From positions 1,100,866-1,164,865 of the forward strand of contig OY969767.1 of the NCBI GenBank assembly GCA_963702895.1: 64,000 nucleotides of DNA, read 5' to 3'. Position 1 is the first letter of the stretch. Every line of letters begins with the position of its first letter. This DNA is from an uncultured Elusimicrobia bacterium (lineage in GTDB: Bacteria; Elusimicrobiota; Elusimicrobia; 2-01-FULL-59-12). The notes under the pieces are model-generated. The model did not search any database and was not told where the DNA came from. It saw nothing but the letters and a program-made list of their open reading frames with translations. Positions 1 through 64,000 of this stretch are shown in pieces. A program made the translations under genes and the position numbers.

Positions 1-3000
1 GACACTCGCAAAGCGTTTACGGACTTGGTCGCTAAGCGTTTGAAACGTTCACTCACCGTGGAGACACTGGACTTGGCTCGCGAAATCGATTTTGGCCGGT
101 GGGACGGCCTCAGCGAAGAGGAAATTCTCAAGAAGTGGGGCCTGGACGAATTGGAGCGTGCGAAACGCTATCGTTACGAGGTTGACCCGACGGTTGTCTC
201 GGAGGGTGGAACGTCTTACCTGGATTTCTTGACCCACCAGGCAAGCGATCTGTTGACGTACATTAACGAGAAACACGCGGGCAAAACGGTGCTCCTCTTC
301 GCCCATGGAACATTGGGAAGCGCTCTGAGCGTATTGCTGTCATACCCCGAAGTGGTCACAAAAGAAGGTCACATTGACTGGCGGGCAATGAATATTCCAA
401 ACGCCGTGCCCTTTCAATTGCAGCGCTATTCGCGACCCGCCGCGGATTCGGCTACGCCCACCGCGGGCCAGCCCGCTAGCCCTGAGCGGTTCGGCAGGCT
501 CACCGCAAGCGAGCTCGCCCTGAGCGAAGTCGAAGGGAGTCGAAGGGCCGCCGCGCCGGATACGGCGGACACGGAGACAACAGAAACACCGACACGGGGA
601 CGCGGAGAAACACCCATTGAAGTTTCCCCGCGTCACCCCGTCGCCGCGTCTGCGCGTCCGACGTCCGATCCCGCCGCCGCGTCAACGGATCCTGACAGTA
701 TCGGATCCACAGACGCCAATAAGGATCATCGACATCACCCACCCATCGGCAATAACCCGCACGATGTCCCCGCCGCACAGTTCCCTGTTCGACCCGCTTG
801 GGTCTATGAGCCTTCGGTTCCACAGGAAATGAGGTCTGAATTGGAGGATATGCTCCTAAAAGGACCTCATCTGCGATCGGTTCTGGAACGCGCTGCAGAT
901 AAGACGCGGCACCCGGTCACAATTGCATTTCAAGCCTATATGAACATTGCGGCCAGAATGGGATATACCCCCGAAATGGGATATTCCATTATGTTTTCTC
1001 AGGAATGGTTGGACGATAATGAACCAAACGCATTGGGCGCTCTTGAACATGAAGTAGCACACATCGGGGTCTATGTCGACGGCATCGCTAACCTGGAGGA
1101 TGACCGAACTTTTCAGACGAGTATGAGAACCCGTCCTCGCAATGATTTCTCCCATTCCGTATTGCAAGCGCTCTCCGATTTTATTGCAGTTTGCTATCAG
1201 CTCGAGCTAAATTGGGTATCGGCCGCCAGTTATATCCTGGACGTGGTCGTCGCGCTGAATCAAAAGAGTCATGCTCGGTGGGTCAACATGGCGCCCGGGG
1301 AACAGACGCGACAGGCTGCTTTCCAATATGCACTGCACTATCTACGGAGTTTTATGGCTTTTGATCATGAGAACAGGGGCGTTGATCCTGCGACTCGCGA
1401 AACCTTTACATTGGCCTTCAAAGACATTTTAACAACCGAGGAAATGACAGTAATCCGTGAAGCGCTCAACGAATCACTGAGGGGCATTCCCCTCACCCAT
1501 TTGACTCATGCAGACTTTTTTGATGCGTTATGCAATAAACTCTACACGCTCGTAGGCTCACTTGCTAAACATTCTCGCGCTGCCGCGCCGGGCACAGCCG
1601 ACACGGAGACACGGGGACCCCCCGCCACTGAGGCATTGGCGGGTCCGCCAAGAAGTAGTGGCGGAGGAGACACGGGGAATCAAGGAGCAAGCGATGGCCC
1701 CTCCGCTTTTGACGTTTCCCCGCGTCCCCCCCTCCCCGCGTCCCCGCGTCCGACGCCCAAACCCGCCGCCGCGCCGCCGACAGTCGAACCGGCGAATGGG
1801 CGAGCCGGCGATCTGGCGAAAGACCCGCCAAATGGTTCGCCGACACACCCCGTCGCCAAGTCGCTGACTCGACCGTCCGATCCCGCGTCGGGTTCGACTT
1901 CGCTCACCACAGGCCCTGAGCGAGCGGGAGCGAGTCGAAGGGCTCCCGCGCTGGAAAGTGCTGATGTGAGAAATGGTTCAGAAGAATTGGACATTCTAAG
2001 CCCAACAATCGACGCTTTGGTCAATCAATTGTGGAAAAGCATTTCACTCAATGACGCTGTGGGAAGATCACAAGCGCGGCGAGAATTGGAAGCCCTTGGG
2101 TTTAGTGTTCAAATTGGATTTTCACGTGAAATGCATCCATATTCTGATCCACAACATATTGAAGCGCTTACGATTTATCAGACGTTAACGAAAATGGCGA
2201 CTCCTGAGCAGCTCCGCTCCATCCGAGACGTTCTTTCGCATGGGATGCAAAATATCGCCAAATGGGGAGGTGGCAGAGGATTTTTATTAATGCGGCTGAA
2301 TACCGAAGCAAGGGCCTTTCAAATTGTGATGGGAGATTCTGGATTGGGAATCACATATGGCGAGGGGCCTCTGAAAGGCAGCCACGCACCGATTCATGAG
2401 GCGGTAAAACTCGGACAATCGTTCGCTGCTGGAAGCGATGGGGGAAAAGGGCTGGCTTATATGGTGATCGATCTCGACGACGTCTCTGTCACTAGCATCA
2501 CCCCTGAAGACGGAGTTGCCCGCGGCCATTGGTGGAGAAAAGGATGGCAACGAGAACGCAGATTGAAGAGTAATCAAAACTTACCCTCACAGGGATTAAA
2601 GATTGTTGGCCAAAAACTTCTTGGCCCCGCCGCCGCGCCCGCCACTACACCGTTGGCGGGCAAGCCGGGCGCAGCCGACACGGGGATCGATTCACCGCGT
2701 CCCCGCGTCCCCCCTACTCCGCGTCATGATCTCTCCGCGTCACCGCGTCACCACGTCGCCGCGTCTGACTCTGTCACGGAGCCCGCCGCCGCGCCGGAAC
2801 GCTTGCCCTCCCAGTTGAAAGGGAAATGGGCGTGGTTGTCGAATGCCTGGGGGGAAGCGTTCCATTGGCTCCTGGCTCCGGCGTTTGGGTTTCAAGACGC
2901 CCGGATGGTCTGGCAGAAGGACCAGGCTCCTTACGTGCATGTCCCCGGCTTGCCGGCCCGCGGCGTCCGGGCGTTTCTAATGGCGGCCGTGCATCCGCTG

Positions 3001-6000
3001 ATCAATCTTTTCTGGACCCTTTTCCCCTGGCTCATTTGGGACCAGCTGGCGGGTCTTCCTCAAGGCCCTCCGGCCCAGATCCTGATCACCGCGCTGATTC
3101 TTCACGCCGTCCTCAACGCCTACGGTTTTCTGGGCAACCTGATCAGCTCCTACGTTTCCCTGGTCCCATTGACTTTCTATGAGTATGACCGCGCCTCCGA
3201 CCACCGCTTGATCGCCCGGCCCCGTTTCTCTATTTCCGTTCCGCGGTGGGAGGTTAAAGCCAACTCGGACTGGAACCGGATGGTTTACACGCTTTCGCTT
3301 GGGCGTCTTGGCCGCAAACCGGAGGGGGATGACCTTCATTCCGAACTGCCGCGGGGCGCCACCCCGGAAGACCGCGCCGCGTCGCCGCGTCGCCGCGTCC
3401 CCGCGTCTGCGCGTCCGCCGTCCTATCCTGCCTCGACACCTCTTTCGTTCAAGCAGAAACAAGCTTTCATTCTCGCTCACGAGGACCGTCTTGGGGACCT
3501 CAAAAACCCTCGCCATAAGCGCGTCTTGCGCAGATATTTCCTGGAAGGAAAGACGCAGGAGGTCTTGGCAGCCGAATTGGGTCAAGGCCAGAGCTCAGTG
3601 TCTTCATTAATAGCACGGGCTTTCCGAGCGCTTCTTGATTGGGTGTATCCCGATGAAGCGTCAGACCTCAAATTTGTGCGTGATCACGAAGACCGCCTTA
3701 GGGAACTCAACAACCCTCGCTATGAGAGCATTTTGCGCGGGTATTTCCTGGAAGGAAAGACTCACGAGGTCTTGGCAGCTGAATTGGGTATCTCCGTTCG
3801 CTCAGTCTCTGACTCAAAAAGAACAGCCATCCGAGTTTTTCGTGATAAGGTGAACCCTGATGAAGCGTCAGACCGCAAATTTGTGATCGACCACGAGGGC
3901 CTGCTTGGGCAGCTCGCTCCTTCCCAAGTGCGCGCATTGACCGGGTATTTCCTGGAAGGTAAGACCCTGCCAGAATTGGCGCACGCTTACGGCATCACAA
4001 AACAGGCGGTGGCCGAAGCAAAAGACCTCGGCTTGAGACAACTGCGAAGATGGGTTAAAACTCATGAGTCGCTTCTCCAGGCGCTCGTCGAGATGGATGG
4101 GTTGGTCACAGTCACGCGTATCAGCCGCCAGGTCGGGGTGACTGCGCTGAGGGTCAATTCTCATGGGGGTGTCACGGGACTGGTCGCTGAAGCGGCACCG
4201 CTGCGCGCGCTAGCGAGGCTGGAAGCGGGTCCCCTTTTCACAACGAGGCCGAAAAGAGACCTCAGTCTTCGGGACAAGGGAATGACGCGACACCGGCAGG
4301 CGACGGGATTGCCGCCGCCGGCGAAGGAACAAACCAAAGGGAATTCCTTCCAGGAATCTGTGAATGCCCGATTCAAATCGGGAACGAAGTCTGAATTGAC
4401 GGAATTCCTGGGAAGCTTAACGTCTGATCAACGGAATCGATTAACGGATGTTCAGCGCCGTTTGCTTCTTTTTGTCTGGCTTTTCATCGATGACCCTATG
4501 GGCGGAGACCATTACGGAAAAATTGGTGAAAAGCTAATTGATTTCCCGATGCAAACATGGATTCTCGGGGACCAATCCGAGCGCCAATCTGATCCGTGGA
4601 TTGCCATGACCGGGGTGGCAAAAACTCTGCAATCTTTCATCTATGAGCTAAGCTTTCACTGGCAGCGTGGGATCCCCTGGCGCCGAAAAACGATGATTGA
4701 TGCTTTACAAGGTCCCACCACGGACTTGCTGGGCGCCGATACATACCAACGATTGGCCGTCTTAGCGAGGGAGCGTCGCTATCCAAAGAAGGGAAATCGC
4801 AGCACCCGTTTGGCCGGGATAGACTCCGATGACAGGATTGTTGATAGCATCGGTGGCATGGACTGGGCCAGGGGTGAATGGTTCAGCAAATACATTGACA
4901 CGCCGTATTATGATGCTTATGCAGGTCTTATTCTCGCCCCTACCGCTGCGTCGAATGATCCGACAAAAATAAATCCAGCCCAGACCCCGCTAGCGCGCGC
5001 CCTCTGGTTGAAAATCGCCGGGAAAAGCGCGACCAACACCCGGGCGGAATCCTGGTTTACGGCGGTCCTCGAATGGCTTCCCTGGCTGGCGCTGGTGGGG
5101 GCAGCGGCGCTCCAAGCCCTGCATTCGCCGAGTGGTTATTCCTGGCTGCTGATCCCGGTCAGCGCTTCGATCGCGATGATCTTTTTATACGCCCTGCACG
5201 CGTGGGTCCCCCGGTGGGCCCCGCCAGGCGTTGAACGCGTAAAAGTCGGGCGCGAAACATGGCCCCTGGCGGCCGGCTTGTTTGCTGTGGACGTCTTGGC
5301 GGGCTTCTCGGTGGCTTGGGGCGTGGGGTTGGCGGCGGTGCCACTCGTTCTGCTGGGGTGGTTCCTTCACGCCAGGCACGACCGGCGAATCTTCAATCAA
5401 CGGACGACAGGCGACCGCGATTTTGGAAAAACGGGATTGAGATTCTTTGTCCTTGGCCTTGGAACGATCTGGCTTGGACGGCGGTGGCCGCCCGGTAACG
5501 CCAGCTATTCAGATCCTTCCGAAGAGGAAATCGATAAACATCTTGAAGAAGCGTTCGTCTCGATGGGGAACAAGGACGGTGTCGTCATGCTGGATACCGC
5601 GGCCGCCTACGGCCGATCGGAGGAGCGCCTCGGGCGCTTCTTGCTAAAACGTCCCGATCTGGCGCGACGCGCTTTTATCGCCACGAAGTGGGGTGAGGAG
5701 TTTGATCCAGTGACGAACCGATCGTGGAAGGATTTCTCGGTTCAAAATCTGAGGGCCTCTTTCAAGCGGAGCCAGGATCACCTTGGCAAAGTGGACCTGC
5801 TTTACATCCACATGTCCACGGACGCCTCCGCGGATGTCCTGCGCGACGAGGCTGTGCGGCAGGAGATGGAACGTATGAAAATCGATGGGGAGGTGCGGCT
5901 CATCGGCGCATCGATCTCCAATGAAGCGATCCTGGCCGAGGCTATAGAACAAGGCTCACTGAATGGCTTCGATGTGATCCAGATGCCGGCCCCTCTCTTT

Positions 6001-6306
6001 TTGAAGCGGCCCGCTTTGGCTTCGGCCTTACACCAACGTGGCTTCGCCGTTGTTCTTAATTCCCCTGTCCGCAAAGCGGACAATCAGAATCCCGAAAACG
6101 CAATCCGTGAATTGGCCAACCGGCCCGAGGTTTCCATGATTCTCACGGGGACCCGGATGCACCTGGGAGAAACGGTGAGCTACCTGGGCACACCTCCCAG
6201 CGCGCCCAAAGGAAGGCTTCCGCTTTGGCGGCAATGGAAAAACTGGCTGTTTGCGCCGGCGGATAAAAACGCTCGCTTCTCTCATCGGGTCCGGGCTGCC
6301 GCGTAA
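1..6306 (+). CDS. Giant multidomain protein, 5' end outside the window. Contains histidine-phosphatase-like, HExxH, GHKL/anti-sigma-kinase-like, 3x sigma-70 region-4-like HTH, TM segments and a C-terminal aldo/keto reductase.
   Basis: Frame 1 has no stop from base 1 to TAA 6304-6306, while all other frames are fragmented. Motifs seen: EIDFGRWDG and FAHGTLGS (His phosphatase), LEHEVAHIG, HGMQNIAKWGGGRG/MGDSGLGI/GGKGLAYM, YFLEGKT..LAAELG x3, and LGLGTIWLG/DTAAAYGRSEE/LLYIHMS (AKR). Confidence 0.6.
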   Translation, partial: DTRKAFTDLVAKRLKRSLTVETLDLAREIDFGRWDGLSEEEILKKWGLDELERAKRYRYEVDPTVVSEGGTSYLDFLTHQASDLLTYINEKHAGKTVLLFAHGTLGSALSVLLSYPEVVTKEGHIDWRAMNIPNAVPFQLQRYSRPAADSATPTAGQPASPERFGRLTASELALSEVEGSRRAAAPDTADTETTETPTRGRGETPIEVSPRHPVAASARPTSDPAAASTDPDSIGSTDANKDHRHHPPIGNNPHDVPAAQFPVRPAWVYEPSVPQEMRSELEDMLLKGPHLRSVLERAADKTRHPVTIAFQAYMNIAARMGYTPEMGYSIMFSQEWLDDNEPNALGALEHEVAHIGVYVDGIANLEDDRTFQTSMRTRPRNDFSHSVLQALSDFIAVCYQLELNWVSAASYILDVVVALNQKSHARWVNMAPGEQTRQAAFQYALHYLRSFMAFDHENRGVDPATRETFTLAFKDILTTEEMTVIREALNESLRGIPLTHLTHADFFDALCNKLYTLVGSLAKHSRAAAPGTADTETRGPPATEALAGPPRSSGGGDTGNQGASDGPSAFDVSPRPPLPASPRPTPKPAAAPPTVEPANGRAGDLAKDPPNGSPTHPVAKSLTRPSDPASGSTSLTTGPERAGASRRAPALESADVRNGSEELDILSPTIDALVNQLWKSISLNDAVGRSQARRELEALGFSVQIGFSREMHPYSDPQHIEALTIYQTLTKMATPEQLRSIRDVLSHGMQNIAKWGGGRGFLLMRLNTEARAFQIVMGDSGLGITYGEGPLKGSHAPIHEAVKLGQSFAAGSDGGKGLAYMVIDLDDVSVTSITPEDGVARGHWWRKGWQRERRLKSNQNLPSQGLKIVGQKLLGPAAAPATTPLAGKPGAADTGIDSPRPRVPPTPRHDLSASPRHHVAASDSVTEPAAAPERLPSQLKGKWAWLSNAWGEAFHWLLAPAFGFQDARMVWQKDQAPYVHVPGLPARGVRAFLMAAVHPLINLFWTLFPWLIWDQLAGLPQGPPAQILITALILHAVLNAYGFLGNLISSYVSLVPLTFYEYDRASDHRLIARPRFSISVPRWEVKANSDWNRMVYTLSLGRLGRKPEGDDLHSELPRGATPEDRAASPRRRVPASARPPSYPASTPLSFKQKQAFILAHEDRLGDLKNPRHKRVLRRYFLEGKTQEVLAAELGQGQSSVSSLIARAFRALLDWVYPDEASDLKFVRDHEDRLRELNNPRYESILRGYFLEGKTHEVLAAELGISVRSVSDSKRTAIRVFRDKVNPDEASDRKFVIDHEGLLGQLAPSQVRALTGYFLEGKTLPELAHAYGITKQAVAEAKDLGLRQLRRWVKTHESLLQALVEMDGLVTVTRISRQVGVTALRVNSHGGVTGLVAEAAPLRALARLEAGPLFTTRPKRDLSLRDKGMTRHRQATGLPPPAKEQTKGNSFQESVNARFKSGTKSELTEFLGSLTSDQRNRLTDVQRRLLLFVWLFIDDPMGGDHYGKIGEKLIDFPMQTWILGDQSERQSDPWIAMTGVAKTLQSFIYELSFHWQRGIPWRRKTMIDALQGPTTDLLGADTYQRLAVLARERRYPKKGNRSTRLAGIDSDDRIVDSIGGMDWARGEWFSKYIDTPYYDAYAGLILAPTAASNDPTKINPAQTPLARALWLKIAGKSATNTRAESWFTAVLEWLPWLALVGAAALQALHSPSGYSWLLIPVSASIAMIFLYALHAWVPRWAPPGVERVKVGRETWPLAAGLFAVDVLAGFSVAWGVGLAAVPLVLLGWFLHARHDRRIFNQRTTGDRDFGKTGLRFFVLGLGTIWLGRRWPPGNASYSDPSEEEIDKHLEEAFVSMGNKDGVVMLDTAAAYGRSEERLGRFLLKRPDLARRAFIATKWGEEFDPVTNRSWKDFSVQNLRASFKRSQDHLGKVDLLYIHMSTDASADVLRDEAVRQEMERMKIDGEVRLIGASISNEAILAEAIEQGSLNGFDVIQMPAPLFLKRPALASALHQRGFAVVLNSPVRKADNQNPENAIRELANRPEVSMILTGTRMHLGETVSYLGTPPSAPKGRLPLWRQWKNWLFAPADKNARFSHRVRAAA
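557..683. repeat. 8-nt-period inverted tandem-repeat hairpin element (GGRGACRC / CCGCGTCN class), in frame in the giant ORF
   Basis: Left arm is about 7 units (cggatacg gcggacac ggagacaa ... gggacgcg gagaaaca). Loop is cccattgaagttt. Right arm is about 7 units (ccccgcgt caccccgt cgccgcgt ctgcgcgt ...). Translates as TADTETTETPTRGRGE..SPRHPVAASARPTSDP. Confidence 0.7.
1048..1062 (+). other. HExxH motif (HEVAH) within the giant ORF
   Basis: cat gaa gta gca cac is in frame, in the context LGALEHEVAHIGVY. Zincin-like motif only; no further fold evidence. Confidence 0.4.
1598..1755. repeat. Composite 8-nt-period hairpin element (GACACGGR / CCCCGCGT class), in frame in the giant ORF
   Basis: ccgacacg gagacacg gggacccc and ggagacacggggaatc face tttccccgcgtcccccctccccgcgtccccgcgtccgacg. 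An inner inverted repeat ccgccact...agtggcgg is also present. Confidence 0.65.
1791..1864. repeat. 8-nt-period hairpin element (GGCGARNN / NNTCGCC class), in frame in the giant ORF
   Basis: ggcgaatg ggcgagcc ggcgatct ggcgaaag is followed by ...ggttcgcc gacacacc ccgtcgcc aagtcgc. Confidence 0.6.
2239..2470 (+). other. GHKL-type ATPase-like segment (SpoIIAB/RsbW-like) of the giant ORF
   Basis: N-box-like HGMQNIAKW, G1-like MGDSGLGI and G2-like GGKGLAYM occur in the expected order. Confidence 0.45.
2675..2768. repeat. 8-nt-period repeat element with a short left arm and a long CCGCGTCN right arm, in frame in the giant ORF
   Basis: ccgacacggggatc is followed by caccgcgt ccccgcgt ... ctccgcgt caccgcgt caccacgt cgccgcgt. 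Translates as SPRPRVPPTPRHDLSASPRHHVAAS. Confidence 0.65.
3375..3422. repeat. Six tandem 8-nt units (CGCCGCGT type), half-element, in frame in the giant ORF
   Basis: cgccgcgt x3, then ccccgcgt, ctgcgcgt, ccgccgtc. The 48 nt equal 16 codons (ASPRRRVPASARPPS). Confidence 0.75.
3466..4086 (+). repeat. Three tandem 207-nt coding repeats, each a sigma-70 region-4 / LuxR-like HTH module
   Basis: Units start at 3466, 3673 and 3880. Peptide pattern is F(I/V)xDHExxLxxLxxP..LRxYFLEGKTxxxLAxELGxSxxSV...PDEASDxK. DNA-level similarity includes tatttcctggaagg(a/t)aagac in all three. Confidence 0.8.
5430..6303 (+). other. Aldo/keto reductase domain at the C-terminus of the giant ORF
   Basis: GLRFFVLGLGTIWLG, MLDTAAAYGRSEERLGRFL, FIATKWG, DLLYIHMS and IGASISN are typical AKR landmarks. 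Confidence 0.75.
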
Positions 6307-6364
6307 TATCCCCCTCTGAAGCTGATTCAAATCTCAAATGGAGTGATCCTTTGAAGCAGATCCA

Positions 6365-6438
6365 GTGATTAGGCAGGTTCTCCTTGAAAAATTAAGCAGG
6401 TTGGCTGAGAGATTAGGTAGGCTCCTCCCAGAGAAGCG
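6365..6438. repeat. Array A: 3-4 contiguous ~21-nt direct repeats (GATTAGGCAGGTT type) abutting the ORF6N stop codon
   Basis: Units are gtgattaggcaggttctccttga, aaaattaagcaggttggctgag, agattaggtaggctcctcccag. Confidence 0.7.
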
Positions 6439-6951
6439 CTATTCATGCTTGAAGCCTTTGATCCGTAATGGGGCATCCGCCGGCTTTGCCATCAGCCCAC
6501 GGATCGCGTCGAAGACCACTTTAAATTGCGCGTCGTATTTGTTTTCCAGCTCATGCAGCTTGCGGGCCAAGTCTTTGTGAGTGGCCAACATCTCTCTGAT
6601 CCTTACAAAGGCATCCACAACCGCGAGGCTTGCTTTCACGGCGGTCTCACTATTGAGAACGCAAGCCAGCATGATCGCGCCATGCTCCGTGAAAACAAGG
6701 GGCAAATAACGTCGCCCTCCGTGGGCCATTCTTGAGGTCGCATTTTGCGACCTCAAGCGGCGCGCTTCCCCTTCGGCAAGCTGGAACATATATCGAGGCG
6801 GGAACCGGATTCGATTTCGCTTCACCTGTTCATTCAAACGTTTGGTCGTTACTCCATAGAGTTCCGCCAGATCTTCGTCCAGCATCACTTTATATCCACG
6901 AATCAGATAAATATACTGCTCAATCTTGATGCTCGGTACAGGTTTATTCAT
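6439..6951 (-). CDS. ORF6N-domain (KilA-N-related) DNA-binding protein
   Basis: IEQYIYLIRGYKVMLDEDLAELYGVTTKRLNEQVKRNRIRFPPRYMFQL is a textbook ORF6N signature. ATG at 6951 is preceded by GGAGAGGAGG. Confidence 0.85.
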   Translation of the reverse strand: MNKPVPSIKIEQYIYLIRGYKVMLDEDLAELYGVTTKRLNEQVKRNRIRFPPRYMFQLAEGEARRLRSQNATSRMAHGGRRYLPLVFTEHGAIMLACVLNSETAVKASLAVVDAFVRIREMLATHKDLARKLHELENKYDAQFKVVFDAIRGLMAKPADAPLRIKGFKHE

Positions 6952-7116
6952 GGGCTCCTCCTCTCCCTTAGATGGAGAACACCCGAAAATATTCACTGCT
7001 TAGACAAAGAGTTCAGACCCATCCGAGAACCCATTGCGTTTCGCATTTCGCCTTTTACATTCTTCATTTTGACTTGAGACACACCAGCGGTCGCAAGAGA
7101 TGAAGCAGCTTCGTCA

Positions 7117-7414
7117 AAGATTAGGCAGGTTCCCCTGGAAAGATTAAGCAGGTTCACGGAAAGATTGAGACGGCTCCTCGAAGAACGAGACGGTTGGTCG
7201 GGAAAGAAAGAGACGGTTGGCAAAGAGAATGAGACGGCTCCTCGAAGATTAGGTAGGTGACCCCGGAAAGATTAGGCAGGTTGGCCGAAAGATTAGGTAA
7301 GTTCCTCGAAGATTAGGTAAGTTCCCCGCGAAAGATTAGGTAAGTCGACCGAAAGATTAGGTAAGCTGGCGGAAAGATTAGGTAAGTTGACCGAAAGATT
7401 AAGCAGGTCTGTCC
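7117..7414. repeat. Array B: about 14 contiguous 19-23-nt direct repeats, consensus AAGATTAGGTAAGTTsnCCG
   Basis: Units were read one by one. The left units are degenerate (aagattgagacggctcctcg, aagaacgagacggttgg...). The right units are near-perfect. The last unit supplies the final codons and stop of the 7399 ORF. Confidence 0.85.
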
Positions 7415-7749
7415 GCGCCGGACGGCACGGGTTGGTACAGCGTGGCGGGGTCACGGGGATCGCCGGAGCGCTTGATCAGGCCGCGGTCCATGAGGTTGCC
7501 CAGGATTCTTAAGGTGGCCGTGCGCGAAAGGTTTAGCAGCTTTTCCACATCCTCCCGGCGCAGGCCGGCGCTCTGGCGCGCGGCGTCCAGGATCATCTTC
7601 TCGTAGCGTTCCCGTTTGCGGCTGACCCAGCGGTTTTGGGTGGAGGGGGGCAGGGGGTGACGAAGGCGTCGGCGCCGCGGCCTGGCCTTCGCCCTCGAGC
7701 TGTTGTTTGAGCCCCCGTGCGCCTTTTCAAACAGGTCGAACAGATCAGG
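7399..7749 (-). pseudogene. 5'-truncated, frameshifted duplicate of the 3' end (wHTH domain) of gene 9680..10423
   Basis: 7442-7573 differs from 9723-9854 at 4 positions by eye. Upstream homology continues to about 7730 but reads RPRRRRLRHPLPPSTQ where the intact copy reads GESAAPPPSSPTPSTQ (frame change). No TM region or start is present. Confidence 0.7.
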
Positions 7750-7834
7750 TCAAGCAAATCCAGGTTCCAAACACGCTTCATCGCAAAGGATGTGGAAGGC
7801 GAGCGCAGGGTTCTGTTATACAATCATCGTCAAG

Positions 7835-8482
7835 ATGACGCCAAAGGATCGTTACGATGTGTCCGATTTGCCGGAGGCGCAGTTTGAGCCGGGCTCACGA
7901 AGGCAGGTTCTGCGCAATCGTTTAGGCATCAGAACGATTGCCGCCATGGAGAATGCCGAAGAGCTGGCCTTGAAAAAGGCGACAGACATTCTTCTGCATA
8001 CCTACTCAAAGGACCATCGCTTTAAGGCCAATGACATCCGTCATATGCACCGGCTTTGGCTATCGGACATCTACGGCTGGGCAGGCAATTATCGGAGGGT
8101 CAATCTGAGCAAGACGGGATTCATGTTTGCTGTTGCCCAGCACGTTCCCGGATTGATGCAGGAATTTGAAACGACTGCTCTGAAAGAATGCACCCCTTGT
8201 CATCCTGGGGATATTGAGACGATTGCAGAACATTTGGCGAAGGTCCACGTTGAACTCGTGCTGATACACCCCTTCCGGGAAGGAAACGGACGTGTTGCCC
8301 GGCTACTCACGACCTTCATGGCGCTCCAGGCCGATCTGCCGCTCCTGGATTACAGAAGCATTCTGGGGAAATCGACACCCGTTTATTTTGCCGCCATTCA
8401 AGCGGGCATGAAACGAGACTACTTGCCCATGCGGAAAGTGATGAAATCAGTGATTGCGCGTACGCTCAGGCGGCTTTCTTAA
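7835..8482 (+). CDS. Fic/DOC family protein (likely AMPylating toxin)
   Basis: Canonical Fic motif IHPFREGNGRVARLL (HxFx[D/E]GNGRxxR). ATG at 7835; the longer TTG start at 7703 is probably spurious. No internal SxxxE[G/N] inhibitory motif was seen. Confidence 0.85.
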   Translation: MTPKDRYDVSDLPEAQFEPGSRRQVLRNRLGIRTIAAMENAEELALKKATDILLHTYSKDHRFKANDIRHMHRLWLSDIYGWAGNYRRVNLSKTGFMFAVAQHVPGLMQEFETTALKECTPCHPGDIETIAEHLAKVHVELVLIHPFREGNGRVARLLTTFMALQADLPLLDYRSILGKSTPVYFAAIQAGMKRDYLPMRKVMKSVIARTLRRLS

Positions 8483-8636
8483 ACAGGCGTATTTTCTGCT
8501 TTAAGGTGCGGAGCGCCGTGGCAAAAGAACCCGTTTCGACGGCGGTAGAAGAGGCGACGTTCAGCGTGAGCGCCTTTTCGTATTTGCGCCGGTCTCGAAG
8601 GTAGGGGCTCGTCGCCAGCAGTGATTTCTTTTTCAT
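8466..8636 (-). CDS. Small ORF (56 aa), candidate VbhA-like Fic antitoxin, convergent with and overlapping the fic 3' end by 17 nt
   Basis: My own translation is MKKKSLLATSPYLRDRRKYEKALTLNVASSTAVETGSFATALRTLKQKIRLFKKAA. STAVET resembles the alpha-inh motif [S/T]xxxE[G/N], with T instead of G/N. It falls below the 60-aa cutoff of the ORF track. Confidence 0.4.
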   Translation of the reverse strand: MKKKSLLATSPYLRDRRKYEKALTLNVASSTAVETGSFATALRTLKQKIRLFKKAA

Positions 8637-8702
8637 GAAACAAGTCTACCATGATGGCCGCACCAATTCCAGACTTCCCAGCCGTTGCAGAAAGGACCTC
8701 CT

Positions 8703-9449
8703 ATGAAATTCGAGCTTTCTGACGAACAACTGAAAAATCTGCTGGTTCTGGCGTATCTGGGCGAATGGATGGCTAATGCGACCAGGGAAGAGCCGATCAA
8801 AGACTATGAGCAAGCCGCTTCCAGGATTTACGCCCTGGCCCAAGGAACCGCGCTGGAGCGCTACGTGGACTACGATGATCAGTCGCGGCGGTGGTGGCCC
8901 AGCAAGGAGCTGGACGAAGCAGCGGAACCGTTGCGCAGCGATTATGACGATGAGACGTTCTGGGACGAACTGCTGGACCGCCTGATCGACCGGGACCTTG
9001 CCGCAACATACGGGGTTGGGATTTTGGGTTCGAAGGACCGTGATAAATATTGCGCCCTGCGAGAGCCGATCGAGTCACGCTACGGGACGGAGTTTGAACG
9101 CTTTGGGATTGATCGCCTCAAGCTGCCCGAGGGTCTTCCTGAAGAAGACGCTTACTCCCCCTCGCCGGCCCAGGCGACAGCGATGGGCTTGGCGTGGTAC
9201 CGGTCCGATCAATGGGAACAGCTTCGGTCCATCTCCGCGGACCGCGATGAGCTCGAAGAAAGATACGTGGAATGGTTAAAGACCGCTTCTAACCTCTTTT
9301 CCCAGCTCACGCTGCGGGGTCAAGAGATCAAAAAGGTATTAGTGGACGTCAATGATCTCGCCAAATGGTGTAAAGCCAAGGGCCTTCTTGTCGATTCCCA
9401 TTCCCGATCTGCTTTCGTCGCGGACCAGCTCCGAACGACGAAGTCCTGA
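8703..9449 (+). CDS. Acidic hypothetical protein (248 aa), cargo of the Fic cassette
   Basis: Long non-repetitive ORF with ATG at 8703. No motif recognised. Confidence 0.6.
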   Translation: MKFELSDEQLKNLLVLAYLGEWMANATREEPIKDYEQAASRIYALAQGTALERYVDYDDQSRRWWPSKELDEAAEPLRSDYDDETFWDELLDRLIDRDLAATYGVGILGSKDRDKYCALREPIESRYGTEFERFGIDRLKLPEGLPEEDAYSPSPAQATAMGLAWYRSDQWEQLRSISADRDELEERYVEWLKTASNLFSQLTLRGQEIKKVLVDVNDLAKWCKAKGLLVDSHSRSAFVADQLRTTKS

Positions 9450-9526
9450 CAAGCATCCGCTTCCCGGAGGTTGGCAGTACGAATGAGCGCCGAAGGACGC
9501 CAAAGCGACCCGAGGCCGGATTGGCA

Positions 9527-9695
9527 AATAGATTAACCGGGTTCCTCGAAGATCGGGCCGGTTCCCCGAAAGATTAGGCAGGTTGGCCGAAAGATTAGGT
9601 AAGTTCCTCGAAGATTAGGTAAGTTCCCTGCGGAAGATTAGGTAAGTTGGCCGAAAGATTAGGTAAGTTAACCGAAAGATTAGGCAGGCTTGTCC
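9527..9695. repeat. Array C: 8 contiguous ~20-nt direct repeats, same family and order as the right part of array B
   Basis: Units include aagattaggcaggttggccga, aagattaggtaagttcctcg, aagattaggtaagttccctgcgg. The last unit encodes KPA-stop of gene 9680..10423. Confidence 0.85.
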
Positions 9696-10423
9696 GTCGC
9701 AGCCTGCCCGGATTGGTAGAGCGTGGCGGGGTCACGGGGATCGCCGGCGCGCTTGATCAGGCCGCGGTCCATGAGGCTGCCCAGGATCCTTAAGGTGGCC
9801 GTGCGCGAAAGGTTCAGCAGCTTTTCCACATCCTCCCGGCGCAGGCCGGCGCTCTTGCCAGTGGCGTCCAGGACAATCTTCTCGTAGCGTTCCCGCTTCC
9901 GGCTGACCCAGCGGTGTTGGGTGGAGGGGGTAGGGGGTGACGAAGGCGGCGGGGCCGCGGACTCGCCTTTGGCCTCGAGCTGCCGTTCGAGTTCCTGATG
10001 CGCTTTTTCCTCCACGCGGACGCTCAACCACCGGGAGGCACTCGATCCGATGTAGAACCCGAGGACTTCGAAGGCAATCAAGGTAAGTCCCTTGGGGTAG
10101 GCCAGGCGCGCCGGCCAGATCTCGGAGCCGAGCACCGCCACGAGCAGGAAGACCGCCCATAGTCCGACGAACCATTCCCCTTTGAGCCGGAAAGGCGCGG
10201 GTTGCGTCTCTCCTTCGGCCGCCAGTTTCTCCGGATGGAAGCCGATCGTCCACCGGTGGACTTCTTTCCCCCCCACATAAGCCGAAAGCAATGCCAGGTA
10301 GAAGGCGTTGGCGGTGCTGACGTTGATCTGGACATGAGCGGCGGTGGCGAACTCCGCGACCTGCACGCCGAAAAGAGCCAGGGTGTAGAGCGCGCTCAGC
10401 CAGAAAAGAAAGGTCATGCTCAA
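9680..10423 (-). CDS. Membrane protein with about 4 TM helices, a coiled-coil linker and a C-terminal winged-helix (MarR-like) domain
   Basis: Hydrophobic N-terminal half. C-terminus is GLRREDVEKLLNLSRTATLRILGSLMDRGLIKRAGDPRDPATLY. Its ATG overlaps the ogt stop (ATGA). Confidence 0.7.
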   Translation of the reverse strand: MSMTFLFWLSALYTLALFGVQVAEFATAAHVQINVSTANAFYLALLSAYVGGKEVHRWTIGFHPEKLAAEGETQPAPFRLKGEWFVGLWAVFLLVAVLGSEIWPARLAYPKGLTLIAFEVLGFYIGSSASRWLSVRVEEKAHQELERQLEAKGESAAPPPSSPPTPSTQHRWVSRKRERYEKIVLDATGKSAGLRREDVEKLLNLSRTATLRILGSLMDRGLIKRAGDPRDPATLYQSGQAATDKPA

Positions 10424-10764
10424 GGTTTGATCTCCCTGCGGCGATGATGAAAAACGGGGCGCTGATTTTCCCAGCCTTCTGTCCTAAGCAAGGATCTCTT
10501 GGTTCGAATCCCCCCGCGGCCGGAGTAGCCGGTCATCTGGCCGCCCGCGCCCAAGACGCGGTGGCAGGGGATCCGGGGCGCGAAAGGGTTGGCGGCGAGC
10601 GCCCTTCCCACCGCGCGCGCGGCGCCGGGCCGGCCGATCGCGCGCGCGAGCCAGCCATAGGTCCTCGTTTGCCCGCGCGGGATTCTGGCGCAGGCTTTCC
10701 AGACGCTTTGGTAAAAATCCGGGTACTTCTTCATCTGCTCGCGAAGGTCTCGGGCAAGTTTCAC
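10420..10764 (-). CDS. ogt: Methylated-DNA-protein-cysteine methyltransferase (MGMT/Ogt C-terminal domain protein)
   Basis: Active-site PCHRV within RIPCHRVLGAGGQMTGYSG. A GTG start at 10764 lies just after the upstream stop; an alternative ATG is at 10734. Confidence 0.8.
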   Translation of the reverse strand: MKLARDLREQMKKYPDFYQSVWKACARIPRGQTRTYGWLARAIGRPGAARAVGRALAANPFAPRIPCHRVLGAGGQMTGYSGRGGIRTKRSLLRTEGWENQRPVFHHRRREIKP

Positions 10765-10765
10765 G

Positions 10766-12241
10766 CTACTCGTCCTGGCTGTAGTCCAGCGGTCTGATTT
10801 CCAGGGGTCTTCCCAAAGTCGAGATGGGTTTGTCAAAAGTACTCAGGTCGCCGATCACCAGGATCGTCATGCGGTCGGGATGCAGGTAGGTTTTGCCAAC
10901 GCGCTGCAAGTCTTGTCGGGTGACTTGCGCGATTTGCCGGGTGTAAGTCTCCAGATAGTTCTCCGGAAAACCGAAGAACTCGAGGCTCATGCGGTAAGAG
11001 GCGATCTGGGCGCTCGAGGTGAAATTCTCAATAAAGCGGTTGCGGATCGCTTCCTTCGCATCCGAGATTTCCTGGTCTGTAAAGAGAGCGTCCCTGGTTT
11101 CCTGAGAAATCTTGAGGATCGATTGGATGGCCGCCATGGTTTGAGAGCCCCGGGTCTGGCACACCGCGACCACGAGACCTCTCTGTGGAGGCTCCGTATA
11201 ACCGCTGCCCACCGAATAAGCCAGTCCCTGTTCCGTCCGAACCTTACGGAATAGCCTTGAGCCCGCACTGCCGCCCCAGAGCTCGTTAAAAACTTCCCAG
11301 GCGAAATGGTCCGGGCTGTGCCGAATCAGGCCGAAATCGCCGACCCGGATCTGGCTTTGATTGAGAGGCCGCTGGATGTAAAAAACGCGGCGATCACCCA
11401 ACGGAGGCGGTGCTGGAACCGGCGGCCAGGTGGTCTCTGACTTTTCCCATGATCCCAAAGCGTTTTGAAGATGCGCGAGCATCTCCTCCGTCACGAAGTC
11501 TCCCGTGACGGCCATCCACGCGCCATTCGGGCGGAAGTAGCGCTTGTGGGCACCCAGGAGATCGTCGCGTTTGATGTTCTTGATCATGGCGGGCGAGGGG
11601 ATGCGCGCGTAAGGGTGGGCGGATCCATACATCACGCGGCGAAATTCACGGCGACTGACGTCATCAGGGTCATCGTTCATGCGCCGCAAACTTTCCAGGG
11701 CCTTGGCTTTGGTGATCTCGAACTTATCTTTGCGAAATTGTGGATGCAGCAGCAGGTCCTGGTAGAGGCCGAAGATCTCTTTAAAATCTTCTTTGCGGCA
11801 GCTCAGAGTCCCTGATCCATTTTCGAGCCCGATCGAAAATCCGATCGAAGCCGCTTTGCGGTTGAGGGTCTTTTCAATATCTTCCGGTGTGTAAAGCCTG
11901 CTCCCGCCCAAGGCCATGACTTCCCCGTAGAGCGACCCTAAACCAATTTTGTGGAGCGGGTCGGCCTGGGTGCCCCCTTCGACGTACATCTCCAGCTTAA
12001 TCAGCGGCAGCTCATGGTCTTCCAGGAGAAAAAGGACCAGGCCATTGTCCAGCACTTTGCGGACGGGTTTGGGCGGATGGAGCTCCAGTGGCGGGAAAGC
12101 GGGCAAAGGAGGCGGCGACGCGTACAATGCAGGCTGGATAAGGAACATGGCTGCGCCGAGTAGCGCGATAAACCGATTGCCGAACAAGGGTATCGAGGCC
12201 TCTTTTGACGTCACCCCGGCGGAAGCCGGGGTCCAGTTCAT
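10766..12241 (-). CDS. M16 (pitrilysin) family peptidase, non-catalytic-type subunit lacking HxxEH
   Basis: M16 fold-like sequence throughout, but GSLYGEVMALGG occupies the position of the zinc motif. Signal peptide FGNRFIALLGAAMFLIQPALYA. Start is uncertain (ATG 12241 lies inside a REP hairpin; TTG 12187 is plausible). Confidence 0.75.
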   Translation of the reverse strand: MNWTPASAGVTSKEASIPLFGNRFIALLGAAMFLIQPALYASPPPLPAFPPLELHPPKPVRKVLDNGLVLFLLEDHELPLIKLEMYVEGGTQADPLHKIGLGSLYGEVMALGGSRLYTPEDIEKTLNRKAASIGFSIGLENGSGTLSCRKEDFKEIFGLYQDLLLHPQFRKDKFEITKAKALESLRRMNDDPDDVSRREFRRVMYGSAHPYARIPSPAMIKNIKRDDLLGAHKRYFRPNGAWMAVTGDFVTEEMLAHLQNALGSWEKSETTWPPVPAPPPLGDRRVFYIQRPLNQSQIRVGDFGLIRHSPDHFAWEVFNELWGGSAGSRLFRKVRTEQGLAYSVGSGYTEPPQRGLVVAVCQTRGSQTMAAIQSILKISQETRDALFTDQEISDAKEAIRNRFIENFTSSAQIASYRMSLEFFGFPENYLETYTRQIAQVTRQDLQRVGKTYLHPDRMTILVIGDLSTFDKPISTLGRPLEIRPLDYSQDE

Positions 12242-12490
12242 CGACGATGTTCTAGATTCCGGGTCTCCACTTTGACGCGGTGGGCCGTCCGCCACAAGAC
12301 GGGCGGAGAGCGCCTGGTGCGTGGCGCTCGGCCCCCGCCTAACTTCTGGCGAGGCCTCGCCAGCCGTGTGGCGGGCGCCGGGAGTGTGGAGGGCCGGCTT
12401 TCGCCGGAATGACAACCATAAGACCTTCGGAAGGGCTTGTCGACACCCTTTTGGAGATCTGGACCCCGGCTTTCGCCGGGGTGACGACAC
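12211..12490. repeat. Cluster of REP-like GC hairpins (ACCCCGGC-N4-GCCGGGGT family) plus an 18-nt perfect palindrome, between the two M16 genes
   Basis: Hairpins are accccggc ggaa gccggggt (12213-12232), ccggc tttc gccgg aatgac (12394-12413) and accccggc tttc gccggggt (12463-12482). The palindrome is ctggcgagg/cctcgccag (12344-12361). Confidence 0.8.
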
Positions 12491-12552
12491 GAGTGGCCTT
12501 GGGCCCCTGTTTCGCTCACTTTGGGACATTCGCATTCCTGGCACATCGATCC

Positions 12553-14046
12553 TCATGACTTTTTCACCGGTTCGAGGGCCCCCACGGTCAGGTTGTCCTT
12601 CAGAAAATATTTCCGTGCAAAGAGCTGGATGTCTTGGGCGCTCAGCTCTTTAATTTGCTGTTGGAAACGCAAGAGATAACGCCAATCACCAAAAATGGAC
12701 TGGTTGTAAACCAAGGTGCTGGCCATGCCGGAATTGGTTTGCAGGGTTTCCAGAATGCCGACTTCGACGGCCGCTCTCACCTTTTCCAGTTCCCAAGGTT
12801 CCACGGGGTCTTTTTTGAGGCGATTCAGTTCATGCTCGATGGCTTGGGTGACCTGCGCATTGGTATGGGGATGGCGCGCTTGGGCCGAGATCAGGAACAG
12901 CGAGGCATAGCGCTCTCCGGGATAGTCTTGGGCGGTCTCCACGGCGGCGGCGACCTTTTTCTTTTCCACGAGCGCCTTGTAAAAACGAGATGTCGAACCG
13001 GTCCCCAAGAGATAGGAAACGGCATAGGCGATGACCTGGTCTGGATGAGGGTAACCCGGGATGTGGTAGCCGAGAACAACCTGGGGTTGGGCCTCAAAGG
13101 TGACACTCGTTTGCCTTGCTCCGGTTTGTTTCGGTTCCGGGGCGATGTGGCTTGGGGGAGGTCCTGCGACGCGCCAGTTTCCAAAGTACTTTTCCACCAG
13201 CCGGAGGGTGTCCTGAGCTTTCACGTCACCGACGATGCTGATCGTGAGTTGGTCCGGGGTGTAGTGCTTCTGGTAGAAGTCGACCAGGTCCGAAACATAA
13301 AGGTGATCCAGATCGCCCTCCCAGCCGATCGTGGGATTGCGATAGGGGTGCGACTGGTAAGCCACGGAGGTAAAGACCTCAAAGAGTTTACCTTCGGGGT
13401 CCGTGTCGATCCTCATGCGGCGCTCTTCCTTCACGACCTCACGCTCCTGGTAGAACTGCCGGAAAACCGGGTTCTTGAGCCGGTCGGAGTCCAGGATCGC
13501 CCAGAGTTCGATCTTGTTGGACGGCAGATCCACCATGTATTGCGTAAAGTCTCGGGAGGTGCTGGCGTTGAGCACCGAAGCACCCTCGCGCTCATAGAGG
13601 TTCCAGAGTTCGTTATCGACAATATAGGCGCGGGATTTTTCTTCGACGACGCGCAGCTCATCAATGAGGTCGCCAATACGCTTTTGATCGGCCTGATCGT
13701 TCCTCTGCTTTTCTTTGGCGATGGCCAACTGAAGGCGATCCATGTGTGCCAGAAGCGGCGCTTCGGCGGCATAGTTGTGGGTGCCGAGGGTCTTGGTGCC
13801 CTTGAACATCATGTGTTCAAACATGTGCGCGAGGCCCGTCTTGCCCGTCGTTTCATCCACCGATCCCACACGGAACATCATGCGGATCGACACGGTCGGC
13901 GAGAAATGCCGTTCCAGAATGAGCAGCTTGATGCCATTGGACAACGTGTGTTCGACCACCCGTTGCTCGAGTAAGGAGCTTTCGCCAAAAGCGCAAGAGC
14001 TCGCCAGCGCCACGAGCAACAAAGAGAAACACCTTGTCCGCTTCAT
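12553..14046 (-). CDS. M16 family zinc peptidase, catalytic-type
   Basis: HxxEH motif in GLAHMFEHMMFKGT. Signal peptide MKRTRCFSLLLVALASSCAFG. ATG at 14046. Confidence 0.85.
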   Translation of the reverse strand: MKRTRCFSLLLVALASSCAFGESSLLEQRVVEHTLSNGIKLLILERHFSPTVSIRMMFRVGSVDETTGKTGLAHMFEHMMFKGTKTLGTHNYAAEAPLLAHMDRLQLAIAKEKQRNDQADQKRIGDLIDELRVVEEKSRAYIVDNELWNLYEREGASVLNASTSRDFTQYMVDLPSNKIELWAILDSDRLKNPVFRQFYQEREVVKEERRMRIDTDPEGKLFEVFTSVAYQSHPYRNPTIGWEGDLDHLYVSDLVDFYQKHYTPDQLTISIVGDVKAQDTLRLVEKYFGNWRVAGPPPSHIAPEPKQTGARQTSVTFEAQPQVVLGYHIPGYPHPDQVIAYAVSYLLGTGSTSRFYKALVEKKKVAAAVETAQDYPGERYASLFLISAQARHPHTNAQVTQAIEHELNRLKKDPVEPWELEKVRAAVEVGILETLQTNSGMASTLVYNQSIFGDWRYLLRFQQQIKELSAQDIQLFARKYFLKDNLTVGALEPVKKS

Positions 14047-14059
14047 GAATTGGATTGTA

Positions 14060-15370
14060 TCAGTTGTCGGATTTGAGAAACTTCTTGGCGCGCCGTTGCC
14101 GGTGAAAGGTAATAGCAAAGCGGTGGGCTTCGTTGCGCACGCGCTGCACCAGGTGCAGCGCGGCGGAATCCATCGGCAGCCGAACGGGTGGGTCCTGCCC
14201 GGGAAGGAACAATTCCTCTTCCCGTTTGGCGAGCGCCGCCATCGCGGGGACCCGGGAGGACTCCAGGACCGAACGGATGGCTACTTGGGCGGCGCCCAGC
14301 TGGCCTTTGCCTCCGTCGATGAGAATCAGGTCGGGGAGCGTCTTCCCCTCATCCCGGAGGCGCCTGTAGCGCCGCCCCACCACTTCGCCCATGCTCGCGA
14401 AATCATCAATCCCGCTGACCGTTTTGATTTTAAACTTGCGGTACTCGTCTTTCCTGGGTTTGCCAGCCGCAAAGACCACCACGGAAGCGACCGTTTCTGC
14501 GCCTTGAAAGTGAGAGATATCGAAGCATTCGATACGGACGGGCGGGACCTTGAGTTGGAGCGCCTTCTGCAGGTCGGTGATGGCGCGGGACCCGCCGACA
14601 CGCTCGTCCAGATCCACCCGTTCGATCTGCCGGACCGTCACGCGCTCGTCCATGTGCTCGAGCGCGGCGACATTGTCACGGAGTTGGGCCGCGCGCTCGT
14701 AGTCCTGGGCTTGGGAGGCCTCCTGGAGTTCGCGTCGCCACGATTCGGTCAGCTTCCGATAATTTCCGCGGAAGAAGAGTTCTGCCTCCTGGGCGATTCG
14801 CCGGTAAGCCGCGCGCGTGATGCGCCCCACGCAAGGGGCCGGGCATTCGTGGGTGTGATAGTAAAGACACTGTTTGGCCTTTTCCAGCGGAAGCGGATCT
14901 TTCTCGGAGAACGGATAATGACAGGGCCTCAAAGGAAACAGATGCTGCTTCCAGAGGTAGCGGAGAAGCCGGCGCAAAGGCGTGACGTTCGGATAAGGGC
15001 CGAAATAGCGGGAGCCATCACGTTTCACCTGGCGTGTCATGAAGAGCCGAGGGAAGTCTTCATGCCAAGTGATCTTCACATGAGGATAAGACTTATCGTC
15101 TTTCCACATCGTGTTGAAGTGGGGCTGCAGCCTTCGGATGAGCCCCCGCTCCATGATGAGGGCTTCGCGCTCGCTGGCGGCGGGCACATAGTCCACATGG
15201 TGGATCGAGGCGACCAGCGCCGCGATCTTGGCGGTGTGCTGCGTGCGGTTCATGAAGTAGGAGCTCACACGCTTGGCGAGATCGCGCGCCTTGCCAACGT
15301 AGAGGATTTGGCCGGCTTTGTCGCGCATCAGATAGACGCCTGGCGAATGAGGAAGGGCGTAGAGATTCAT
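14060..15370 (-). CDS. uvrC: Excinuclease ABC subunit C, short form lacking the C-terminal (HhH)2 domain
   Basis: GIY-YIG (GVYLMRDKAGQILYVGKA), UVR (YERAAQLRDNVAALEH) and endonuclease domain (RIECFDISHFQG). The protein ends right after AHRFAITFHRQRRAK. Confidence 0.85.
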   Translation of the reverse strand: MNLYALPHSPGVYLMRDKAGQILYVGKARDLAKRVSSYFMNRTQHTAKIAALVASIHHVDYVPAASEREALIMERGLIRRLQPHFNTMWKDDKSYPHVKITWHEDFPRLFMTRQVKRDGSRYFGPYPNVTPLRRLLRYLWKQHLFPLRPCHYPFSEKDPLPLEKAKQCLYYHTHECPAPCVGRITRAAYRRIAQEAELFFRGNYRKLTESWRRELQEASQAQDYERAAQLRDNVAALEHMDERVTVRQIERVDLDERVGGSRAITDLQKALQLKVPPVRIECFDISHFQGAETVASVVVFAAGKPRKDEYRKFKIKTVSGIDDFASMGEVVGRRYRRLRDEGKTLPDLILIDGGKGQLGAAQVAIRSVLESSRVPAMAALAKREEELFLPGQDPPVRLPMDSAALHLVQRVRNEAHRFAITFHRQRRAKKFLKSDN

Positions 15371-15403
15371 CGATTCATTATAAAGGGGGCGGCGCGCGAA
15401 CAA

Positions 15404-16069
15404 TCAGGATTTCTTCGTAATGCGGCGTGCCAGACGCTCGGCGTGCCACAGGAAGAAGGAGCGCAGCGCGGTCAGGCTCAGCGGATCAATCATGCGAGGC
15501 AGCAACGTGACCCCTTTGACTTTAAAAAACGACATCGCCAAACAGTAGTCGTCCAATTCCCTGTATTTGCGGCGTGCCTGAATGATCAGTTTCCGCAGCG
15601 GCATGTGCGTCTGATCGATTCGGTACACATCAACGAAATCCTTGGGTTCGGCACGCTCGGAAAGCGCCGAAAGTTTGTTGCAGGCAATATCGAGCAGATT
15701 GTCCAGGCGAACGCCTGCCGTCTCGAGGGTTTTTCTCACGGGTTTCAGGCGGCCGGGCATGTCGAGAGCGAAATCCATCTCGAGGCGCTTATAGCGAGGA
15801 TGAATCAGGGCGCATTCAAAGAGGGTCTGGAATCGCCTGCCAAAGACGATGCGCGCGCCAAGCCGTCTGGCGATTTTTCTCACAATGGGGGGTACGCGGG
15901 CAACGGCCCCCGGGGTTTGAGTAAAAAAATCGAGGTCGTCGGAATAGCGGTGCTTCAGATAGAAGGCCGATAGGGCGGTGCCGCCTGTCAGGTAGAAATC
16001 ACGCAACAAGGGTTCCCTTCCAAGGAGGCGAAGCGCATGTATTTGAAACGGCGTGAGAATGTCGCCCAT
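15404..16069 (-). CDS. AbiEii/AbiGii-type nucleotidyltransferase (DUF1814) toxin-family protein
   Basis: FYLTGGTALSAFYLKHRYSDDLDFF signature. ATG at 16069; the 104-codon upstream extension is judged spurious. Its stop abuts the uvrC region. Confidence 0.75.
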   Translation of the reverse strand: MGDILTPFQIHALRLLGREPLLRDFYLTGGTALSAFYLKHRYSDDLDFFTQTPGAVARVPPIVRKIARRLGARIVFGRRFQTLFECALIHPRYKRLEMDFALDMPGRLKPVRKTLETAGVRLDNLLDIACNKLSALSERAEPKDFVDVYRIDQTHMPLRKLIIQARRKYRELDDYCLAMSFFKVKGVTLLPRMIDPLSLTALRSFFLWHAERLARRITKKS

Positions 16070-16077
16070 CGTTCGCT

Positions 16078-16293
16078 TCAACGGGAGCGCCCGAGATACC
16101 ACGCCCAGAAAGAGCGAATGGAAAGAGGGAGATTGAGAACGGAAAAGTAGCGACGGATGGTCGGCAGCCCCAGCCCTCGGATGTCGCGATCTCCGCCGCG
16201 GACCAGGACACGAGCCACGTACCATCGACGAAATGCCTCGTCTGGCTTTGCGGGTACCGGATAATCCCAAACCAGGGCGGGATTGATTTTCAT
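16078..16293 (-). CDS. Small partner protein (71 aa) upstream of the AbiEii-like NTase, candidate antitoxin/adaptor
   Basis: Stop lies 8 nt before the NTase start. NPALVWDYP...VARVLVRGGDRD...FWAW resembles small proteins I recall next to DUF1814 genes; this is from memory, not verified. Confidence 0.45.
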   Translation of the reverse strand: MKINPALVWDYPVPAKPDEAFRRWYVARVLVRGGDRDIRGLGLPTIRRYFSVLNLPLSIRSFWAWYLGRSR

Positions 16294-16331
16294 GGATGCT
16301 CATAGTGTAAACCGTCGCAGGAACCGGGTCA

Positions 16332-16361
16332 AGGAGTGTTTTCTCCAGGAGTGTTTTCTCT
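16332..16361. promoter_or_regulatory. Perfect 14/15-nt tandem duplication in a divergent promoter region, candidate operator
   Basis: aggagtgttttctcc aggagtgttttctct lies 39-68 nt upstream of the 16293 start and 27 nt upstream of the 16388 start. Confidence 0.35.
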
Positions 16362-16387
16362 GGAAGCCCGCTGAAGTCCATGGTGAT

Positions 16388-17356
16388 ATGAAAATGGTAT
16401 TCTCATCGCGCATCATGAACGGGCTCCTCCCCAGCGTCCTTCTGCTGCTCGCGATGCTCTTGGTCTTCGCCGCGGGGTCGCGGCTCTGCTCGCCCCGGCA
16501 TTCCAGGATCGGCGGGATCGGCGCTGTCCTTCTGTTTGTCTTCCATCCTCTCCTTTATGCCGCACCCCTGGACGTGTCGCTTTGGGACTGCTTCTTCGTC
16601 ATGCTCTTTACAAGCTCATGGCTGGCCCTGGAACACTGGTCTCAGTTTATGCGGTCCTGGGTGTTGGCCGGTGTTTATGCGTTTGGATTATGGGTGGGGT
16701 CCGCCTATGTCTTGTGGATCCCCGTGGCCATGGTCCCTTGGGTCGTCCTGAGTCGAAGGCCGCGGCAGGCCATCGCGGGTTTTTTCATGATCTTCCTGGG
16801 GGGCATGTTCCTCTTTGGCCTCGGATGGCTCGCCAGCTATGCTCTCAACCCGCTCTTCGACCGGCCCCCCTTCACGCACTGGGTTCGGTGGCACGAACTA
16901 CGATCGACGCCGATCGTCTCACTTCCCTGGGTCCTCTTGACTCTCGCGGCGCTCCTGGACCAGGCTCGGGACACGATTCAAGAGCGGCGCGCGGATGCGG
17001 TCGCCTACATGGCCATTTTGTGTTCGATCACGGTCCTTTTCGGACCGCCTGCGCTGCAGGTTGGCGTGGTGGCCCTGTCTTGTATCCTCATTGTTCGTAT
17101 GTTGGCCAAGCGCGAATTCTTGCTTCAAAGGGCTGTCCGTCGAACGGCGGTGATTTCGGCCCTGATGGTGGTTGGCGTCTCTGCGCTGTGGCCTGGCGAG
17201 TTGTGGGTGTTCATCGCGATGCTAAGCGCAGCGGGGGCGGCCCAACGCTTCCACCGGAGCGCCACCTTCACCTGGCGACTGGCGCTTGAGGCCGCCTGCG
17301 TGGGCGCCTATCTCGCTCGTCCTATCGGAAGCCTCCTCGTACACGCCCTGCATTAG
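16388..17356 (+). CDS. Polytopic integral membrane protein, function unknown
   Basis: About 9 hydrophobic segments. ATG at 16388 (MKMVFSS...). Confidence 0.6.
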   Translation: MKMVFSSRIMNGLLPSVLLLLAMLLVFAAGSRLCSPRHSRIGGIGAVLLFVFHPLLYAAPLDVSLWDCFFVMLFTSSWLALEHWSQFMRSWVLAGVYAFGLWVGSAYVLWIPVAMVPWVVLSRRPRQAIAGFFMIFLGGMFLFGLGWLASYALNPLFDRPPFTHWVRWHELRSTPIVSLPWVLLTLAALLDQARDTIQERRADAVAYMAILCSITVLFGPPALQVGVVALSCILIVRMLAKREFLLQRAVRRTAVISALMVVGVSALWPGELWVFIAMLSAAGAAQRFHRSATFTWRLALEAACVGAYLARPIGSLLVHALH

Positions 17357-17377
17357 CCGGAAATGTTCAGTTATGCC

Positions 17378-17459
17378 GTCACCCCGGCGGTCGTCAGCCG
17401 GGGTCTATCATCGACGTAAAAGACATGATGGATCCCGGCTAACAACACGCCGGGATGAC
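17378..17459. repeat. Two REP-like hairpins of the GTCAYCCCGGC family in opposite orientation
   Basis: gtc accccggc ggtcgtca gccggggt, and atcccggc taacaacac gccgggat gac. Confidence 0.75.
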
Positions 17460-17550
17460 GGCACAAAAAAGTCCCGACGTCTCACTCTGCAAATCACATG
17501 CAACAGAACTTTTCCGGCTAGCCCAAAATCTTAAGTTGCCCATCATCTCC

Positions 17551-17574
17551 CTCTCCCGCCTCACGGCGGGCGAG
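17551..17574. repeat. REP-like hairpin CTCTCCCGCC-TCAC-GGCGGGMGAG; a second copy is at 25843
   Basis: 10-bp stem with 1 mismatch, followed by gggaca as in the 25843 copy. Confidence 0.75.
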
Positions 17575-17610
17575 GGGACAATCATGTCTGGACATCTACG
17601 AAAGTCAGCA

Positions 17611-19266
17611 CTAAGAATAGAAGGGAGCGCGCGCGATCGGCATCCGCCTTCCGGTCCCAAACGCTTTGTTGCTGATCCGGAGTCCCGGAGGGGCTTGCCG
17701 TCGCTTGTATTCACTCGCATCGATGGCCTTTAAGATCTTTTGGACGAGGCTTTTGGCGTATCCCCGGGCAGCGATCTCGTTCACGTCCAGCCCTTCTTCG
17801 ACATAGGCTTCCACGATGGGGTCGAGCACCTCGTAGGGCGGCAGGCTGTCCTGGTCGGTTTGATGGGGACGCAGTTCCGCCGAAGGCGGCTTCGTAAAAC
17901 AGGCTTCCGGGATCCGCTGGCCGCTGCGATTGAGGTAGCGTCCCAGCCGGTAGACCGTGGTCTTGAGCACGTCCGAGATCACCGCGAGCCCGCCATTCAT
18001 GTCGCCATAGAGGGTGCAGTAGCCCATGGAGAGCTCTGATTTATTGCCGGTCGTCAAAAGCAGCATCCCAAATTTGTTGGACAAGGCCATGAGCATCGTC
18101 CCACGGATGCGCGCCTGCAGGTTTTCCTCCGCGACGTTAGGCTTGGCGCCAAGGAAGGCGGGCCTGAGCGACTTCAGGAAGGTGGAAAAGACGGCGTGGA
18201 TGGGAAGGCTCAGCGTCCGAATTCCCAGGCTCTTCGCCAGCTGAAGCGAGTCGACGACGCTCCCTTTCGAGGAATAGGGAGACGGCATGAGCACTCCCAG
18301 GACGTTACGGCTGCCCAGGGCTTCGACGGCGAGCGCGGCGGTGACGCTCGAATCAATGCCTCCGCTCAAGCCGAGAAGGACCTTTCTGAAACCGCATTTT
18401 CTGGCGTAATCGCGCAGTCCCAGAACAAGGGCATCGTGGACATCCTGAATGCTGGGCGGGAAATCGGGGTCCGCGTTCCGAGCGCAAGCCTTCGTGTCGA
18501 TCACGGGGAGGTCCTCCGCGAAGGCTTTGGCCTGGGCCAGGAGGTTGCCTCGAGGGTCGACGGCGAAGCTGCGTCCGTCAAAAATCAATTCGTCGTTGCC
18601 TCCCACTTGGTTCACGAAGAAAAAGGGCTTCTTGAATTTCGCGACATGGTGTCGGACCAGTTCCAGCCGGAGCCTTGATTTGTCATGGTGGAAAGGAGAG
18701 CAGGACAGGTTGATAAACAAATCCACTCCCTTGCGAGCAAGGGCCGCGACAGGGTCCTGCGGGTAGCGCGTCTGAGGCCAAAGGCTCGGGACATGCCACA
18801 TGTCTTCACAGATCTGCACGCCGAGACGGACACCCCGGAAGAAGATCGGTTCGTGGCTTTCGGCCGGAGCGAAATAGCGTGATTCATCAAAAACATCATA
18901 AGCGGGAAGCAGGGTCTTAAAGCGTTTCGCGAGAATTTTCCCGTTCGACAAGAGGGCGGCCGCGTTGTAAAGGACCTTTTTGCCTGGGCGATTGTTCGTA
19001 TCGACATAGCCGACGAGAACGGCCGGATGACGAACGACTTTGGCGAGGTCCTCAAGCGCTTCGAGGTTCTCTTGAATGAAGCTTTTGAGTTCGAGCAAGT
19101 CCCGTGGGGGATACCCCGTGATGCAAAGCTCGGGACAAACCACAAGATCCGCGCCCTTTTTTTGGGCCTGGGCGAGCGCGGCGCGAATTTTGCGAACATT
19201 GCCCTGAATATCTCCCACCACAGGGTTGATTTGGGCGAGCGCGATCTTCATAAAGGGATGAGCCAT
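17611..19266 (-). CDS. nadE: Glutamine-dependent NAD+ synthetase
   Basis: N-terminal nitrilase/CN-hydrolase domain (MKIALAQINPVVGDI). C-terminal synthetase domain with the SGGIDS PP-loop. Confidence 0.9.
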   Translation of the reverse strand: MAHPFMKIALAQINPVVGDIQGNVRKIRAALAQAQKKGADLVVCPELCITGYPPRDLLELKSFIQENLEALEDLAKVVRHPAVLVGYVDTNNRPGKKVLYNAAALLSNGKILAKRFKTLLPAYDVFDESRYFAPAESHEPIFFRGVRLGVQICEDMWHVPSLWPQTRYPQDPVAALARKGVDLFINLSCSPFHHDKSRLRLELVRHHVAKFKKPFFFVNQVGGNDELIFDGRSFAVDPRGNLLAQAKAFAEDLPVIDTKACARNADPDFPPSIQDVHDALVLGLRDYARKCGFRKVLLGLSGGIDSSVTAALAVEALGSRNVLGVLMPSPYSSKGSVVDSLQLAKSLGIRTLSLPIHAVFSTFLKSLRPAFLGAKPNVAEENLQARIRGTMLMALSNKFGMLLLTTGNKSELSMGYCTLYGDMNGGLAVISDVLKTTVYRLGRYLNRSGQRIPEACFTKPPSAELRPHQTDQDSLPPYEVLDPIVEAYVEEGLDVNEIAARGYAKSLVQKILKAIDASEYKRRQAPPGLRISNKAFGTGRRMPIARAPFYS

Positions 19267-19328
19267 TGTACATGTATCGAAATCAAAATTTCTATTGCAA
19301 TGACGCGCAGTTTCCGATAGAAAATATC

Positions 19329-21014
19329 GTGCGTTATTGGATCTGGTGGAACGACTTGCCTCAGGGGCCGTTCGAAATTGATGAGCTCACGTCCCTGAAC
19401 GCTTTCTGTGAAGACATGCTGGTCTGCATGGAAGGCCGCCTGGAATGGATTCCTGCGGGTCGCGTGGCGGACCTCTCTTCCGCGATTGAGCAGGTGCGGG
19501 CCAAGCGCACAGCCCCCAAAGCTCCCCCTCCTTCACCGCCGAGGCGGCCTCCGATTGCGACCCCGCTGCAGGGTGAATTCTTCGGCGAAGCGCCAGCTCA
19601 GCAGTATCTCCTCAAACCGGACGATCAAGAGCGCGGTCCTTATGCGTTTTATCCTGTTACGAGTGAGCCATCGGAAGATGGCTGGGCCTATCGCTATCCT
19701 GGCGTGACCATGCCGATCCATTTTGCCCGACAGCCATCCGCCGCTCCGGCGGTGCTCGATCTCCCTCATCCCGCGCCCGCTCCTGAGCGTATAACGGTTG
19801 TGCCCGTGCCGATCATCAAGGAGTCCCCGGCGCCTAAGATCGCGGAAGTTCAGCCCGTTCCGAAAAAGGAGAATCTCAAAACGCCGATTCCATTAAGCGT
19901 GGTCGAGACGACCCCCGAGCCTCGAGCGGTGCAAGAATCGCCCGTTTTTGTTCTCCCGCCATCCCAAGCTCCAACCTTCGATGAGCCCAGGCCGCAAGAA
20001 AAGAGAATCCGATGGGCACTCTGGGTTCTCACCCCGGTACTTGCGCTGGGGGCCCTCGGAGGGCTGGCCTACTACATGGACCGTGCGACGTCCGAGGAGG
20101 CGATTGAAGAAACCCTTCGGGAGCGCGAGACCAGACCCCCGATTCCGGCCGTGATCCCCACGGTTCCTGCACCCCCGCCGAGTCCGACCAAGAAGGCGGC
20201 ACCCGTGGTCGTGCGTCCTTCCCAGAAGCCGCGTAAGGCCACCGCCCGGAAGGTGAAAGCTGTCCCGCCTCCGCCGGTCAAGACAGCCACACCGGTTTCT
20301 GCGCCGGCTGTCCAAGCGCCTGTCGTGGCGCCCGCCCCGCCCTTGCCAGGCGTCGCGGCAAGTCCGCCGGTCGAAGAAGCGAAAGTGGCCCCTGATCTTT
20401 GGGCGGAGCGTCAGAATGACGCCATCGAGACCGTCATGAATAAATCCATTCCGGGAAGCAAAACCTCCATCAAAGCTCAAGCGCGCGCGATGCTGGACGC
20501 CATGCATCAGCGGGAGCTTCTGCACGCCGCAAAAACGGGCGAACGACTTTATTTGCCGGACAAGATTTCCTGGGCCGCCCTGCGCGAGGAGGGCAGCCAG
20601 TACCGGGTGTATCTCAACTTCATGGCTTGGCAGGCCGGCGGCGAGCGCGTCCAGGCGCGCTCTTATCAGTTTCGTGTCGATCTGAAGAACAAGAACATCC
20701 GGCCTGAGGATGCTTCCACGTTCCAGGACCTCTTCCAGCCGTCGCCGGACTTGAATCTTAAGCACGATCCCATGGCCCTTGATATCGAGTCGATCCTGGG
20801 CGGCGTGGACCATTTCAATAAGCAACGAATGCGCGCGATCATCGTGAAAAACAGCCGGAAAAACAAAACGGAATACTCGGACATTATGAGCTCGCTCTCA
20901 GCGGCCAAAGACAAGATCCACCGGGCTGCCGCGTTCTTCCGTAAGACTTATTCGGATGAGGCCTTGCGCAATGTCGCCAAGGCCTACCAATTCACGGAAC
21001 TGCTCAAGGGCTGA
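19329..21014 (+). CDS. GYF_2 (DUF4339)-type N-terminal domain protein with a proline-rich linker and one TM segment
   Basis: VRYWIWWNDLPQGPFEIDEL parallels the next gene. GTG at 19329 is preferred over ATG 19266. TM segment WALWVLTPVLALGALGGLAYY. Confidence 0.6.
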   Translation: MRYWIWWNDLPQGPFEIDELTSLNAFCEDMLVCMEGRLEWIPAGRVADLSSAIEQVRAKRTAPKAPPPSPPRRPPIATPLQGEFFGEAPAQQYLLKPDDQERGPYAFYPVTSEPSEDGWAYRYPGVTMPIHFARQPSAAPAVLDLPHPAPAPERITVVPVPIIKESPAPKIAEVQPVPKKENLKTPIPLSVVETTPEPRAVQESPVFVLPPSQAPTFDEPRPQEKRIRWALWVLTPVLALGALGGLAYYMDRATSEEAIEETLRERETRPPIPAVIPTVPAPPPSPTKKAAPVVVRPSQKPRKATARKVKAVPPPPVKTATPVSAPAVQAPVVAPAPPLPGVAASPPVEEAKVAPDLWAERQNDAIETVMNKSIPGSKTSIKAQARAMLDAMHQRELLHAAKTGERLYLPDKISWAALREEGSQYRVYLNFMAWQAGGERVQARSYQFRVDLKNKNIRPEDASTFQDLFQPSPDLNLKHDPMALDIESILGGVDHFNKQRMRAIIVKNSRKNKTEYSDIMSSLSAAKDKIHRAAAFFRKTYSDEALRNVAKAYQFTELLKG

Positions 21015-21015
21015 A

Positions 21016-22164
21016 ATGGCACGCTACTGGATGTATCTGGAAGATCATGTGGAAGGCCCTTTTGCCGTCGAGCAACTCATTCGTCAGCGTGGGTTCTCGC
21101 GTCAGACGCTCGTGTGTGTCGAAGACGCCTCCGGACAGCCGCAGAACTGGATCTCCCCCGCGGACATTCCTGAGCTTGCTCATATCTTTAAAGCGATCGA
21201 TGAACACGCCGCGGACGTGCTCCCTTCATCGCCCAAAGCATCCACGAAAAAACTGCCGCAGGCGCGTCGGCCGTTTACGCCCGCGGTCACTCTGAAACGA
21301 TCCAGCCGGTTTAACGCCGTCTTCTGGGGATGGGTCACCCTCTTGGTGCTCTTGGCTGGAGGCGGCGGTATCACCTGGCTGGTCCAATCTCGCCGTGTCG
21401 CGGAACTCGAGGAGCAGCAGCACGTCAAGCGTCTCATTGAAAATGTTCGTCTGTCGGGTTCCAGTTCCTATGGGACCCTGGGCCAGTATCTGCAGGAAAA
21501 AGTCATGGACCCGCGTTGGGAATTTGAAGAGAAGGTTGAAGGCCTCTACAGGGCCTCCGTGTCCTGGTATGGCCAAGGGCCCGCTGGGGCCGCGAGAAGT
21601 CTTGAGGTTTATGCGTTCGAAGTGAACACGCAGGCGCAGATCGTGCGGGCCCTGAACAGTGCTGCCGCGAAGCTGATTTCCGGGTCGCTCGCCGGCCCTC
21701 CCGGTACCAGCAGCCCCAAGAAAGCATCGAAAGTCCAGCCGCCTCCTTCGTTCGAGGAGGCAATCGACCGTCAATTGGACGCCTTGAGCGCGGGTGATTA
21801 TCAGACCGTTTGGGACAGTTTCAGCAAGCGCAAGAAAGCGGAGATGCTCCGCGCCGGCATGAGTCGGGAAGGGTTTATTCGCCTTCAGACGCTGACACAC
21901 CGGCTCGAGTCGGGTGCCCGTACGTCACTGATCAAGACCAAAGAAGAATCTGCCGCCGAACGCCTGGTCCTGCTCAAAGAGAGCTCTCCGGGGAGAGCCG
22001 ATATCTTTATCAAACAGCTTTGGGTCATGGATGGGGGCGATTGGAAGCTCGATGATGAGCAAAAACGCAGCGCTGTGCCCACAGAACCGACGGAAGTGAG
22101 CACGCCCACCCCTGTTCAGAAGGAGCCCGCCACGCGCGTCCTCCTGCCGGGGATGTCGAATTAA
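21016..22164 (+). CDS. GYF_2 (DUF4339)-type N-terminal domain protein with one TM segment, paralogous architecture
   Basis: MARYWMYLEDHVEGPFAVEQLI. ATG lies 1 nt after the previous stop. TM segment VFWGWVTLLVLLAGGGGITWLV. Confidence 0.65.
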   Translation: MARYWMYLEDHVEGPFAVEQLIRQRGFSRQTLVCVEDASGQPQNWISPADIPELAHIFKAIDEHAADVLPSSPKASTKKLPQARRPFTPAVTLKRSSRFNAVFWGWVTLLVLLAGGGGITWLVQSRRVAELEEQQHVKRLIENVRLSGSSSYGTLGQYLQEKVMDPRWEFEEKVEGLYRASVSWYGQGPAGAARSLEVYAFEVNTQAQIVRALNSAAAKLISGSLAGPPGTSSPKKASKVQPPPSFEEAIDRQLDALSAGDYQTVWDSFSKRKKAEMLRAGMSREGFIRLQTLTHRLESGARTSLIKTKEESAAERLVLLKESSPGRADIFIKQLWVMDGGDWKLDDEQKRSAVPTEPTEVSTPTPVQKEPATRVLLPGMSN

Positions 22165-22177
22165 CTTCTCCACCAAA

Positions 22178-23596
22178 ATGCGGTATGATTCCTCCGTGCG
22201 ACCCCCACCGGTCCTCATGAAGATCAAACCTTTTTTTCAAAGCATCCTGGAAAGGAAACGCCCCTATGCCGAGGCGGTCGGCCGGTTTTGGGATGCGCTC
22301 CGCATTCAAGCGAAGCTCTCGGTGATCTTGACCGGCATGATCCTCATCCTGACTTCCTTTTTCTATGCGTTTGCGTTGTACCAGACGACCCGGGAGATCA
22401 AGATCAGCGCCATCCACAAGGGCGAGGCTGTCGCGGAAGCCTTAAAGGATGAGGTGGCTTATGTCCTTTTGTCTGGCAACTTTCCTGCCCTCAATTATTC
22501 TTTCAAACGCCTGTCCTCCACGCGTCATGATATCGCCTATGTTTATCTGCTCAACCCCAACGGTCGGATCCTCTCCCACTCGGATGCGAACTATCTAGGT
22601 CGGTCTTTCAAAGACCGTGCGATTCAAGAGAGCCTTCTTGATCCGAATACGCGAGTGAGATTCCAGCGGACGAGGTCCACCCCCGACGGACGGTTGGTGG
22701 ATCTCTGTGATGTTTCCGTGCCGATCTACTCGCGCGGACATCGTTCAGGGACCTTGCACATCGGTCTTTCCTTGAGCCAATCCCTGGCCGCCAACGCGCC
22801 GCGTATCCGGGCGAAAATCGCTTGGTTTATTATTCCCTTTTCATTCTTTGCGGTGCTTCTGGCCATACGCCTGGCGCACTCCTTCACGAAACCGCTGCAG
22901 GAGTTGGCCCGCGGTGCGACGGAGGTGAGCAAGGGCAACTACGCCGTGAAGCTGTCCCTGGAACGAAAAGATGAGCTGGGAGAAGTGGCTCAAGCTTTTA
23001 ACACCATGGCGGCCAACCTGAAAGAAAACTTTGACAAGGTTTCGGATATGGCCAACCGCGATGGGTTGACCGGCCTCTATAATTCAAGGTTCTTCCGAGA
23101 GGCGCTGGCGCGAGAGCTTGAGCGTGTTAAACGAACGAGCCGCCCCTTCTCACTTTTGCTCATGGACGGAGACAAGTTTAAGCGGATCAATGACCGCTAT
23201 GGCCACCCCACAGGGGACCTGGTCCTGCAACACATCAGCCGGGTCGCGCGCTCGGTGCTGCGCGGGTACGATACCCTCGCGCGCTACGGCGGCGAAGAGT
23301 TTATTGCGATGCTGCCAGACGCGACGGGTTCACAGGCCCTCCTTTTGGCTGAGCGTCTGCGCCAGGCCATCGAACACAAGCCGCTCGTGACAGAAAACGG
23401 TACGATGATTCGTCTCACCATCAGCATCGGTGTGGCACAGGCGAGGGCCCCCTACGAAGGCAAGGAGCTCATCACCCAGGCCGATCAAGCCCTCTATCGG
23501 GCCAAAGAGTCTGGTCGGAACCGGGTCCTCCTTTATAAGGCGATCGACCGTCAGGAGTCTCTTCCGTCCAAATCCCCGGTTCAGACTTATCTATAA
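22178..23596 (+). CDS. Diguanylate cyclase with a membrane sensor region and HAMP domain
   Basis: RYGGEEFIAMLP (GGEEF). HAMP-like LQELARGATEVSKGNYAVKL. Start is 22178 or 22217. Confidence 0.85.
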   Translation: MRYDSSVRPPPVLMKIKPFFQSILERKRPYAEAVGRFWDALRIQAKLSVILTGMILILTSFFYAFALYQTTREIKISAIHKGEAVAEALKDEVAYVLLSGNFPALNYSFKRLSSTRHDIAYVYLLNPNGRILSHSDANYLGRSFKDRAIQESLLDPNTRVRFQRTRSTPDGRLVDLCDVSVPIYSRGHRSGTLHIGLSLSQSLAANAPRIRAKIAWFIIPFSFFAVLLAIRLAHSFTKPLQELARGATEVSKGNYAVKLSLERKDELGEVAQAFNTMAANLKENFDKVSDMANRDGLTGLYNSRFFREALARELERVKRTSRPFSLLLMDGDKFKRINDRYGHPTGDLVLQHISRVARSVLRGYDTLARYGGEEFIAMLPDATGSQALLLAERLRQAIEHKPLVTENGTMIRLTISIGVAQARAPYEGKELITQADQALYRAKESGRNRVLLYKAIDRQESLPSKSPVQTYL

Positions 23597-23625
23597 AATG
23601 TATTGAAATCTGCGGTCCTACGGCT

Positions 23626-24507
23626 ATGCTAGAAGCAATGAGAGATCACTTGATGGTTCGTAAAGGATTTTTGGTCGGCGCCCTCCTCGGGTTCTCGGTC
23701 GCAGGCTCTTTGCTTTGGGGAATACCCGCCGTGGCGACGTTTTTCCCCCACCCTGAAACGGACCCTGTGATTCCTGGCTCTTCGATGATGCCCGTGGTAC
23801 GGGACGCGATGCCGCCGGAGCTCATCTGGTTTTTCATTCAGTACCCCTATCTTTCGGCACAGAGCACATGGCGCGCCAAAAACCATCATACGTTCATCAT
23901 TTCCGACAGCCAGAGGCAAAAGGAGTATGTGGTGAACTTGGGGCAGCGTTATCGGAGGGTCGAGATTTACAGCAAGGGGTCTAAAAAAACCCAAATCCAC
24001 ATCTATAAACCCGGTTCCCGGCGCACGGTCCTTCTCTCGGACGGACTCATCGCCAGCGACGGATCGAGCGTCGAATCCAACCTGTGGATGTGGAAGTCTC
24101 CCTTATGGAACAGGCGCCATCTTCAGATCTACAGCCAAGCCGACCGATGGCTGGATTCCCCCTTTAAACGCTATTCCTGCGCGGGTTTTGTGCACCGCTT
24201 TTTAAAAGACGCCCAAGTCCGTGTGCCTGTGCTTGACGCGTGGGACATGGCACGACTTCCATGGGTGCGGGTGCCGGTCCAGGAGCTTGAACCCGGCGAT
24301 ATCATCACGCTCAAGGCCGCGTCTGCTCAACACCGCCGCTTTTGGGGCCACAGCGTGACCCATGTCGGCGTCTACGTCGGAAACGGAAAATTCATCCACG
24401 CGGCGACCCCTTCCCGAAAATCCAAGCGTTCCTGGATCCGGGTCGCCGAGCTCCAGGACTTCCACCGTCGCCTTGACAAGATCATTCGCCCCCCCGACCT
24501 CCTCTAA
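23626..24507 (+). CDS. NlpC/P60 (C40) family peptidase
   Basis: YSCAGFVHRFL (catalytic Cys) and HVGVYVGNGKFIHA (His). Confidence 0.75.
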   Translation: MLEAMRDHLMVRKGFLVGALLGFSVAGSLLWGIPAVATFFPHPETDPVIPGSSMMPVVRDAMPPELIWFFIQYPYLSAQSTWRAKNHHTFIISDSQRQKEYVVNLGQRYRRVEIYSKGSKKTQIHIYKPGSRRTVLLSDGLIASDGSSVESNLWMWKSPLWNRRHLQIYSQADRWLDSPFKRYSCAGFVHRFLKDAQVRVPVLDAWDMARLPWVRVPVQELEPGDIITLKAASAQHRRFWGHSVTHVGVYVGNGKFIHAATPSRKSKRSWIRVAELQDFHRRLDKIIRPPDLL

Positions 24508-24530
24508 AAACAAACGGCGTACGGCGAAAA

Positions 24531-24566
24531 TAGAGAATAGACAATAGCTCTATTCTCTATTGTCTA
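24531..24566. other. AT-rich imperfect palindrome just downstream of the NlpC/P60 stop
   Basis: tagagaatagacaatag / ctattctctattgtcta, 15/17 complementary by eye. No T-tract follows. Confidence 0.35.
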
Positions 24567-24596
24567 CGTTAGCCCTAAATCTTTGGTTCGGCGTAA

Positions 24597-25842
<1,246 letters not shown>

Positions 25843-25872
25843 CTCTCCCGCCTCACGGCGGGAGAGGGGACA
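25843..25872. repeat. REP-like hairpin CTCTCCCGCC-TCAC-GGCGGGAGAG, perfect 10-bp stem
   Basis: Same element as 17551-17574, including the trailing gggaca. Confidence 0.8.
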
Positions 25873-25923
25873 AGAAAGTGCGGCCGATTCAGACGGCAGG
25901 ACCTCGCCAACGGAAGATTGGGG

Positions 25924-26337
25924 TTAGCCGTTGGGTTTATGGGCGATGACGCGCAGGGAAATCGCTTTAAGCAATTTGTCGTTGGCAAGAATTTCGATGG
26001 AATAATGGCCTTCCGAGGCAAACGGAACGTTAAAGAAACGAAGGGGAAGCATGACCGCCTGTTTCCAGCCAGCGGGAGACCCGGGGGCCTTGGGAACTTT
26101 GAGCTCACCCTTGGCGGACGCGATGTGCTTGCCATCTGCGTCTAAGAGAAGGATCTGGAGCTCATGTCTGCGGTCCAAATCGTTCGGGCTCAGCAGCAGC
26201 CGCACCACCACCGCCAACGCGGGGTGCGTGGCCGGGCATGACGCGACGTTGATGGTGTCAAAGGCCCCCCCCAAGACAAAAAGTTTTCCCATCGCCACAT
26301 CCGCGGCATCGGCAAGAAAAGCGAAATCAAGTTCCAT
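25924..26337 (-). CDS. Hypothetical protein (137 aa), last gene of the ECF-sigma operon
   Basis: Non-repetitive ORF. Its ATG overlaps the upstream stop (TAATG). No motif recognised. Confidence 0.6.
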   Translation of the reverse strand: MELDFAFLADAADVAMGKLFVLGGAFDTINVASCPATHPALAVVVRLLLSPNDLDRRHELQILLLDADGKHIASAKGELKVPKAPGSPAGWKQAVMLPLRFFNVPFASEGHYSIEILANDKLLKAISLRVIAHKPNG

Positions 26338-26753
26338 TAGAGAGGGACTCGTTTCTTCGGTCGTGTGTCGGGGATGGGCCGAGCGTCTTCCGGGATGTTC
26401 GGGTGGCGATCATGAAAGCGCTGGTGCATCTTTTCAAAGGTCGTCAGCTGCTCGGGTGAAAGGATCGCCCGAATCCCCTTGATCGTCTTCCGATGGAGGA
26501 GCGCCAGTTCCCAAGCCACCTCTTCATTGAGCCGTCGTGTCTGAGCGTTGGTCTCTTCGAGAGTCTGCCGGAGGGACTTCTCCTGTTCAGGCGACAGACC
26601 GAGCTTCGCCGACATTCTTTGAATCCGCCGCTCGGAGTAAGTCGATGAGGAAGAGCCAAAAGGACGGTGATGCCGCCGAGGAAAGAGAGACCCGGCAAGA
26701 ACGCCGACCCCCAACATGATCAGGAGCATCACGATCGCTTTTGCTTTACCCAT
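26337..26753 (-). CDS. Periplasmic Spy/CpxP/ZraP-like protein (LTxxQ-type repeats)
   Basis: Signal anchor MGKAKAIVMLLIMLGVGVLAG. LSPEQEKSL and LSPEQLTTF motifs. ATG at 26753. Confidence 0.6.
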   Translation of the reverse strand: MGKAKAIVMLLIMLGVGVLAGSLFPRRHHRPFGSSSSTYSERRIQRMSAKLGLSPEQEKSLRQTLEETNAQTRRLNEEVAWELALLHRKTIKGIRAILSPEQLTTFEKMHQRFHDRHPNIPEDARPIPDTRPKKRVPL

Positions 26754-27096
26754 TGAGATCGAACCCGGAGAGGACGATGGCCGAATCTGGGCCTCCCATC
26801 GATTCTGAACGGACCAACTGGAGGGCCTTTTGCTCGTCCGTAGGACCCTCAAAAGCCGCTTCCGGAGCGATGTTCTCTTGCCGTATAAGATAAAACACAG
26901 CGAGCGCGGCGGCAAGGCTGATCGCGAGGGTCATTCGCCCCATCCAGCGCCACTGCCACCACCCAAGAGAGCCGCGGCGGCTTTCCTCTTCTTCAAGATG
27001 GGTCAGGACCCTCGTCCATAAGTACGGAGGCGCCTTTTCCGCTTGCGGCGGAAACGCCTTGTTTTTGACCTTCAGCCACTCCTGTTCAGTCATCAT
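26746..27096 (-). CDS. Putative anti-sigma factor (single TM)
   Basis: Start overlaps the sigma gene stop (ATGA at 27093-27096). One TM segment, MTLAISLAAALAVFYLI. The call rests on position. Confidence 0.5.
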   Translation of the reverse strand: MMTEQEWLKVKNKAFPPQAEKAPPYLWTRVLTHLEEEESRRGSLGWWQWRWMGRMTLAISLAAALAVFYLIRQENIAPEAAFEGPTDEQKALQLVRSESMGGPDSAIVLSGFDLNG

Positions 27097-27704
27097 CGGT
27101 TTTCTCTCTTCCTTACGACGAGATCCAGATCGATAACGTTCCCATACAGTTGATCATAGGCCTTTTTGAGGGCTTCCCTTGCGCGGTTTAAGCGCGACTT
27201 CACGGTGTTCACCGGGCAGTCCATGATTTGCGCGATTTCCTCATAGGAACGGCCGTCCAGTTCCCGAAGCGTCAGAATCAGCCGTTCAGAAGGCGCCAGC
27301 GCGCCCAGCAGCGCTTGCGATTCGGAGCGCTCCGCCAGCATTAGATCCGGGTGATCGGTGAAAGGGGCTTTGAGCGTATCTTGAAATCGGGTTTCGGAGT
27401 CCTCGCAGAGCGGCTGATCCAAAGAGGTGTGATCATAACGTTTTTTTCGCAGGTGATCCAGACAGTGGTTGGAGGCAATGCGATAGAGCCATGTATAGAA
27501 AGCGGACTGAGATCCAAACGTTTCCAAGGCGAAGTACGCCTTGACGAAGATCTCCTGGAGAAGATCTTCAGCCGTCTGGCGCTGCGTGACCATGGACAGG
27601 ACAAGGCCAAAGAGCCTGTCTTGGTAGGTTTCGACCAGATGGCGGAACGCCTCCTTGTCGCCCTGACGGGCGCGTTGGACAGAAACGCTCTCCTCCAGCC
27701 TCAT
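27093..27704 (-). CDS. ECF (sigma-24/RpoE-type) RNA polymerase sigma factor
   Basis: Region 2 (DLLQEIFVKAYFAL, FYTWLYRIASNHCLDHLRKK) and region 4 (GRSYEEIAQIMDCPVNTVKSRLNRAREAL). Confidence 0.9.
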   Translation of the reverse strand: MRLEESVSVQRARQGDKEAFRHLVETYQDRLFGLVLSMVTQRQTAEDLLQEIFVKAYFALETFGSQSAFYTWLYRIASNHCLDHLRKKRYDHTSLDQPLCEDSETRFQDTLKAPFTDHPDLMLAERSESQALLGALAPSERLILTLRELDGRSYEEIAQIMDCPVNTVKSRLNRAREALKKAYDQLYGNVIDLDLVVRKRENR

Positions 27705-28246
27705 AGGGGCGGCGTGACGCGAGGGATTTCGGAGTTCGGCGGAGCGGCTTCCTCTTTATTGTCTAATTCAATAAATTTCCCGTTCTCGTAAGCGTACGTC
27801 GTTTCGCCCGCCGGGCTCCCCAGGATCATCAGAACATCTTTGCTGACGAGTTTCTCGAGGGCGTCAGGCCCCGTTTCGGGAACGGCCTTCTTCTGTGCCC
27901 AGAGATAGGTCGAGGGGTCCAGTCCCATGGACAAAACGATATGTTCTGCGTAGGTGCCGATATGCTGGAGAAAAATAATGACAATCTGCTCTTCCTGGCC
28001 CATGGCCGTCAGGGCAATCTGAATGGCGTAGTCGCGTTTGCCGTTGCGGTCAAAATCCCCATAGGTGAGGGAGGGCAAGCGGTGGGTCTTTTTCTGGTTG
28101 AACTCCTTTTGGACCGCGGCATTCACCGGGGCGAGTATCCAGCCTGGGTACTCATGATCCAACGTGGTCTTGATTTCAGCCGGCAGAGCGATGGGAACGG
28201 TGGGTGTGACAGCCGCGACATGGGTCCACAAGATCAACAGCCACAT
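27701..28246 (-). CDS. Secreted hypothetical protein, first gene of the ECF operon
   Basis: Signal-like MWLLILWTHVAAV. FG-GAP-like GDFDRNGKRDYAI. Its stop overlaps the sigma start. Confidence 0.55.
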   Translation of the reverse strand: MWLLILWTHVAAVTPTVPIALPAEIKTTLDHEYPGWILAPVNAAVQKEFNQKKTHRLPSLTYGDFDRNGKRDYAIQIALTAMGQEEQIVIIFLQHIGTYAEHIVLSMGLDPSTYLWAQKKAVPETGPDALEKLVSKDVLMILGSPAGETTYAYENGKFIELDNKEEAAPPNSEIPRVTPPL

Positions 28247-28273
28247 GCACGAATTATACGAGAGTTGAAGGGT

Positions 28274-28624
28274 CTAATTCAGGGCCACTTCTCTTCGGAA
28301 GGCCAGTGCATGGACGGCGTATTTGAACATTCGAAGTTCTTCACCATAGAGAGAAAGCCCGGCTTGAATCAACGTGCCGTCGACCGAACAGAAGGTGAGC
28401 GTGAGCTGTTCATAATCTCCGTAGACCGAAAGACTTCCGTCTCGGATGGTCCAAAGACAGGCGGGCCTTGAAAAACTGCGAGCGAGGTTTCGGAGGGACT
28501 CGAAGGACATCCCGACTTTAAAGTGGACAGCATCCTCACCGTCGGATGAGAGGTAGTTCAGCGTTGCCCCCAGCATCGTTTCCTCAAACCAGAGCCCTGA
28601 GGCGATCGTAATGGTTACGTTCAA
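28274..28624 (-). CDS. Hypothetical protein (116 aa)
   Basis: TTG start preceded by AAAGAGGAGGGGG at proper spacing. No motif recognised. Confidence 0.55.
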   Translation of the reverse strand: MNVTITIASGLWFEETMLGATLNYLSSDGEDAVHFKVGMSFESLRNLARSFSRPACLWTIRDGSLSVYGDYEQLTLTFCSVDGTLIQAGLSLYGEELRMFKYAVHALAFRREVALN

Positions 28625-28875
28625 ATCGTTCCCCCTCCTCTTTAAACTCTCTTACCTTGATGGGCAGGATTTGGCAAGACCTTCCAACACCTGCAAACTT
28701 GTCCTAAGAGAGGCACGATTGATGTCGATCCGAACAGAAATAGGTTGATTTCTAGACAATAATCACAACGTGGACTTGAAGAGGTGTGAAGCCCTGCTGG
28801 CGGTTGCGAATCGTCGAAGCGCGCGAAGGTCATGGCTCTGGTGACCATGGTTTTCAGGACTGTTGGATTTGAGCT

Positions 28876-29253
28876 TCAGAAGACTCGAACGGGGGCTGAG
28901 AGCAACCGCTGGACGTTCCTGACGAGATCGATGGGCTCAAAAGGTTTGTCCATATAAAGGCGGACATTCGGCACAAGCTCCATCATGGGTCTTGCTGCGC
29001 CCATGGCGGTGAGAATGAGGACCGGAATCATTCGCATGGCGGGATCCTGAAAGAGGATGCCACTGGCCGTGATCCCATCGACCTCCGGCATCATGAGGTC
29101 AAGAATGATCAGGTCCGGCTTCTCCTGCCTGGCAAGGATCAGACCTTCCTTGCCGTCATAGGCAACATGGGTCTCATGACCGTCTTTCCCCAGAAGATGC
29201 TGAAGAAGGGTCACGATACTTTTATCGTCATCGACAACGAGGACCTTTGCCAT
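28876..29253 (-). CDS. Stand-alone response-regulator receiver (CheY-like)
   Basis: MAKVLVVDDD...DLIILDLMMPEVDG...LTA...K pattern. No output domain. Confidence 0.85.
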   Translation of the reverse strand: MAKVLVVDDDKSIVTLLQHLLGKDGHETHVAYDGKEGLILARQEKPDLIILDLMMPEVDGITASGILFQDPAMRMIPVLILTAMGAARPMMELVPNVRLYMDKPFEPIDLVRNVQRLLSAPVRVF

Positions 29254-29326
29254 ACGTACAAAAGTAGGGCACAAACTGCCAGATTTCAAGGGCTAATTCA
29301 GCCCTTGGGGGTGCCGGGCGAGAGGC

Positions 29327-32300
29327 TTATTTCCGGAGGTAGATCAGCTTAAAAATGGCTTTTTCGCCCAGCGCGCGCGAAATGGCTTCCGTGTAAGCTT
29401 GAGCCTGCAGAGCGTAGGGGTCGGATTCGACGGCCGAACGACCGACGTTTTGGGTCGTTTTGTAGTCCCCCACCACGAGCTGCCCGGATGGGAGGCGGTA
29501 GAGGATATCGAGGGTGCCCCGCATCAGCTGACGTATCGGCGTATCGGCGTGCCGGCGTACCGGAGTAACGTCGTTACCCCGATACTCCGATACCCCGATA
29601 CTCCGATCCTGTTCACTATCATAGAAGAACGGCACCTCCCTCCCTAAAATCTCCGATCCTTTGATCTCCTCGTAGTCCTTCGATCGCATAAAGTCGGCCA
29701 AGAGGCGCTGGGCCTCCTCCACGACGGCGATGATTTCGGGAGGGTTGCTGGTTTTCCGGCCCAGCTTCAGCTCAGGAAAAGGTTCCAACAGGAGGCCTTC
29801 TTGAGCGAAAGAGGTGTTCGCGACTCGGCGTAAGGCCGTTGGCATCGTCTCTTTTTCAGCTTGAAAGTCCCAGGTTTCGAGGAATTGATGGACGAGCGTG
29901 CCCAGCCGTGCGGGATCGATACGGCGAAGCGGAGAATCGGCGAAGCGGCGAGTGGACCACTTCTCTGGCTCGCCGGCTCGCCGGCTCGCCGGCTCAGTCC
30001 ATTGTGTGGGGCTCATCACCCGTAACGTCTTCATCGCTTGTTCATAAGTTTCGGACTGCTCCTGCCACCGCGCGGCGAGTTCGACTGGCTTAATCGCGGC
30101 CAGCCAGGCTGGCTTCGTTGAGTCGGGCGCAGGCAAGGGCGCCTCCTTCGAAGTGATCGTGTGGGCCGTGAGGGTGCTTTCGCCCATACGGATGAGGCCA
30201 TCCCCCAGTTCATCCAGATTGAGTTTCCAGGCACTCGCAAGCTGGTTGAGGAAACTGTCTTTCGCAGGTCGCTTCAAGTGGATGCCTCCGGACAAAATGA
30301 GCCGCTCTTTGGCGCGGGTCATGGCCACATAGAGGATGCGCAAGTCTTCGGCCGCCTCCCGGACCTTGGCGTCTTCCTCCAGCGCCGCGCAGTCGAGGCT
30401 TTCCACATCCTTGTCCAGCGCGATGCCGAGGCGTCCCGTCGCCCAATCGTAATGCACGCGGAGATTATCCTTCCGCCTGTTTCCGCCCTTGCCTCGGTGC
30501 AGACCGGGGAGCCAGACCACAGGAAACTCCAATCCTTTTGCTTTATGCACGGTCAGGAGCCGCACGGCATCATAGGTTTCGTCTGCAAGAGGATACTCCC
30601 CTTCCAACCGGTCGTTTTCCATAAAGCGGTCGATCTTTCCTAACAGACCGCCCAACGTGGTTTCACCTTCCTCCGCAAAGGATTCCATCAGGCGCTTGAG
30701 CTTGAGCAGGTTCGCCATTGTCTGGTCTTGGTGATAGGAACGGGCCGCGAGTTCCATGAGATAGGTGTCTTCATAGACATGGTTCAAAATGGATTTCAGG
30801 GGCTCACGCTGGGCCCTTCTCTGCAAGTTGTTGATCAACTGGAACGTTTTTGCGGCGTGCTGGTCCTCCGGGGGCGCTCTCCATCCGGCCTCTTTGATCG
30901 CTGTGAGCTCAGGGTCTGTAAAGCCCCCCAGCGGCGATCGCAAGAATCCCGCTAAGGCCAGGTGATGGGAAGGGTCCTCGGTCACACGGAGGAGGTTGAG
31001 AACATCGGTCACCTCGGGTGTGCGATAGAAGTAGCGTTCGGCCTCGACCACAAAGGGAATATGGCGCCGGCGAAGCTCCTCGATAAAAGGCAGCATCGCG
31101 GTGGTGGCGCGGAAGATGAGCGCGATGTCCTTAAACCGAAGGCCGTCCGACGTGCGACGTCCGAGGTCCATATCACTTAGGTTTGTACGTGCCTCTTTGA
31201 CGTCGGACGTAGGACGTCGGACGCGGGAATCGATCCACGCCGCGGCGTCCGCCGCTTCTTGTTCGAGAGCTTCCTCGGAGGTTTGTGGTTCGCCGGAAAC
31301 GGCCAGTCGTAATTCCACATCCTGGTGCTCGCTCTCTTTGGCCCGCCGGGGGACGAGGGCTTGATAGGCGGGTGAGATCGGATGCTGTTCCTTCATGAGC
31401 GACGAGAACGTGGTGTTGATCGTGTGGATGATCTGGTCGTGGGAGCGATAACTGTCTTCAAGACTGAGGCGCTGGCCGCCTTGCGCGAGCACCATCTCCG
31501 TGATGCGCTGGTAGGCCGCAATGTCAGCGCCGCGAAAACGGTAGATCGATTGCTTCGGATCACCCACAAGGAAGAGTTTCCCGGGTTCGAGCTTCACTTG
31601 GTCCCAGCGTTTGGCCTGGGTGCCGAGCTGCTCCGAGAGAAAGACCAGGAGCTCGCCCTGAAGCGGGTCGGTGTCCTGGAATTCGTCGACGAAAATCTGC
31701 CGGATCTTGTTCTTTAAAGTCTCCCTGACATGCGCCTCACGCGCCACCAGCTCACGGGCAAGCACGAGGAGCGCGTCATTCGAAAGATGTCCCTCTGCCA
31801 AAATCTTGGCGCGGAAACGCGCGACAAATGGCTTAAGCAATTGGGTCAGGTCGCGAAGCTTGACGTTTTCTTCTGCGCCCTGAAGCGGCAGGCGATCCAA
31901 GGGCACATCAAATTCACACAGGCGCCGCGCGAGTTCTCTGATTTTCCCAAGGGAAACCGTCTGCAAGACGTTGAGCCAATCACTTGCTCGAGGCTCGAGG
32001 CGATGGGCTCCTGACGAATGTGGGGTGTGCTGGCCTGGGGCATGGAGCCTGGAGCTGTCTCGGATTCTGGGGCCTGTGCCCTGGAGTTCGTGCCTCAACC
32101 AGGCAGGCCATTCTTTTTCAAAGAGATCATCGGCCCGTACGCCCTTGTCATCGACTTCCGCGGCGGGACTGATGCCTGCGGCGATGGGAAAACGTTTCAA
32201 CAGGCTGAAGGCGTAAGAATGGATCGTTCCAATCGCGGCGCGGTCGATGGCCTCCAGCGCCTCGCGCGCGCGGGATTTCCGATCGTCCGAGGCATCGCGC

Positions 32301-32494
32301 TCCAGGGTGTTGTGAAGTTCCGCCGCGATGCGCTCTTTCATCTCGCCCGCCGCTTTCTTCGTGAAGGTCAGCGCGACCAGCGTCTCCATCGGCAGGTTTT
32401 TCTGGAACAGAGCCTCTAAAATAGCCTGGACGAGCGTGTGGGTCTTCCCTGTGCCAGCGCTGGCTTCGATGACGATGTTACGGGAGAGATTCAT
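29327..32494 (-). CDS. addA: UvrD-family helicase with a C-terminal PD-(D/E)XK nuclease (AddA-type)
   Basis: Walker A IEASAGTGKTHTL, helicase motifs (FVDEFQDTD, LVGDPKQSIYRFRGA, TVHKAKGLEF) and nuclease RGTLDILY...VVGDYKT. ATG at 32494; the 116-codon extension was rejected. Confidence 0.85.
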   Translation of the reverse strand: MNLSRNIVIEASAGTGKTHTLVQAILEALFQKNLPMETLVALTFTKKAAGEMKERIAAELHNTLERDASDDRKSRAREALEAIDRAAIGTIHSYAFSLLKRFPIAAGISPAAEVDDKGVRADDLFEKEWPAWLRHELQGTGPRIRDSSRLHAPGQHTPHSSGAHRLEPRASDWLNVLQTVSLGKIRELARRLCEFDVPLDRLPLQGAEENVKLRDLTQLLKPFVARFRAKILAEGHLSNDALLVLARELVAREAHVRETLKNKIRQIFVDEFQDTDPLQGELLVFLSEQLGTQAKRWDQVKLEPGKLFLVGDPKQSIYRFRGADIAAYQRITEMVLAQGGQRLSLEDSYRSHDQIIHTINTTFSSLMKEQHPISPAYQALVPRRAKESEHQDVELRLAVSGEPQTSEEALEQEAADAAAWIDSRVRRPTSDVKEARTNLSDMDLGRRTSDGLRFKDIALIFRATTAMLPFIEELRRRHIPFVVEAERYFYRTPEVTDVLNLLRVTEDPSHHLALAGFLRSPLGGFTDPELTAIKEAGWRAPPEDQHAAKTFQLINNLQRRAQREPLKSILNHVYEDTYLMELAARSYHQDQTMANLLKLKRLMESFAEEGETTLGGLLGKIDRFMENDRLEGEYPLADETYDAVRLLTVHKAKGLEFPVVWLPGLHRGKGGNRRKDNLRVHYDWATGRLGIALDKDVESLDCAALEEDAKVREAAEDLRILYVAMTRAKERLILSGGIHLKRPAKDSFLNQLASAWKLNLDELGDGLIRMGESTLTAHTITSKEAPLPAPDSTKPAWLAAIKPVELAARWQEQSETYEQAMKTLRVMSPTQWTEPASRRAGEPEKWSTRRFADSPLRRIDPARLGTLVHQFLETWDFQAEKETMPTALRRVANTSFAQEGLLLEPFPELKLGRKTSNPPEIIAVVEEAQRLLADFMRSKDYEEIKGSEILGREVPFFYDSEQDRSIGVSEYRGNDVTPVRRHADTPIRQLMRGTLDILYRLPSGQLVVGDYKTTQNVGRSAVESDPYALQAQAYTEAISRALGEKAIFKLIYLRK
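29532..29609. repeat. 8-nt-period hairpin element (CGTATCGG / CCGATACN class), in frame in addA (78 nt, 26 codons)
   Basis: cgtatcgg cgtatcgg cgtgccgg cgtaccgg agtaacg | tcgttac cccgatac tccgatac cccgatac tccgatcc. About 7 of 8 positions per unit are complementary between arms. Peptide is GVSEYRGNDVTPVRRHADTPIRQ. Confidence 0.85.
29923..29998. repeat. 8-nt-period hairpin element (GGCGARNN / GGCTCGCC class), in frame in addA
   Basis: ggcgaagc ggagaatc ggcgaagc ggcgagtg, loop gaccacttctct, then ggctcgcc x3 and ggctcagt. Peptide is SRRAGEPEKWSTRRFADSPLRR. Confidence 0.85.
31143..31226. repeat. 8-nt-period hairpin element (GTCCGACG / CGTCGGAC class), in frame in addA (84 nt, 28 codons)
   Basis: ccgtccgacgtgcgacgtccgaggtcc, a 31-nt loop, then cgtcggacgtaggacgtcggacgcgg. 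Peptide is VRRPTSDVKEARTNLSDMDLGRRTSDG. Confidence 0.8.
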
Positions 32495-32922
32495 AGTGAG
32501 GCGGCGCGCGGTTGAAAGAGAAATAAAGCATAAGTCTTGAGTGAAAGCCAGCGAAATCTCGTCCGCCCTTCTGGCGTGAGCGCCCCCCACGAGCCGTGAG
32601 AAGCAGGAAATCTTTAGGGGTAGGTTGTCTCCTCTTTCCCTGGAGCAGGCGCCTGCTCGCTCCAGCGAAATTTCCCCCTCCATGGCCCCAGTCCTGCATG
32701 GCCACGGAGGGTCAGCGTTTTGGCTTCGGGCAGCCTGCGGAACTCCCCGCCAGACGTCTTGGCGGGTCAAACAGTCCTCCGCCACTGGGTCTCTGGCGGA
32801 CGCCAACGTCGTAGTGGCGTCGGCTTGACTCGCCCTCGCCAAAACGCTTGAAATTTCGAGTCGCTCGTCAGGCTCCTGCTCCAGGGAAAGAGGCGCAACT
32901 CCATCTTGATAGCATTAACATC

Positions 32923-33113
32923 TCTTGTCGTGGGGGAGGGAGGCAGCGAACGACTCGCGGACGGCGGCCGGGTGGTGAGCGCGTCCAGCCGAGGATGGTT
33001 GAGCCTCGACCTTTGATGTACAGGAAGGAGGCGAGTTCCGCAGGCTGCGCGAACCACCCAGCCGGGGTGTCCGGGAGCGCCGGAGTGAGTCGCCTCCCTC
33101 CCCCACGGCAAGG
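32923..33113. repeat. 191-bp element bounded by 22-bp terminal inverted repeats (20/22 match): MITE-like element or structured RNA
   Basis: tcttgtcgtgggggagggaggc (32923-32944) versus gcctccctcccccacggcaagg (33092-33113). The core 15 nt are perfect. Internal helices include gggtggt/accaccc, cgagg/cctcg and ggaa/uucc. Confidence 0.6.
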
Positions 33114-33152
33114 ACTCCCGAAGCTTTCCTGCATCGCAAGTCGTGATAGCTG

Positions 33153-33181
33153 TTGACACCCCCGGGACGACCTGTTAGGCT
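33153..33181 (+). promoter_or_regulatory. Sigma-70-like promoter candidate for the moxR operon
   Basis: TTGACA (33153-33158), a 17-nt spacer, then TAGGCT (33176-33181). ATG 33190 lies only 8 nt downstream, so the transcript may be leaderless, or the true start is ATG 33223. Confidence 0.3.
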
Positions 33182-33189
33182 ACCGGTGC

Positions 33190-34152
33190 ATGAGCGCGTT
33201 CCCTATGGGCCAGCCCACCTTGATGAGCCATCCTCTCCGCGCACTCGAAGCGGAGATCGAGAAGGTCTTTGTGGGTAAGACGGAGGTCGTTCAGCGGGCC
33301 ATGGCCACTTTCCTTGCCGGGGGACATCTCCTGATTGAGGACGTCCCTGGCGTGGGAAAAACGACGCTGGCCCTCGGCCTCGCGAAGGCGGCCGGATGCA
33401 GTTTCCAACGGATTCAGTTTACCAGTGATCTGTTGCCCTCCGATATTCTGGGCGTTTCCGTCCTCGACTCGCGCACCCACGACTTTCACTTCAAGCAGGG
33501 CCCCCTCTTTCATCAGGTCGTCCTGGCGGACGAGCTTAATCGCGCGACCCCACGCACGCAAAGCGCTCTACTCGAGGCCATGAACGAAGGCCAGGTGACG
33601 GTCGACAACAATACCTACAGACTCCCGGACCCGTTTTTTGTCGTTGCGACGCAAAACCCGCATGAGCATCACGGCGCTTTTCCGTTGCCGGAGTCACAGC
33701 TCGACCGGTTTATGATGCGCTTGTCCATCGGCTACCCTGACACCCAAAGCGAAAAAAGCATCCTCAGCGAGCGGATGGATATGGACGCCGTGCGCAAGCT
33801 GGAACCGGCTTTGTCCGTACCGACACTTTTGACCTTAAGGGAACAGTCAGCCCAAATCCGCGTGGCTCCCCAGATCGATGACTATGTCCTGGCGCTCGTG
33901 CGCTCGACACGAAGTCTGCCTCGCGTCGAAGTCGGCGTGAGTCCTCGCGGGGCGCTTGCCCTGCGAAAAGCCTCTCAAGCGTACGCACTCATACAAGGCA
34001 GGGATTACGCGACCCCGGATGATGTGAAAGCCTTGGCGGTGGCCGTCTTGTCGCACCGTTTAATCTTCGCCGCGGACCAGCTCTCTTCGAACATGGAAGA
34101 GGCTGAGCGCACCATCGCGTCTCTCTTGCAGAGCGTGCCCGTTCCTCTCTAG
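33190..34152 (+). CDS. MoxR-like AAA+ ATPase
   Basis: GGHLLIEDVPGVGKTTLA (Walker A), VVLADELNRATPRTQSALLEAM (Walker B/sensor), VVATQNP. Confidence 0.9.
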   Translation: MSAFPMGQPTLMSHPLRALEAEIEKVFVGKTEVVQRAMATFLAGGHLLIEDVPGVGKTTLALGLAKAAGCSFQRIQFTSDLLPSDILGVSVLDSRTHDFHFKQGPLFHQVVLADELNRATPRTQSALLEAMNEGQVTVDNNTYRLPDPFFVVATQNPHEHHGAFPLPESQLDRFMMRLSIGYPDTQSEKSILSERMDMDAVRKLEPALSVPTLLTLREQSAQIRVAPQIDDYVLALVRSTRSLPRVEVGVSPRGALALRKASQAYALIQGRDYATPDDVKALAVAVLSHRLIFAADQLSSNMEEAERTIASLLQSVPVPL

Positions 34153-34188
34153 GTCACGAGACAAACCGAAGACGGGGCCACATACCGA

Positions 34189-35277
34189 TTGAGCCATTCC
34201 GACATGCCAGAACGGTTTCCCCAGACCCCTGTCCCCGTGCCCGCGACGTCCTTCGTCGTCGCCTTGCTTCATCTTGCCCGCGCGCCGTGGCGCTGGGCCC
34301 GCTGGATGCTCTACGCCCGCCCGATCCGATTTACACGCTTTGGTTGGTCCTACATTCTCTTTTCACTCGCTGTTGGCGCGGCCGCCATCAATACGGGAAA
34401 CAATCTGCTTTACCTGATGCTGGGTCTTTTGCTCGGGTTCATCATCCTCTCGGGGCTTTTATCCGACAGCTGTTTATGGGGTTTGGGCTGGGAGATACAC
34501 CCATCAGGCGATTTCTATGCCGGACAGCGCGCTGAGCTGGACCTGATGGCTCAGAAAAACGGATTCCCTGGTGTCCTCGTTCAAATGGATTTGAATTGGG
34601 ACCCTGAGGCGACGTCGCGCGCGCTTTTGCCCTATATTGCTCGTCGGGGACGGGCCTTCCAACGACTGGCCTTCGTCCCCCGGAGTCGAGGCATGTTGAA
34701 CCTGAAGGGCATTCGCCTCTCGACGCGTTTTCCGTTTGGCTTGTTTGAAAAATCACATTCGTTCCCCACCCAGAAATCCTGGGTTGTTTATCCTTCTGTA
34801 CAGATGCTCTCGAGGGACATTCTCCGGTCCTCCGGTGTCCTGCAGGCTGACCAGCCGGCGGGAAGGAGGGGACAGGGATCCATACCCTTGGACCTACGGG
34901 AATTTCAAATGGGAGATCCGGGCAAACGAATTCACTGGAAATCGAGCGCCAAAAGAGGGCGGTGGATGGTCTCTGAAATGGAAGAGGAAAGCAACTCCAC
35001 ACGCTGGCTCCATGTCCGGGACTGGCCCCAGGGCGGCGAACTCGAGGACTTTATCTCCTTTGTCGCTTCTTTGCTCTATACGATGCATGCCAACGACGTG
35101 GCGATGGGTTTGAGCGCGCCGGGTGCCGTGTTTCACCCGGAGATCTCACGCGCCCATCTTAAGAATATGCTCACGTATTTGGCACTGGTGGATCCCCTCA
35201 GAGAAGCGACAGTCCCGGACCGGGGCCCCAGAGGGGGCGGACTGGATGCCCTCGCTTTATGGAGGCATCTGCGGTGA
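34189..35277 (+). CDS. DUF58 (vWA-like) domain protein with N-terminal TM segments
   Basis: DLREFQMGDPGKRIHWKSSAKRGRWMVSEMEEE is the DUF58 hallmark. It occupies the classical position after moxR. Confidence 0.8.
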   Translation: MSHSDMPERFPQTPVPVPATSFVVALLHLARAPWRWARWMLYARPIRFTRFGWSYILFSLAVGAAAINTGNNLLYLMLGLLLGFIILSGLLSDSCLWGLGWEIHPSGDFYAGQRAELDLMAQKNGFPGVLVQMDLNWDPEATSRALLPYIARRGRAFQRLAFVPRSRGMLNLKGIRLSTRFPFGLFEKSHSFPTQKSWVVYPSVQMLSRDILRSSGVLQADQPAGRRGQGSIPLDLREFQMGDPGKRIHWKSSAKRGRWMVSEMEEESNSTRWLHVRDWPQGGELEDFISFVASLLYTMHANDVAMGLSAPGAVFHPEISRAHLKNMLTYLALVDPLREATVPDRGPRGGGLDALALWRHLR

Positions 35278-37289
35278 TGGCAAGACCCCTGCTTTTGATC
35301 TGTCGCCTGGCCTCTGCGCTGGGAATTCTTTCTCTCGTTTTAACGGCCGAGATCAGCCTGCCTTACGGATGGCTGAGCGGACTTGCCTGGGCCGCGGGTC
35401 TATTCCTTGATCGCCGACCTTCCTGGCAGGCGAGGTGGCAGGTGATGGAGACGCCGGCCGTGATCGCGATCATCATGGTCTTTCTGCTCGACTTCTTTCG
35501 GTTCGGCGCTTCGATCTTTGTGAGCCTCGCGCATTTTCTGATGCTGTTTCAGGCCATCAAGCTTCTGGGGAGGAAAGGGCGAAAGGACTGCGCGCAGATC
35601 CTCCTCGTCAGCTTTTTCCAGACCCTCTCGTCCTGCACGCTTTCGGTCGGGGCTTGGCAAGCGGGCGTGATGCTGGCGCTTGTTCCGATCGCGACCGCTG
35701 GGCTCTTTTGGCTTCAGGCCAGTCGTGAGGAAGCGCTCTATCCCGATTTCTTTGTGAAAGGTGCCGCGAAGTCGTTCCGCTGGGTCGTGCTGTTCATGAG
35801 TGCGGCCGCCATTCCCATCAATCTGGTCCTTGCAGCGGCTCTCTTTGTGGTTTTTCCCCGCTTAGGCTTTCGCACCTTCGTGGGTGTGGGGATGGGCAAG
35901 AGCGGCTATACCGAGCAGGTCAATCTGACCCTAGGCGGTCGCCTCCATGAGGACAACAGCACGGTGATGTGGTTGGAGATCCTTCCTCCGTCCGATCGCC
36001 CGCGCTGGGGTGGCTACCTCAGGGGCGGGGCGCTCGAGGCCTTTGATGGCAAAGTGTGGAGCCGAAGCGGTTCCTTATCGCAGAAGGCTTTGGTCGCAGG
36101 TTCCGGCGGCTTGATCCGCGCCCCAGGCTTCACGGGGGATGCCATCCACGGGGCCTTGCGCCAGCACGTCACCCTCATCAACACGGCAGGATCCATCCTC
36201 TTTGGCAGTCCCGCCATCATCGAAGTCTCTGCGCCCTTCACCACGCTTCAGTATTACGCCGATGGAAGTTTTCGCTGGACCACGGGCTGGCGAAAGCCAC
36301 TGGCCTACGATATCGTCTCGCAGGAGGCCTCGCGTTCTTCGTCTGTCAGGCAACCCCTGGGCCCCAAAGACCTGCAAGCCAATCTGGATCTGCCCGGTCT
36401 TTCATTTGATAAAACGAAAATCCTCACACGATCAATGGGGGGCACGGGGCCGGCCCGGCTTCGTGCGCAGAGAATCGAGTCTTTTCTGCGGGACAACTTC
36501 ACTTACGCCAAGGACCTGGGTTCATCGACAAGCGCCAATCCCATCGAGGAGTTCCTCTTTGTCACGAAGCGCGGGCCCTGCGGTCATTTCTCCTCAGCCA
36601 TGGCCGTGATGCTGCGCCTGAGCGGCATTCCCGCGCGTGTGGTCTCGGGCTACTACAAAGGATCATGGAACAGCCGGGTCGGGCAGTATGTGATACGGGA
36701 AAAAGACGCCCATGCCTGGGTCGAAGCGTATCTGCCGGGTCAAGGCTGGACGGCGTTTGATCCGACGCCGCGTGTGGAAGGGCCGGTCTCTGCGCAACCC
36801 TGGCTCGTCAGACTTCAGGAGAATTGGGACTACGTCAATTACACGTGGGATAAGCTCGTCATTCAGTACGACCTCTATTCACAGGTGAGGGTGCTGGAGG
36901 ATCTTCAGCGCGGGTCGAACAGGATGAATGAAAAAGCGACCGCCTGGATCAATCAACTCCAGTCCTTGTTCCGGCTCTCTCATCCGCTGGAGAGCGGATT
37001 GCGCGCGAAGAAGCGCTTGCGGTTCTTTCCCCTTCTGGCACTTCTATCGATCGTGGGCCTTCTCACCGCGATCGCTCTCCATTTCTGGAGACGAAGAAAG
37101 GCGATCGATCCTTCGATCGCGTTTTACGTCCAATTTCTTTCGCGCATGGCCCAAAAAGGCTATCCCAAGGCCCCCTACGAGACAGGTCTCGAATACGCGG
37201 CCCGCCTGCCGGATGAGGCTGGCGGTGCCCAAGCCAGGCAACTGACCGATCGTTACTACAAGGCGCGCTATCGCTCCATCCGCGCTTAA
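35259..37289 (+). CDS. Transglutaminase-like protein with a polytopic N-terminal (DUF3488-like) domain
   Basis: GPCGHFSSAMAVMLRLSGIPARVVSGY, DAHAWVEAY and GWTAFDPT (Cys-His-Asp core). Start is 35259 or 35277 (TGATG coupling). Confidence 0.85.
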   Translation: MEASAVMARPLLLICRLASALGILSLVLTAEISLPYGWLSGLAWAAGLFLDRRPSWQARWQVMETPAVIAIIMVFLLDFFRFGASIFVSLAHFLMLFQAIKLLGRKGRKDCAQILLVSFFQTLSSCTLSVGAWQAGVMLALVPIATAGLFWLQASREEALYPDFFVKGAAKSFRWVVLFMSAAAIPINLVLAAALFVVFPRLGFRTFVGVGMGKSGYTEQVNLTLGGRLHEDNSTVMWLEILPPSDRPRWGGYLRGGALEAFDGKVWSRSGSLSQKALVAGSGGLIRAPGFTGDAIHGALRQHVTLINTAGSILFGSPAIIEVSAPFTTLQYYADGSFRWTTGWRKPLAYDIVSQEASRSSSVRQPLGPKDLQANLDLPGLSFDKTKILTRSMGGTGPARLRAQRIESFLRDNFTYAKDLGSSTSANPIEEFLFVTKRGPCGHFSSAMAVMLRLSGIPARVVSGYYKGSWNSRVGQYVIREKDAHAWVEAYLPGQGWTAFDPTPRVEGPVSAQPWLVRLQENWDYVNYTWDKLVIQYDLYSQVRVLEDLQRGSNRMNEKATAWINQLQSLFRLSHPLESGLRAKKRLRFFPLLALLSIVGLLTAIALHFWRRRKAIDPSIAFYVQFLSRMAQKGYPKAPYETGLEYAARLPDEAGGAQARQLTDRYYKARYRSIRA

Positions 37290-40192
37290 GAGCGGGTGTG
37301 GTTCATCTCGAGAGAGAAGGCATCCTCATGCCTCTTCCGGAGGGGGCTCTTTCCATGGCGGATCTGGGTCGGTTTGTGCTCTTTGCGGCAGACATGGGCG
37401 AGCGTGCACCACGAGCAGTAGCCATACCCGTCGCTCGGACGGATGAAAAAGGAGCCTGACTCGATCTCTTGGACCAAAAAGCCTAATCTCTTGCGGAAGG
37501 GCTCGCCGTAGTCCTTCCAGAATTCCGGGCCAATCTCCAGCGGCATTTCGCTTTCTCCTAAACGATAGAACCGTGCTGAGCCGTTGCGAAAGGCCTTGTT
37601 CCCTTGTTTCTTCAACCATGCTTGGGCCAGGAGCACATAGAGAGGCAGTTGGAAGCTTTTGCCCTTCAAGATGGCTGTTTCGACCTTCACGTTTTTCCCA
37701 ATCCCGCCAGAGCCAGTTTTATAGTCTACAACCCGGAAAGCGTTCTCTTTCAGGTCTAAGCGATCAATCCGACCCTGGAGAAACAGCCCATCCACGACTT
37801 CAGCGAGGTTCAGCTCGAAATGGGTCGGCCGAAAGCCGCTTTCTTTCAGCTCGGCCCTATCTTGAGGTATAAAGCTGTGAAGTGTGCTTAGGATGGAGTT
37901 TTGCTCCGCCTGCCAAGCCAGAGGATAGAGCTCGGGATGCTCTTTGGCAAAGAGCTCCAACTCCTTTTCGGCCAATTGATCCATATTGACTTCGTCTGAT
38001 TTCGAATAGCTTTGATAGATAAGCTCAAGTAACTTATGAATGAGTTTTCCACGTCCTGCGAGGCTGAGCACTCCGTCTTCCACATCCCTTTGTTCGGTTT
38101 CGAGCCCCAGAACCTTCCGGCCATAGACCTTGAAGGGACACTCCGCCAAATCCTTTAAGGTGGCGGGGGATAAGCCCTTCGCCAGGAGCTTCCGGGAGAG
38201 CGGGTGGTCTTTCCCGATGAGCCCGTCATAGGCCCCCAGTGCCTTGAAGGATTCCATCTCGCGCTGCGACTGGAGGAGATGGTTCATCATGTCTCGGTCC
38301 CATCCTAAAGCCTCATAGAGGGTGTCGGTTTCACAGTCGTGCCTGTGGAAGGCGAGAGAAACCTCTTTCGGACGAAGCGTCCGGGCCGGGACCTGATGAA
38401 TCTTTTCCAGCCATGTCCGGCGCAAGGATTGGAGCGCCACTTGGTTCTGGCGCAGATAGTCATGGAGGTAAAGCGATAGGACCAGCGCCTTGCCTTCTTC
38501 GTCGGAACGCTGGCAGGAGAGGTGCAAATGGCTCCTGGCCGATTGGATGGCGAGCTCAAAGAGCAATTTTTCTTCCTGGTAGCCGTCCATCTTGCGGCCC
38601 AGCCGGCAGCCGAGCGCTTGTGCGAGGGTCGACCGGGCCGCGTCGGAGAGGAACGGATCTTCACGAATCAGACGCGGGAAGAGTTTCTCATTCAAGCCCA
38701 CAAGGAACACGGCTTCAAAGGAAAGCCCGCGCGCGCTCATGATGTCCATCACTTGAACGCCTGCGACATGGTCGGGGACAAGCGCCAGACGCAAGCCTTC
38801 GAGTTTTTCTTCCAGCACTTCGAGGAAGCGCGCGTAGGGCACTGGCTTCCCCAGCGCGTCGAGCTCGCTCAGGGATTCGACGGCCTCCAAGAGCCCTTCC
38901 CAAAGGCGGATTTCGACGTCCGTGGCGTCTTCTGGGAAATGAATCTTTGAGGAGAGAAGTTCCTTCGCCCGGCGGGTGTGCTCTGACCAGCTCGAAAGGA
39001 TTTCCCCCTCCCTTGTCTCAGCCAAAAGGACCTCCCTTGCCCGCTTGACGAGCGGCCAAGCTCCGACGGGTTCCTCTGCATGGAGGGCATAGGGAATTCG
39101 GTGGTTTTCGAGGATTTCACGCAGGGTGCTCAGGTAAGGGTCTAAAGAGCGGGCGATCACTGCCATGTCGTCATACGGAACCCCCTGCTGGGCGAGTTCA
39201 AGGATCTTTTTTGCGGTGAGCCAGATTTCATCGTGGGTCCCGGAGCAGCTCCAGGCTTCTGTGGTTCGACCCGGCGAACCGGCCCCATCCACCTGTGGAG
39301 TGCTCGATGGTTGGGGCCGTCCCGACGAAATAGATTCATAGGAGGACGGGACGGCGAGTGGGCGAACCGGCGCGGGAATCGATGGGTTGTTTCGCCGGCT
39401 CGCCGGGTCGCCGGCTCGCCGGCTCTGACTTTGAAAGGCTGGATCTTTCAGCAACAGCTCCGCATACCCGTAAGCGGGATGGCCTTCTTCGTAAGGAAAG
39501 TAGATCCTGGCATGGGGATGAGTCGAAAGCGCTCTGACCAGGTCGAGCTGCACGCCGGTGAGATCGTAGAAGCCATAGAGGTAAATCGCCTTCAGTTCTT
39601 GGATCCAGGGGGTCTCGGGGATGGCCGCGGCCGCTCGTCGGATCAAGTCCGCACTCGTTTGCAGGCGGTGGTCGTGGAGGACTTTATAGGTCAGGACATT
39701 GAGTTCCAAAATCGGCACCGCCCCTCCTGCTCCTTCACCGAGGTGACCTTCTCGGGCGACGTTGGCGCAATCGACGACGCGCGCGCCGGAATCCTGAAGG
39801 TCTTTGAGCGTTGCCGCAAGGGCCCCCGCCAGCCCTTTGGGAATCGGTGAGCCCGGATGCACCAGGGCGTCTTTGGAAAGGAAGGGCATCTGTGCCTCGC
39901 CCGAAAGGAAGTCATGCACGATTTCCCGGTAGAGCGTGGGCTCGGTGATCCTGTGCGTGTCCAAGGTGGACTCACTCACCCAAGCACGTTCCGCCAGCGC
40001 AAAAAAGGTCAGGAAATGGATGTTGAGGTACGCATGGCTTTGGGCGAGTCGTCGTTGTAAGCGGTTCAAGATCTGGCCCGAGGGCGATAGAACCAGGACC
40101 CCGCCCAAGGGGTCGGACTTCTTCTGAGCTGCCACATCGCTAAGAAAAGCGTTTTCGAGAGAGGAATAGGTGCCGGTCGTGAGGTGGAACAT
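37286..40192 (-). CDS. addB: AddB-type helicase-nuclease subunit (PD-(D/E)XK nuclease with an Fe-S Cys cluster)
   Basis: C-terminal GRIDRLD...VVDYKTGSG and CSWCTLAHVC. ATG at 40192, 11 nt after the upstream stop; the 140-codon extension overlapping the transporter gene was rejected. Confidence 0.75.
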   Translation of the reverse strand: MFHLTTGTYSSLENAFLSDVAAQKKSDPLGGVLVLSPSGQILNRLQRRLAQSHAYLNIHFLTFFALAERAWVSESTLDTHRITEPTLYREIVHDFLSGEAQMPFLSKDALVHPGSPIPKGLAGALAATLKDLQDSGARVVDCANVAREGHLGEGAGGAVPILELNVLTYKVLHDHRLQTSADLIRRAAAAIPETPWIQELKAIYLYGFYDLTGVQLDLVRALSTHPHARIYFPYEEGHPAYGYAELLLKDPAFQSQSRRAGDPASRRNNPSIPAPVRPLAVPSSYESISSGRPQPSSTPQVDGAGSPGRTTEAWSCSGTHDEIWLTAKKILELAQQGVPYDDMAVIARSLDPYLSTLREILENHRIPYALHAEEPVGAWPLVKRAREVLLAETREGEILSSWSEHTRRAKELLSSKIHFPEDATDVEIRLWEGLLEAVESLSELDALGKPVPYARFLEVLEEKLEGLRLALVPDHVAGVQVMDIMSARGLSFEAVFLVGLNEKLFPRLIREDPFLSDAARSTLAQALGCRLGRKMDGYQEEKLLFELAIQSARSHLHLSCQRSDEEGKALVLSLYLHDYLRQNQVALQSLRRTWLEKIHQVPARTLRPKEVSLAFHRHDCETDTLYEALGWDRDMMNHLLQSQREMESFKALGAYDGLIGKDHPLSRKLLAKGLSPATLKDLAECPFKVYGRKVLGLETEQRDVEDGVLSLAGRGKLIHKLLELIYQSYSKSDEVNMDQLAEKELELFAKEHPELYPLAWQAEQNSILSTLHSFIPQDRAELKESGFRPTHFELNLAEVVDGLFLQGRIDRLDLKENAFRVVDYKTGSGGIGKNVKVETAILKGKSFQLPLYVLLAQAWLKKQGNKAFRNGSARFYRLGESEMPLEIGPEFWKDYGEPFRKRLGFLVQEIESGSFFIRPSDGYGYCSWCTLAHVCRKEHKPTQIRHGKSPLRKRHEDAFSLEMNHTRS
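39353..39428. repeat. 8-nt-period hairpin element (GGCGARNN / GGCTCGCC class), in frame in addB
   Basis: ggcgagtg ggcgaacc ggcgcggg, loop aatcgatgggttgt, then ttcgcc ggctcgcc gggtcgcc ggctcgcc ggctctga. Peptide is SRRAGDPASRRNNPSIPAPVRPLA. Confidence 0.85.
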
Positions 40193-40203
40193 CCCCTGCC
40201 ATT

Positions 40204-41457
40204 CTACATCAAGGCGGTGCCGACCATGAGAAGCGTCAGCACGATCATGACCCCACAGGTGGTGACGGCAATGATGTTGTAGAAGCGGGAATTCACATAG
40301 GCCCCCATGATCTGCTTTTTGTTGATCAAGCGGAGCATGTAGATGAGAATGAAGGGTAGAAGAACGCCTTGGATGACCTGAGACAGCAGCATGATGCGCC
40401 AGAGCGGTATCCGGGGCAAGAGAACGAAGCCGGAGCCTATGACAATCATGGCCCCGAAGAGCGTATAGAATTGAGGGGCTTCTTCGAACGAACGGTCCAC
40501 GCCGGCTTCCCAACCCAAACCTTCGGAGACGTAGAAGGCGGTTGAAAGCGGTAGGACCGCCGCGGCGGCCAGAGAGGCCACCAAGAGGCCGATCCCAAAG
40601 AGGGCAAAACAATATTGTCCCGCGATGGGCTTGAGCGCCATGGCCGCAGACTGGGCATCGTCAATGCGGATGCCGTTTGTGAAGAGCGTCGCCGCGCAAG
40701 TGACCATGATGGAGAACGTGATAATGTTCGTCATGCCGCAGCCCGAGATGACGTCGAGCCGGCACATGGGATACTCCTCTTTGCGGATTCCTTTTTCGAC
40801 CACCGAGCTTTGGAGATAGAACTGCATCCATGGGGTGATGGTCGTTCCCACCAGCCCGATGAGCACGACCACATAATGTTGGTTCCAGGTGATTCCGGAA
40901 GGCAACACCAGCTGCGTCAAGACTTCTTTCCATGGGGGGTGGACCATCCAAGCGGAGATCACATAACTCCCAAAGAAAACAATGGAGACAAGAAAAATCT
41001 TCTCAACATTCCGGTAGCTCCCTTTCGTGACGGTCCACCAGACAAACAGGGCCGCCAGCGGAACGGATACGTAGCGGGAGATATGGAACATCTCAAGACT
41101 GGCTGCGATCCCGGCGAATTCTGAGATGGTGGTCCCGATGTTTCCAATCAGGAGCCCGATCATCACGTAGAAGGTGGCTTTCACGCCGTAGTTTTCGCGG
41201 ATGAGGTCCGCTAATCCCTTGCCTGTGACAGCCCCCATGCGCGCCGCCATTTCTTGGATGACGATGAGGGAGACCGTTAAGGGGAAGATCGTCCACAGCA
41301 TGGTGTAGCCAAAATGCGAGCCCACGACGGAGCACGTCGCAATCCCCCCCGCATCGTTGTCGATAAAGGCCGTGATCAGGCCAGGCCCCATGATCGCTAA
41401 AAAAAGGGCCATGCGCCGGAAGAAAGCGGAGAGTTTGTTGGGTCGCAGGTCGTACAT
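40204..41457 (-). CDS. NRAMP/SLC11-family transporter with a non-canonical metal site (DAGG and TPW), NRMT-like
   Basis: GPGLITAFIDNDAGGIATCS aligns to ..DPGN.. (41344-41355 encodes DAGG). GTTITPWMQFYLQSS aligns to ..MPHNLYLHS.. (40828-40836 encodes TPW). Confidence 0.8.
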   Translation of the reverse strand: MYDLRPNKLSAFFRRMALFLAIMGPGLITAFIDNDAGGIATCSVVGSHFGYTMLWTIFPLTVSLIVIQEMAARMGAVTGKGLADLIRENYGVKATFYVMIGLLIGNIGTTISEFAGIAASLEMFHISRYVSVPLAALFVWWTVTKGSYRNVEKIFLVSIVFFGSYVISAWMVHPPWKEVLTQLVLPSGITWNQHYVVVLIGLVGTTITPWMQFYLQSSVVEKGIRKEEYPMCRLDVISGCGMTNIITFSIMVTCAATLFTNGIRIDDAQSAAMALKPIAGQYCFALFGIGLLVASLAAAAVLPLSTAFYVSEGLGWEAGVDRSFEEAPQFYTLFGAMIVIGSGFVLLPRIPLWRIMLLSQVIQGVLLPFILIYMLRLINKKQIMGAYVNSRFYNIIAVTTCGVMIVLTLLMVGTALM

Positions 41458-41459
41458 GA

Positions 41460-42755
41460 TCAGCCCCCCGCGTGTTTCTTGCCTGAACGCCTGCGCCAGG
41501 CGATGGGGATGACCAGGTGCAAGATATCGTCGACTGTGATAATGCCCTGCAGTTGTTTTTCCTTGTTGACGACCGGAAGGGCAGAGACTTTGTACTTGTC
41601 CATGAGGAAAGCGACTTCTTTGAGCGGGGTGTCGAGATACACGTACACCGGTTTGGGGAACACGGTCTGCTCCACGGGAATCGCGGGATCAGCGGCGATG
41701 AGCCGACGCAGGGTCGTCGTCCCCATGAGTTGCTTGGTTTCGCTCGTGACGTAGAGGTAATAAATGGTTTCAAGCTCAGGTGTCTTTTCCTTAATCAAGG
41801 CCAGGGTCTGCTCGACGGAGAGGTCTTTCGGGATCTCGAGAAATTCGGTGGTCATGATGCCGCCGGCTTCGTCTTCTTCGTAGCCGAGGAGTTTGGAAAG
41901 CTTTTTGGCTTGGTTGGATTCCATCAGGGAGAGGAACTGCTTCGACTGGTTCTCCGGCATCTCGCCGAGCAAGTCGACCGCCTCATCGGCACTCATCCTG
42001 GAAAGGAGCTCGACGGCTTCCCGGGTCTCCAGGTTCTCAAGCAGCTGCTCCTGCTGCTGGAAGTCCAGGCGCTCAAAGAGCCTGGCGCGATGGTGCGGGT
42101 CGGCCGTGCGAAACAAAGCGATCCTTTGATGGATATCCAGACTGACGATGATCTCACCCAGGTCGGCGGGAGGAATCTTCTCCAATTGTTTGGCGGTGAG
42201 GTCCATATGAATGGGGTCGCTGGGGTCGAGCGTGATCGTTTTGACAAATTTCCAACTGACCAGAGTTTCGGTTTCGAGATACGGCGATCGGGGTCGTACC
42301 CACCGCACGAGGCGATCCACCCCGAGCTGCCACCCCAGGCGCCTGACGAGGCCGCGGGTGCCAATATCCACATGCACGACACGCAGGGGCGACACCTGCA
42401 GCATATGGACGTCATTGACCCGGATCACTTTGTGGTTATGGATGTCGACGACTTGTTGGTCGAGAATGTCTTTGCGAATGCGGTAGACGTCGGCATGGAG
42501 TTCCGGGGTAAAAACGAGGCCGGCTGAAAGTCCATTGAACTGGATGCGGCCGTCGGACACCGTCACGTCCTTCGCCGCGAGCTCCGCGTAGCGCTTGTGC
42601 CATGTTCCACGCGAAAGGATGACCTGCGTCACGGGGGGATAAGGATCTTGCGGGTTGATCACGAAGTCATGAAGATGTCCCGCCGCGCGACCGTTGGTGT
42701 CATAAACGGTCTTTCCCATCAGGTCGGCGAAGTACAGGAAAGACGATTCAGGCAT
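41460..42755 (-). CDS. MgtE-like cytosolic module (PRC-barrel-like N-terminus, MgtE_N, CBS pair) without the TM pore domain
   Basis: PADLGEIIVSLD, EAVELLSRMSADEAVDLLGEMP, GGIMTTEFLEI and a CBS pair up to GIITVDDILHLV. The protein then ends with no hydrophobic helices. Its stop lies 2 nt before the transporter start. Confidence 0.75.
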   Translation of the reverse strand: MPESSFLYFADLMGKTVYDTNGRAAGHLHDFVINPQDPYPPVTQVILSRGTWHKRYAELAAKDVTVSDGRIQFNGLSAGLVFTPELHADVYRIRKDILDQQVVDIHNHKVIRVNDVHMLQVSPLRVVHVDIGTRGLVRRLGWQLGVDRLVRWVRPRSPYLETETLVSWKFVKTITLDPSDPIHMDLTAKQLEKIPPADLGEIIVSLDIHQRIALFRTADPHHRARLFERLDFQQQEQLLENLETREAVELLSRMSADEAVDLLGEMPENQSKQFLSLMESNQAKKLSKLLGYEEDEAGGIMTTEFLEIPKDLSVEQTLALIKEKTPELETIYYLYVTSETKQLMGTTTLRRLIAADPAIPVEQTVFPKPVYVYLDTPLKEVAFLMDKYKVSALPVVNKEKQLQGIITVDDILHLVIPIAWRRRSGKKHAGG

Positions 42756-44424
42756 GCCGTGGTTCCTGCTGTTTCTCTCGTCGGATCATAGACCAGAAGG
42801 GGCCCCATTCCTCCATCTGAAGAAGCCTTGCCATCAGCATATAAACGGCCGCGCCGCCGCCAATCGTCAACACAAGACCGAAGGCCCGGATGAAGTATCT
42901 CGTCCCATCCAGCGCCGCGCGCTCCGCCGGAGGAAGCTGCATGACGGCCCAGGCAAAGAGCGCCATCACCGCCGAAGCCGCCAGGGACTTTAGAAGTGTG
43001 CGGAAAATGCGCCGACCGCCGAGGAGGCCGATGCGTCTTCGGAGAAGAAGAAATAGGGCCCCCGCATTCGCCCATGCCGCGATGGAAGTCGCAAGCGCAA
43101 GAGAGGCCACGCCGATTTTGCCGTTGAGGGCGCTCGCCCATTCGGGATGGGAAAGGCTCAGTCGTGAGCGGGCATAGAGGGTCAAGAGATTCAGCACGAT
43201 ATTGAGGACCACGCAAACACTGGCGATGGTGACGGGGGTTCGGGTGGTCTGCTGCGCGTAGAAAGCGGCCGCCAGAATCTTGACGGCGGCATAGGCGAAA
43301 AGCCCCGACGCGAAGGCGGCGAGCGACCAGCTGGTGAGGAGGCTGGCTTCACTCGAGAACTTTCCGTACTGGAACAGAACCTGTGTGATGGGATGGCCCA
43401 GGACCAGGAGCCCGACCGTCGCGGGCACAATCATGAAAAGCGTAAGCCTCAGGGAAAAGTTTAAGATCTCTTTTACTTCGTGCATGTCGCGGCGGGCTGC
43501 AGCGGCGGACATGGACGGGAGCGCCACTTGCGAAAGCGCGATTCCGAAGAGTGCCAGCGGCAGCTGCATCACCCGGTTCGAATAGTAGAGCGCGGTGACC
43601 GACCCGACACTGAGAAAGGTCGCCATCATCGTGACCACAAAGGCGTTCACTTGGTCTGCCGCAACGCCGAGGGTGGCAGGCAGAATGAGTCGTCCTACGC
43701 GACGCACATCCTGGTGGCGGGGGTCCCAGCGCAGGCGTAAAGTCAAGTTCTGTTTCAGCAGGGCTGGCACGAGCACCCAGAACTGACCGAATCCTCCCAC
43801 GGCGACGCTGATCGCAAGCCCCACCACCGCTTGCTGGCCACTGAGGTGAGCGATCCAGAGAAAACCAATGTAGAGTATTTCAGAGACGCTTAAGCAGGCA
43901 GGGGCGAGCGCGGGAAGGAAAAAGGAACGGTAGGTATTCAAGACACCCGTGATCAGCGCCGCCAGGCATATAAAGAGCATGAAGGGGAACATATAGCGCG
44001 TCAAGATCACGGTGAACGCGAATTGTTCGGAGCCTGGTTCGAACCCTCGGGCGATGAGACGGGTCAGTTGTGGCGCAAAAAGGATTCCCAGGATCGTGAT
44101 CGCGGAAAGAAGGACCAGCAACGTTGTGAACATCGTATTGAGAAAACGCTGGGTTTCTTCGTGGGTCTTCGTTTCCGTGTATTCCGAAAAGACCGGCACA
44201 AAGGAGGCCGAAAGCGCGCCTTCCCCCAGAAGCCGTCGGAAGAGGTTGGAAATGCGAAATGCAGTGTAAAACGCGTCAGCGGCGGGACCCGCGCCAAAGA
44301 AAGCGGCGACCAGGGTGTCGCGAACGTAGCCGAGCACGCGGGACAGAAGCGTGGCGCCCGTAAAAATACCCGCGGAGCGGGCGAGATGGTGCTGAGGAGA
44401 GCTCATTGACTTTGCCTGTTTCAA
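42748..44424 (-). CDS. murJ: Lipid II flippase MurJ
   Basis: LSRVLGYVRDTLVAAFFGAGPAADAFYTAFRISNLFRRLLGEGALSASFVPVF, followed by a polytopic protein. Confidence 0.9.
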   Translation of the reverse strand: MKQAKSMSSPQHHLARSAGIFTGATLLSRVLGYVRDTLVAAFFGAGPAADAFYTAFRISNLFRRLLGEGALSASFVPVFSEYTETKTHEETQRFLNTMFTTLLVLLSAITILGILFAPQLTRLIARGFEPGSEQFAFTVILTRYMFPFMLFICLAALITGVLNTYRSFFLPALAPACLSVSEILYIGFLWIAHLSGQQAVVGLAISVAVGGFGQFWVLVPALLKQNLTLRLRWDPRHQDVRRVGRLILPATLGVAADQVNAFVVTMMATFLSVGSVTALYYSNRVMQLPLALFGIALSQVALPSMSAAAARRDMHEVKEILNFSLRLTLFMIVPATVGLLVLGHPITQVLFQYGKFSSEASLLTSWSLAAFASGLFAYAAVKILAAAFYAQQTTRTPVTIASVCVVLNIVLNLLTLYARSRLSLSHPEWASALNGKIGVASLALATSIAAWANAGALFLLLRRRIGLLGGRRIFRTLLKSLAASAVMALFAWAVMQLPPAERAALDGTRYFIRAFGLVLTIGGGAAVYMLMARLLQMEEWGPFWSMIRREKQQEPRHA

Positions 44425-44446
44425 TGGGATACGATACCACTTCCTT

Positions 44447-44737
44447 ATGGCGAAATTAAAGACAGGTCGTCACACTTCAGCACTCAAAGCGCACCGGCAG
44501 TCGGTCCGCCACGCCGAACATAATGTCGGCGTCCGGAGCGCCATTCGCACCCTTGCCCGCAAGGTGGAGTCAGCAGTCGCCGCGAAAGATGCGAAGTCCG
44601 CTAAAAGTCTTCTGGACGAGGCCTTTTCGGCCTGGGACAAGGCTGCCAAGAGCGGTATTGTCCACTGGCGAGCGGCCTCCCGCAAGAAGTCAAGACTGGC
44701 GGCCCGCATAAGCACCCTCGCTCCGGCAAAGGCCTAG
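44447..44737 (+). CDS. rpsT: 30S ribosomal protein S20
   Basis: SALKAHRQSVRHAEHNVGVRSAIRT...KAAKSGIVHWRAASRKKSRLA. Confidence 0.9.
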   Translation: MAKLKTGRHTSALKAHRQSVRHAEHNVGVRSAIRTLARKVESAVAAKDAKSAKSLLDEAFSAWDKAAKSGIVHWRAASRKKSRLAARISTLAPAKA

Positions 44738-45724
44738 CGTCAGAAGCGTTAGGGACATTTCCGGCATTTCCTTCCCCGACTTAATCGATTCTTCGGCTTC
44801 CAAGCAAAGGCTCAGGCTTTCCGTAAGGTCTTCCATACTCCAGCGGGACAATTCCTGAAGAAAACGGTTTTCTTCTCCCTTTCGAATATGAAAACGCATC
44901 GCTAGGACCGCTGCCGGTTCATCGGAGTTTCTGGCGTCAAGCCACTCCCGGAGCGATCGCGAAGCCAGGGCCAGAAGACGCAGGGGCTCTTCCCCGCCTT
45001 CCATCAGCTCATCCAGAACGGCCAGGGCCCTGGAGAGATCCTGTTTGCGGATGGAGGCGATCCATTCGAAAGGTGAGGCGGCCTTGCTGTAGCCGAAAGA
45101 AGCTTGCACATCTTCCAGGTTGATCTCCCGGGCCTCACCGACGTATGTGGCGCATTTGGCGAGCTCATGGTCAAGAAGCCTCAGCCCTTCTCCGGACTGC
45201 TGGATCAACCAGTGGGCAGCCTGCGCATGTAAGTTTTTCTTGTAAAGTTTGGCCCGTTCCGTGAGCCAGCGCTCAGCCTGCGCGGGGAAAAGCGGCCAGA
45301 AGATCACGATCTGCCCGAGCTTTGAAACGGCCTCGATAAGCGGTCGTTGAGCGTCGTCTCGCCTCCATTCCCTTCCCCAGACCAAAAGGCATGGTGTTTC
45401 GCGGTCCAGCGTCGTCAAGGTCTCGGAGAGCCGTTCCTGTTCTTTGGGGGAGAGTTGACTCACATTGTGGATGACCAGGACGCGCCTTGAGCCGAAAAAG
45501 GGAACGGTGTGAGCGGCTTGAAGGATGTCCTCAAGGGGTTGGATCGCGGCGTCGAGTTTATCCAACTGGAGCGGATCGGGACGTCCGCCAAGCCAGTGAT
45601 CGATGGCCTTTTGGATGGCGGCCTCAATTAAGAAATCTTCCTGCCCAGAAAACAGATAGACGGCTTTCCACTGCTGTCTGGCCCATTGACCCCAAAGATC
45701 GTCGGCTTTGATGGGCGCGCCCAT
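44690..45724 (-). CDS. holA: DNA polymerase III delta subunit
   Basis: AVYLFSGQEDFLIEAAIQKA and an overall delta-like helical C-terminus. leuS-lptE-holA synteny. ATG at 45724. Confidence 0.75.
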   Translation of the reverse strand: MGAPIKADDLWGQWARQQWKAVYLFSGQEDFLIEAAIQKAIDHWLGGRPDPLQLDKLDAAIQPLEDILQAAHTVPFFGSRRVLVIHNVSQLSPKEQERLSETLTTLDRETPCLLVWGREWRRDDAQRPLIEAVSKLGQIVIFWPLFPAQAERWLTERAKLYKKNLHAQAAHWLIQQSGEGLRLLDHELAKCATYVGEAREINLEDVQASFGYSKAASPFEWIASIRKQDLSRALAVLDELMEGGEEPLRLLALASRSLREWLDARNSDEPAAVLAMRFHIRKGEENRFLQELSRWSMEDLTESLSLCLEAEESIKSGKEMPEMSLTLLTLGLCRSEGAYAGRQS

Positions 45725-45731
45725 GGAGGAC

Positions 45732-46409
45732 TTAATACGGAATTCGGGTGGGTGAAGGTGCGTTCGGCTGTTGGTTCGGCGGCGGAGGTGGACTGTTGCT
45801 CGGGAACGTCGGCAAGGAGTTGTAATCTTCAGGGCTTGATTTCGGAACGGATCTCTCGGAGGCGCCCGTGACCGTGCCAAAGCCTTCCAAAGTCCGGGTG
45901 CGGATATCTCGGGAAAGCTGGTCCCAGATGGTCTGCCGCGCTTCCTCTTCCGTGAGGGACCCCTCATAGCCGGACGAGGCCACATAATAGCGAAGTTCCC
46001 CGTTCATGTTGGGTTCTGTCCAAAGAGTGAGGTTCTTGATTTTGTCATAAAAGGTTACGTTCGCCAGGATCCACAGTTTGTACTCCGTGGGAACTTGGTT
46101 GGAGTCATAGCTCAAGGGCTCCAGGATATAGCGGGTGATATCGCCGATCACCACGCCGTCGGCCTGGTCTTCGGTCGTGATCTGGTAACGACCATCCCGG
46201 TTGAATTCGGATTGAACGGCCAGTGTCAGTTTGTCTTCAAGACCATACTGCTGGGTGTGATTGGTGAAAGGCCGTACCGCGAGTTTGGCGATGTGCTGCG
46301 GAAGAATCTGAGGAGCCGGGTTGTAGTAATACTTGGAGCAACCGGTCATGACAAAAGTGACGAGCAATGAGCAATGAGCGATGAGGATGATTAGGTGACG
46401 GTTCGGCAA
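45732..46409 (-). CDS. lptE: LPS-assembly lipoprotein LptE-like
   Basis: Lipobox FVMTGC, then VRPFTNHTQQYGLEDKLTLAVQSEFNRDGRY. Located between leuS and holA. A TTG start at 46409 is proposed. Confidence 0.65.
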   Translation of the reverse strand: MPNRHLIILIAHCSLLVTFVMTGCSKYYYNPAPQILPQHIAKLAVRPFTNHTQQYGLEDKLTLAVQSEFNRDGRYQITTEDQADGVVIGDITRYILEPLSYDSNQVPTEYKLWILANVTFYDKIKNLTLWTEPNMNGELRYYVASSGYEGSLTEEEARQTIWDQLSRDIRTRTLEGFGTVTGASERSVPKSSPEDYNSLPTFPSNSPPPPPNQQPNAPSPTRIPY

Positions 46410-46440
46410 TTTAAGCCTAGTGAAATACGGCTCCAAAGCC

Positions 46441-46508
46441 GTCATTCCGGCGAAAGCCGGAATCCATGGTCGTTGACGCTTATGGACCCCGGCTTCCGCC
46501 GGGGTGAC
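46441..46508. repeat. Two REP-like hairpins (GTCATTCCGGC-GAAA-GCCGGAAT and ACCCCGGC-TTCC-GCCGGGGT) in the leuS-lptE spacer
   Basis: Perfect 8-bp stems with tetraloops were read directly. Confidence 0.85.
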
Positions 46509-46555
46509 GTCAGAGGTGTGATTCACTAGTCTCAGTTTTCTCATTGCTCACAACT

Positions 46556-49060
46556 TTATTTGATAACAATATTGACCAGCTTGTCGGGGACGACAATGGT
46601 TTTAACCACTGACTTTCCTGCTATGAGACTCTGAACCTTGGGGTCTGCTAAGGCCTTGCGTTCGATCACATCTTTCGATGTCCCGGGCGCCATCTGCAGT
46701 CGTGAGCGTAGTTTACCATTAATCTGGACGACGATTTCGACGATTTCCGCCGTGAGCCACTGGGCATCGGCCTTCGGCCAGGCTGAGGCCGAACAAAGAC
46801 CCGGTTCGCCGAGGGTTTCCCAGAGTTCTTCCATCAAATGAGGTGCCACGGGGGACAGAAGCTGAAGCACCGCACGGACGGCTTCGCGAGACGTTGGATC
46901 GCCCAACGCGGGGTAGAGATAGAGCTCATTGACCAACTCCATCACAGCGGCAATCGCGGTATTGATCTGGATTTCGACCCCATAATCAGCGGTGACTTTG
47001 TGGATCGCCCAATGCGTCTTTCGCTTAAGGCTCTTTTCTTGATCTGGGGTGGCTGTCCCGGACGAATGGGCTTTGGCCTGCGTGTCCTTCACGAGTCGCC
47101 AAACGCGGTTCAGAAAGCGCCAAGAGCCTTCGACGCCGGCATCGGACCATTCCAGCTGTTTCTCGGGGGGTGAGGCGAACAAGATGAAGAGGCGGGCCGT
47201 GTCCGCTCCGTATTTTGAAATGATGGCGTTCGGGTCAACCACATTCCCCCTGGATTTGGACATCGCGGCGCCTCCCAAGGTCACCATGCCTTGGGCGAGG
47301 AGCCGCTCGAAAGGCTCCTCGGAGCTGACCAACCCCAAGGCCTTCATGGCCTTGTGCCAGAAGCGCGAATAGATGAGATGCATGCAGGCATGTTCAATGC
47401 CGCCGATGTACTGGTTGACGGGCAGCCAGGGATTGACCTCGCCGGGCGAAAAAGGCGCTGCCTGATTTTTAGAGTCTGCATAGCGCGCGAAGTACCAGGA
47501 GGAATCCACAAACGTGTCCATCGTATCGGTTTCTCTTTGGGCTTTTCCGCCACACTTGGGGCAGGTGGTGTTGACAAAGGAGGAAGATTGGGCCAGCGGT
47601 GATTGCCCTGTTCCCGTAAACGCAACCTCGGCAGGAAGGCGTACCGGGAGGTCTTGTTCAGGGACAGGCACAATCCCACAAGAAGCGCAGGTGAGCATGG
47701 GGATGGGCGTGCCCCAATAACGCTGCCTTGACACGAGCCAATCCCGGAGCTTATAGGTGATTGTGGGCTTGCCTTGTCCGCGCGCTTTGAGCCATTCCCC
47801 TACCTTGCGTTTGCCCTCTTGGGACGGCGTGTCGTTAAACTCGCCGGAATTCATCATGACCCCTTCGGCTTCGTAGGCACCCTCCCCCCTTGTGGGGGAG
47901 GAAGGAGGTGGGGGGCCACCCCTATCCCTGCCTTCCCCCATCAAGGGGGAAGGAGTGATCGGTCGGATGACTTGAATGATGGGAATTTTGTATTTCGTGG
48001 CAAACTCAAAATCGCGCTGGTCATGGGCCGGCACGGCCATGATGGCGCCTGTCCCATAGTCCATGACGACATAATCAGCCACCCAGATGGGCACCGGCTT
48101 TTGATTGACGGGGTTCATGGCGTTAACGCCCAGGGAGAAACCGGTTTTCTCATCGGTTTCCTGGCGTTGTCGCCTGCGTTCTCGCTGCCCCCGAAGGAGG
48201 GTCTCTAAGGCCGTGGATTTCCCCGCTTGCGCGGCGAGCTCTTGGGCGAGCGGATGTTCCGGGGAGAGCGCCATGAAGGTCGCTCCGAAGAGCGTGTCCG
48301 GGCGAGTCGTGAAGACGGTGATCGACTCTTTGCGTCCTTGGATCGGAAAGACGACTTCCGCTCCGTCACTTTGGCCGATCCAGTATTGCTGCATGGTGAT
48401 CACTTCATCCGGCCATTTCCCCTTGAGCAGCTCATGGCCCTGGAGCAGCGCTTCGGCGAAGGCCGTAATTTTAATGAACCATTGCTCGAGTTCCTTTTGC
48501 TGGACCACGGAATCGCACCTCCAGCATTGGCCGGAAGCGGACACCTGCTCGTTGGCCAGAACGGTCTGGCAGGAGGGACACCAGTTCACGGAAGCTTTTT
48601 TCTTGTAGACCCAGCTCTTTTCGAAAAACTTAATGAAAAACCACTGGTTCCAGCGGTAGTAATTCTCGTCACAGGTCGCGAGTTCCCTCTCCCAGTCATA
48701 GGAGATGCCCAGGGCCTTGAGTTGATCGCGCATGATGGCGATGTTCTGACGCGTCCATTTCTCAGGATGGACCTTGTTTTTGATGGCGGCGTTTTCGGCC
48801 GGCAGGCCAAAGGCGTCCCAGCCAATGGGGTGCAGAACGTTTTCCCCCTTCATGCGGTGGAAGCGCGCGACGACATCCCCCAGGGTATAGTTGCGGACAT
48901 GTCCCATATGGAGGCTGCCGGAAGGGTAAGGGAACATCTCCAGAGCGTAATAGCGCGGGCGGGGGTCGTTGGCTTTCGCGGCGAAGCACTTCTGCTTCTC
49001 CCATACCGCTTGCCATTTCTTTTCGATGGCCCGGACGTCGTAAGTGTTCTTATGTTCCAT
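46556..49060 (-). CDS. leuS: Leucine-tRNA ligase
   Basis: HMGHVRNY (HIGH), AMSKSRGN (KMSKS), CP1 editing domain and zinc-finger Cys pairs. Confidence 0.95.
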   Translation of the reverse strand: MEHKNTYDVRAIEKKWQAVWEKQKCFAAKANDPRPRYYALEMFPYPSGSLHMGHVRNYTLGDVVARFHRMKGENVLHPIGWDAFGLPAENAAIKNKVHPEKWTRQNIAIMRDQLKALGISYDWERELATCDENYYRWNQWFFIKFFEKSWVYKKKASVNWCPSCQTVLANEQVSASGQCWRCDSVVQQKELEQWFIKITAFAEALLQGHELLKGKWPDEVITMQQYWIGQSDGAEVVFPIQGRKESITVFTTRPDTLFGATFMALSPEHPLAQELAAQAGKSTALETLLRGQRERRRQRQETDEKTGFSLGVNAMNPVNQKPVPIWVADYVVMDYGTGAIMAVPAHDQRDFEFATKYKIPIIQVIRPITPSPLMGEGRDRGGPPPPSSPTRGEGAYEAEGVMMNSGEFNDTPSQEGKRKVGEWLKARGQGKPTITYKLRDWLVSRQRYWGTPIPMLTCASCGIVPVPEQDLPVRLPAEVAFTGTGQSPLAQSSSFVNTTCPKCGGKAQRETDTMDTFVDSSWYFARYADSKNQAAPFSPGEVNPWLPVNQYIGGIEHACMHLIYSRFWHKAMKALGLVSSEEPFERLLAQGMVTLGGAAMSKSRGNVVDPNAIISKYGADTARLFILFASPPEKQLEWSDAGVEGSWRFLNRVWRLVKDTQAKAHSSGTATPDQEKSLKRKTHWAIHKVTADYGVEIQINTAIAAVMELVNELYLYPALGDPTSREAVRAVLQLLSPVAPHLMEELWETLGEPGLCSASAWPKADAQWLTAEIVEIVVQINGKLRSRLQMAPGTSKDVIERKALADPKVQSLIAGKSVVKTIVVPDKLVNIVIK
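47879..47955. repeat. G/C-run palindromic element, in frame in leuS
   Basis: Three hairpins: ctcccccc ttgt gggggag, ggtgg gggg ccacc, and ccttccccc atca agggggaagg. Encodes PSPLMGEGRDRGGPPPPSSPTRGEGA between IPIIQVIRPI and YEAEGVMMNSGEFN. Confidence 0.75.
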
Positions 49061-49540
49061 TTAAGCGCGCTGGAGCAGAAAAAAGGTTTCCTGGTTTCCC
49101 TTGCGACCTTTGAGGGACGAATCACACCGGTCGAGCAGGTTCAAACCGATGCGAGCGAAGAAGTCTTCGGTCCTTTTGAGAATCAACTGCCTCGTGGCCT
49201 CATCCCGCACAAATCCGCCCGGGGCTTCCTTGGGCGTTCCTTCAAACTGTGGCTTGACGAGTGTAAGGATGCGGCCATCATCCGTCAGGCATTCCAGGAT
49301 TGGAGCCATTATTTTAGCAAGTGAAATAAAGGAAAGGTCGACGGTGACCACGTCAGGCTTTTCCGAGAGTTGTGAAAGGTCCATATGGCGGAAGTTCGTG
49401 CGTTCATGAAGTTCGACTCGCGGGTCCTTTCGAAGCCGGTAGTCCAGGAGGCCATAACCGACATCGATCGCGATCACTTTCCTGGCGCCGGCCTGCAGAA
49501 GGCAGTCGGTAAAGCCGCCGGTGGACGATCCGATGTCCAT
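49061..49540 (-). CDS. tlyA: TlyA-like (FtsJ-fold) rRNA 2'-O-methyltransferase; 5' end unresolved
   Basis: DIGSSTGGFTDCLLQAGARKVIAIDVGYG. Homology continues upstream in frame (KFVSRGGHKLSGALRHFGTSIRNKVC, to about 49640), but no ATG/GTG/TTG lies there. Confidence 0.65.
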   Translation of the reverse strand: MDIGSSTGGFTDCLLQAGARKVIAIDVGYGLLDYRLRKDPRVELHERTNFRHMDLSQLSEKPDVVTVDLSFISLAKIMAPILECLTDDGRILTLVKPQFEGTPKEAPGGFVRDEATRQLILKRTEDFFARIGLNLLDRCDSSLKGRKGNQETFFLLQRA

Positions 49541-49722
49541 ACAGACTTTATTTCGAATGGAAGTGCCAAAGTGGCGAAGTGCACCTGAGAGCTTGTGGCC
49601 GCCACGGGAGACGAACTTCTGTCCCCCTGGAGCGGGCGAACTGCCCTGGGCGGCACGTGAGATCAGGTCGGTTGGTTGGTCTCGGCGTGCGATGGACTTT
49701 CTGTTGGGAATCGGAGCCAGGC

Positions 49723-51606
49723 TCAGCTCACAGGTTCAAGAGAAGGCCGTCGGTGCTTGAGGAACTCGAGTGTCGTATGAGCGATCTTCTCAGGGGAGAG
49801 CCCCACCATCTCGCGCAGGACGTTCTGCGGGCCGTGCTCAATAAACTTGTCGGGGATGCCGATGCGATGAATGCGCACGTCTGTTCCTTCCATCGCTTCC
49901 ATGACCGCGCTGCCGAATCCTCCGGGGAGCACATGCTCTTCGATCGTGATGAAGTTCGGGGTCTGCCGGCAGAGCTGCAAGAGAAGGTCTTTATCGAGTG
50001 GTTTGACAAAACGCATGTTGACCACGCCACAGGGGATGCCTTCCTTCTCAATAAGGGTCGCCGCCTTGAGCGCTGGATGCACCATGGCCCCGATGGCCAG
50101 AAGATACACTTCTTGCCCAGGTTTAAGCACGACACCTTGGCCGATGGGAAGGGTCTTCAAGTCCCGGTCCAGAGGCACGCCTTCACCCGGACCGCGAGGG
50201 TAACGGAGGAGACAAGGCATGTTGTGGGAGAGGGCGGTCTTGAGCATATGTTGGAGTTCGTTTTCGTCGGCGGGGGCCATCACGACGAAATTCGGAATGA
50301 TGCGGCTATATGCAAAATCAAGGACGCCATGATGCGTGGGTCCATCTTCACCGACAAGACCAGCCCGGTCTAGGGCCAAGACGACGGGCAGCTTTTGCAG
50401 GGCCACGTCGTGATGCATCTGGTCAAAACCTCGCTGCATGAACGTGGAATAGATGGCGGCGACGGGTCTAAGTCCTTCACAGGCCATGCCAGCGGCAAAA
50501 GTGACCGCATGTTCTTCCGCCAGGCCCACATCAAAAAAGCGCGAGGGGATTTCCTTGCGGAAAAGATCGGTGCCCGTTCCTTCCGGCATCGCGGCGGTGA
50601 TGCAGGTGATGCGCGGGTCTTCTTTGGCGAGCCGGACCAGTGTTTCTCCAAAAACCGTTTGATAAGCCGGAGGAGGCGGTGAGCTGGGCTTGAGCAGCGT
50701 TCCCGTTTTGACATCGAATTTTCCGGGGCCATGCCACGTGTAGGGGTCTCGTTCAGCGTAATCGTAGCCTTTGCCTTTTTTCGTGATGATGTGGAGGAGG
50801 ACCGGGCCCTTGAGTGTTTTGATGTTTTGCAGGACTTCCACCAATTTGTCGACGTCATGGCCATCGACCGGACCAAAGTAGGAAAACCCCAACTCTTCAA
50901 AGAGCATGCCGGGGAAGAGCAGCACGCGCATACGCTTGGCGACACGTAAGAGGCCGGCGCCATAGAACTGGATGCGTTTCAGAAATTTCTCAACTTCCGC
51001 TTCAAGCTTTTTGGCAAGACCTCCCGTGAGGAGCTTGGTCAAGAAAGCGCCGAGCGCGCCGACGCGGTTGGAGATGAACATTTCGTTGTCGTTAAGGACC
51101 ACCAGAAGGTCCGAGCCGACATGGCCGGCATTCTGAAGTCCTTCAAAGGACATACCGCCCGTGATGCAGCCGTCGCTCACGATCGCCACGACGCGGTGGT
51201 CCTGTTTGTTTTGATCGCGGGCCACGGCCATGCCGAGCGCCGCTGAAATCGCGGTGGAGGCGTGGCCCGCGCCAAAGGCATCGTAGGGAGACTCATCGCG
51301 CCTCAGGAAGCCGGAGAGGCCGTTCATCTGCCGGATGGTGTCAAAGCGGTCTTTGCGGCCGGTCAGGAGCTTGTGCCCGTAGGTCTGGTGGCCGGTGTCC
51401 CATACGATTTTGTCTTGGGGCGTGTTAAAAACGTAATGAAGGGCAATGGTGAGTTCTGTGGCACCGAGCGAAGACCCCAGATGGCCGCCTCGCGACGAAA
51501 CAACATCGAGGATTCGGTCGCGCATTTCGCGGGCAAGCTGCGGTAGCTGTTCGCGGCGCAGTTGGCGGACGTCACGTGCGTCTTTGATTTGGTCAAGAAG
51601 TCCCAT
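49723..51606 (-). CDS. dxs: 1-deoxy-D-xylulose-5-phosphate synthase
   Basis: GGHLGSSLGATELTIALHYVF, GHQTYGHKLLTGR, GDGCITGGMSFE-like and PTHHG. ATG at 51606. Confidence 0.95.
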   Translation of the reverse strand: MGLLDQIKDARDVRQLRREQLPQLAREMRDRILDVVSSRGGHLGSSLGATELTIALHYVFNTPQDKIVWDTGHQTYGHKLLTGRKDRFDTIRQMNGLSGFLRRDESPYDAFGAGHASTAISAALGMAVARDQNKQDHRVVAIVSDGCITGGMSFEGLQNAGHVGSDLLVVLNDNEMFISNRVGALGAFLTKLLTGGLAKKLEAEVEKFLKRIQFYGAGLLRVAKRMRVLLFPGMLFEELGFSYFGPVDGHDVDKLVEVLQNIKTLKGPVLLHIITKKGKGYDYAERDPYTWHGPGKFDVKTGTLLKPSSPPPPAYQTVFGETLVRLAKEDPRITCITAAMPEGTGTDLFRKEIPSRFFDVGLAEEHAVTFAAGMACEGLRPVAAIYSTFMQRGFDQMHHDVALQKLPVVLALDRAGLVGEDGPTHHGVLDFAYSRIIPNFVVMAPADENELQHMLKTALSHNMPCLLRYPRGPGEGVPLDRDLKTLPIGQGVVLKPGQEVYLLAIGAMVHPALKAATLIEKEGIPCGVVNMRFVKPLDKDLLLQLCRQTPNFITIEEHVLPGGFGSAVMEAMEGTDVRIHRIGIPDKFIEHGPQNVLREMVGLSPEKIAHTTLEFLKHRRPSLEPVS

Positions 51607-51607
51607 T

Positions 51608-52519
51608 CTAGTGGTCCCTTTCAATGATGTAATTGGCGAGCTGCTTGAGGACCTGGGCGCGTTTCCCAAAGGGCGCCAGGGCCTTCTTCGCGTCTTCGAT
51701 GAGCAGCTGAGCCTTTGTTCTCGACTCTTCCAGGCCATAAAGTGCCGGGAAGGTCAGTTTTTCGTTCTTCGCGTCAGAGCCGCTCTTGCCGAGCTTCGTT
51801 TTGTCCGCCACAACGTCCAAAACATCATCAGCGATCTGAAACGCCAGGCCGATTTTCTCCCCATAGTCGCCCAGGGCGGAGAACTGTCGGGGGGTAGCGC
51901 CGGACAGAGCGGCACCGGCTTGGAGGCTGGCGCGAATCAGCGCGGCGGTCTTATGCCTGTGTATGGCGGAGATCAAAGCGGCCTGGTTCTGGTGCTTCTT
52001 CCACTGGCCGCCGTCGGCCTGGATGTCCATGACCTGCCCGCCCACCATCCCGAAGGTCCCCGCGCCGTGTGCGATCAACTGAACCACAGTCGGGACCAAG
52101 AAGGGCCGCACGCCGCGTATTTTAGCATTTTGGGCGATGAGCTCGAAGGCCTTGGTCAAGAGGGCGTCTCCCGCCAAAATGGCGATCGCTTCCCCATAGA
52201 CTTTATGGTTGGTGGGACGTCCCCGGCGGAGATCATCATCGTCCATGGCGGGGAGGTCGTCATGGACCAGAGAATAGGTGTGGATGAGCTCCATCGCGGC
52301 GGCCGTGGGCAGGGCGATTTCCGGCTTTTTGCCGCATATTTCGGCGCCCATGAGGACGAGCACCGGCCGGAGCCTTTTACCCCCGGCGAAGACGGAATAG
52401 CGCATGGCTTCGTAGATGAGCTCGGGGTTGGACGTGGTCTTGTCCATGTAGTGGTCAAGCGCCTTTTCCACCATTTTTCGGCGCGTTTCGAAATAGCTGT
52501 GCAGCGGCTCCGGCATCAT
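51608..52519 (-). CDS. ispA: Polyprenyl (farnesyl/geranylgeranyl) diphosphate synthase
   Basis: LVHDDLPAMDDDDLRRGRPT and FQIADDVLD (two DDxxD motifs). Confidence 0.9.
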   Translation of the reverse strand: MMPEPLHSYFETRRKMVEKALDHYMDKTTSNPELIYEAMRYSVFAGGKRLRPVLVLMGAEICGKKPEIALPTAAAMELIHTYSLVHDDLPAMDDDDLRRGRPTNHKVYGEAIAILAGDALLTKAFELIAQNAKIRGVRPFLVPTVVQLIAHGAGTFGMVGGQVMDIQADGGQWKKHQNQAALISAIHRHKTAALIRASLQAGAALSGATPRQFSALGDYGEKIGLAFQIADDVLDVVADKTKLGKSGSDAKNEKLTFPALYGLEESRTKAQLLIEDAKKALAPFGKRAQVLKQLANYIIERDH

Positions 52520-52548
52520 AGGGGCGCTATTGTACCTAAATTCTGGTC

Positions 52549-53352
52549 CTACGCTTCAGACAGGGTGTCGGAGAGCGGCACAAGTTCTGAGAAGCGCTGG
52601 ATGGAGCGGGCTCGGCCGGTCAGTTCATCGACATCGAGCACGCAGCCGCACACCAAGGCATCTCCCGCGGCGACCTGGAGGGGTTGATGCAGGCCGGTGG
52701 TGAAGCGCTTCATGGTGCTGTTGATGTCGGCGCCGATGATGCTGTTGAGCGGCCCGCAGGCGCCGATATCGGTGATAAAAGCGGTGCCCCCCGGGAGTAT
52801 TCGATCATCGGCCGTTTGAACGTGGGTGTGCGTCCCAATCGCGGCGCTCGCGCGGCCGTCGATGTGCCAGGCGAGCGCCGCCTTTTCCGATGTGATTTCC
52901 GCGTGCAGATCAACCACGATGACTTTCGTCTCTTCCCTCAGTTTGGCGAGCTCCACGTCCGCGGTCTGAAAAGGGCAATCGGTGAGCGGCATGTAGACCC
53001 GTCCCATGAGTTGGAGGACCGCGACAAAGCTTCCTGACTTGGTTTCATAGACGCCCGAGCCATGGCCGGGGACCTTGGCGGGGTAGTTGGCCGGTCTCAG
53101 GAGCCGCGGGTCCTCGATGATGGCCTGGATTTCTTTGCGGTCGAAAGTGTGGTTGCCCATGGTAATGACATCGACACCTTCTTTCCACATTTCCTCGGCG
53201 TGTTTGGGGGAGAGGCCTTTCCCGTGGGCGGCATTTTCGGCGTTGACAATAATGAAATCCGGATGATGGGCGGCTCGCGCGCGCGGCAATACGGTGTAGA
53301 GCCCCTCGCGGCCTGAACGGCCAATCACATCACCAAAGAAAAGGATTTTCAT
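52549..53352 (-). CDS. YmdB-like metallophosphoesterase (TIGR00282 type)
   Basis: MKILFFGDVIGRSGR, VNAENAAHGKGL and GNHTFD. ATG at 53352. Confidence 0.85.
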   Translation of the reverse strand: MKILFFGDVIGRSGREGLYTVLPRARAAHHPDFIIVNAENAAHGKGLSPKHAEEMWKEGVDVITMGNHTFDRKEIQAIIEDPRLLRPANYPAKVPGHGSGVYETKSGSFVAVLQLMGRVYMPLTDCPFQTADVELAKLREETKVIVVDLHAEITSEKAALAWHIDGRASAAIGTHTHVQTADDRILPGGTAFITDIGACGPLNSIIGADINSTMKRFTTGLHQPLQVAAGDALVCGCVLDVDELTGRARSIQRFSELVPLSDTLSEA

Positions 53353-53356
53353 CAGC

Positions 53357-54019
53357 TTATTTCTTCGCCTTCGATCGCGGCGTTGTGAGAGGTTGTTGTT
53401 CCGTGCGGCCGGCGCCTTTGTCCTGCCCTTCGATGGGAGCGAGTGTCGGGGCAATGATTTGTTTTTCAGTCACGATGAAGTGCATGCGGATGTCATGGGT
53501 TTCCATGGGCAGATCCACGTGCGCGACTTGATTTTCAAAGGCCAGTGCCATGCGCACAGCCTTGGGCATGAAGGGAAGAAGCTTGTCGAAATAGCCCCCT
53601 CCAAACCCAAGCCGAGTCCCAAGGCGATCAAACGCGATCCCAGGGATAAGCGCCAGATCTACCTGCGCCGGGTCCACCAACCTTCTAAACTGTGGGTCCA
53701 CTTGAAGAATCCCGCGGTGCGTGGTGGTGAGTTCTCCAAAGCGCTTGATTTCAGAAATCGGCGTTCCGTGACGTTCCGCATCGTGAATGGGGATCATCAC
53801 ACGCTTACGGAAGCGCAGGGCCTCCTGGATGATCGTATGGGTTTCCACTTCGGATCCGAAGGAGACGTAACAAAGAATGCGCTCGGCCGATTTCCAGGCG
53901 GGGTGCCCCAAGATGCGCTGGCGGATCATGGAGCTGTGCCTGAGCCTCAAGTCCTCTTCGAGGCCATCGCGCTTCTTTAAGAATTCTTTTCGGAGGGTCG
54001 CTTTGTCTGGGATCTCCAT
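53357..54019 (-). CDS. 5-formyltetrahydrofolate cyclo-ligase
   Basis: LRKEFLKKRD..., ILCYVSFGSEVETH, GIAFDRLGTRLGFGGGYFDK. Confidence 0.85.
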   Translation of the reverse strand: MEIPDKATLRKEFLKKRDGLEEDLRLRHSSMIRQRILGHPAWKSAERILCYVSFGSEVETHTIIQEALRFRKRVMIPIHDAERHGTPISEIKRFGELTTTHRGILQVDPQFRRLVDPAQVDLALIPGIAFDRLGTRLGFGGGYFDKLLPFMPKAVRMALAFENQVAHVDLPMETHDIRMHFIVTEKQIIAPTLAPIEGQDKGAGRTEQQPLTTPRSKAKK

Positions 54020-55335
54020 AAGGATAATCGTTTCCTGATCTCCGCTTCATAGCCCAGATCCGTGGGTTCATAAAAACCGGTCGGGTTGGGCCAATAGTTC
54101 TGTGGAACAAAGTGGCCCGGGTAGTCGTGGGGATAGAGATAACCCTGGCCATGGCCGAGCCCCTCCCGGTCGAGCGTCGCATCCTTCAGGTGGTTCGGCA
54201 CTTCACGCATGGTGCCGGATTCTACTTCTTTTAAGGCTTGCTCTCCCGCCAGATAGGCCGCGTTCGATTTTGGAGCGGTGGCAATATAGGTGGCGGCTTG
54301 CGCCAGCGCAATGCGGCCTTCGGGCATGCCCACAAACTCGACCGCAGCCAAGGCCGCGTGCGCCACAAGCAGTGCCCTTGGATCGGCGTTGCCCACATCT
54401 TCCGAAGCCGAGATAATGAGGCGCCGGGCGATAAAGCGTGGGTCGTCACCGGCCTTAAGGAGCCGGGCCATCCAGTAAAGCGCGGCGTCGGGATCTCCCC
54501 CGCGCAGGGACTTGATAAAGGCGGAGGCGATATCGTAATGCTGGTCCCCCGCTTTGTCATGGACCAGGGCGCGCTTTTGGACGCATTCCTCGGCGATTTT
54601 AAGCGTGATGAGCACCCGCCCCGCGGAGTCGGCAGGAGTGGTGAGCCCGGCGAGTTCCAGCGCGTTCAACAGGCGGCGCGCATCACCGCTGGCTTGCTGG
54701 ATCAAGTGAGAGCGAGCCTCGGCTTCGAGCTGGATGCGCAGTTGGCCGAGACCTCGCTCGCGGTCCGATAACGCAGAAGCGAGCACCTTCTCCAGTGCGT
54801 CTTCCGCCAGTGGCTTAAACTCAAAGACCTGAGCGCGCGACGTGAGCGCCGAGTTGACGTAGAAATAGGGGTTTTCCGTGGTCAGGCCGATCAGGGTAAA
54901 GAGCCCCCGCTCAACGTCCGGGAGGAGCGCGTCCTGCTGGGCCCGGTTGAAGCGGTGGATCTCATCGAGGATGAGGAGTGTTTTCTGGCCAGAGCTTTGG
55001 CGTCTTTCCTTGGCGCGGCTCATCACGGTGCGAATGTCTGCGACACCTGCCGTGACAGCGTTCATTTCCTCGACCGCTGCCTGGGTTTTTCGCGCGATGA
55101 GCCTCGCGAGCGCAGACTTGCCGCATCCCGGCGGGCCAAAGAAGATGGCGGAGCTTAAACGGTCCGCCCGCACGGCGCGCCAGAGGAGTTTCCCTTCGCC
55201 GAGCAAATGGTCTTGTCCAGCCCATTCCTCAAGGGTACGAGGCGACATCCGGAGCGCCAGCGGCTCGGTGGTGGCGGCGGCCTCTGCCGGACGGCTAAAG
55301 AGTGACAACGTTGACGAAGACTCTGTTTTTGGCAT
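53977..55335 (-). CDS. rarA: Replication-associated recombination protein A (MgsA/RarA)
   Basis: FFGPPGCGKSALARLIA, LILDEIHRFNRAQQDALLP and MgsA C-terminal YDIASAFIKSLRGGDPDAALYW. ATG at 55335. Confidence 0.9.
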   Translation of the reverse strand: MPKTESSSTLSLFSRPAEAAATTEPLALRMSPRTLEEWAGQDHLLGEGKLLWRAVRADRLSSAIFFGPPGCGKSALARLIARKTQAAVEEMNAVTAGVADIRTVMSRAKERRQSSGQKTLLILDEIHRFNRAQQDALLPDVERGLFTLIGLTTENPYFYVNSALTSRAQVFEFKPLAEDALEKVLASALSDRERGLGQLRIQLEAEARSHLIQQASGDARRLLNALELAGLTTPADSAGRVLITLKIAEECVQKRALVHDKAGDQHYDIASAFIKSLRGGDPDAALYWMARLLKAGDDPRFIARRLIISASEDVGNADPRALLVAHAALAAVEFVGMPEGRIALAQAATYIATAPKSNAAYLAGEQALKEVESGTMREVPNHLKDATLDREGLGHGQGYLYPHDYPGHFVPQNYWPNPTGFYEPTDLGYEAEIRKRLSLWRSQTKRPSEKNS

Positions 55336-55355
55336 AAGACGGATGTGCGCAGTTG

Positions 55356-55646
55356 TTAGAGGCCGGAGGTGGCCTGTTCGAGCATCTTGATCCAATCGGC
55401 AGCTTTGCTTTCCAAATCCTTGGAACTCGAGCCTTTGGCTTCTTGGAGACGAAAGAGCTCATCGGTGATGTTCATGGCAGTCATCACTGAGAGTTTGTAG
55501 GAGTCGATCACCTTTGACCCTTGCTTCATCTCTTGCATCTTTTCTTCCACATATTGGGCAAGACGATTGACGTAAAGCTCATCGCCGGGGTTCGCTTCGA
55601 CAGGGTACTCATGTCCCATGATCTGCACGTACATCACGTTTTTCAT
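55356..55646 (-). CDS. zapA: Cell division protein ZapA
   Basis: VQIMGHEYPVEANPGDELYVNRLAQYVEEKM...SVMTAMNITDELF. Confidence 0.8.
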   Translation of the reverse strand: MKNVMYVQIMGHEYPVEANPGDELYVNRLAQYVEEKMQEMKQGSKVIDSYKLSVMTAMNITDELFRLQEAKGSSSKDLESKAADWIKMLEQATSGL

Positions 55647-55894
55647 GACGACCTCATATGATTCAGAGCTGCCAGGGCCCGTTCCACGCGGTGCGTGGCG
55701 GCATCGTGCTTTTTACGGAGTTGGTCCATATCGGCCATGGCGCGCTGAGCTTTGTGATTTTCGCCGGCGAGCATGGTGACTTGGGATTTTAAGGAGTCGC
55801 GCTCGGTTTTGAGATATTGGTTCTCCCTGCGAAGGGACCCAATCACTTCAACTACTCTTTTTATTTTTGCTTCTAGCTCTTCGGTTTTGCTCAC
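55643..55894 (-). CDS. Coiled-coil ZapB-like cell-division protein
   Basis: 83-aa heptad-rich protein immediately upstream of zapA, overlapping it by 4 nt. Confidence 0.55.
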   Translation of the reverse strand: MSKTEELEAKIKRVVEVIGSLRRENQYLKTERDSLKSQVTMLAGENHKAQRAMADMDQLRKKHDAATHRVERALAALNHMRSS

Positions 55895-55935
55895 GTCGTG
55901 ATCATACTACTTGACCGCCGTCGGGCTCAAGCGCG

Positions 55936-56286
55936 TTAGGCGGCTTTACGGCCTTTGCGAGGGATAATGGCGAGGTCCATGCCAAAAGCACGGAGAATCT
56001 GGTGAAGGCTTGCGATTTCCGGATTGCCTTTGTCGGAGAGAAGGCGATAGAGATGCCCCCGATTCATATGCAGCCGGCGCGAAAGCGCGAGAAGCCCCCC
56101 TTGCGCCTCGGCGACATTGCGCAGTGCGATCAGGAAATGTTTTCTGTCCCCTTCTTCCAGAGCGGCGTTGAGATACGCACAGGCTTCGAGCGGTTCTTTA
56201 AGATCTTTGATCAGTTCATCGTGGTAGCTAACACTCGGTTCCACGTATTCTCCTTTGATAGTCTTCCCAGTATGTTTTGGCTTCAT
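55936..56286 (-). CDS. HigA-family addiction-module antidote protein (HTH)
   Basis: LEACAYLNAALEEGDRKHFLIALRNVAEAQGGLLALSRRLHMNRGHLYRLLSDKGNPEIASL. Start is ATG 56286 or GTG 56244. Confidence 0.8.
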   Translation of the reverse strand: MKPKHTGKTIKGEYVEPSVSYHDELIKDLKEPLEACAYLNAALEEGDRKHFLIALRNVAEAQGGLLALSRRLHMNRGHLYRLLSDKGNPEIASLHQILRAFGMDLAIIPRKGRKAA

Positions 56287-56575
56287 CAATGTCCCTTTGT
56301 TGTGTACTCTTATCGCCACCGATTAAGAGGATTATGAGTGAGAATCCGTCACAGCCAAAATAGATCCTATACCCCGGGCCCCAATTGATTTTAAGTTCTG
56401 AAACCCCCTGGCCTATCGGCCGCCAGTATCCCGGATTGCCTTCGGAGAATCGCTCAAGCCTATTGCGTAAAACAGACCGAGCTTTACGGTCTCTGAGGCC
56501 TCTTAGCCACTCCATGAAAGGCATCCGGCCGCTCGGAAGTGTATAGGGCCTGAGTTCCTTGGGCCCCTCTAGCAT
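56228..56575 (-). CDS. HigB/RelE-type addiction-module killer protein
   Basis: GVSELKINWGPGYRIYFGCDGFSLIILLIGGDKSTQQRDIDEA. Toxin-first order is typical of HigBA. Confidence 0.8.
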   Translation of the reverse strand: MLEGPKELRPYTLPSGRMPFMEWLRGLRDRKARSVLRNRLERFSEGNPGYWRPIGQGVSELKINWGPGYRIYFGCDGFSLIILLIGGDKSTQQRDIDEAKTYWEDYQRRIRGTEC

Positions 56576-56674
56576 GGCCGGCTCTCAGGATTGTACGGTA
56601 TAGCGTGCAGATTTTCAAGGCATGTCCTCATATCCCTTAGATGCAGAAGGGCGATTCATATTCACGCGGTCGTC

Positions 56675-56716
56675 GGAAAAAAAGAATACAGCGGAGACGA
56701 CATATGTCGTCTCCGC
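56675..56716 (-). terminator. Rho-independent terminator downstream of dinB
   Basis: Perfect 13-bp-arm palindrome gcggagacgacat/atgtcgtctccgc (56691-56716), followed on the minus strand by UGUAUUCUUUUUUU. Confidence 0.6.
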
Positions 56717-56724
56717 CGTTTGCC

Positions 56725-57927
56725 TTAGAACTCTTCCAGATCCGGTACCCGCTGAAACGAAATTCGAGTGGGCGCGCCGTGCTGGGAGCTCTCGGGCATT
56801 CCCACCGAAAGCGTCCCTTTGCCGAACTTGGCGTTGATGCGGTCCATGGCCGTTCCCAAGTTTTCGCGCTGAGGATTGACGAGAAGCGAAAGCTGGTGGC
56901 AGCTTGCGGGAATAAGCTCCCGGAACGTGACAGACACGAGAAACGGGATGCCGCTGGGGCGCACTTTCCAGAGCTCCCGCAGCGCAGAGAGCGCGATGAG
57001 CGTGTCTTGCGTTTCTTCCAGGCGTGCTTCCTTTTCCCAGTACATATCCCCCAGATAACGAACCTGGGCCAGAAGGCGTCTCGCGTAGAACCCTTCTTTG
57101 CGCAGGCGAACCGCTGCTTTAACGAGGAGTTTCTTGATCACGCGCCAAGAGCCTTCTTCGGTGCGAAACTCCGGCTCCAGAACATGCTGGTGGCCTAAGC
57201 TCCGGTGGACCGATTCGGCCAGCCGAACGTCTTCCCCGCGCAGCCAGTCATGGAAGCGCCTTCCCACCACTCCTCCCCAGATGCCGGCCATGGCGCTCGA
57301 AGAAAGCTGGCAAAGAGCTTCTACCGTGGAAATGCCGCGTTCCTGGAGACGGCGCCCCATGCGGGGGCCAATCCCTGGGAAGTCCTGCAGCTTGAGCCCG
57401 TAGAGCGCCGCGGGAAGCTCTTCCTTCCGGAGCACGGTCACGCCATTGGGCTTGTTCATGTCCGAGGCGACTTTGGCGAGAAACCGGTTGGGGGCCAGGC
57501 CCACCGAACAGGTCAGGAATTCCCCCACCTGATGCCGGAGCGCGGTTTTAATCTGTTCAACGAGCTGGAGCGCGTTCGGGAGCTCGCGCTGGGAACCGGA
57601 GAGTTCGCCGATCATCTCATCGATGGACATGATGGCGTCGATCGGCAGGTGGGCCCCTACGGCTTCCACGATCGCCTTGTGATAGAGGGTGTAGAGATCG
57701 TGGCGGGCGAGCACAAACGTAATGCCCGGGCAGCGCAGACGGGCCTCGGCGACGGAAGTGCCGGTTTTCACGCCAAACTTTTTGGCCTCGCGGCTGGCGG
57801 CGAGGCAACAGGTGGTCTCCGCGACAAGAGGGATAACCCCTACAGGTTTTCCGCGCAACTCCGGTCGGGCCTGCTGCTCACACGACGCGAAGTAGCTGTC
57901 GAGATCCAAAAAGAACCATCGAATCAT
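56725..57927 (-). CDS. dinB: Y-family DNA polymerase (DinB/Pol IV-like)
   Basis: FFLDLDSYFASCEQ, IMSIDEMIGELSG and FPGIGPRMGRRLQERGISTV. Confidence 0.85.
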   Translation of the reverse strand: MIRWFFLDLDSYFASCEQQARPELRGKPVGVIPLVAETTCCLAASREAKKFGVKTGTSVAEARLRCPGITFVLARHDLYTLYHKAIVEAVGAHLPIDAIMSIDEMIGELSGSQRELPNALQLVEQIKTALRHQVGEFLTCSVGLAPNRFLAKVASDMNKPNGVTVLRKEELPAALYGLKLQDFPGIGPRMGRRLQERGISTVEALCQLSSSAMAGIWGGVVGRRFHDWLRGEDVRLAESVHRSLGHQHVLEPEFRTEEGSWRVIKKLLVKAAVRLRKEGFYARRLLAQVRYLGDMYWEKEARLEETQDTLIALSALRELWKVRPSGIPFLVSVTFRELIPASCHQLSLLVNPQRENLGTAMDRINAKFGKGTLSVGMPESSQHGAPTRISFQRVPDLEEF

Positions 57928-58082
57928 ACATATGAATGATAGCAGATGAAGGGAGCCCGGTCACGGGCTGTGATCGGTTGGGATTTCCCCCCTCCTTCGT
58001 GGAGGACCTTTAGGCCGGGGGGTGTAGGCCTGACGGATTCAAGGGACTTCTGTCAGAGGGAGCGCCGCGCCCTGAGCCGCTC

Positions 58083-58280
58083 TTAGGCCGCAGGCGGCTT
58101 GGGGACAGGCGGTTCGGCGGTGAGCGTGGCGGTGGCCTGTTTTTCCGTGATAATCGCTTTTAACCGAAAGGCCAAGTCGACGGCCCGCCGGAGCGTCTTT
58201 TCGTCTGCGCTCGCCCTTTCACCGGCAATCACGCCAGCTAAAATAGTCGCCGACAACTTCGCTATTTCGTTTTCATCCAT
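58083..58280 (-). CDS. Small hypothetical protein (65 aa)
   Basis: GAGGAGG lies 8 nt upstream of the ATG. No motif recognised. Confidence 0.5.
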   Translation of the reverse strand: MDENEIAKLSATILAGVIAGERASADEKTLRRAVDLAFRLKAIITEKQATATLTAEPPVPKPPAA

Positions 58281-58391
58281 AGAAACACCTCCTCATGTCT
58301 TCCTACACATGATTCATCCATCTCTGGCTATCTGGATAACGGGATCCGCGCGAAGGGCGCAAGGCCTACGCCCAGGCCGTCGATGGAGCGT

Positions 58392-58598
58392 TTAGACCTT
58401 CCGGACATTGGCCGCTTTGGGCCCCTTATCGCTCGACTGCACATCAAACTCGATCCGATCGCCTTCCGCTAAACTTTTCGCACCCTCGCCCTGGATGGCC
58501 GAGGAATGCACAAACACATCCTTCGCGCCATTATCCGGCGTCACAAATCCAAATCCCTTCGCATCGTTGAACCATTTAACTTTGCCTGTCTGACTCAT
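58392..58598 (-). CDS. Cold-shock protein (CspA family)
   Basis: [31 protein letters not shown] (RNP1/RNP2). AAGGAG lies before ATG 58598. Confidence 0.9.
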
Positions 58599-59025
58599 GG
58601 GTTGTTTCTCCTTTGTATTCGATCGTAAAGTGGTAGTAAAGCTTGACCCCGCAGGCCATACGGGGGTCCATGTAGGAGCCCGCCTGGCAAATGGCAAGCC
58701 CCTCATGGGACTCCTTGGATGAATTCACGGCGTCTTGAAGGACTTCGGTCAAATGGAATTGTCCGTTGCCGCATGTACTGGGGCACGGAATTTGGAGTGT
58801 CAAGGGCTCATCAAGATTAAACATACGTGAATCCTGTCCGAGGGGAAGGCCAGAAGGCCCTTCCATGCGGATCGCGAGTTGCAGATGGCTGATCTGTGGA
58901 AATCTCTGACTCAGCGTTTCCGCATGATCCCGTGCGAGTTCGGCTTTTTCGTGACGAACCGCGCGCAGCTCATTTTTACTGGGTCCATGGCGGGCTCGCC
59001 GCTTACGATAGGATTTTGGAGGCAT
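58576..59025 (-). CDS. Hypothetical protein (149 aa) whose 3' end overlaps the csp start by 23 nt
   Basis: Non-repetitive ORF with a basic N-terminus and several Cys residues (CPSTC, CQAG, MAC). No motif recognised. Confidence 0.45.
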
Positions 59026-59040
59026 TCGTGAACGGCCGGC

Positions 59041-59208
59041 TTAGCCGCGCATGGGCACGGGCGGCCTTTTCTTAGATTTCGGAGGCGGGAGGCAGATGCA
59101 GCCCGTAAAGCCGCAGCCGATGCAGCAATAGACTTTCTTTTCGATATGAAAACCCTTGGTGGTGGCCCATCGGGATTTTCGCAACTGGCAGTTCCGACAC
59201 TTTCTCAT
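59041..59208 (-). CDS. Small Cys-rich protein (55 aa), putative metal-binding
   Basis: MRKCRNCQ...KVYCCIGCGFTGCIC: 8 Cys in 55 aa. The start choice is tentative. Confidence 0.35.
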   Translation of the reverse strand: MRKCRNCQLRKSRWATTKGFHIEKKVYCCIGCGFTGCICLPPPKSKKRPPVPMRG

Positions 59209-59442
59209 TGGCCATTGTACCACTTTCTGACGCGCCTCGTCCGAATCAGGCCGGCCGTCACTGGCCGGAGTTTCGTGCTCCGTCGGAAGAGGAAGCCTCC
59301 CTTGAGCCAAAGATGAAGCCTCTCGGCAGAACGATTGAGCAGGGGGCGCAAAAAGATTAGGTGTCTAACGGGGCGGTTGTCACATCGATCTGGACCGGAT
59401 TGTGCGAAACTCGAGAACAAGTCCAAGGTCGCATGCGCCGCC

Positions 59443-60522
59443 TTAACGGGTCGACCGGTTCCAGAGACGTTCGAACTCCCGTTTGAAGCGAGGCGCCTGG
59501 TCATCGAGTACCACGAAGTTCTCATCGTTTCTTTGGGTCGCATTAGACGTCCAGTTAAAGCTCCCCGTGAGGACGTATCGGTCATCAAGAATAAGGAATT
59601 TGTGGTGCAGGATGCCTCCTTTGCTGCCCCGCTGGATGCGTATGGGAATGCCGGCACTGCGCAAAAGATCGCTGACATCACGCTTTCCTGCGGCTTGCGT
59701 TTTGTCGTGGACGACGCGCACCTTCACGCCGCGGAGTTTCGCCTGGACCAGAGCCCTGGCGATCTTTTCATCGGTGAGGCCATAGATGGCGCCGTCAAGC
59801 GACTTTTCGGCTGAGGCAATCCAGGACGTCATGACTTGGTCGCAGTGCCCGAGCGGACTAAAACACGTGTCAAGGGTCCTGGCTGCCAGCGGCAGAGCCA
59901 CCAGGGTCAGCCCCGTGGCGAGAACCAGGCATGCGGCTCTCCTGGCTGTCCGCTTTTTCAACATCCAGAGGGCCAGGACGAGGTAAACCGCGGCCAGCGC
60001 TGCGTAGTTGGAGAGCATGAAGGTTTTGTTACCCCAGGAGGTGCCTTCATAAAACGGTGTCGGGAACGGCCAGAGGTAAGGCGTTGCAAAAAAACGGCTG
60101 GAGTGGGTCGGTATATCGCCCAGGATATGGAGGGCCCAGGCACCCAGCGGCATCAGTGACCGTAACGGAGTAACGGGGTAACGGGGTAACGGAGTCACGT
60201 CATTTTGTAATTGCTCTGACCCCGATACTCCGGTACTCCGATACTCCGATACGGCCCAAAGTACTGCAAAGACGGCGGCCCACACCACCAAGCTGTGCGT
60301 GACATCGTAGGCATGATACACGTACGCGGGGATCGTGCTGGGGTCCGGCGGGCCGTGGCGGCCCTTCGCCCAGCGCTCACCGATATCACCCAAATGGGTC
60401 AGAAAGAAGGGGCCGAAAGATAAGAGGTCCGGTGCCACACCTGCGAGGAACGCCTGCTTCCAGCGCTTCTGGCAGAGTCCGAAGGCGGCCCCACCCCACA
60501 GTCCATGAGCTAGCGTGTCCAT
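59443..60522 (-). CDS. Fusion of a YdjM/DUF457-like membrane hydrolase domain with a PLD-family (Nuc-like, HKD) domain
   Basis: N-terminus MDTLAHGLWGGAAFG plus multiple TM segments. C-terminus GGILHHKFLILDDRYVLTGSFNWTSNATQRNDEN (HxKx4D...N). Confidence 0.75.
   Translation of the reverse strand: MDTLAHGLWGGAAFGLCQKRWKQAFLAGVAPDLLSFGPFFLTHLGDIGERWAKGRHGPPDPSTIPAYVYHAYDVTHSLVVWAAVFAVLWAVSEYRSTGVSGSEQLQNDVTPLPRYPVTPLRSLMPLGAWALHILGDIPTHSSRFFATPYLWPFPTPFYEGTSWGNKTFMLSNYAALAAVYLVLALWMLKKRTARRAACLVLATGLTLVALPLAARTLDTCFSPLGHCDQVMTSWIASAEKSLDGAIYGLTDEKIARALVQAKLRGVKVRVVHDKTQAAGKRDVSDLLRSAGIPIRIQRGSKGGILHHKFLILDDRYVLTGSFNWTSNATQRNDENFVVLDDQAPRFKREFERLWNRSTR
60161..60252. repeat. 8-nt-period hairpin element (GTAACGG / CCGATAC class), in frame in the YdjM-PLD gene
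   Basis: cgtaacgg agtaacgg ggtaacgg ggtaacgg agtcacg, a 20-nt loop, then ccccgatac tccggtac tccgatac tccgatac. Peptide is SEYRSTGVSGSEQLQNDVTPLPRYPVTPLRS. Confidence 0.85.
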
Positions 60523-60528
60523 AGTGCC

Positions 60529-60612
60529 AGTATCGGAGTAACGGGGTATCGGGGTATCGGCGTAACAGCAGGTTGTGTGTAATAGAGCAACAGCGTAACA
60601 GCTGTATCGGAG
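60529..60612. repeat. Intergenic 8-nt tandem units (GTATCGG/GTAACGG/GTAACAG), same orientation
   Basis: gtatcgg agtaacgg ggtatcgg ggtatcgg cgtaacag ... cgtaacag ctgtatcgg. Begins 7 nt upstream of the YdjM-PLD start codon. Confidence 0.8.
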
Positions 60613-60723
60613 TCCTGGGGTGTCCGGGCATTGTAGTGATGGGGAAACGGTGTAACGATATTGGGCAAGGGCTCAGTCCGAAGAAAAATCTGGTTTCCAG
60701 AATTTATCTGGTTGTTGGTGTGA

Positions 60724-60756
60724 CCCCGGTACTCCGCTACTCCCATACACCGATAC
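60724..60756. repeat. Complementary 8-nt units (CCGNTAC), partner arm of 60529-60612 across a ~110-nt spacer
   Basis: ccccggtac tccgctac tcccatac accgatac. Ends 5 nt before the SEC-C gene stop. Confidence 0.7.
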
Positions 60757-60761
60757 TAGCT

Positions 60762-61088
60762 TTAGCCGCCGCCGGTCCGCCGCGACATATTAAACTTCGG
60801 CACGGTGATCTGGGTATGTTTCTGACCGGATGGCTGAGCGCCCTGAGGTGGTTTGTGGGAGGTGCCGGACGGTGGGGCTTTGGCCGCCTCCGCCTTTTCC
60901 TGTTCGGCTTTTGCGGCGGCTGCTTTTTCCCCTTCCTGCCATTTCTTCTCGAGATGGTCATGGGTCACGGCGGCGTCTTTTTCTTCGTGGCACTTCTTAT
61001 ATTTCTTACCCGACTTGCAATGGCAAGGATCGTTTCTCCCCGGCAACTGAGCGGGTGGTGCATACGCGTCTGATTTTTTTCCGAACAT
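60762..61088 (-). CDS. SEC-C motif (metal-binding) domain protein with a low-complexity K/A/E tail
   Basis: GRNDPCHCKSGKKYKKCH. ATG at 61088. Confidence 0.7.
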   Translation of the reverse strand: MFGKKSDAYAPPAQLPGRNDPCHCKSGKKYKKCHEEKDAAVTHDHLEKKWQEGEKAAAAKAEQEKAEAAKAPPSGTSHKPPQGAQPSGQKHTQITVPKFNMSRRTGGG

Positions 61089-61224
61089 CGCTTCCTCCTT
61101 GTTGTCTCCCCGGCGAAAGCCGACCCTCCACACACCCGGCGGTCCGTCCGCCCTGCCGTGTGGCGGACGGGGTCTATCATGATGGATCCCCCGCTGACGG
61201 CCGCGGGGGATGACATCCTGGGGG

Positions 61225-62223
61225 TTAAAGGTTGATTTTACGAATTTTGATGCCGGCCTCTATCAGCAGCTTTTGTGCGGGACCGGCAAGCGGATAGTCC
61301 TGATTATAGACGACCTCGATGACCCCTGCGTTGATGATCATTTTGGTGCACAAGAGACAGGGGCAAAAGGTGGTATAGAGCGTTGATCCTTTGATCGAAA
61401 TTCCATGATAGGCTGCCTGGACGATGGCGTTTTCTTCGCCATGGGAACAGTAACAATCTCCCAAGCCTTGTCCCGAGGGCCCCACGGCATTACAGCGAGG
61501 GCACCCGCCTTCAAAACAGTTCTTCGTATTGCGCGGTGTGCCGTTGTATCCGGTCGAGATGATTCGACCGTCTTTGACGATGAGCGCTGCGACCTTTCGT
61601 TTTAAACAGTTTCCGCGGCTGGCGACATGACGCGCGATATGCATGAAATAACGATCCCAGGACGGGCGCTTCACGTTCTTTAAGACCTGCTTGAGGCGCT
61701 CCGTGAGTGCCTTCTCAAGCTGCCTTAGGGTGCCATTGTTCGTGATCATGGTGTCCGCCAGGCGTTCGCAGGCGTCGAGGGACTGTTTGTGGGGGTCCGT
61801 GTTACTCGCTTCTCGTTTTTCGACCGCCATAAATTCTTTCAGGGTGCGGGGGTCTTGTTCCCGGGCTCTGACTTTGATTCGTTTGAGGCGCAGGTCCGGC
61901 TTGGCGGTGATGGCCCAAAGCGCAAAGTCCGGGCGCTTACGGAAGGCTTCCACTTCCGCGGGATTGCGGAAAGAGTCAACGACATAATTCTGGCTCTCTA
62001 CGAGCTTCTCCAGAATACGTTCGGCCAAAAGAGAAGGACCGTATTGTTCACGCAGTTCATTGCCGACCCGCGTCAGGTGAGCTCGTGTGGGGGTCAGGTG
62101 CTTGCGCTTGAGCTCGTCCCGCAAGACATCCGAAAGAGAGTGATAGTGAAAACCGCGCGATTGCAGGAAGCGGGCGACTTCCCCCTTTCCAGATGCGTTC
62201 TTTCCTGTCAAACCAATGATCAT
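61225..62223 (-). CDS. Fusion of a P-loop nucleotide-kinase-like domain and a dCMP/cytidylate deaminase domain
   Basis: MIIGLTGKNASGKGEVARFL (Walker A-like). Deaminase HGEENAI and FCPCLLC zinc motifs, plus CFEGGCPRC. ATG at 62223; the upstream extension runs through a repeat element. Confidence 0.8.
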   Translation of the reverse strand: MIIGLTGKNASGKGEVARFLQSRGFHYHSLSDVLRDELKRKHLTPTRAHLTRVGNELREQYGPSLLAERILEKLVESQNYVVDSFRNPAEVEAFRKRPDFALWAITAKPDLRLKRIKVRAREQDPRTLKEFMAVEKREASNTDPHKQSLDACERLADTMITNNGTLRQLEKALTERLKQVLKNVKRPSWDRYFMHIARHVASRGNCLKRKVAALIVKDGRIISTGYNGTPRNTKNCFEGGCPRCNAVGPSGQGLGDCYCSHGEENAIVQAAYHGISIKGSTLYTTFCPCLLCTKMIINAGVIEVVYNQDYPLAGPAQKLLIEAGIKIRKINL

Positions 62224-62233
62224 ATGAGGTTGA

Positions 62234-62323
62234 GCCGGCGAGTCGGCGAGTCGGCGAGTCGGCGCAAGAACGATCCAAGCGGTCTCCCACATTCCGCCGG
62301 TTCGCCGGTTCGCCAGTTCACCG
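62234..62323. repeat. 8-nt-period hairpin element (GTCGGCGA / TCGCCGGT class) in the leader between pheT and the kinase-deaminase gene
   Basis: gccggcga gtcggcga gtcggcga gtcggcg, a 29-nt loop, then ccgccggt tcgccggt tcgccagt tcaccg. Confidence 0.85.
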
Positions 62324-62344
62324 TTTCCCTTTGTCTTCGGAACG

Positions 62345-64000
62345 TCATTGCCGGAGCTTCGCCTCACATTTCTTTTCGAGATCGTCAATCATGCGCTGCA
62401 CCATCTTATCAACATCCGCGTCGCTTAAAGTCTTTTCCTTGTTGCGGAAGAGCATGGACACGGTGAGTGATTTCTTGCCAGTCCCAATCTTTTCTCCGCT
62501 AAAGAGATCAATGAGCGCCAAGGACTCCAAGTCCTGGCCTCCGGCCACACGGAGCGTCTTGGCGATCCTCTCATAGGGGCAAGCCTCAGGAACGACCATC
62601 GAAAGATCGCGTTTGACCGGCGGAAAGGGGCTCAGCGCCTTGTATTCGATCTGCTCGGGCTCCGCTTCAAGAAGGGCCTGGACGTCCAGTTCCCCCATCA
62701 CGACACGTTCATCGGTCCCGAGCGCGACGGCGAGCTCTGGATGCAGCTCGCCGAACCACCCCAGGGCGCGTGAACCTCGAAGGATTGTCGTCGAGCGCTT
62801 GGGATGGAAAAGCGGCGATCGAAGGCTGGTCCATTGGACGTTCGAAATGTGAAGCGTCGACAGCAACGACTCGATCGTCCCGGAAAGGTCAAAGAAATCG
62901 GCTGTTTTCTTCTTCCGGCGCCAATGGGCGGATTGAATCTCCCCCGCGATCACAAAAGCCAGTCTTCGCTGTTCCTGGCGTCCTTCCTGGTCATGATAAA
63001 ACACACGGCCCAGCTCGAAAAACTGTGCACCGGCGTTTTGCCGCCGGAAGTTGAGGAGAACGCTTTCCAGAAGCGCAGGCAAGAGGCTTGTCCGCAGCAC
63101 CGCTTGCTCTTGGGAGAGAGGATTGGCGATGGCGATCGCTTTCGAATCGGCTTTGGTGCCGAGAGGTGGCGTAAAAGGTTGGGCTTGTTTGAGGCTTAAA
63201 AAGCTTGTATTGCAGGCTTCCAAATAGCCTAGCCCGGCGAGCCGTGTCGCCAGTTTCCGTTCAAAACTCCAGAACTTGTCGTCGGGGATAGAGGTTTGCC
63301 GGATGAGAGGGCTTTCTGTCGGGATATGCTCATAACCATAGAGGCGCGCGATTTCCTCAAGGAGATCCGCCTCCAGCGTGAGGTCAAAACGCCAGGATGG
63401 AACACTCACATGGAGCTGGGCCGTTCCGATACTGATCACACATCCGAGCTTCCGGAGGAGGTCCGCGGCGACCGACTCGCGGATGTCGAGGCCAAGAAAC
63501 GTCTTGATGCGCGCGGTCCTGAGTTTGATGGAAAGGGGCACCGGAGGCGAAGCGGAAACATCCAGGGGTCTTGTGCCCAGGCCGCCCGCCAAGTCTTGGA
63601 TGAGTTGCGCCGCGCGGCGCGAAGCGAACATCACCATTTCATAATCGCTCCCACGCTCAAACCGGTAGGAACTCTCCGTTTTGATGCCCAGCGTTTTGGA
63701 CGTGCGCCGTACGAGGGCTGGCACAAAAGCGGCGCTTTCAAGAACGATCTCGGTCGTCTCCGCGGAGACGGACGAAATCTCGCCACCGATGATCCCCGCC
63801 AGTGCCGCTGGTTTCTTCTCATCTGCGATGACGAGCATGCTCTCTTCGAGCGGTGTGTTTTTGCCTTCGAGGGTGAGGAGTGTCTCGCCGGCGGCGGCTT
63901 TGCGGACGCGGATTTGCCGTCCTTCCAGGCGCAGCGCATCGAAGACATGCAGGGGTTGGCCCAGCTCATGCATGACATAGTTGGAGATGTCGACGAGATT
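62345..64000 (-). CDS. pheT: Phenylalanine-tRNA ligase beta subunit, 5' part outside the window
   Basis: NLVDISNYVMHELGQPLHVFD (B3/4 domain), B5 domain, and a C-terminal FDX-ACB-like SLTVSMLFRNKEKTLSDADV. The frame is open to base 64000. Confidence 0.9.
   Translation of the reverse strand, partial: NLVDISNYVMHELGQPLHVFDALRLEGRQIRVRKAAAGETLLTLEGKNTPLEESMLVIADEKKPAALAGIIGGEISSVSAETTEIVLESAAFVPALVRRTSKTLGIKTESSYRFERGSDYEMVMFASRRAAQLIQDLAGGLGTRPLDVSASPPVPLSIKLRTARIKTFLGLDIRESVAADLLRKLGCVISIGTAQLHVSVPSWRFDLTLEADLLEEIARLYGYEHIPTESPLIRQTSIPDDKFWSFERKLATRLAGLGYLEACNTSFLSLKQAQPFTPPLGTKADSKAIAIANPLSQEQAVLRTSLLPALLESVLLNFRRQNAGAQFFELGRVFYHDQEGRQEQRRLAFVIAGEIQSAHWRRKKKTADFFDLSGTIESLLSTLHISNVQWTSLRSPLFHPKRSTTILRGSRALGWFGELHPELAVALGTDERVVMGELDVQALLEAEPEQIEYKALSPFPPVKRDLSMVVPEACPYERIAKTLRVAGGQDLESLALIDLFSGEKIGTGKKSLTVSMLFRNKEKTLSDADVDKMVQRMIDDLEKKCEAKLRQ

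Follow-up and report, generated by a model that had tools for sequence, protein, structure and literature searches.

In the genome of an uncultured Elusimicrobia bacterium, a gene encoding a membrane protein with a wHTH domain has its 3' end duplicated, and the two ~0.49 kb direct copies bracket a 1.8-kb insert composed of a Fic gene, a convergent 56-aa ORF, and a 248-aa gene. Each copy comprises the cytoplasmic linker and the MarR-like wHTH domain of a 4-TM protein together with a ~21-nt-period repeat array. Judging by the sequences compared below, this gene-plus-array module appears to mark a hotspot capturing accessory genes without a nearby integrase. The locus belongs to a 64,000-nt stretch of DNA (GCA_963702895.1 OY969767.1:1100866-1164865), referred to here as the window.

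Organization of the Locus

The genes of the locus follow in the order ORF6N, Fic, the small convergent ORF, the 248-aa gene, the TM-wHTH gene, ogt, two M16 genes, and uvrC (Table 1), which agrees with the gene content listed in an earlier note on this DNA. The same note regarded the wHTH gene as the end of a housekeeping operon; its neighbors are as described, but a housekeeping function is not obvious, and the genomic context of the gene is different in every lineage.

Table 1. Features of the locus, with positions counted from the first nucleotide of the window.
Feature	Position	Strand	Remarks
Array 1	6352..6432	-	3 units + TGAAGCAG motif
ORF6N-domain gene, 170 aa from ATG	6439..6951	-	Pfam ORF6N, PADLOC PDC-S05
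Array 2	7101..7408	-	14 units: 8 canonical, 4 variant GAGACGG, 2 canonical, then terminal TGAAGCAG motif
Left duplication copy	7238..7729	-	array 2 proximal 8 units + wHTH relic
wHTH relic, 3' third of a TM-wHTH gene (linker + wHTH)	7399..7729	-	5'-truncated
Fic/DOC-family gene	7835..8482	+	intact HPFREGNGRVAR motif; other possible start 7790
56-aa basic ORF	8466..8636	-	convergent with Fic, overlaps Fic 3' end
248-aa gene	8703..9449	+	N-terminal ~143 aa in family of hypothetical proteins
Array 3	9528..9689	-	6 canonical + 2 degenerate units, spacing 20-23 nt, gene-strand core AACYTRCCTAATCTT
Right duplication copy	9540..10010	-	array 3 + 3' 330 nt of intact gene
TM-wHTH gene, intact, 247 aa	9680..10423	-	four predicted TM helices, linker, C-terminal MarR-like winged helix
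IS110-family transposase	24795-25817		~15 kb from cassette

Extent and Divergence of the Duplication

In the alignment, the left copy spans 7238-7729 and the right copy 9540-10010; the two are collinear, in direct orientation, and ~88% identical, which refines the intervals 7240-7745 and 9545-10030 proposed previously. The differences include one 21-nt unit and two 1-nt indels. The duplication covers gene and array and ends sharply at 7729/10010, close to the points (near 7730 and 10010) where homology had been said to fade; past 7728, the flanks are 38% identical, i.e., at the random level. Distal to the main duplication, weak similarity persists until ~7165/9482. About 330 nt of the gene is included in the alignment, so the possibility, raised beforehand, that the copies share only their arrays does not hold.

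Identity is distributed unevenly along the copies. The array core is 79% identical, with the one additional 21-nt unit of the left copy counted, and includes a perfect 60/60 stretch at 7270-7329. The C-terminal tail codons (7405-7441) show 74% identity, and 20 nt within them (7410-7429) show 65%. Identity amounts to 94% in the wHTH core (7442-7600) and 85% in the linker (7601-7727), and lies at 55-80% near the duplication boundary. The four mismatches formerly counted by eye between 7442-7573 and 9723-9854 proved exact, being situated at 7467, 7496, 7507, and 7534. Such a mosaic (60/60, 65%, 94%, 55-80%) is the expected product of recombination or gene conversion between the copies.

As previously believed, the right copy is the 3' end of an intact gene (9680-10423), and the left one has lost its 5' part (the break corresponds to residue ~139) and is frameshifted by two 1-nt indels, despite which its last 82 codons are still open. 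In amino acid comparisons, the left fragment shows 81% identity with the right copy, 80% with the ortholog P0004, and 75% with P0002. The latter is another, full-length paralog of the TM-wHTH gene (82% identical), assigned to the same 2.72-Mb contig, its own contig being of equal length. Six synonymous and 15 non-synonymous codon differences separate left and right; the latter cluster where the family varies, the ratio in the wHTH core being 4 synonymous to 2 non-synonymous. This synonymous/non-synonymous contrast as a whole involves few sites (roughly P ~ 0.04). The divergence between the two wHTH copies is at about the level of paralogs, with mosaic identity, and these identities and the codon pattern point to diverged functional alleles rather than to a fresh duplicate decayed in place.

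Repeat Arrays as a Partner of the TM-wHTH Gene

The intact protein matches Pfam MarR_2 and HVO_A0261_N, every match being under the gathering score. Its AF2 model, with pLDDT of 85-91 at residues ~170-240, finds MarR, MexR, and MepR as the best Foldseek matches in PDB. The family of this protein comprises 17 clusters, and exact-protein look-ups with the intact gene and the paralog P0002 returned no match.

At <=2 mismatches, 19 occurrences of the unit motif AAGATTAGGYARGT were counted against 0.63 expected by chance, always on one strand and exclusively in the three arrays. The units consist of a conserved core of 13-14 nt with 7-9 nt between cores, and the stop codon of the intact gene falls inside the first unit of array 3. 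In all wHTH-bearing relatives (43-73% amino acid identity), a lineage-specific array begins at or near the stop codon. Scored by motif count in seven lineages, the array lies on the same strand, with counts far above those of shuffles; its spacing is 20-23 nt in six of the seven and 12-22 nt in the remaining one (L003), and a ~21-22-nt array was read visually in a further relative (L025). No array was found beside the CPR relatives possessing the TM domain alone. Across the relatives, the sequences of repeat and protein diverge together, and every wHTH-bearing relative examined retains the array as a conserved partner of its TM-wHTH gene. We infer that the array is a putative binding site of the wHTH domain.

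Other identities of the array were rejected. As an RNA element, it has no Rfam match and folds like its shuffles (z = 0.12); as a coding repeat, it would maintain no reading frame, since its spacing varies within 20-23 nt. Type III toxin–antitoxin systems (ToxIN-like) possess foldable tandem repeats of ~36 nt upstream of the toxin gene; here, the units are of ~21 nt, reside downstream of the gene, and share the fold score and the lack of an Rfam match given above. CRISPR arrays are built of 24-48 nt repeats, with unique spacers of similar size, and are accompanied by cas genes; the core of 13-14 nt, the gaps of 7-9 nt, and the lack of cas genes among the ORFs scanned around the locus do not conform to this pattern.

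A closer likeness is offered by iteron- and partition-type modules, in which a phased direct-repeat array lies beside the gene of a DNA-binding protein, as it does here beside that of a MarR-like wHTH protein. Known pairs of protein and array include plasmid iterons and Rep, tubC and the wHTH protein TubR, sopC and SopB, and stbDR and StbA. With these, the present arrays share short direct repeats about two helical turns apart adjoining a wHTH gene, but the protein encoded here is membrane-anchored, and its binding to the array is only putative. Among the neighbor genes, neither a ParA/ParM/TubZ partner NTPase nor a Rep replication initiator was found. Also in contrast to partition and iteron modules, the contexts here are chromosomal, with no plasmid or phage relatives found; viral contigs and plasmids searched with the array motif or the family profile yielded no match.

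Accessory Genes and the Recurrence of Array Brackets

The Fic gene matches Pfam Fic (E 1.2e-17) and PADLOC PDLC04839 (PDC-S04; E 8e-71), along with NCBIfam Fic/VbhT-like models, all of the latter under the cut-off. Its predicted translation contains HPFREGNGRVAR, in keeping with the HxFx(D/E)GNGRxxR motif of the active Fic/DOC family. A counterpart of the 56-aa ORF exists in another Elusimicrobia MAG (L024; 61% amino acid identity over 54 residues, E 9e-20 by tblastn), where the Fic/56-aa pair is kept together in a different, array-free context; nucleotide homology with that locus is confined to window positions 7844-8654. The 248-aa gene has no match in Pfam, NCBIfam, PADLOC, PDB sequences, or Foldseek, and the genomic context of its homologs is unlinked to Fic. 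The ORF6N gene matches Pfam ORF6N (E 1.8e-31) and PADLOC PDLC04869 (PDC-S05; E 1e-50).

PDC-S04 (Fic) and PDC-S05 (ORF6N) are listed in PADLOC as candidate single-gene defence families, and both are matched strongly here. Their annotation suggests typical accessory-island genes that are candidates for anti-phage defence; unlike the PADLOC candidates, they adjoin a wHTH-array module instead of residing within RM, BREX, or DISARM systems.

The ORF6N gene was noted earlier as having an array of its own. The array is present, but repeat finding and local alignment showed that it (array 1) duplicates the distal end of array 2 (7101-7180) as a ~80% collinear copy; the gene is thus bracketed by a second direct duplication, involving ~80 nt of the array distal end. 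A comparable arrangement was encountered in a metagenomic relative from another lineage (L009; wHTH 48% identical at the amino acid level), in which the distal end of the array is found again as a 130-nt copy upstream of a block consisting of 480 nt, YefM/YoeB, the wHTH gene, and the complete array. The earlier suggestion that the arrays may serve as a recombination substrate gains support from these two array-end duplications bracketing accessory genes.

Search for Recombinases and an Empty Site

Among the ORFs scanned with Pfam between 1 and 24.5 kb, no integrase or transposase was detected. The previous statement to this effect is therefore true for the cassette and its neighborhood but not for the whole window, as an IS110-family transposase is encoded further away (Table 1). 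The latter was rejected as the mobilizer, having neither array units nor matching ends nearby and no match to a bridge-RNA family.

The integration of a discrete mobile element, as originally envisaged, is not established: no empty site, excision junction, or second array-linked copy of the cargo was found, and the array-free Fic/small-ORF pair mentioned above lends this reading no help either. The family profile, run against genomes and metagenomes, revealed only 3 and 7 loci, respectively, none with ogt/M16 synteny, and the same cargo was not found beside an array a second time. A search of reads for excision, circular, or empty-site junctions, covering only two runs at shallow depth (~2-4x contig depth, 150-nt pieces), gave no joints.

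Possible Origins of the Duplication

As a tentative explanation, which we favor, the cargo was captured by homology-driven recombination between two copies of the module (Campbell-type or unequal exchange). The pathway that we infer, with its direction, would be as follows. The duplicated unit is a part of a functional module (linker, MarR-like wHTH, and phased ~21-bp array), a second copy of which, allelic or paralogous, would have diverged while functional and had the Fic/56-aa pair and the 248-aa gene linked to it. A RecA-type homologous exchange between this copy and the resident gene could then have proceeded as a single-crossover (Campbell-type) insertion of circular DNA carrying a module fragment and the cargo or, alternatively, as the corresponding unequal exchange involving two copies of the module. 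Its outcome would be the intact gene, the 1.8 kb of cargo, and the displaced 3' fragment (7399-7729), which would later have gained two frameshifts. A smaller-scale version of the same process may have duplicated the ~80 nt of the array distal end around ORF6N. With the module providing homology, a dedicated integrase would be unnecessary.

The locus shares with Campbell-type integration the long homologous direct repeats around an insert without mobility genes; the repeats of ~0.49 kb display ~88% identity and perfect runs up to 60 nt. Reversal of a Campbell-type integration gives a circle of the cargo plus one repeat, and a reverse exchange would free such a circle here. Counting against homologous exchange, an identity of 80-88% is low for efficient RecA action, although identical runs of 28-60 nt are present between the two copies, and the origin of the circular donor is hypothetical. 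In L009, simple downstream Campbell insertion fails as an explanation because the accessory block is found on the upstream side of the wHTH gene.

A possible but unlikely alternative is the relic of a tandem paralog: the module was duplicated in place, or two full-length genes were adjacent, and the Fic block later either entered between them or took the place of the 5' two-thirds of the downstream one; duplication and cargo would then be unrelated events. The full-length paralog P0002 indicates that the module does multiply in this genome, the paralog-level divergence of the left fragment suits an old paralog, and the failure to find an empty site is in line with this scenario. Still, tandem wHTH genes were seen in no relative, and the interval between the copies is exactly filled by the cargo. 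Furthermore, the ORF6N and L009 brackets, which involve array ends only, would each require an extra duplication and deletion, and the 60-nt perfect run inside the arrays would require later gene conversion.

Less likely still is a remnant of site-specific integration of the e14/icd type, where an attP carrying a replacement 3' end is acted upon by a recombinase of the tyrosine or serine type, now lost or else operating in trans, as in CIMEs. CIMEs (cis-mobilizable elements) are integrase-less and bounded by short att sites of a known ICE integrase, but no ICE integrase is present here. The architecture itself fits: the target gene is intact and completed by one copy, and the cargo lies between direct repeats of its duplicated 3' end, the far one being a pseudo-3'-end. 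A precedent exists, since the integration of e14 into icd leaves a 163-bp pseudo-icd (PMC6379469). As with e14 and phage 21 in icd, a diverged incoming 3' end would keep the target intact while the displaced 3' end becomes the far direct repeat (PMC6379469). However, e14 is a ~15-kb prophage remnant with its own integrase and a 163-bp repeat, whereas the insert here is a mere 1.8 kb, and its 0.49-kb repeat includes a non-coding repeat array. No recombinase is encoded in the insert or its flanks, the nearest being the IS110-family transposase 15 kb off with no array units near; a short, perfectly conserved core is not evident at the boundary (55-80% identity), and where the Fic pair is found elsewhere, it has neither arrays nor att-like repeats beside it.

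It is improbable that the membrane-anchored wHTH protein and its array constitute a dedicated, integrase-free, integron-like capture platform or a membrane-tethering, centromere-like device gathering such genes. In that case, the protein would coat the array, at which defence or toxin–antitoxin cassettes with array fragments would enter and leave, the direct-repeat array substituting for attC/attI. The resemblance to integron cassettes lies in the small one- or two-gene accessory or defence units, each with a repeat-containing site, stacked by a conserved gene. Integron cassettes end in attC, an imperfect inverted repeat; the arrays are direct 21-nt units on one strand, and the cassette borders have no inverted repeats, so attC can be rejected. 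Unlike integron cassettes, the genes here are arranged in both directions, with their own upstream regions, and Pfam scans of the ORFs found no IntI integrase with attI beside the cassettes.

Finally, a repeat-induced misjoin in this metagenome-derived genome is very improbable: short-read contigs of relatives (L001, L014, L015) do end inside arrays, a sign that these are difficult to assemble, but the copies differ at ~12% of positions plus indels, as one collapsed or duplicated repeat would not, and both inner junctions are crossed by L001, a Logan contig from a separate assembly (run ERR11561443) that matches window 7545-9597 at 100% identity.

Significance of the Gene-Array Module

A duplicated gene end around an insert is a classic sign of an integrative element. 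Here, this footprint occurs three times without a nearby recombinase (twice in the window and once in a distant relative), and in all three cases at a module not described before, made up of a membrane-anchored MarR-like protein and a phased, co-diverging ~21-bp array. This module represents a testable candidate pair of a protein and its cognate DNA sites. If the homology is indeed supplied by the arrays, the poorly studied Elusimicrobia-like bacteria would have a simple way to capture and exchange small defence and toxin genes without an integrase.

The Direct Duplication

The duplication first described around the 1.8-kb Fic insert is real and was well described. In pairwise alignment, 7238–7729 and 9540–10010 are direct copies in collinear order, as the earlier note had claimed; they diverge by ~12%, the left copy having one additional 21-nt array unit, with two 1-nt indels besides. 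Identity between the copies is mosaic, perfectly matching array spacers lying directly beside a stretch of 65%: the array stretch 7270–7329 is identical at 60 of 60 positions, the last codons of the gene (7410–7429) at 65%, the linker at 85%, and the winged-helix core (7442–7600) at 94%, and past 7728/10010, outside the duplication, identity is random (38%). The four mismatches counted by eye in 7442–7573 proved exact on recount. The left copy is indeed 5′-truncated and frameshifted: the relic begins at the counterpart of residue ~139, immediately past the last transmembrane (TM) helix, and is readable only with two frame changes, its final 82 codons being open.

Along the minus strand, uvrC is followed by two M16 peptidases, ogt, a 247-aa gene, array 3, the insert, the relic, array 2, ORF6N, and array 1, beyond which a giant ORF ends in convergent orientation. 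The array unit, AAGATTAGGYARGT, is present 19 times at ≤2 mismatches (0.63 expected), always on one strand and exclusively within the three arrays.

Features of the window and of related contigs (window positions unless a contig is named)
Feature	Position	Strand	Remark
Giant ORF	25-6306	+	2093 aa
ORF6N-domain gene	6439-6951	-	between array 2 and array 1
Relic of TM-wHTH gene 3′ end	7399-7729	-	alignment to intact gene
Fic gene	7835-8482	+	within insert
56-aa ORF	8466-8636	-	within insert, convergent with Fic
248-aa gene, function unassigned	8703-9449	+	within insert
247-aa TM-wHTH gene	9680-10423	-	intact
AbiEii-type nucleotidyltransferase toxin gene	15404-16381	-	directly upstream of uvrC
IS110-family transposase	24795-25817	+	element ~24590-25900; DEDD_Tnp_IS110 + Transposase_20
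Mini-arrays	29532-29607, 29922-29995, 60162-60252, 60530-60757, 62232-62327
Further mini-arrays	1717-1820, 2692-2772, 3375-3420, 39392-39425
L009, duplicated array end / TA pair upstream of TM-wHTH gene	1150-1275 and 3120-3250

A Conserved Gene-plus-Array Module

What is repeated is part of a conserved, previously undescribed gene-plus-array module. In the 247-aa protein, four predicted TM helices are joined by a linker to a MarR-like winged helix at the C-terminus (Pfam MarR_2 match below the cut-off; AF2 pLDDT of 85–91 over residues ~170–240; best Foldseek matches MarR, MexR, and MepR). It belongs to a small family, with 17 clusters among 5.8 billion proteins and five representatives at E < 1e-30 in a profile search; viral and plasmid collections yielded no member of it and no such array.

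Every relative with readable downstream DNA has a direct-repeat array on the gene's strand, starting at the stop codon or within ~25 nt of it; the units are spaced by 20–23 nt in most lineages, and their core is lineage-specific. Thus, a relative with 73% aa identity (L002) has seven units of CCTGCTYAMTYT followed by tRNA-Ala; L004, L007, and L008 (64%) have CTTACTCAYTT units, L009 (48%) has 11 units of CTCCTRYCGGWTCT, and L003 (43%) has AAGCTRCY units spaced by 12–22 nt. L025 features 6–7 units in a dnaG-rpoD-aminotransferase neighbourhood; the contigs of L014 and L015 end inside the array. Motif counts exceed the shuffled expectation 10- to 300-fold.

Patescibacteria relatives having the 4-TM domain only have no array; hence, the array goes with the wHTH domain. 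Since the array RNA folds no better than shuffles (z = 0.12), matches no Rfam family, and is not a coding repeat (ruled out by the variable unit spacing), we infer that the arrays are putative cognate DNA sites of this domain. A spacing of ~21 bp would put consecutive sites on one face of the B-DNA helix. Similar recognition-helix sequences accompany similar array units across the relatives, a correspondence confounded by phylogeny.

The TM-only homologs (L006, L010, and L013; ~125–150 aa) share a conserved YVGSKE..RW motif and lie directly upstream of rpmE, coding for ribosomal protein L31. This adjacency suggests an older, housekeeping-related past for the membrane domain, with the wHTH domain and the array added in the Elusimicrobia-like lineage.

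Array Ends beside Accessory Genes

Array 1 (6352–6432) reproduces the distal end of array 2 (7101–7180) collinearly at ~80%, including the non-repeat terminal motif TGAAGCAG; therefore, the 0.67-kb ORF6N unit is likewise bracketed by a direct duplication. In L009, a 130-nt, ~85% identical copy of the array distal end precedes an accessory block composed of 480 nt, YefM/YoeB, the wHTH gene, and its complete array. YefM/YoeB is a type II toxin–antitoxin pair adjoining the TM-wHTH gene on its 5′ side and encoded on its strand; in L004, a RelE/ParE-type pair (292–892), again type II, is situated directly upstream of the TM-wHTH gene, also on its strand. Independent lineages thus show the same association of duplicated array segments with neighbouring selfish or defence genes.

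The Fic gene, with its motif HPFREGNGRVAR intact, and the ORF6N gene match the PADLOC defence candidates PDC-S04 (E 8e-71) and PDC-S05 (E 1e-50), respectively. The 56-aa convergent ORF is real; it is conserved next to the Fic homolog of another Elusimicrobia MAG, L024 (61% aa, E 9e-20). The L024 locus has no arrays, an AbiEi_1-like gene lies upstream, and its nucleotide homology with the window is limited to 7844–8654; hence, the Fic pair moves independently of the arrays. The L024 Fic homolog (GCA_016196785.1, 3174–3749; 191 aa) has an internal deletion and lacks the HPF..GNGR histidine region, although the 56-aa ORF is retained. The 248-aa gene has no match in Pfam, NCBIfam, PADLOC, PDB sequences, or Foldseek, and the genomic context of its homologs shows no link to Fic.

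Other Features of the Window

The AbiEii-type gene is another toxin/defence gene in the operon region of uvrC. The giant ORF encodes histidine-phosphatase, three sigma-70 region-4 modules (underlain by a 207-nt tandem repeat at 3477–3885), TM segments, and aldo/keto reductase, separated by proline/arginine-rich low-complexity linkers; it may represent either a genuine fusion or a run of separate genes read as one. There are also many mini-array pairs (7–8-nt tandem repeats, 4–5 units each), several of them near-inverted and facing, e.g., (GTATCGGN)x4 opposite (NCCGATAC)x4. Some are inside ORFs with good Pfam matches, the AddA-like helicase-nuclease among them; since eight is not divisible by three, an 8-nt repeat gaining or losing a unit would cause a frameshift.

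Origin of the Fic Bracket

The left fragment shares 81% aa identity with the right copy, 75% with P0002 (a further paralog on the same 2.72-Mb contig, outside the window), and 80% with the ortholog P0004. Non-synonymous differences between the wHTH copies are concentrated in segments variable across the family; the core has four synonymous vs. two non-synonymous changes. Considering this paralog-level identity, the clustering, and the mosaic pattern, the pair is not what a recent duplication in situ, followed by neutral decay of one copy, would look like. The sequences fit two module copies which would have diverged while both functional, then been placed side by side, and since swapped patches. 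Homology-driven exchange at the module may well have produced the bracket and is the favoured reading, though a tentative one. It could have proceeded via a Campbell-type single crossover with circular DNA bearing a module fragment and cargo, or two module copies could have exchanged unequally; by either route the resident gene would stay intact, and the displaced 3′ end, now decaying, would be left behind.

A tandem paralog that decayed, the insertion being a later and unrelated event, is a rather unlikely origin. A remnant of a site-specific element, its recombinase lost or acting in trans, is improbable; the model here is e14, whose integration leaves a 163-bp pseudo-icd (PMC6379469). The stated absence of integrase or transposase holds for the insert and for the ORFs tested as far as 24.5 kb, but not for the window, where the IS110-family transposase is the sole recombinase-like gene among the ORFs tested; around it there are no array units, and its flanks have no Rfam match. 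An assembly artefact is hardly credible, since the separately assembled contig L001 (run ERR11561443), identical to 7545–9597, covers both inner junctions and the copies diverge. Genome and metagenome scans revealed no relative with the same flanking genes, and the two public sequencing runs containing this sequence are both too shallow; neither source yielded an empty site or an excision junction.

Overall, an insertion footprint at the gene's 3′ end is a reasonable, putative reading, and a discrete mobile element a candidate only. The gene-plus-array module is the more informative result: its duplicated pieces are found again and again around small defence or toxin genes, with no recombinase nearby.

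Follow-up and report, generated by a model that had tools for sequence, protein, structure and literature searches.

The addA gene in the window, as we call the whole 64-kb stretch of DNA analysed here, carries three segments in which a tandem array of 7- or 8-nt units faces an array of the complementary unit, and such pairs of arrays are far more common than chance would allow. On balance we think it probable, with modest confidence, that these segments belong to a genome-wide population of dispersed, slippage-prone palindromic repeats that are passively translated where protein linkers tolerate them. Bacterial repeats of this kind have been described previously but are poorly understood. New here are the 8-nt unit, the presence of several unit families in one genome, the repeated arrival of elements in the same linkers of AddA and AddB across distant lineages, and the spread across phyla.

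Tandem-unit hairpins in addA and across the window

The product of addA contains UvrD-helicase, UvrD_C and PDDEXK_1 domains (Pfam), matches the AddA structure PDB 3U44_A at 2e-50 and has 7954 homologues, the closest of which are 62-67% identical. The three repeat segments that an earlier note on this DNA had described in this gene, here called E1 to E3, are present (Table 1). As that note claimed, all three lie in frame inside an unbroken ORF, although any surviving insertion must do so. The note gave all of them 8-nt units, which holds for E2 and E3 but not for E1, whose units are 7 nt long (CGTCCGA / GACGTCG). The arms, described as complementary, are so only in part: complementarity is 88% in E1 and only about 75% in E2, where two of the eight unit positions are mismatched because the complement of GGCGAAGC is GCTTCGCC and not GGCTCGCC. 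In E3, the right arm repeats with a super-period of 16 nt at 100% identity. A fourth candidate insertion in addA (31986-32055, with weak 7-mers and pLDDT <50) folded no better than shuffled sequences (z -0.15) and was rejected.

Besides those in addA, the window contains at least eight further elements of this type, some within addB and a ydjM-like gene and others intergenic. Alignment with orthologues placed the true start of addB at Met141 of the ORF 37286-40612. The element in the ydjM-like gene forms 7-bp helices with a periodic A.A mismatch between them. A second hairpin of the same unit family spans the entire gap between ydjM and a SEC-C gene (60762-61133), and a 121-nt insertion with direct ATGA flanks separates the pheT stop codon (62345-62347) from the start of a deaminase gene (62223). 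The period is 7 nt in E1 and in the hairpin after the NlpC/P60 gene, and 8 nt in E2, E3, the addB and ydjM elements and both other intergenic elements. Gaps between the arms of the eight convergent pairs in the window measure 4-145 nt, and the partner arms of these pairs depart from the reverse-complement consensus by 1-7 mismatches in 21-24 nt.

Table 1. Genes, repeat elements and associated motifs in the window (positions are those of the window; a dot marks features given no strand).
Feature	Position	Strand	Description
addA (RecB-like helicase-nuclease subunit A)	29327..32494	-	Continuous 1056-aa ORF from MNLSRN
E1, heptamer hairpin in addA	31144..31223	.	Arms 25 nt: CGTCCGA x3.7 (31144-31168) and GACGTCG x3.6 (31199-31223); loop 30 nt; encodes RRPTSDVKEARTNLSDMDLGRRTSDG, AddA residues 424-451
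E2, octamer element in addA	29922..29995	.	Weak hairpin, 14-nt gap between arms; left arm CGGCGAAG x3.8 (29922-29951), right arm GGCTCGCC x3.6 (29967-29995); encodes part of ASRRAGEPEKWSTRRFADSPLRR, AddA residues 834-858
E3, octamer hairpin in addA	29532..29609	.	CGTATCGG x4.5 (29532-29567) and CCGATACY x4.1 (29575-29607), 4-nt gap; encodes DRSIGVSEYRGNDVTPVRRHADTPIRQ, AddA residues 962-988
GGGAATCGAT motif	31225..31234	+	Abuts right arm of E1; one of four occurrences in the window
GGGATCGAT motif	29912..29920	+	Directly 5' of the E2 left arm, within the loop of a short stem (GCCGT..ACGGC)
addB (PD-(D/E)XK nuclease subunit B)	37286..40192	-	Pfam; alignment with L002, L119 and L120 orthologues
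addB octamer hairpin	39347..39425	.	GGCGANNC arm, loop with GGGAATCGAT, then TCGCCGGC x4.2
ydjM-like/PLD ORF	59443-60522	-	Hosts an octamer hairpin
ydjM-ORF octamer hairpin	60162..60252	.	GTAACGGR x4.8, 22-nt loop, CCGATACT x4
Intergenic hairpin, unit family of the ydjM element	60526..60760	.	Arms 45 nt, loop 145 nt
Insertion, 121 nt	62224..62344	.	Hairpin GAGTCGGC x4 / CGCCGGTT x3 at 62232-62319
Intergenic heptamer hairpin	24516..24574	.	AATAGAG / CTCTATT on a GGCGTA..TACG base; after NlpC/P60 gene
GACACGGR arrays and CCGCGTCN x4.4 arrays	1597..1751	.	Separated by about 96 nt, within ORF 25-6306
Sister CCGCGTCN arrays	628-658, 2692-2765, 3375-3415		

Period-8 arrays numbered 10 in the window, against 0-1 for each of the periods 5-7 and 9-12, and 10-20 runs of Markov shuffling produced no arrays. 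With up to two mismatches, CCGNTACNCCGNTACNCCGNTAC matched 16 times where 0.01 matches were expected, and CGCCGNNNCGCCGNNNCGCCG matched 14 times against an expectation of 0.06. The array counts against shuffles bear out, for the 64-kb window, the suggestion that the repeats exceed chance occurrence. Folded as single-stranded DNA, E1 had a z score of -3.8, with none of 200 shuffles as stable; the corresponding values were -2.3 and 6 of 200 for E3, and -1.8 and 8 of 200 for E2. Only E1 among the three addA segments therefore clearly out-folds its shuffles. The addB and ydjM elements reached z scores of -4.4 and -5.3, respectively.

At least five unit families coexist in the window with no single dominant unit sequence; GTAWCGGN was found at three loci, and GGCGANNC and CCGCGTCN at four each. 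The units of E2 belong to the same family as those of the addB and post-pheT elements, and the addB and E2 elements also have their right ends in common. E3 and the ydjM element can be aligned from end to end, including the flank GCATCAG-TGAC. The motif GGG(A)ATCGAT occurs four times in the window, always on the + strand and only in or beside elements; its background is about one occurrence per 64 kb, never near arrays. This motif contains the Xanthomonas unit GGGAATC, but GGGAATC itself is not enriched in the window (11 occurrences against 16 expected), and a link to that unit was rejected.

The earlier note had also pointed out that the units contain no stop codons. This is correct for the units that it named, but it does not set them apart from random 8-mers, 57% of which are stop-free on both strands at the base composition of the window; for the repeat units the figures are 88 of 181 octamers and 30 of 63 heptamers. 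Stops do occur in sister units of the window, namely TAA in GTAACGGR and TGA in the reverse complement of CCGCGTCA. Since the units are no more stop-free than random sequence and their sisters carry stops, a stop-free design was rejected; the units are not designed for coding compatibility.

Variable linkers and sites that are empty in relatives

The collections searched contained no close strain; the closest relatives of the window are 62-77% identical to it at the protein level. The AddA segments lie in variable linkers, and the corresponding stretches of distant orthologues and of B. subtilis AddA are short or different. Compared with orthologues, E3 accounts for about 26 extra aa and E1 for about 12, but E2 makes no net insertion, its linker of 31 aa being ordinary beside the 26-30 aa of relatives. 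In an AlphaFold model, pLDDT falls below 50 in the regions of E1 (model residues 430-450), E2 (835-858) and E3 (964-986, between two beta strands), and all three segments are modelled without secondary structure. The variable linkers and low-confidence loops of the model agree with the predicted placement in loops. The view that the segments are nucleic-acid repeats rather than ancestral protein is supported.

Other tandem-unit hairpins occupy these same linkers in AddA and AddB orthologues. The AddA gene of relative L001 has CGTCCRA heptamers in the linker that holds E1 (site 1), and its elements at sites 1 and 2 lie in linkers of ancestral length. The addB hairpin makes its linker about 30 aa longer than in L119 and L120, and at this AddB site L002 carries an octamer hairpin of other units (GACACGGG / CGTCTCCG). 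Positions are thus conserved despite variable length and sequence, both for AddA site 1, which the window shares with L001, and for the AddB linker, which it shares with L002. The position of the hairpin in the NlpC/DUF6941 spacer is likewise common to the window, L002 and L120: L002 has a hairpin with an identical core at the orthologous site, and L120 has inverted heptamer arrays in the same spacer. We dropped the proposal that E1 and its L001 counterpart are orthologous by shared variants, as their common 15-mer lies in opposite arms. When metagenomes were scanned for an E1-specific 21-mer, the only matches were two coding sequences unrelated to it, both due to chance.

The sites of three elements are empty in relatives, and these elements are therefore derived insertions. 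At the pheT junction, L121, L122, L123 and a JGI contig have no element and an ATGA stop/start overlap. The SEC-C/ydjM junction measures about 1 nt in L122 as against a 239-nt hairpin in the window, and the L122 orthologue of the ydjM-like protein lacks the 29-aa in-frame insert SEYRSTGVSGSEQLQNDVTPLPRYPVTPL. Because relatives have only 0-4 nt to spare at the three sites, 121, 239 and 87 nt must have been added. Duplication of the 4-nt ATGA marks the pheT junction; neither the ydjM junction nor the SEC-C junction shows an evident duplication.

Competing accounts of how the repeats arose

We favour dispersal followed by slippage. New copies have arisen as insertions where relatives carry no element, even at stop/start overlaps. 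Each insert would have been copied, by some enzyme or repair route, from elements of its own unit family that were already present. The anatomy of the elements suggests that the arms then gain, lose and homogenise units by replication slippage and that the two arms diverge by point mutation. A sign of slippage is that the units within an arm match one another better than the two arms complement each other; all left units of the ydjM element read GTAACGG and all its right units CCGATAC, hence the periodic A.A mismatch. The super-period in the right arm of E3 is a further sign of slippage. Copies in genes would persist in length-tolerant linkers, in frame and stop-free in the frame that is read, and judging from the structure model they would be passively translated as disordered loop peptides. 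That addA and addB have several length-tolerant linkers would explain why they collect elements. Several observations weigh against dispersal: no mobilising enzyme was identified in the window, among whose ORFs we found no RAYT or Y1 transposase and only one transposase, of the IS110 family; the loops are unrelated, and the one possible target duplication, of 4 nt, could equally reflect selection for intact genes; unit diversity between genomes is extreme (50 distinct units in 63 heptamer arrays); ancestral linker length is retained at E2 and at both L001 sites (1 and 2), which resembles conversion in place; and the positions shared over deep divergence (AddA site 1 and the NlpC/DUF6941 spacer) could mean a selected function. 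Some of these points would suit an origin in place without mobility, which we consider unlikely, in which unconstrained DNA drifts into tandem 7/8-mers and quasi-palindromes through a lineage-typical mutational bias combining polymerase slippage of about 7 nt with intrastrand template switching, by which one arm is copied onto the other. In addition to the unaltered linker lengths and the diversity of units, this account has in its favour the internal homogeneity of each arm, the prevalence of periods 7 and 8 over 6, 9 and 12 and the polymerase active-site footprint proposed for the excess of heptamer repeats (Rehm et al. 2015, PMC4692102). It is at odds with the three elements at which relatives have no more than 4 nt to spare, and independent local origin does not predict that unit families, flanks and the GGG(A)ATCGAT core are shared across separate loci. 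Also unlikely in our judgement is a broader version of mobility, in which palindromes of tandem 7/8-nt units form a widespread, unnamed class of self-propagating DNA with its own means of dissemination, a possible (G)ATG(A) preference, a preference for AddAB/RecBCD linkers and a role as landing pad for other mobile genes. AddAB and RecBCD are the helicase-nucleases that act at double-strand breaks and process broken hairpin DNA. Such a class may range over Elusimicrobiota-like bacteria, Dehalococcoidia, Planctomycetota, Acidobacteriota, Bacteroidota and Thermoplasmatota, and its guests may include IS110 and the genes of 23S-rRNA-IVS proteins. Carriage by viruses was rejected: among viral sequences, 46 contigs had the octamer pattern, with hairpin pairs in only two or three.

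Selection for cis-acting structures, whether terminators, mRNA stabilisers, processing sites, protein-binding arrays or recombination signals, strikes us as distinctly unlikely; the copies in addA and addB would then tune nuclease expression. It would account for the conserved positions (AddA site 1, the AddB site and the convergent NlpC/DUF6941 spacer) across genomes that are 60-67% identical. It also agrees with the octamer hairpins that follow tRNA genes in other phyla with G.T wobble on the transcribed strand, and with Nostoc heptamer repeats, which alter recF and recO expression. At orthologous loci not chosen for their repeats, 8 of 13 arrays fell in addA and addB, which made up 27% of the DNA (P = 0.01), and REPs concentrate in the repair genes of other bacteria (PMC3733652). 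Against a cis-acting role, the folding energies of the two strands in the window had no consistent bias with respect to transcription, by which we rejected a strand-specific RNA function; no T-run follows the intergenic hairpins, which are therefore not classical intrinsic terminators; a search for Rfam families and tRNAs found none; units and loops differ at shared sites; and close relatives work without the elements. A role at the protein level, in which peptides such as RRPTSDV... and RSIGVSEYRG... give AddA a new interaction surface or regulation, is highly improbable. The string TSDV...RTSDGL is common to the window and P0008 at AddA site 1, and Di Nocera et al. have speculated that REP insertions may modify repair proteins (PMC3733652). 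However, the peptides are the mechanical outcome of a nucleotide repeat read in three phases, they fall in regions predicted at pLDDT <50 and without secondary structure, the linkers of relatives hold different units and hence different peptides, and the same units are also found between genes. We regard an assembly or sequencing artefact as a negligible prospect: assemblers can go wrong on short repeats in tandem or inverted order, but ORFs are intact across every element and the same architecture recurs in independent Logan, ENA, NCBI and JGI assemblies from several pipelines, on MAG contigs of 0.1-2.7 Mb and in many phyla.

Relation to known repeats and wider implications

Cyanobacterial STRR sequences were reportedly described by Vioque in 1997 (as cited in PMC2858038). 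Such sequences form hairpins (PMC2670836), and tandem heptamers in convergent inverted pairs have been found in Xanthomonas (GGGAATC) and Nostoc (GGGGA(T/C)T) (Rehm et al. 2015, PMC4692102). With these and intragenic REPs published (PMC4692102, PMC2670836, PMC3733652), the view that the addA repeats are a distinct, uncharacterised element type was overstated; our full-text literature search found no paper that describes hairpins of octamer units within the reading frame of addA or addB. The Xanthomonas arrays number 70-75 per genome, 7-11% of them intragenic, and are conserved in position and variable in length (PMC4692102). Like the Xanthomonas and Nostoc heptamers, the window elements consist of short head-to-tail units whose length is not a multiple of 3, have adjacent arrays on opposite strands that can form stem-loops, are dispersed in the genome with no evident link to IS elements and keep their positions as length and sequence vary. 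They differ in that the units are mostly 8 nt and have no G-tract (quadruplex) sequence, that several unrelated families coexist where heptamer SSRs and STRRs have one dominant unit in hundreds of copies per genome, that a large share lies in frame inside genes rather than a minority inside ORFs, and that the host belongs to an uncultured Elusimicrobiota-like lineage.

REPs and REPINs are also small, palindromic, mostly intergenic and in some cases in frame (PMC3733652; Bertels and Rainey 2011, PMC3116915). In-frame REPs are strikingly frequent in recBCD, uvrABCD and polA, and different REPs occupy the same recB site in two species (Di Nocera et al. 2013, PMC3733652); as with the window elements, the inserts encode 20-30 aa. 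The inverted doublets of the window folded, as REPINs do, into one long hairpin, both as DNA and as RNA. A REP, however, is a single imperfect palindrome of 20-40 nt with a conserved tetranucleotide head (GTAG or CGTC) and a RAYT transposase, whereas the arms of the window elements are tandem arrays in one orientation that are not themselves palindromic, and the window has no RAYT. Only the E1 unit begins with CGTC.

Rickettsia palindromic elements, to which the earlier note had looked for precedent, were reportedly described by Ogata and colleagues in 2000 as families of 100-150 bp with a full-length consensus and no tandem units, confined to Rickettsia. The parallel holds for in-frame tolerance, both being palindromic selfish DNA tolerated at surface positions of functional proteins (PMC3733652), but not for architecture, as the window elements have unrelated loops and share only units and short termini between copies. 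Bacterial MITEs (Correia/NEMIS, RUP, Nezha and others) are likewise non-coding hairpin insertions of 70-300 bp bounded by inverted repeats and sometimes intragenic. MITE copies resemble a parent IS both internally and at their ends, and their insertion duplicates a target of fixed length. The window elements have no evident parent IS, and with unrelated loops and a single possible 4-nt target duplication, they appear to lack the hallmarks of a classical MITE. TAACTGA heptamer repeats of Beggiatoaceae, Cyanobacteria and Bacteroidetes (MacGregor 2015, PMC4679880) resemble the window elements as tandem 7-mers that are abundant in certain lineages and common to distant phyla, but they have a single unit, lie just upstream of start codons and are direct repeats in 169 sets against one inverted set. 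In the repeats of contingency loci (phase variation), unit number differs between cells or strains and switches the frame of a surface or virulence gene; the genes that host the window elements are housekeeping genes.

These elements show non-coding repeats creating protein segments: in the window, DNA evolving by the rules of nucleic acids has added linker peptides of about 25-30 aa to AddA, AddB and a membrane protein. Elements have also separated two pairs of genes that overlapped. A dispersal mechanism, if identified, would explain both the excess of 7-nt (here 8-nt) tandem repeats in many bacteria and the recurrence of palindromic repeats in recombination and repair genes. The elements mark fast-evolving sites that could be used in strain typing. 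They also fill catalogues of metagenomic proteins with recurring 'hypothetical' peptides and inflate ORFs, as in a stop-free reading frame of 2093 aa in the window.

Anatomy and number of the hairpin elements

The three addA segments described in the earlier note (E1, E2 and E3, each a pair of arrays of 7- or 8-nt units) are present with that anatomy in a continuous gene, whose product has B. subtilis AddA as its top match among solved structures. Two details changed: the unit of E1 is a heptamer rather than 8 nt long, and the units of E2, presented as complementary, mismatch at 2 of 8 positions. Hairpin formation was claimed for all three; when single-stranded DNA folds were compared with those of shuffles, E1 stood out clearly (z = -3.8), whereas E3 (-2.3) and E2 (-1.8) did not. 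Strong period-8 arrays occur 10 times in the window, against 0-1 for each other period from 5 to 12, and Markov shuffles of the window contained no such arrays; two degenerate three-unit patterns had 16 and 14 matches in the window where 0.01 and 0.06 were expected. Thus corrected, the observation holds up and has firm statistical backing. Unit families recur in the window (GTAWCGGN at three loci, GGCGANNC and CCGCGTCN at four each), and the same architecture is present several times in ORF 25-6306.

Locations of the elements and neighbouring features (window positions unless a comparison locus is named)
Feature	Location	Details
addA	29327-32494, minus	1056 aa; UvrD-helicase, UvrD_C, PD-(D/E)XK domains
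E3	29532-29609	CGTATCGG x4.5, 4-nt gap, CCGATACY x4
E2	29922-29995	CGGCGAAG x3.8, 14-nt gap, GGCTCGCC x3.6
E1	31144-31223	two 25-nt arms, 88% complementary, 30-nt loop; unit CGTCCGA
Fourth AddA segment	31986-32055	
addB element	39347-39425	intragenic; same architecture as addA elements
ydjM element	60162-60252	within ydjM-like/PLD ORF; same architecture
SEC-C/ydjM intergenic element	60526-60760	145-nt loop
Post-pheT hairpin	62232-62319	between pheT and deaminase gene
NlpC/P60 hairpin	24516-24574	downstream of NlpC/P60 gene; heptamers
NlpC/DUF6941 spacer heptamer hairpins	24516-25817; L002 18790-18870; L120 18370-18932	
IS110-family transposase gene	24795-25817	
Second inverted repeat in spacer	24623-24682	
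Hexamer + (G)ATG(A) sites	62220-62227, 60517-60528, 60150-60161, 29520-29531, 39335-39346	minus-strand reading
tRNA-adjacent octamer hairpins	L008 1150-1230; L017 6986-7084 (JACQOF01 groundwater MAG); also L013, L018, L065	
Tandem duplication in ORF 25-6306	3477-3885	207 nt
AAGATTAGGTAAGTTCCCCGA arrays	7116-7409, 9540-9688	21-nt unit
ORF6N gene	6439-6996	
Fic-domain gene	7703-8482	
Unknown gene	8685-9449	
Large inverted repeat	12181-12514	between two M16 peptidase genes
Palindrome related to GTCACCCCGGCGGAAGCCGGGGTCCAG	17371-17466	
addA-moxR intergenic region	32631-33112	divergent genes

AddA has a fourth segment specific to the window (residues ~142-167, pLDDT below 50), which lies over weak 7-mer arrays (GCTCGAG, GCCTGGA); it folds no better than shuffles and may be a decayed element. 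ORF 25-6306, on the plus strand, is a single 2093-aa stop-free frame with His_Phos_1, sigma-70 region 4 and aldo/keto-reductase domains. Its sigma-70 region 4 lies inside the tandem duplication, and its domain joints carry four copies of a ~60-nt CCGCGTCN-rich repeat, which yield SPR.P..AS.RPTSDPAAA-like linkers. The frame encodes one giant modular protein, or else it is several genes that only look fused because the repeats between them lack stops.

Empty sites and protein loops

Three clean cases of empty sites emerged from comparison with the nearest available relatives, whose PheT is 67-77% identical. In three comparison loci (L121, L122 and L123) and one JGI contig, the stop of pheT and the start of the following gene overlap as ATGA; in the window this junction has 121 extra nt (62224-62344) with a hairpin and the ATGA duplicated, one copy at either end, and the downstream protein is 85% identical from its first Met onward. 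The distance from SEC-C to ydjM is ~1 nt in L122 versus 239 nt in the window, entirely hairpin, and the ydjM element inserts 29 aa in frame, which are absent from L122. Where a site has no spare sequence, drift cannot have turned it into repeats; nucleotides must have been added, and the empty sites thus show a gain of elements.

In an alignment of 18 AddA proteins, E1-E3 all fall within length-variable linkers, which in distant orthologues and in B. subtilis AddA are short and unrelated in sequence. The proposal of lineage-specific loop insertions stands for E3 and E1, which add ~26 and ~12 aa relative to orthologues, but not for E2, whose linker is of ordinary length (31 aa versus 26-30 aa) and which is therefore not a net insertion. 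In an AlphaFold model (mean pLDDT 78), AddA residues 430-450, 835-858 and 964-986 lack secondary structure and score below 50 in pLDDT; these stretches coincide exactly with E1-E3 and have well-predicted helices or strands on either side. Both the variable linkers and the low pLDDT bear out the view of E1-E3 as DNA-level elements tolerated in loops. The argument from stop codons fails, since 57% of random 8-mers of window composition are stop-free on both strands, as are about half of the collected units, and, on the strand that is not read, sister units in the window include TAA or TGA.

Kinship, shared sites and spread

By their sequences, the copies are related to one another. E3 and the ydjM element align end to end, flank GCATCAG-TGAC included; on the coding strand, all three GTAWCGGN-family elements close with one of three like hexamers (GGCACT, GTCACT, TCAGCT), after which comes (G)ATG; the addB element and E2 have common right ends; and on the coding strand the addB and post-pheT elements both continue into CCTCNTATGA. 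The window has four occurrences of GGG(A)ATCGAT, all on the plus strand (2683, 29912, 31225 and 39374) and always inside the loop of, or touching, a tandem-unit hairpin, with differing unit families; none of the 14 found in 936 kb of other loci is beside an array. Within an arm the units resemble one another more closely than the two arms complement each other; together with the periodic A.A mismatch of the ydjM element and the perfect 16-nt super-period of E3, this is a signature of slippage. After five of seven checked elements, read on the coding strand, comes a short hexamer outside the repeat, with (G)ATG(A) behind it; this could reflect a target preference, or the element could supply start codons.

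The AddA of L001, a locus from another genome, is 61% identical and has heptamer hairpins in the same three linkers, with GTGGTAA/TTACCAC in two and CGTCCRA at site 1 (the E1 linker), which there has the ancestral length. The AddB linker that carries an octamer hairpin in the window has one in L002 as well, but a different one. Four orthologous loci not chosen for repeats contain 13 arrays; 8 of these are within addA or addB, which account for 27% of the DNA (P = 0.01). Palindromic inserts of another type, encoding SPSPLMGEG(G/M)DGG or PHPNPLPQGERG, are found in the same linkers of L002 addB (6387-9395) and at site 1 in the AddA orthologues P0006 and P0002, which makes the linkers hot spots of at least two repeat classes. 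In the convergent NlpC/DUF6941 spacer, the window and L002 have in common a hairpin with a GGCGTA/AATAG core, and L120 has a 23S_rRNA_IVP (PF05635) gene between two inverted heptamer arrays. Beside the window hairpin are the IS110-family transposase gene and a second inverted repeat. Both arrangements suggest that the hairpins attract other mobile genes.

The nearest named relatives of the window host are Elusimicrobiota MAGs. A scan of species-representative genomes yielded at least 116 stretches of DNA. Among the matches listed, ~20 are (GTRTCGGN)n-loop-(CCGATACN)n hairpins in MAGs of many phyla, some directly 3' of tRNA genes; units are very diverse, and periods 7 and 8 far exceed 6, 9 and 12, with a period-8 count inflated by the search pattern. 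Read on the tRNA strand, octamer hairpins of the form (GTGTCGGN)n-loop-(CCGATACN)n immediately downstream of tRNA 3' ends show G.T wobble in a systematic way, a hint that they may act as RNA in the genomes concerned.

Related systems, explanations and other repeats

The elements had been thought an uncharacterised type, but inverted tandem arrays are an already published class. Xanthomonas GGGAATC heptamer arrays form convergent inverted pairs at 70-75 sites per genome, 7-11% of them intragenic, with position kept in 83%, variable length and no link to IS elements; the idea that polymerase slippage produces the heptamer excess is relayed in the same study (Rehm et al. 2015, PMC4692102). Cyanobacterial STRR heptamers give intergenic hairpins (PMC2670836). 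The window elements resemble this class in all but three points, namely the 8-nt unit, multiple families and a high intragenic share. They are neither REPs (small palindromic repeats) nor Rickettsia palindromic elements as these are defined. A possible target-site duplication, such as MITEs make, is seen at the pheT junction (ATGA), but none is evident at the ydjM and SEC-C junctions. In-frame REPs occur in recBCD, uvrABCD and polA, and the same recB site has different REPs in two species (Di Nocera et al. 2013, PMC3733652). GGG(A)ATCGAT contains the Xanthomonas heptamer and then the beginning of its inverse.

Most likely, the elements are palindromic repeats that are dispersed, prone to slippage and translated passively. 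Their origin in place, which the junctions lacking spare sequence do not allow there, seems unlikely, and a selected cis-function is less probable still; we keep both because linker length is unchanged in some copies, some positions are old and no mobiliser was found among the ORFs of the 64-kb window.

The window also holds other repeats. Arrays of AAGATTAGGTAAGTTCCCCGA, with a 64-nt super-period, flank the Fic-domain gene and an unknown gene, near the ORF6N gene. The large inverted repeat has 59-nt arms, 80% complementary and 216 nt apart, and includes GTCACCCCGGCGGAAGCCGGGGTCCAG; this palindrome is REP-like but of another kind, and a second one is related to it. Nested inverted repeats (25-nt arms 96% and 21-nt arms 95% complementary) occupy the addA-moxR intergenic region.
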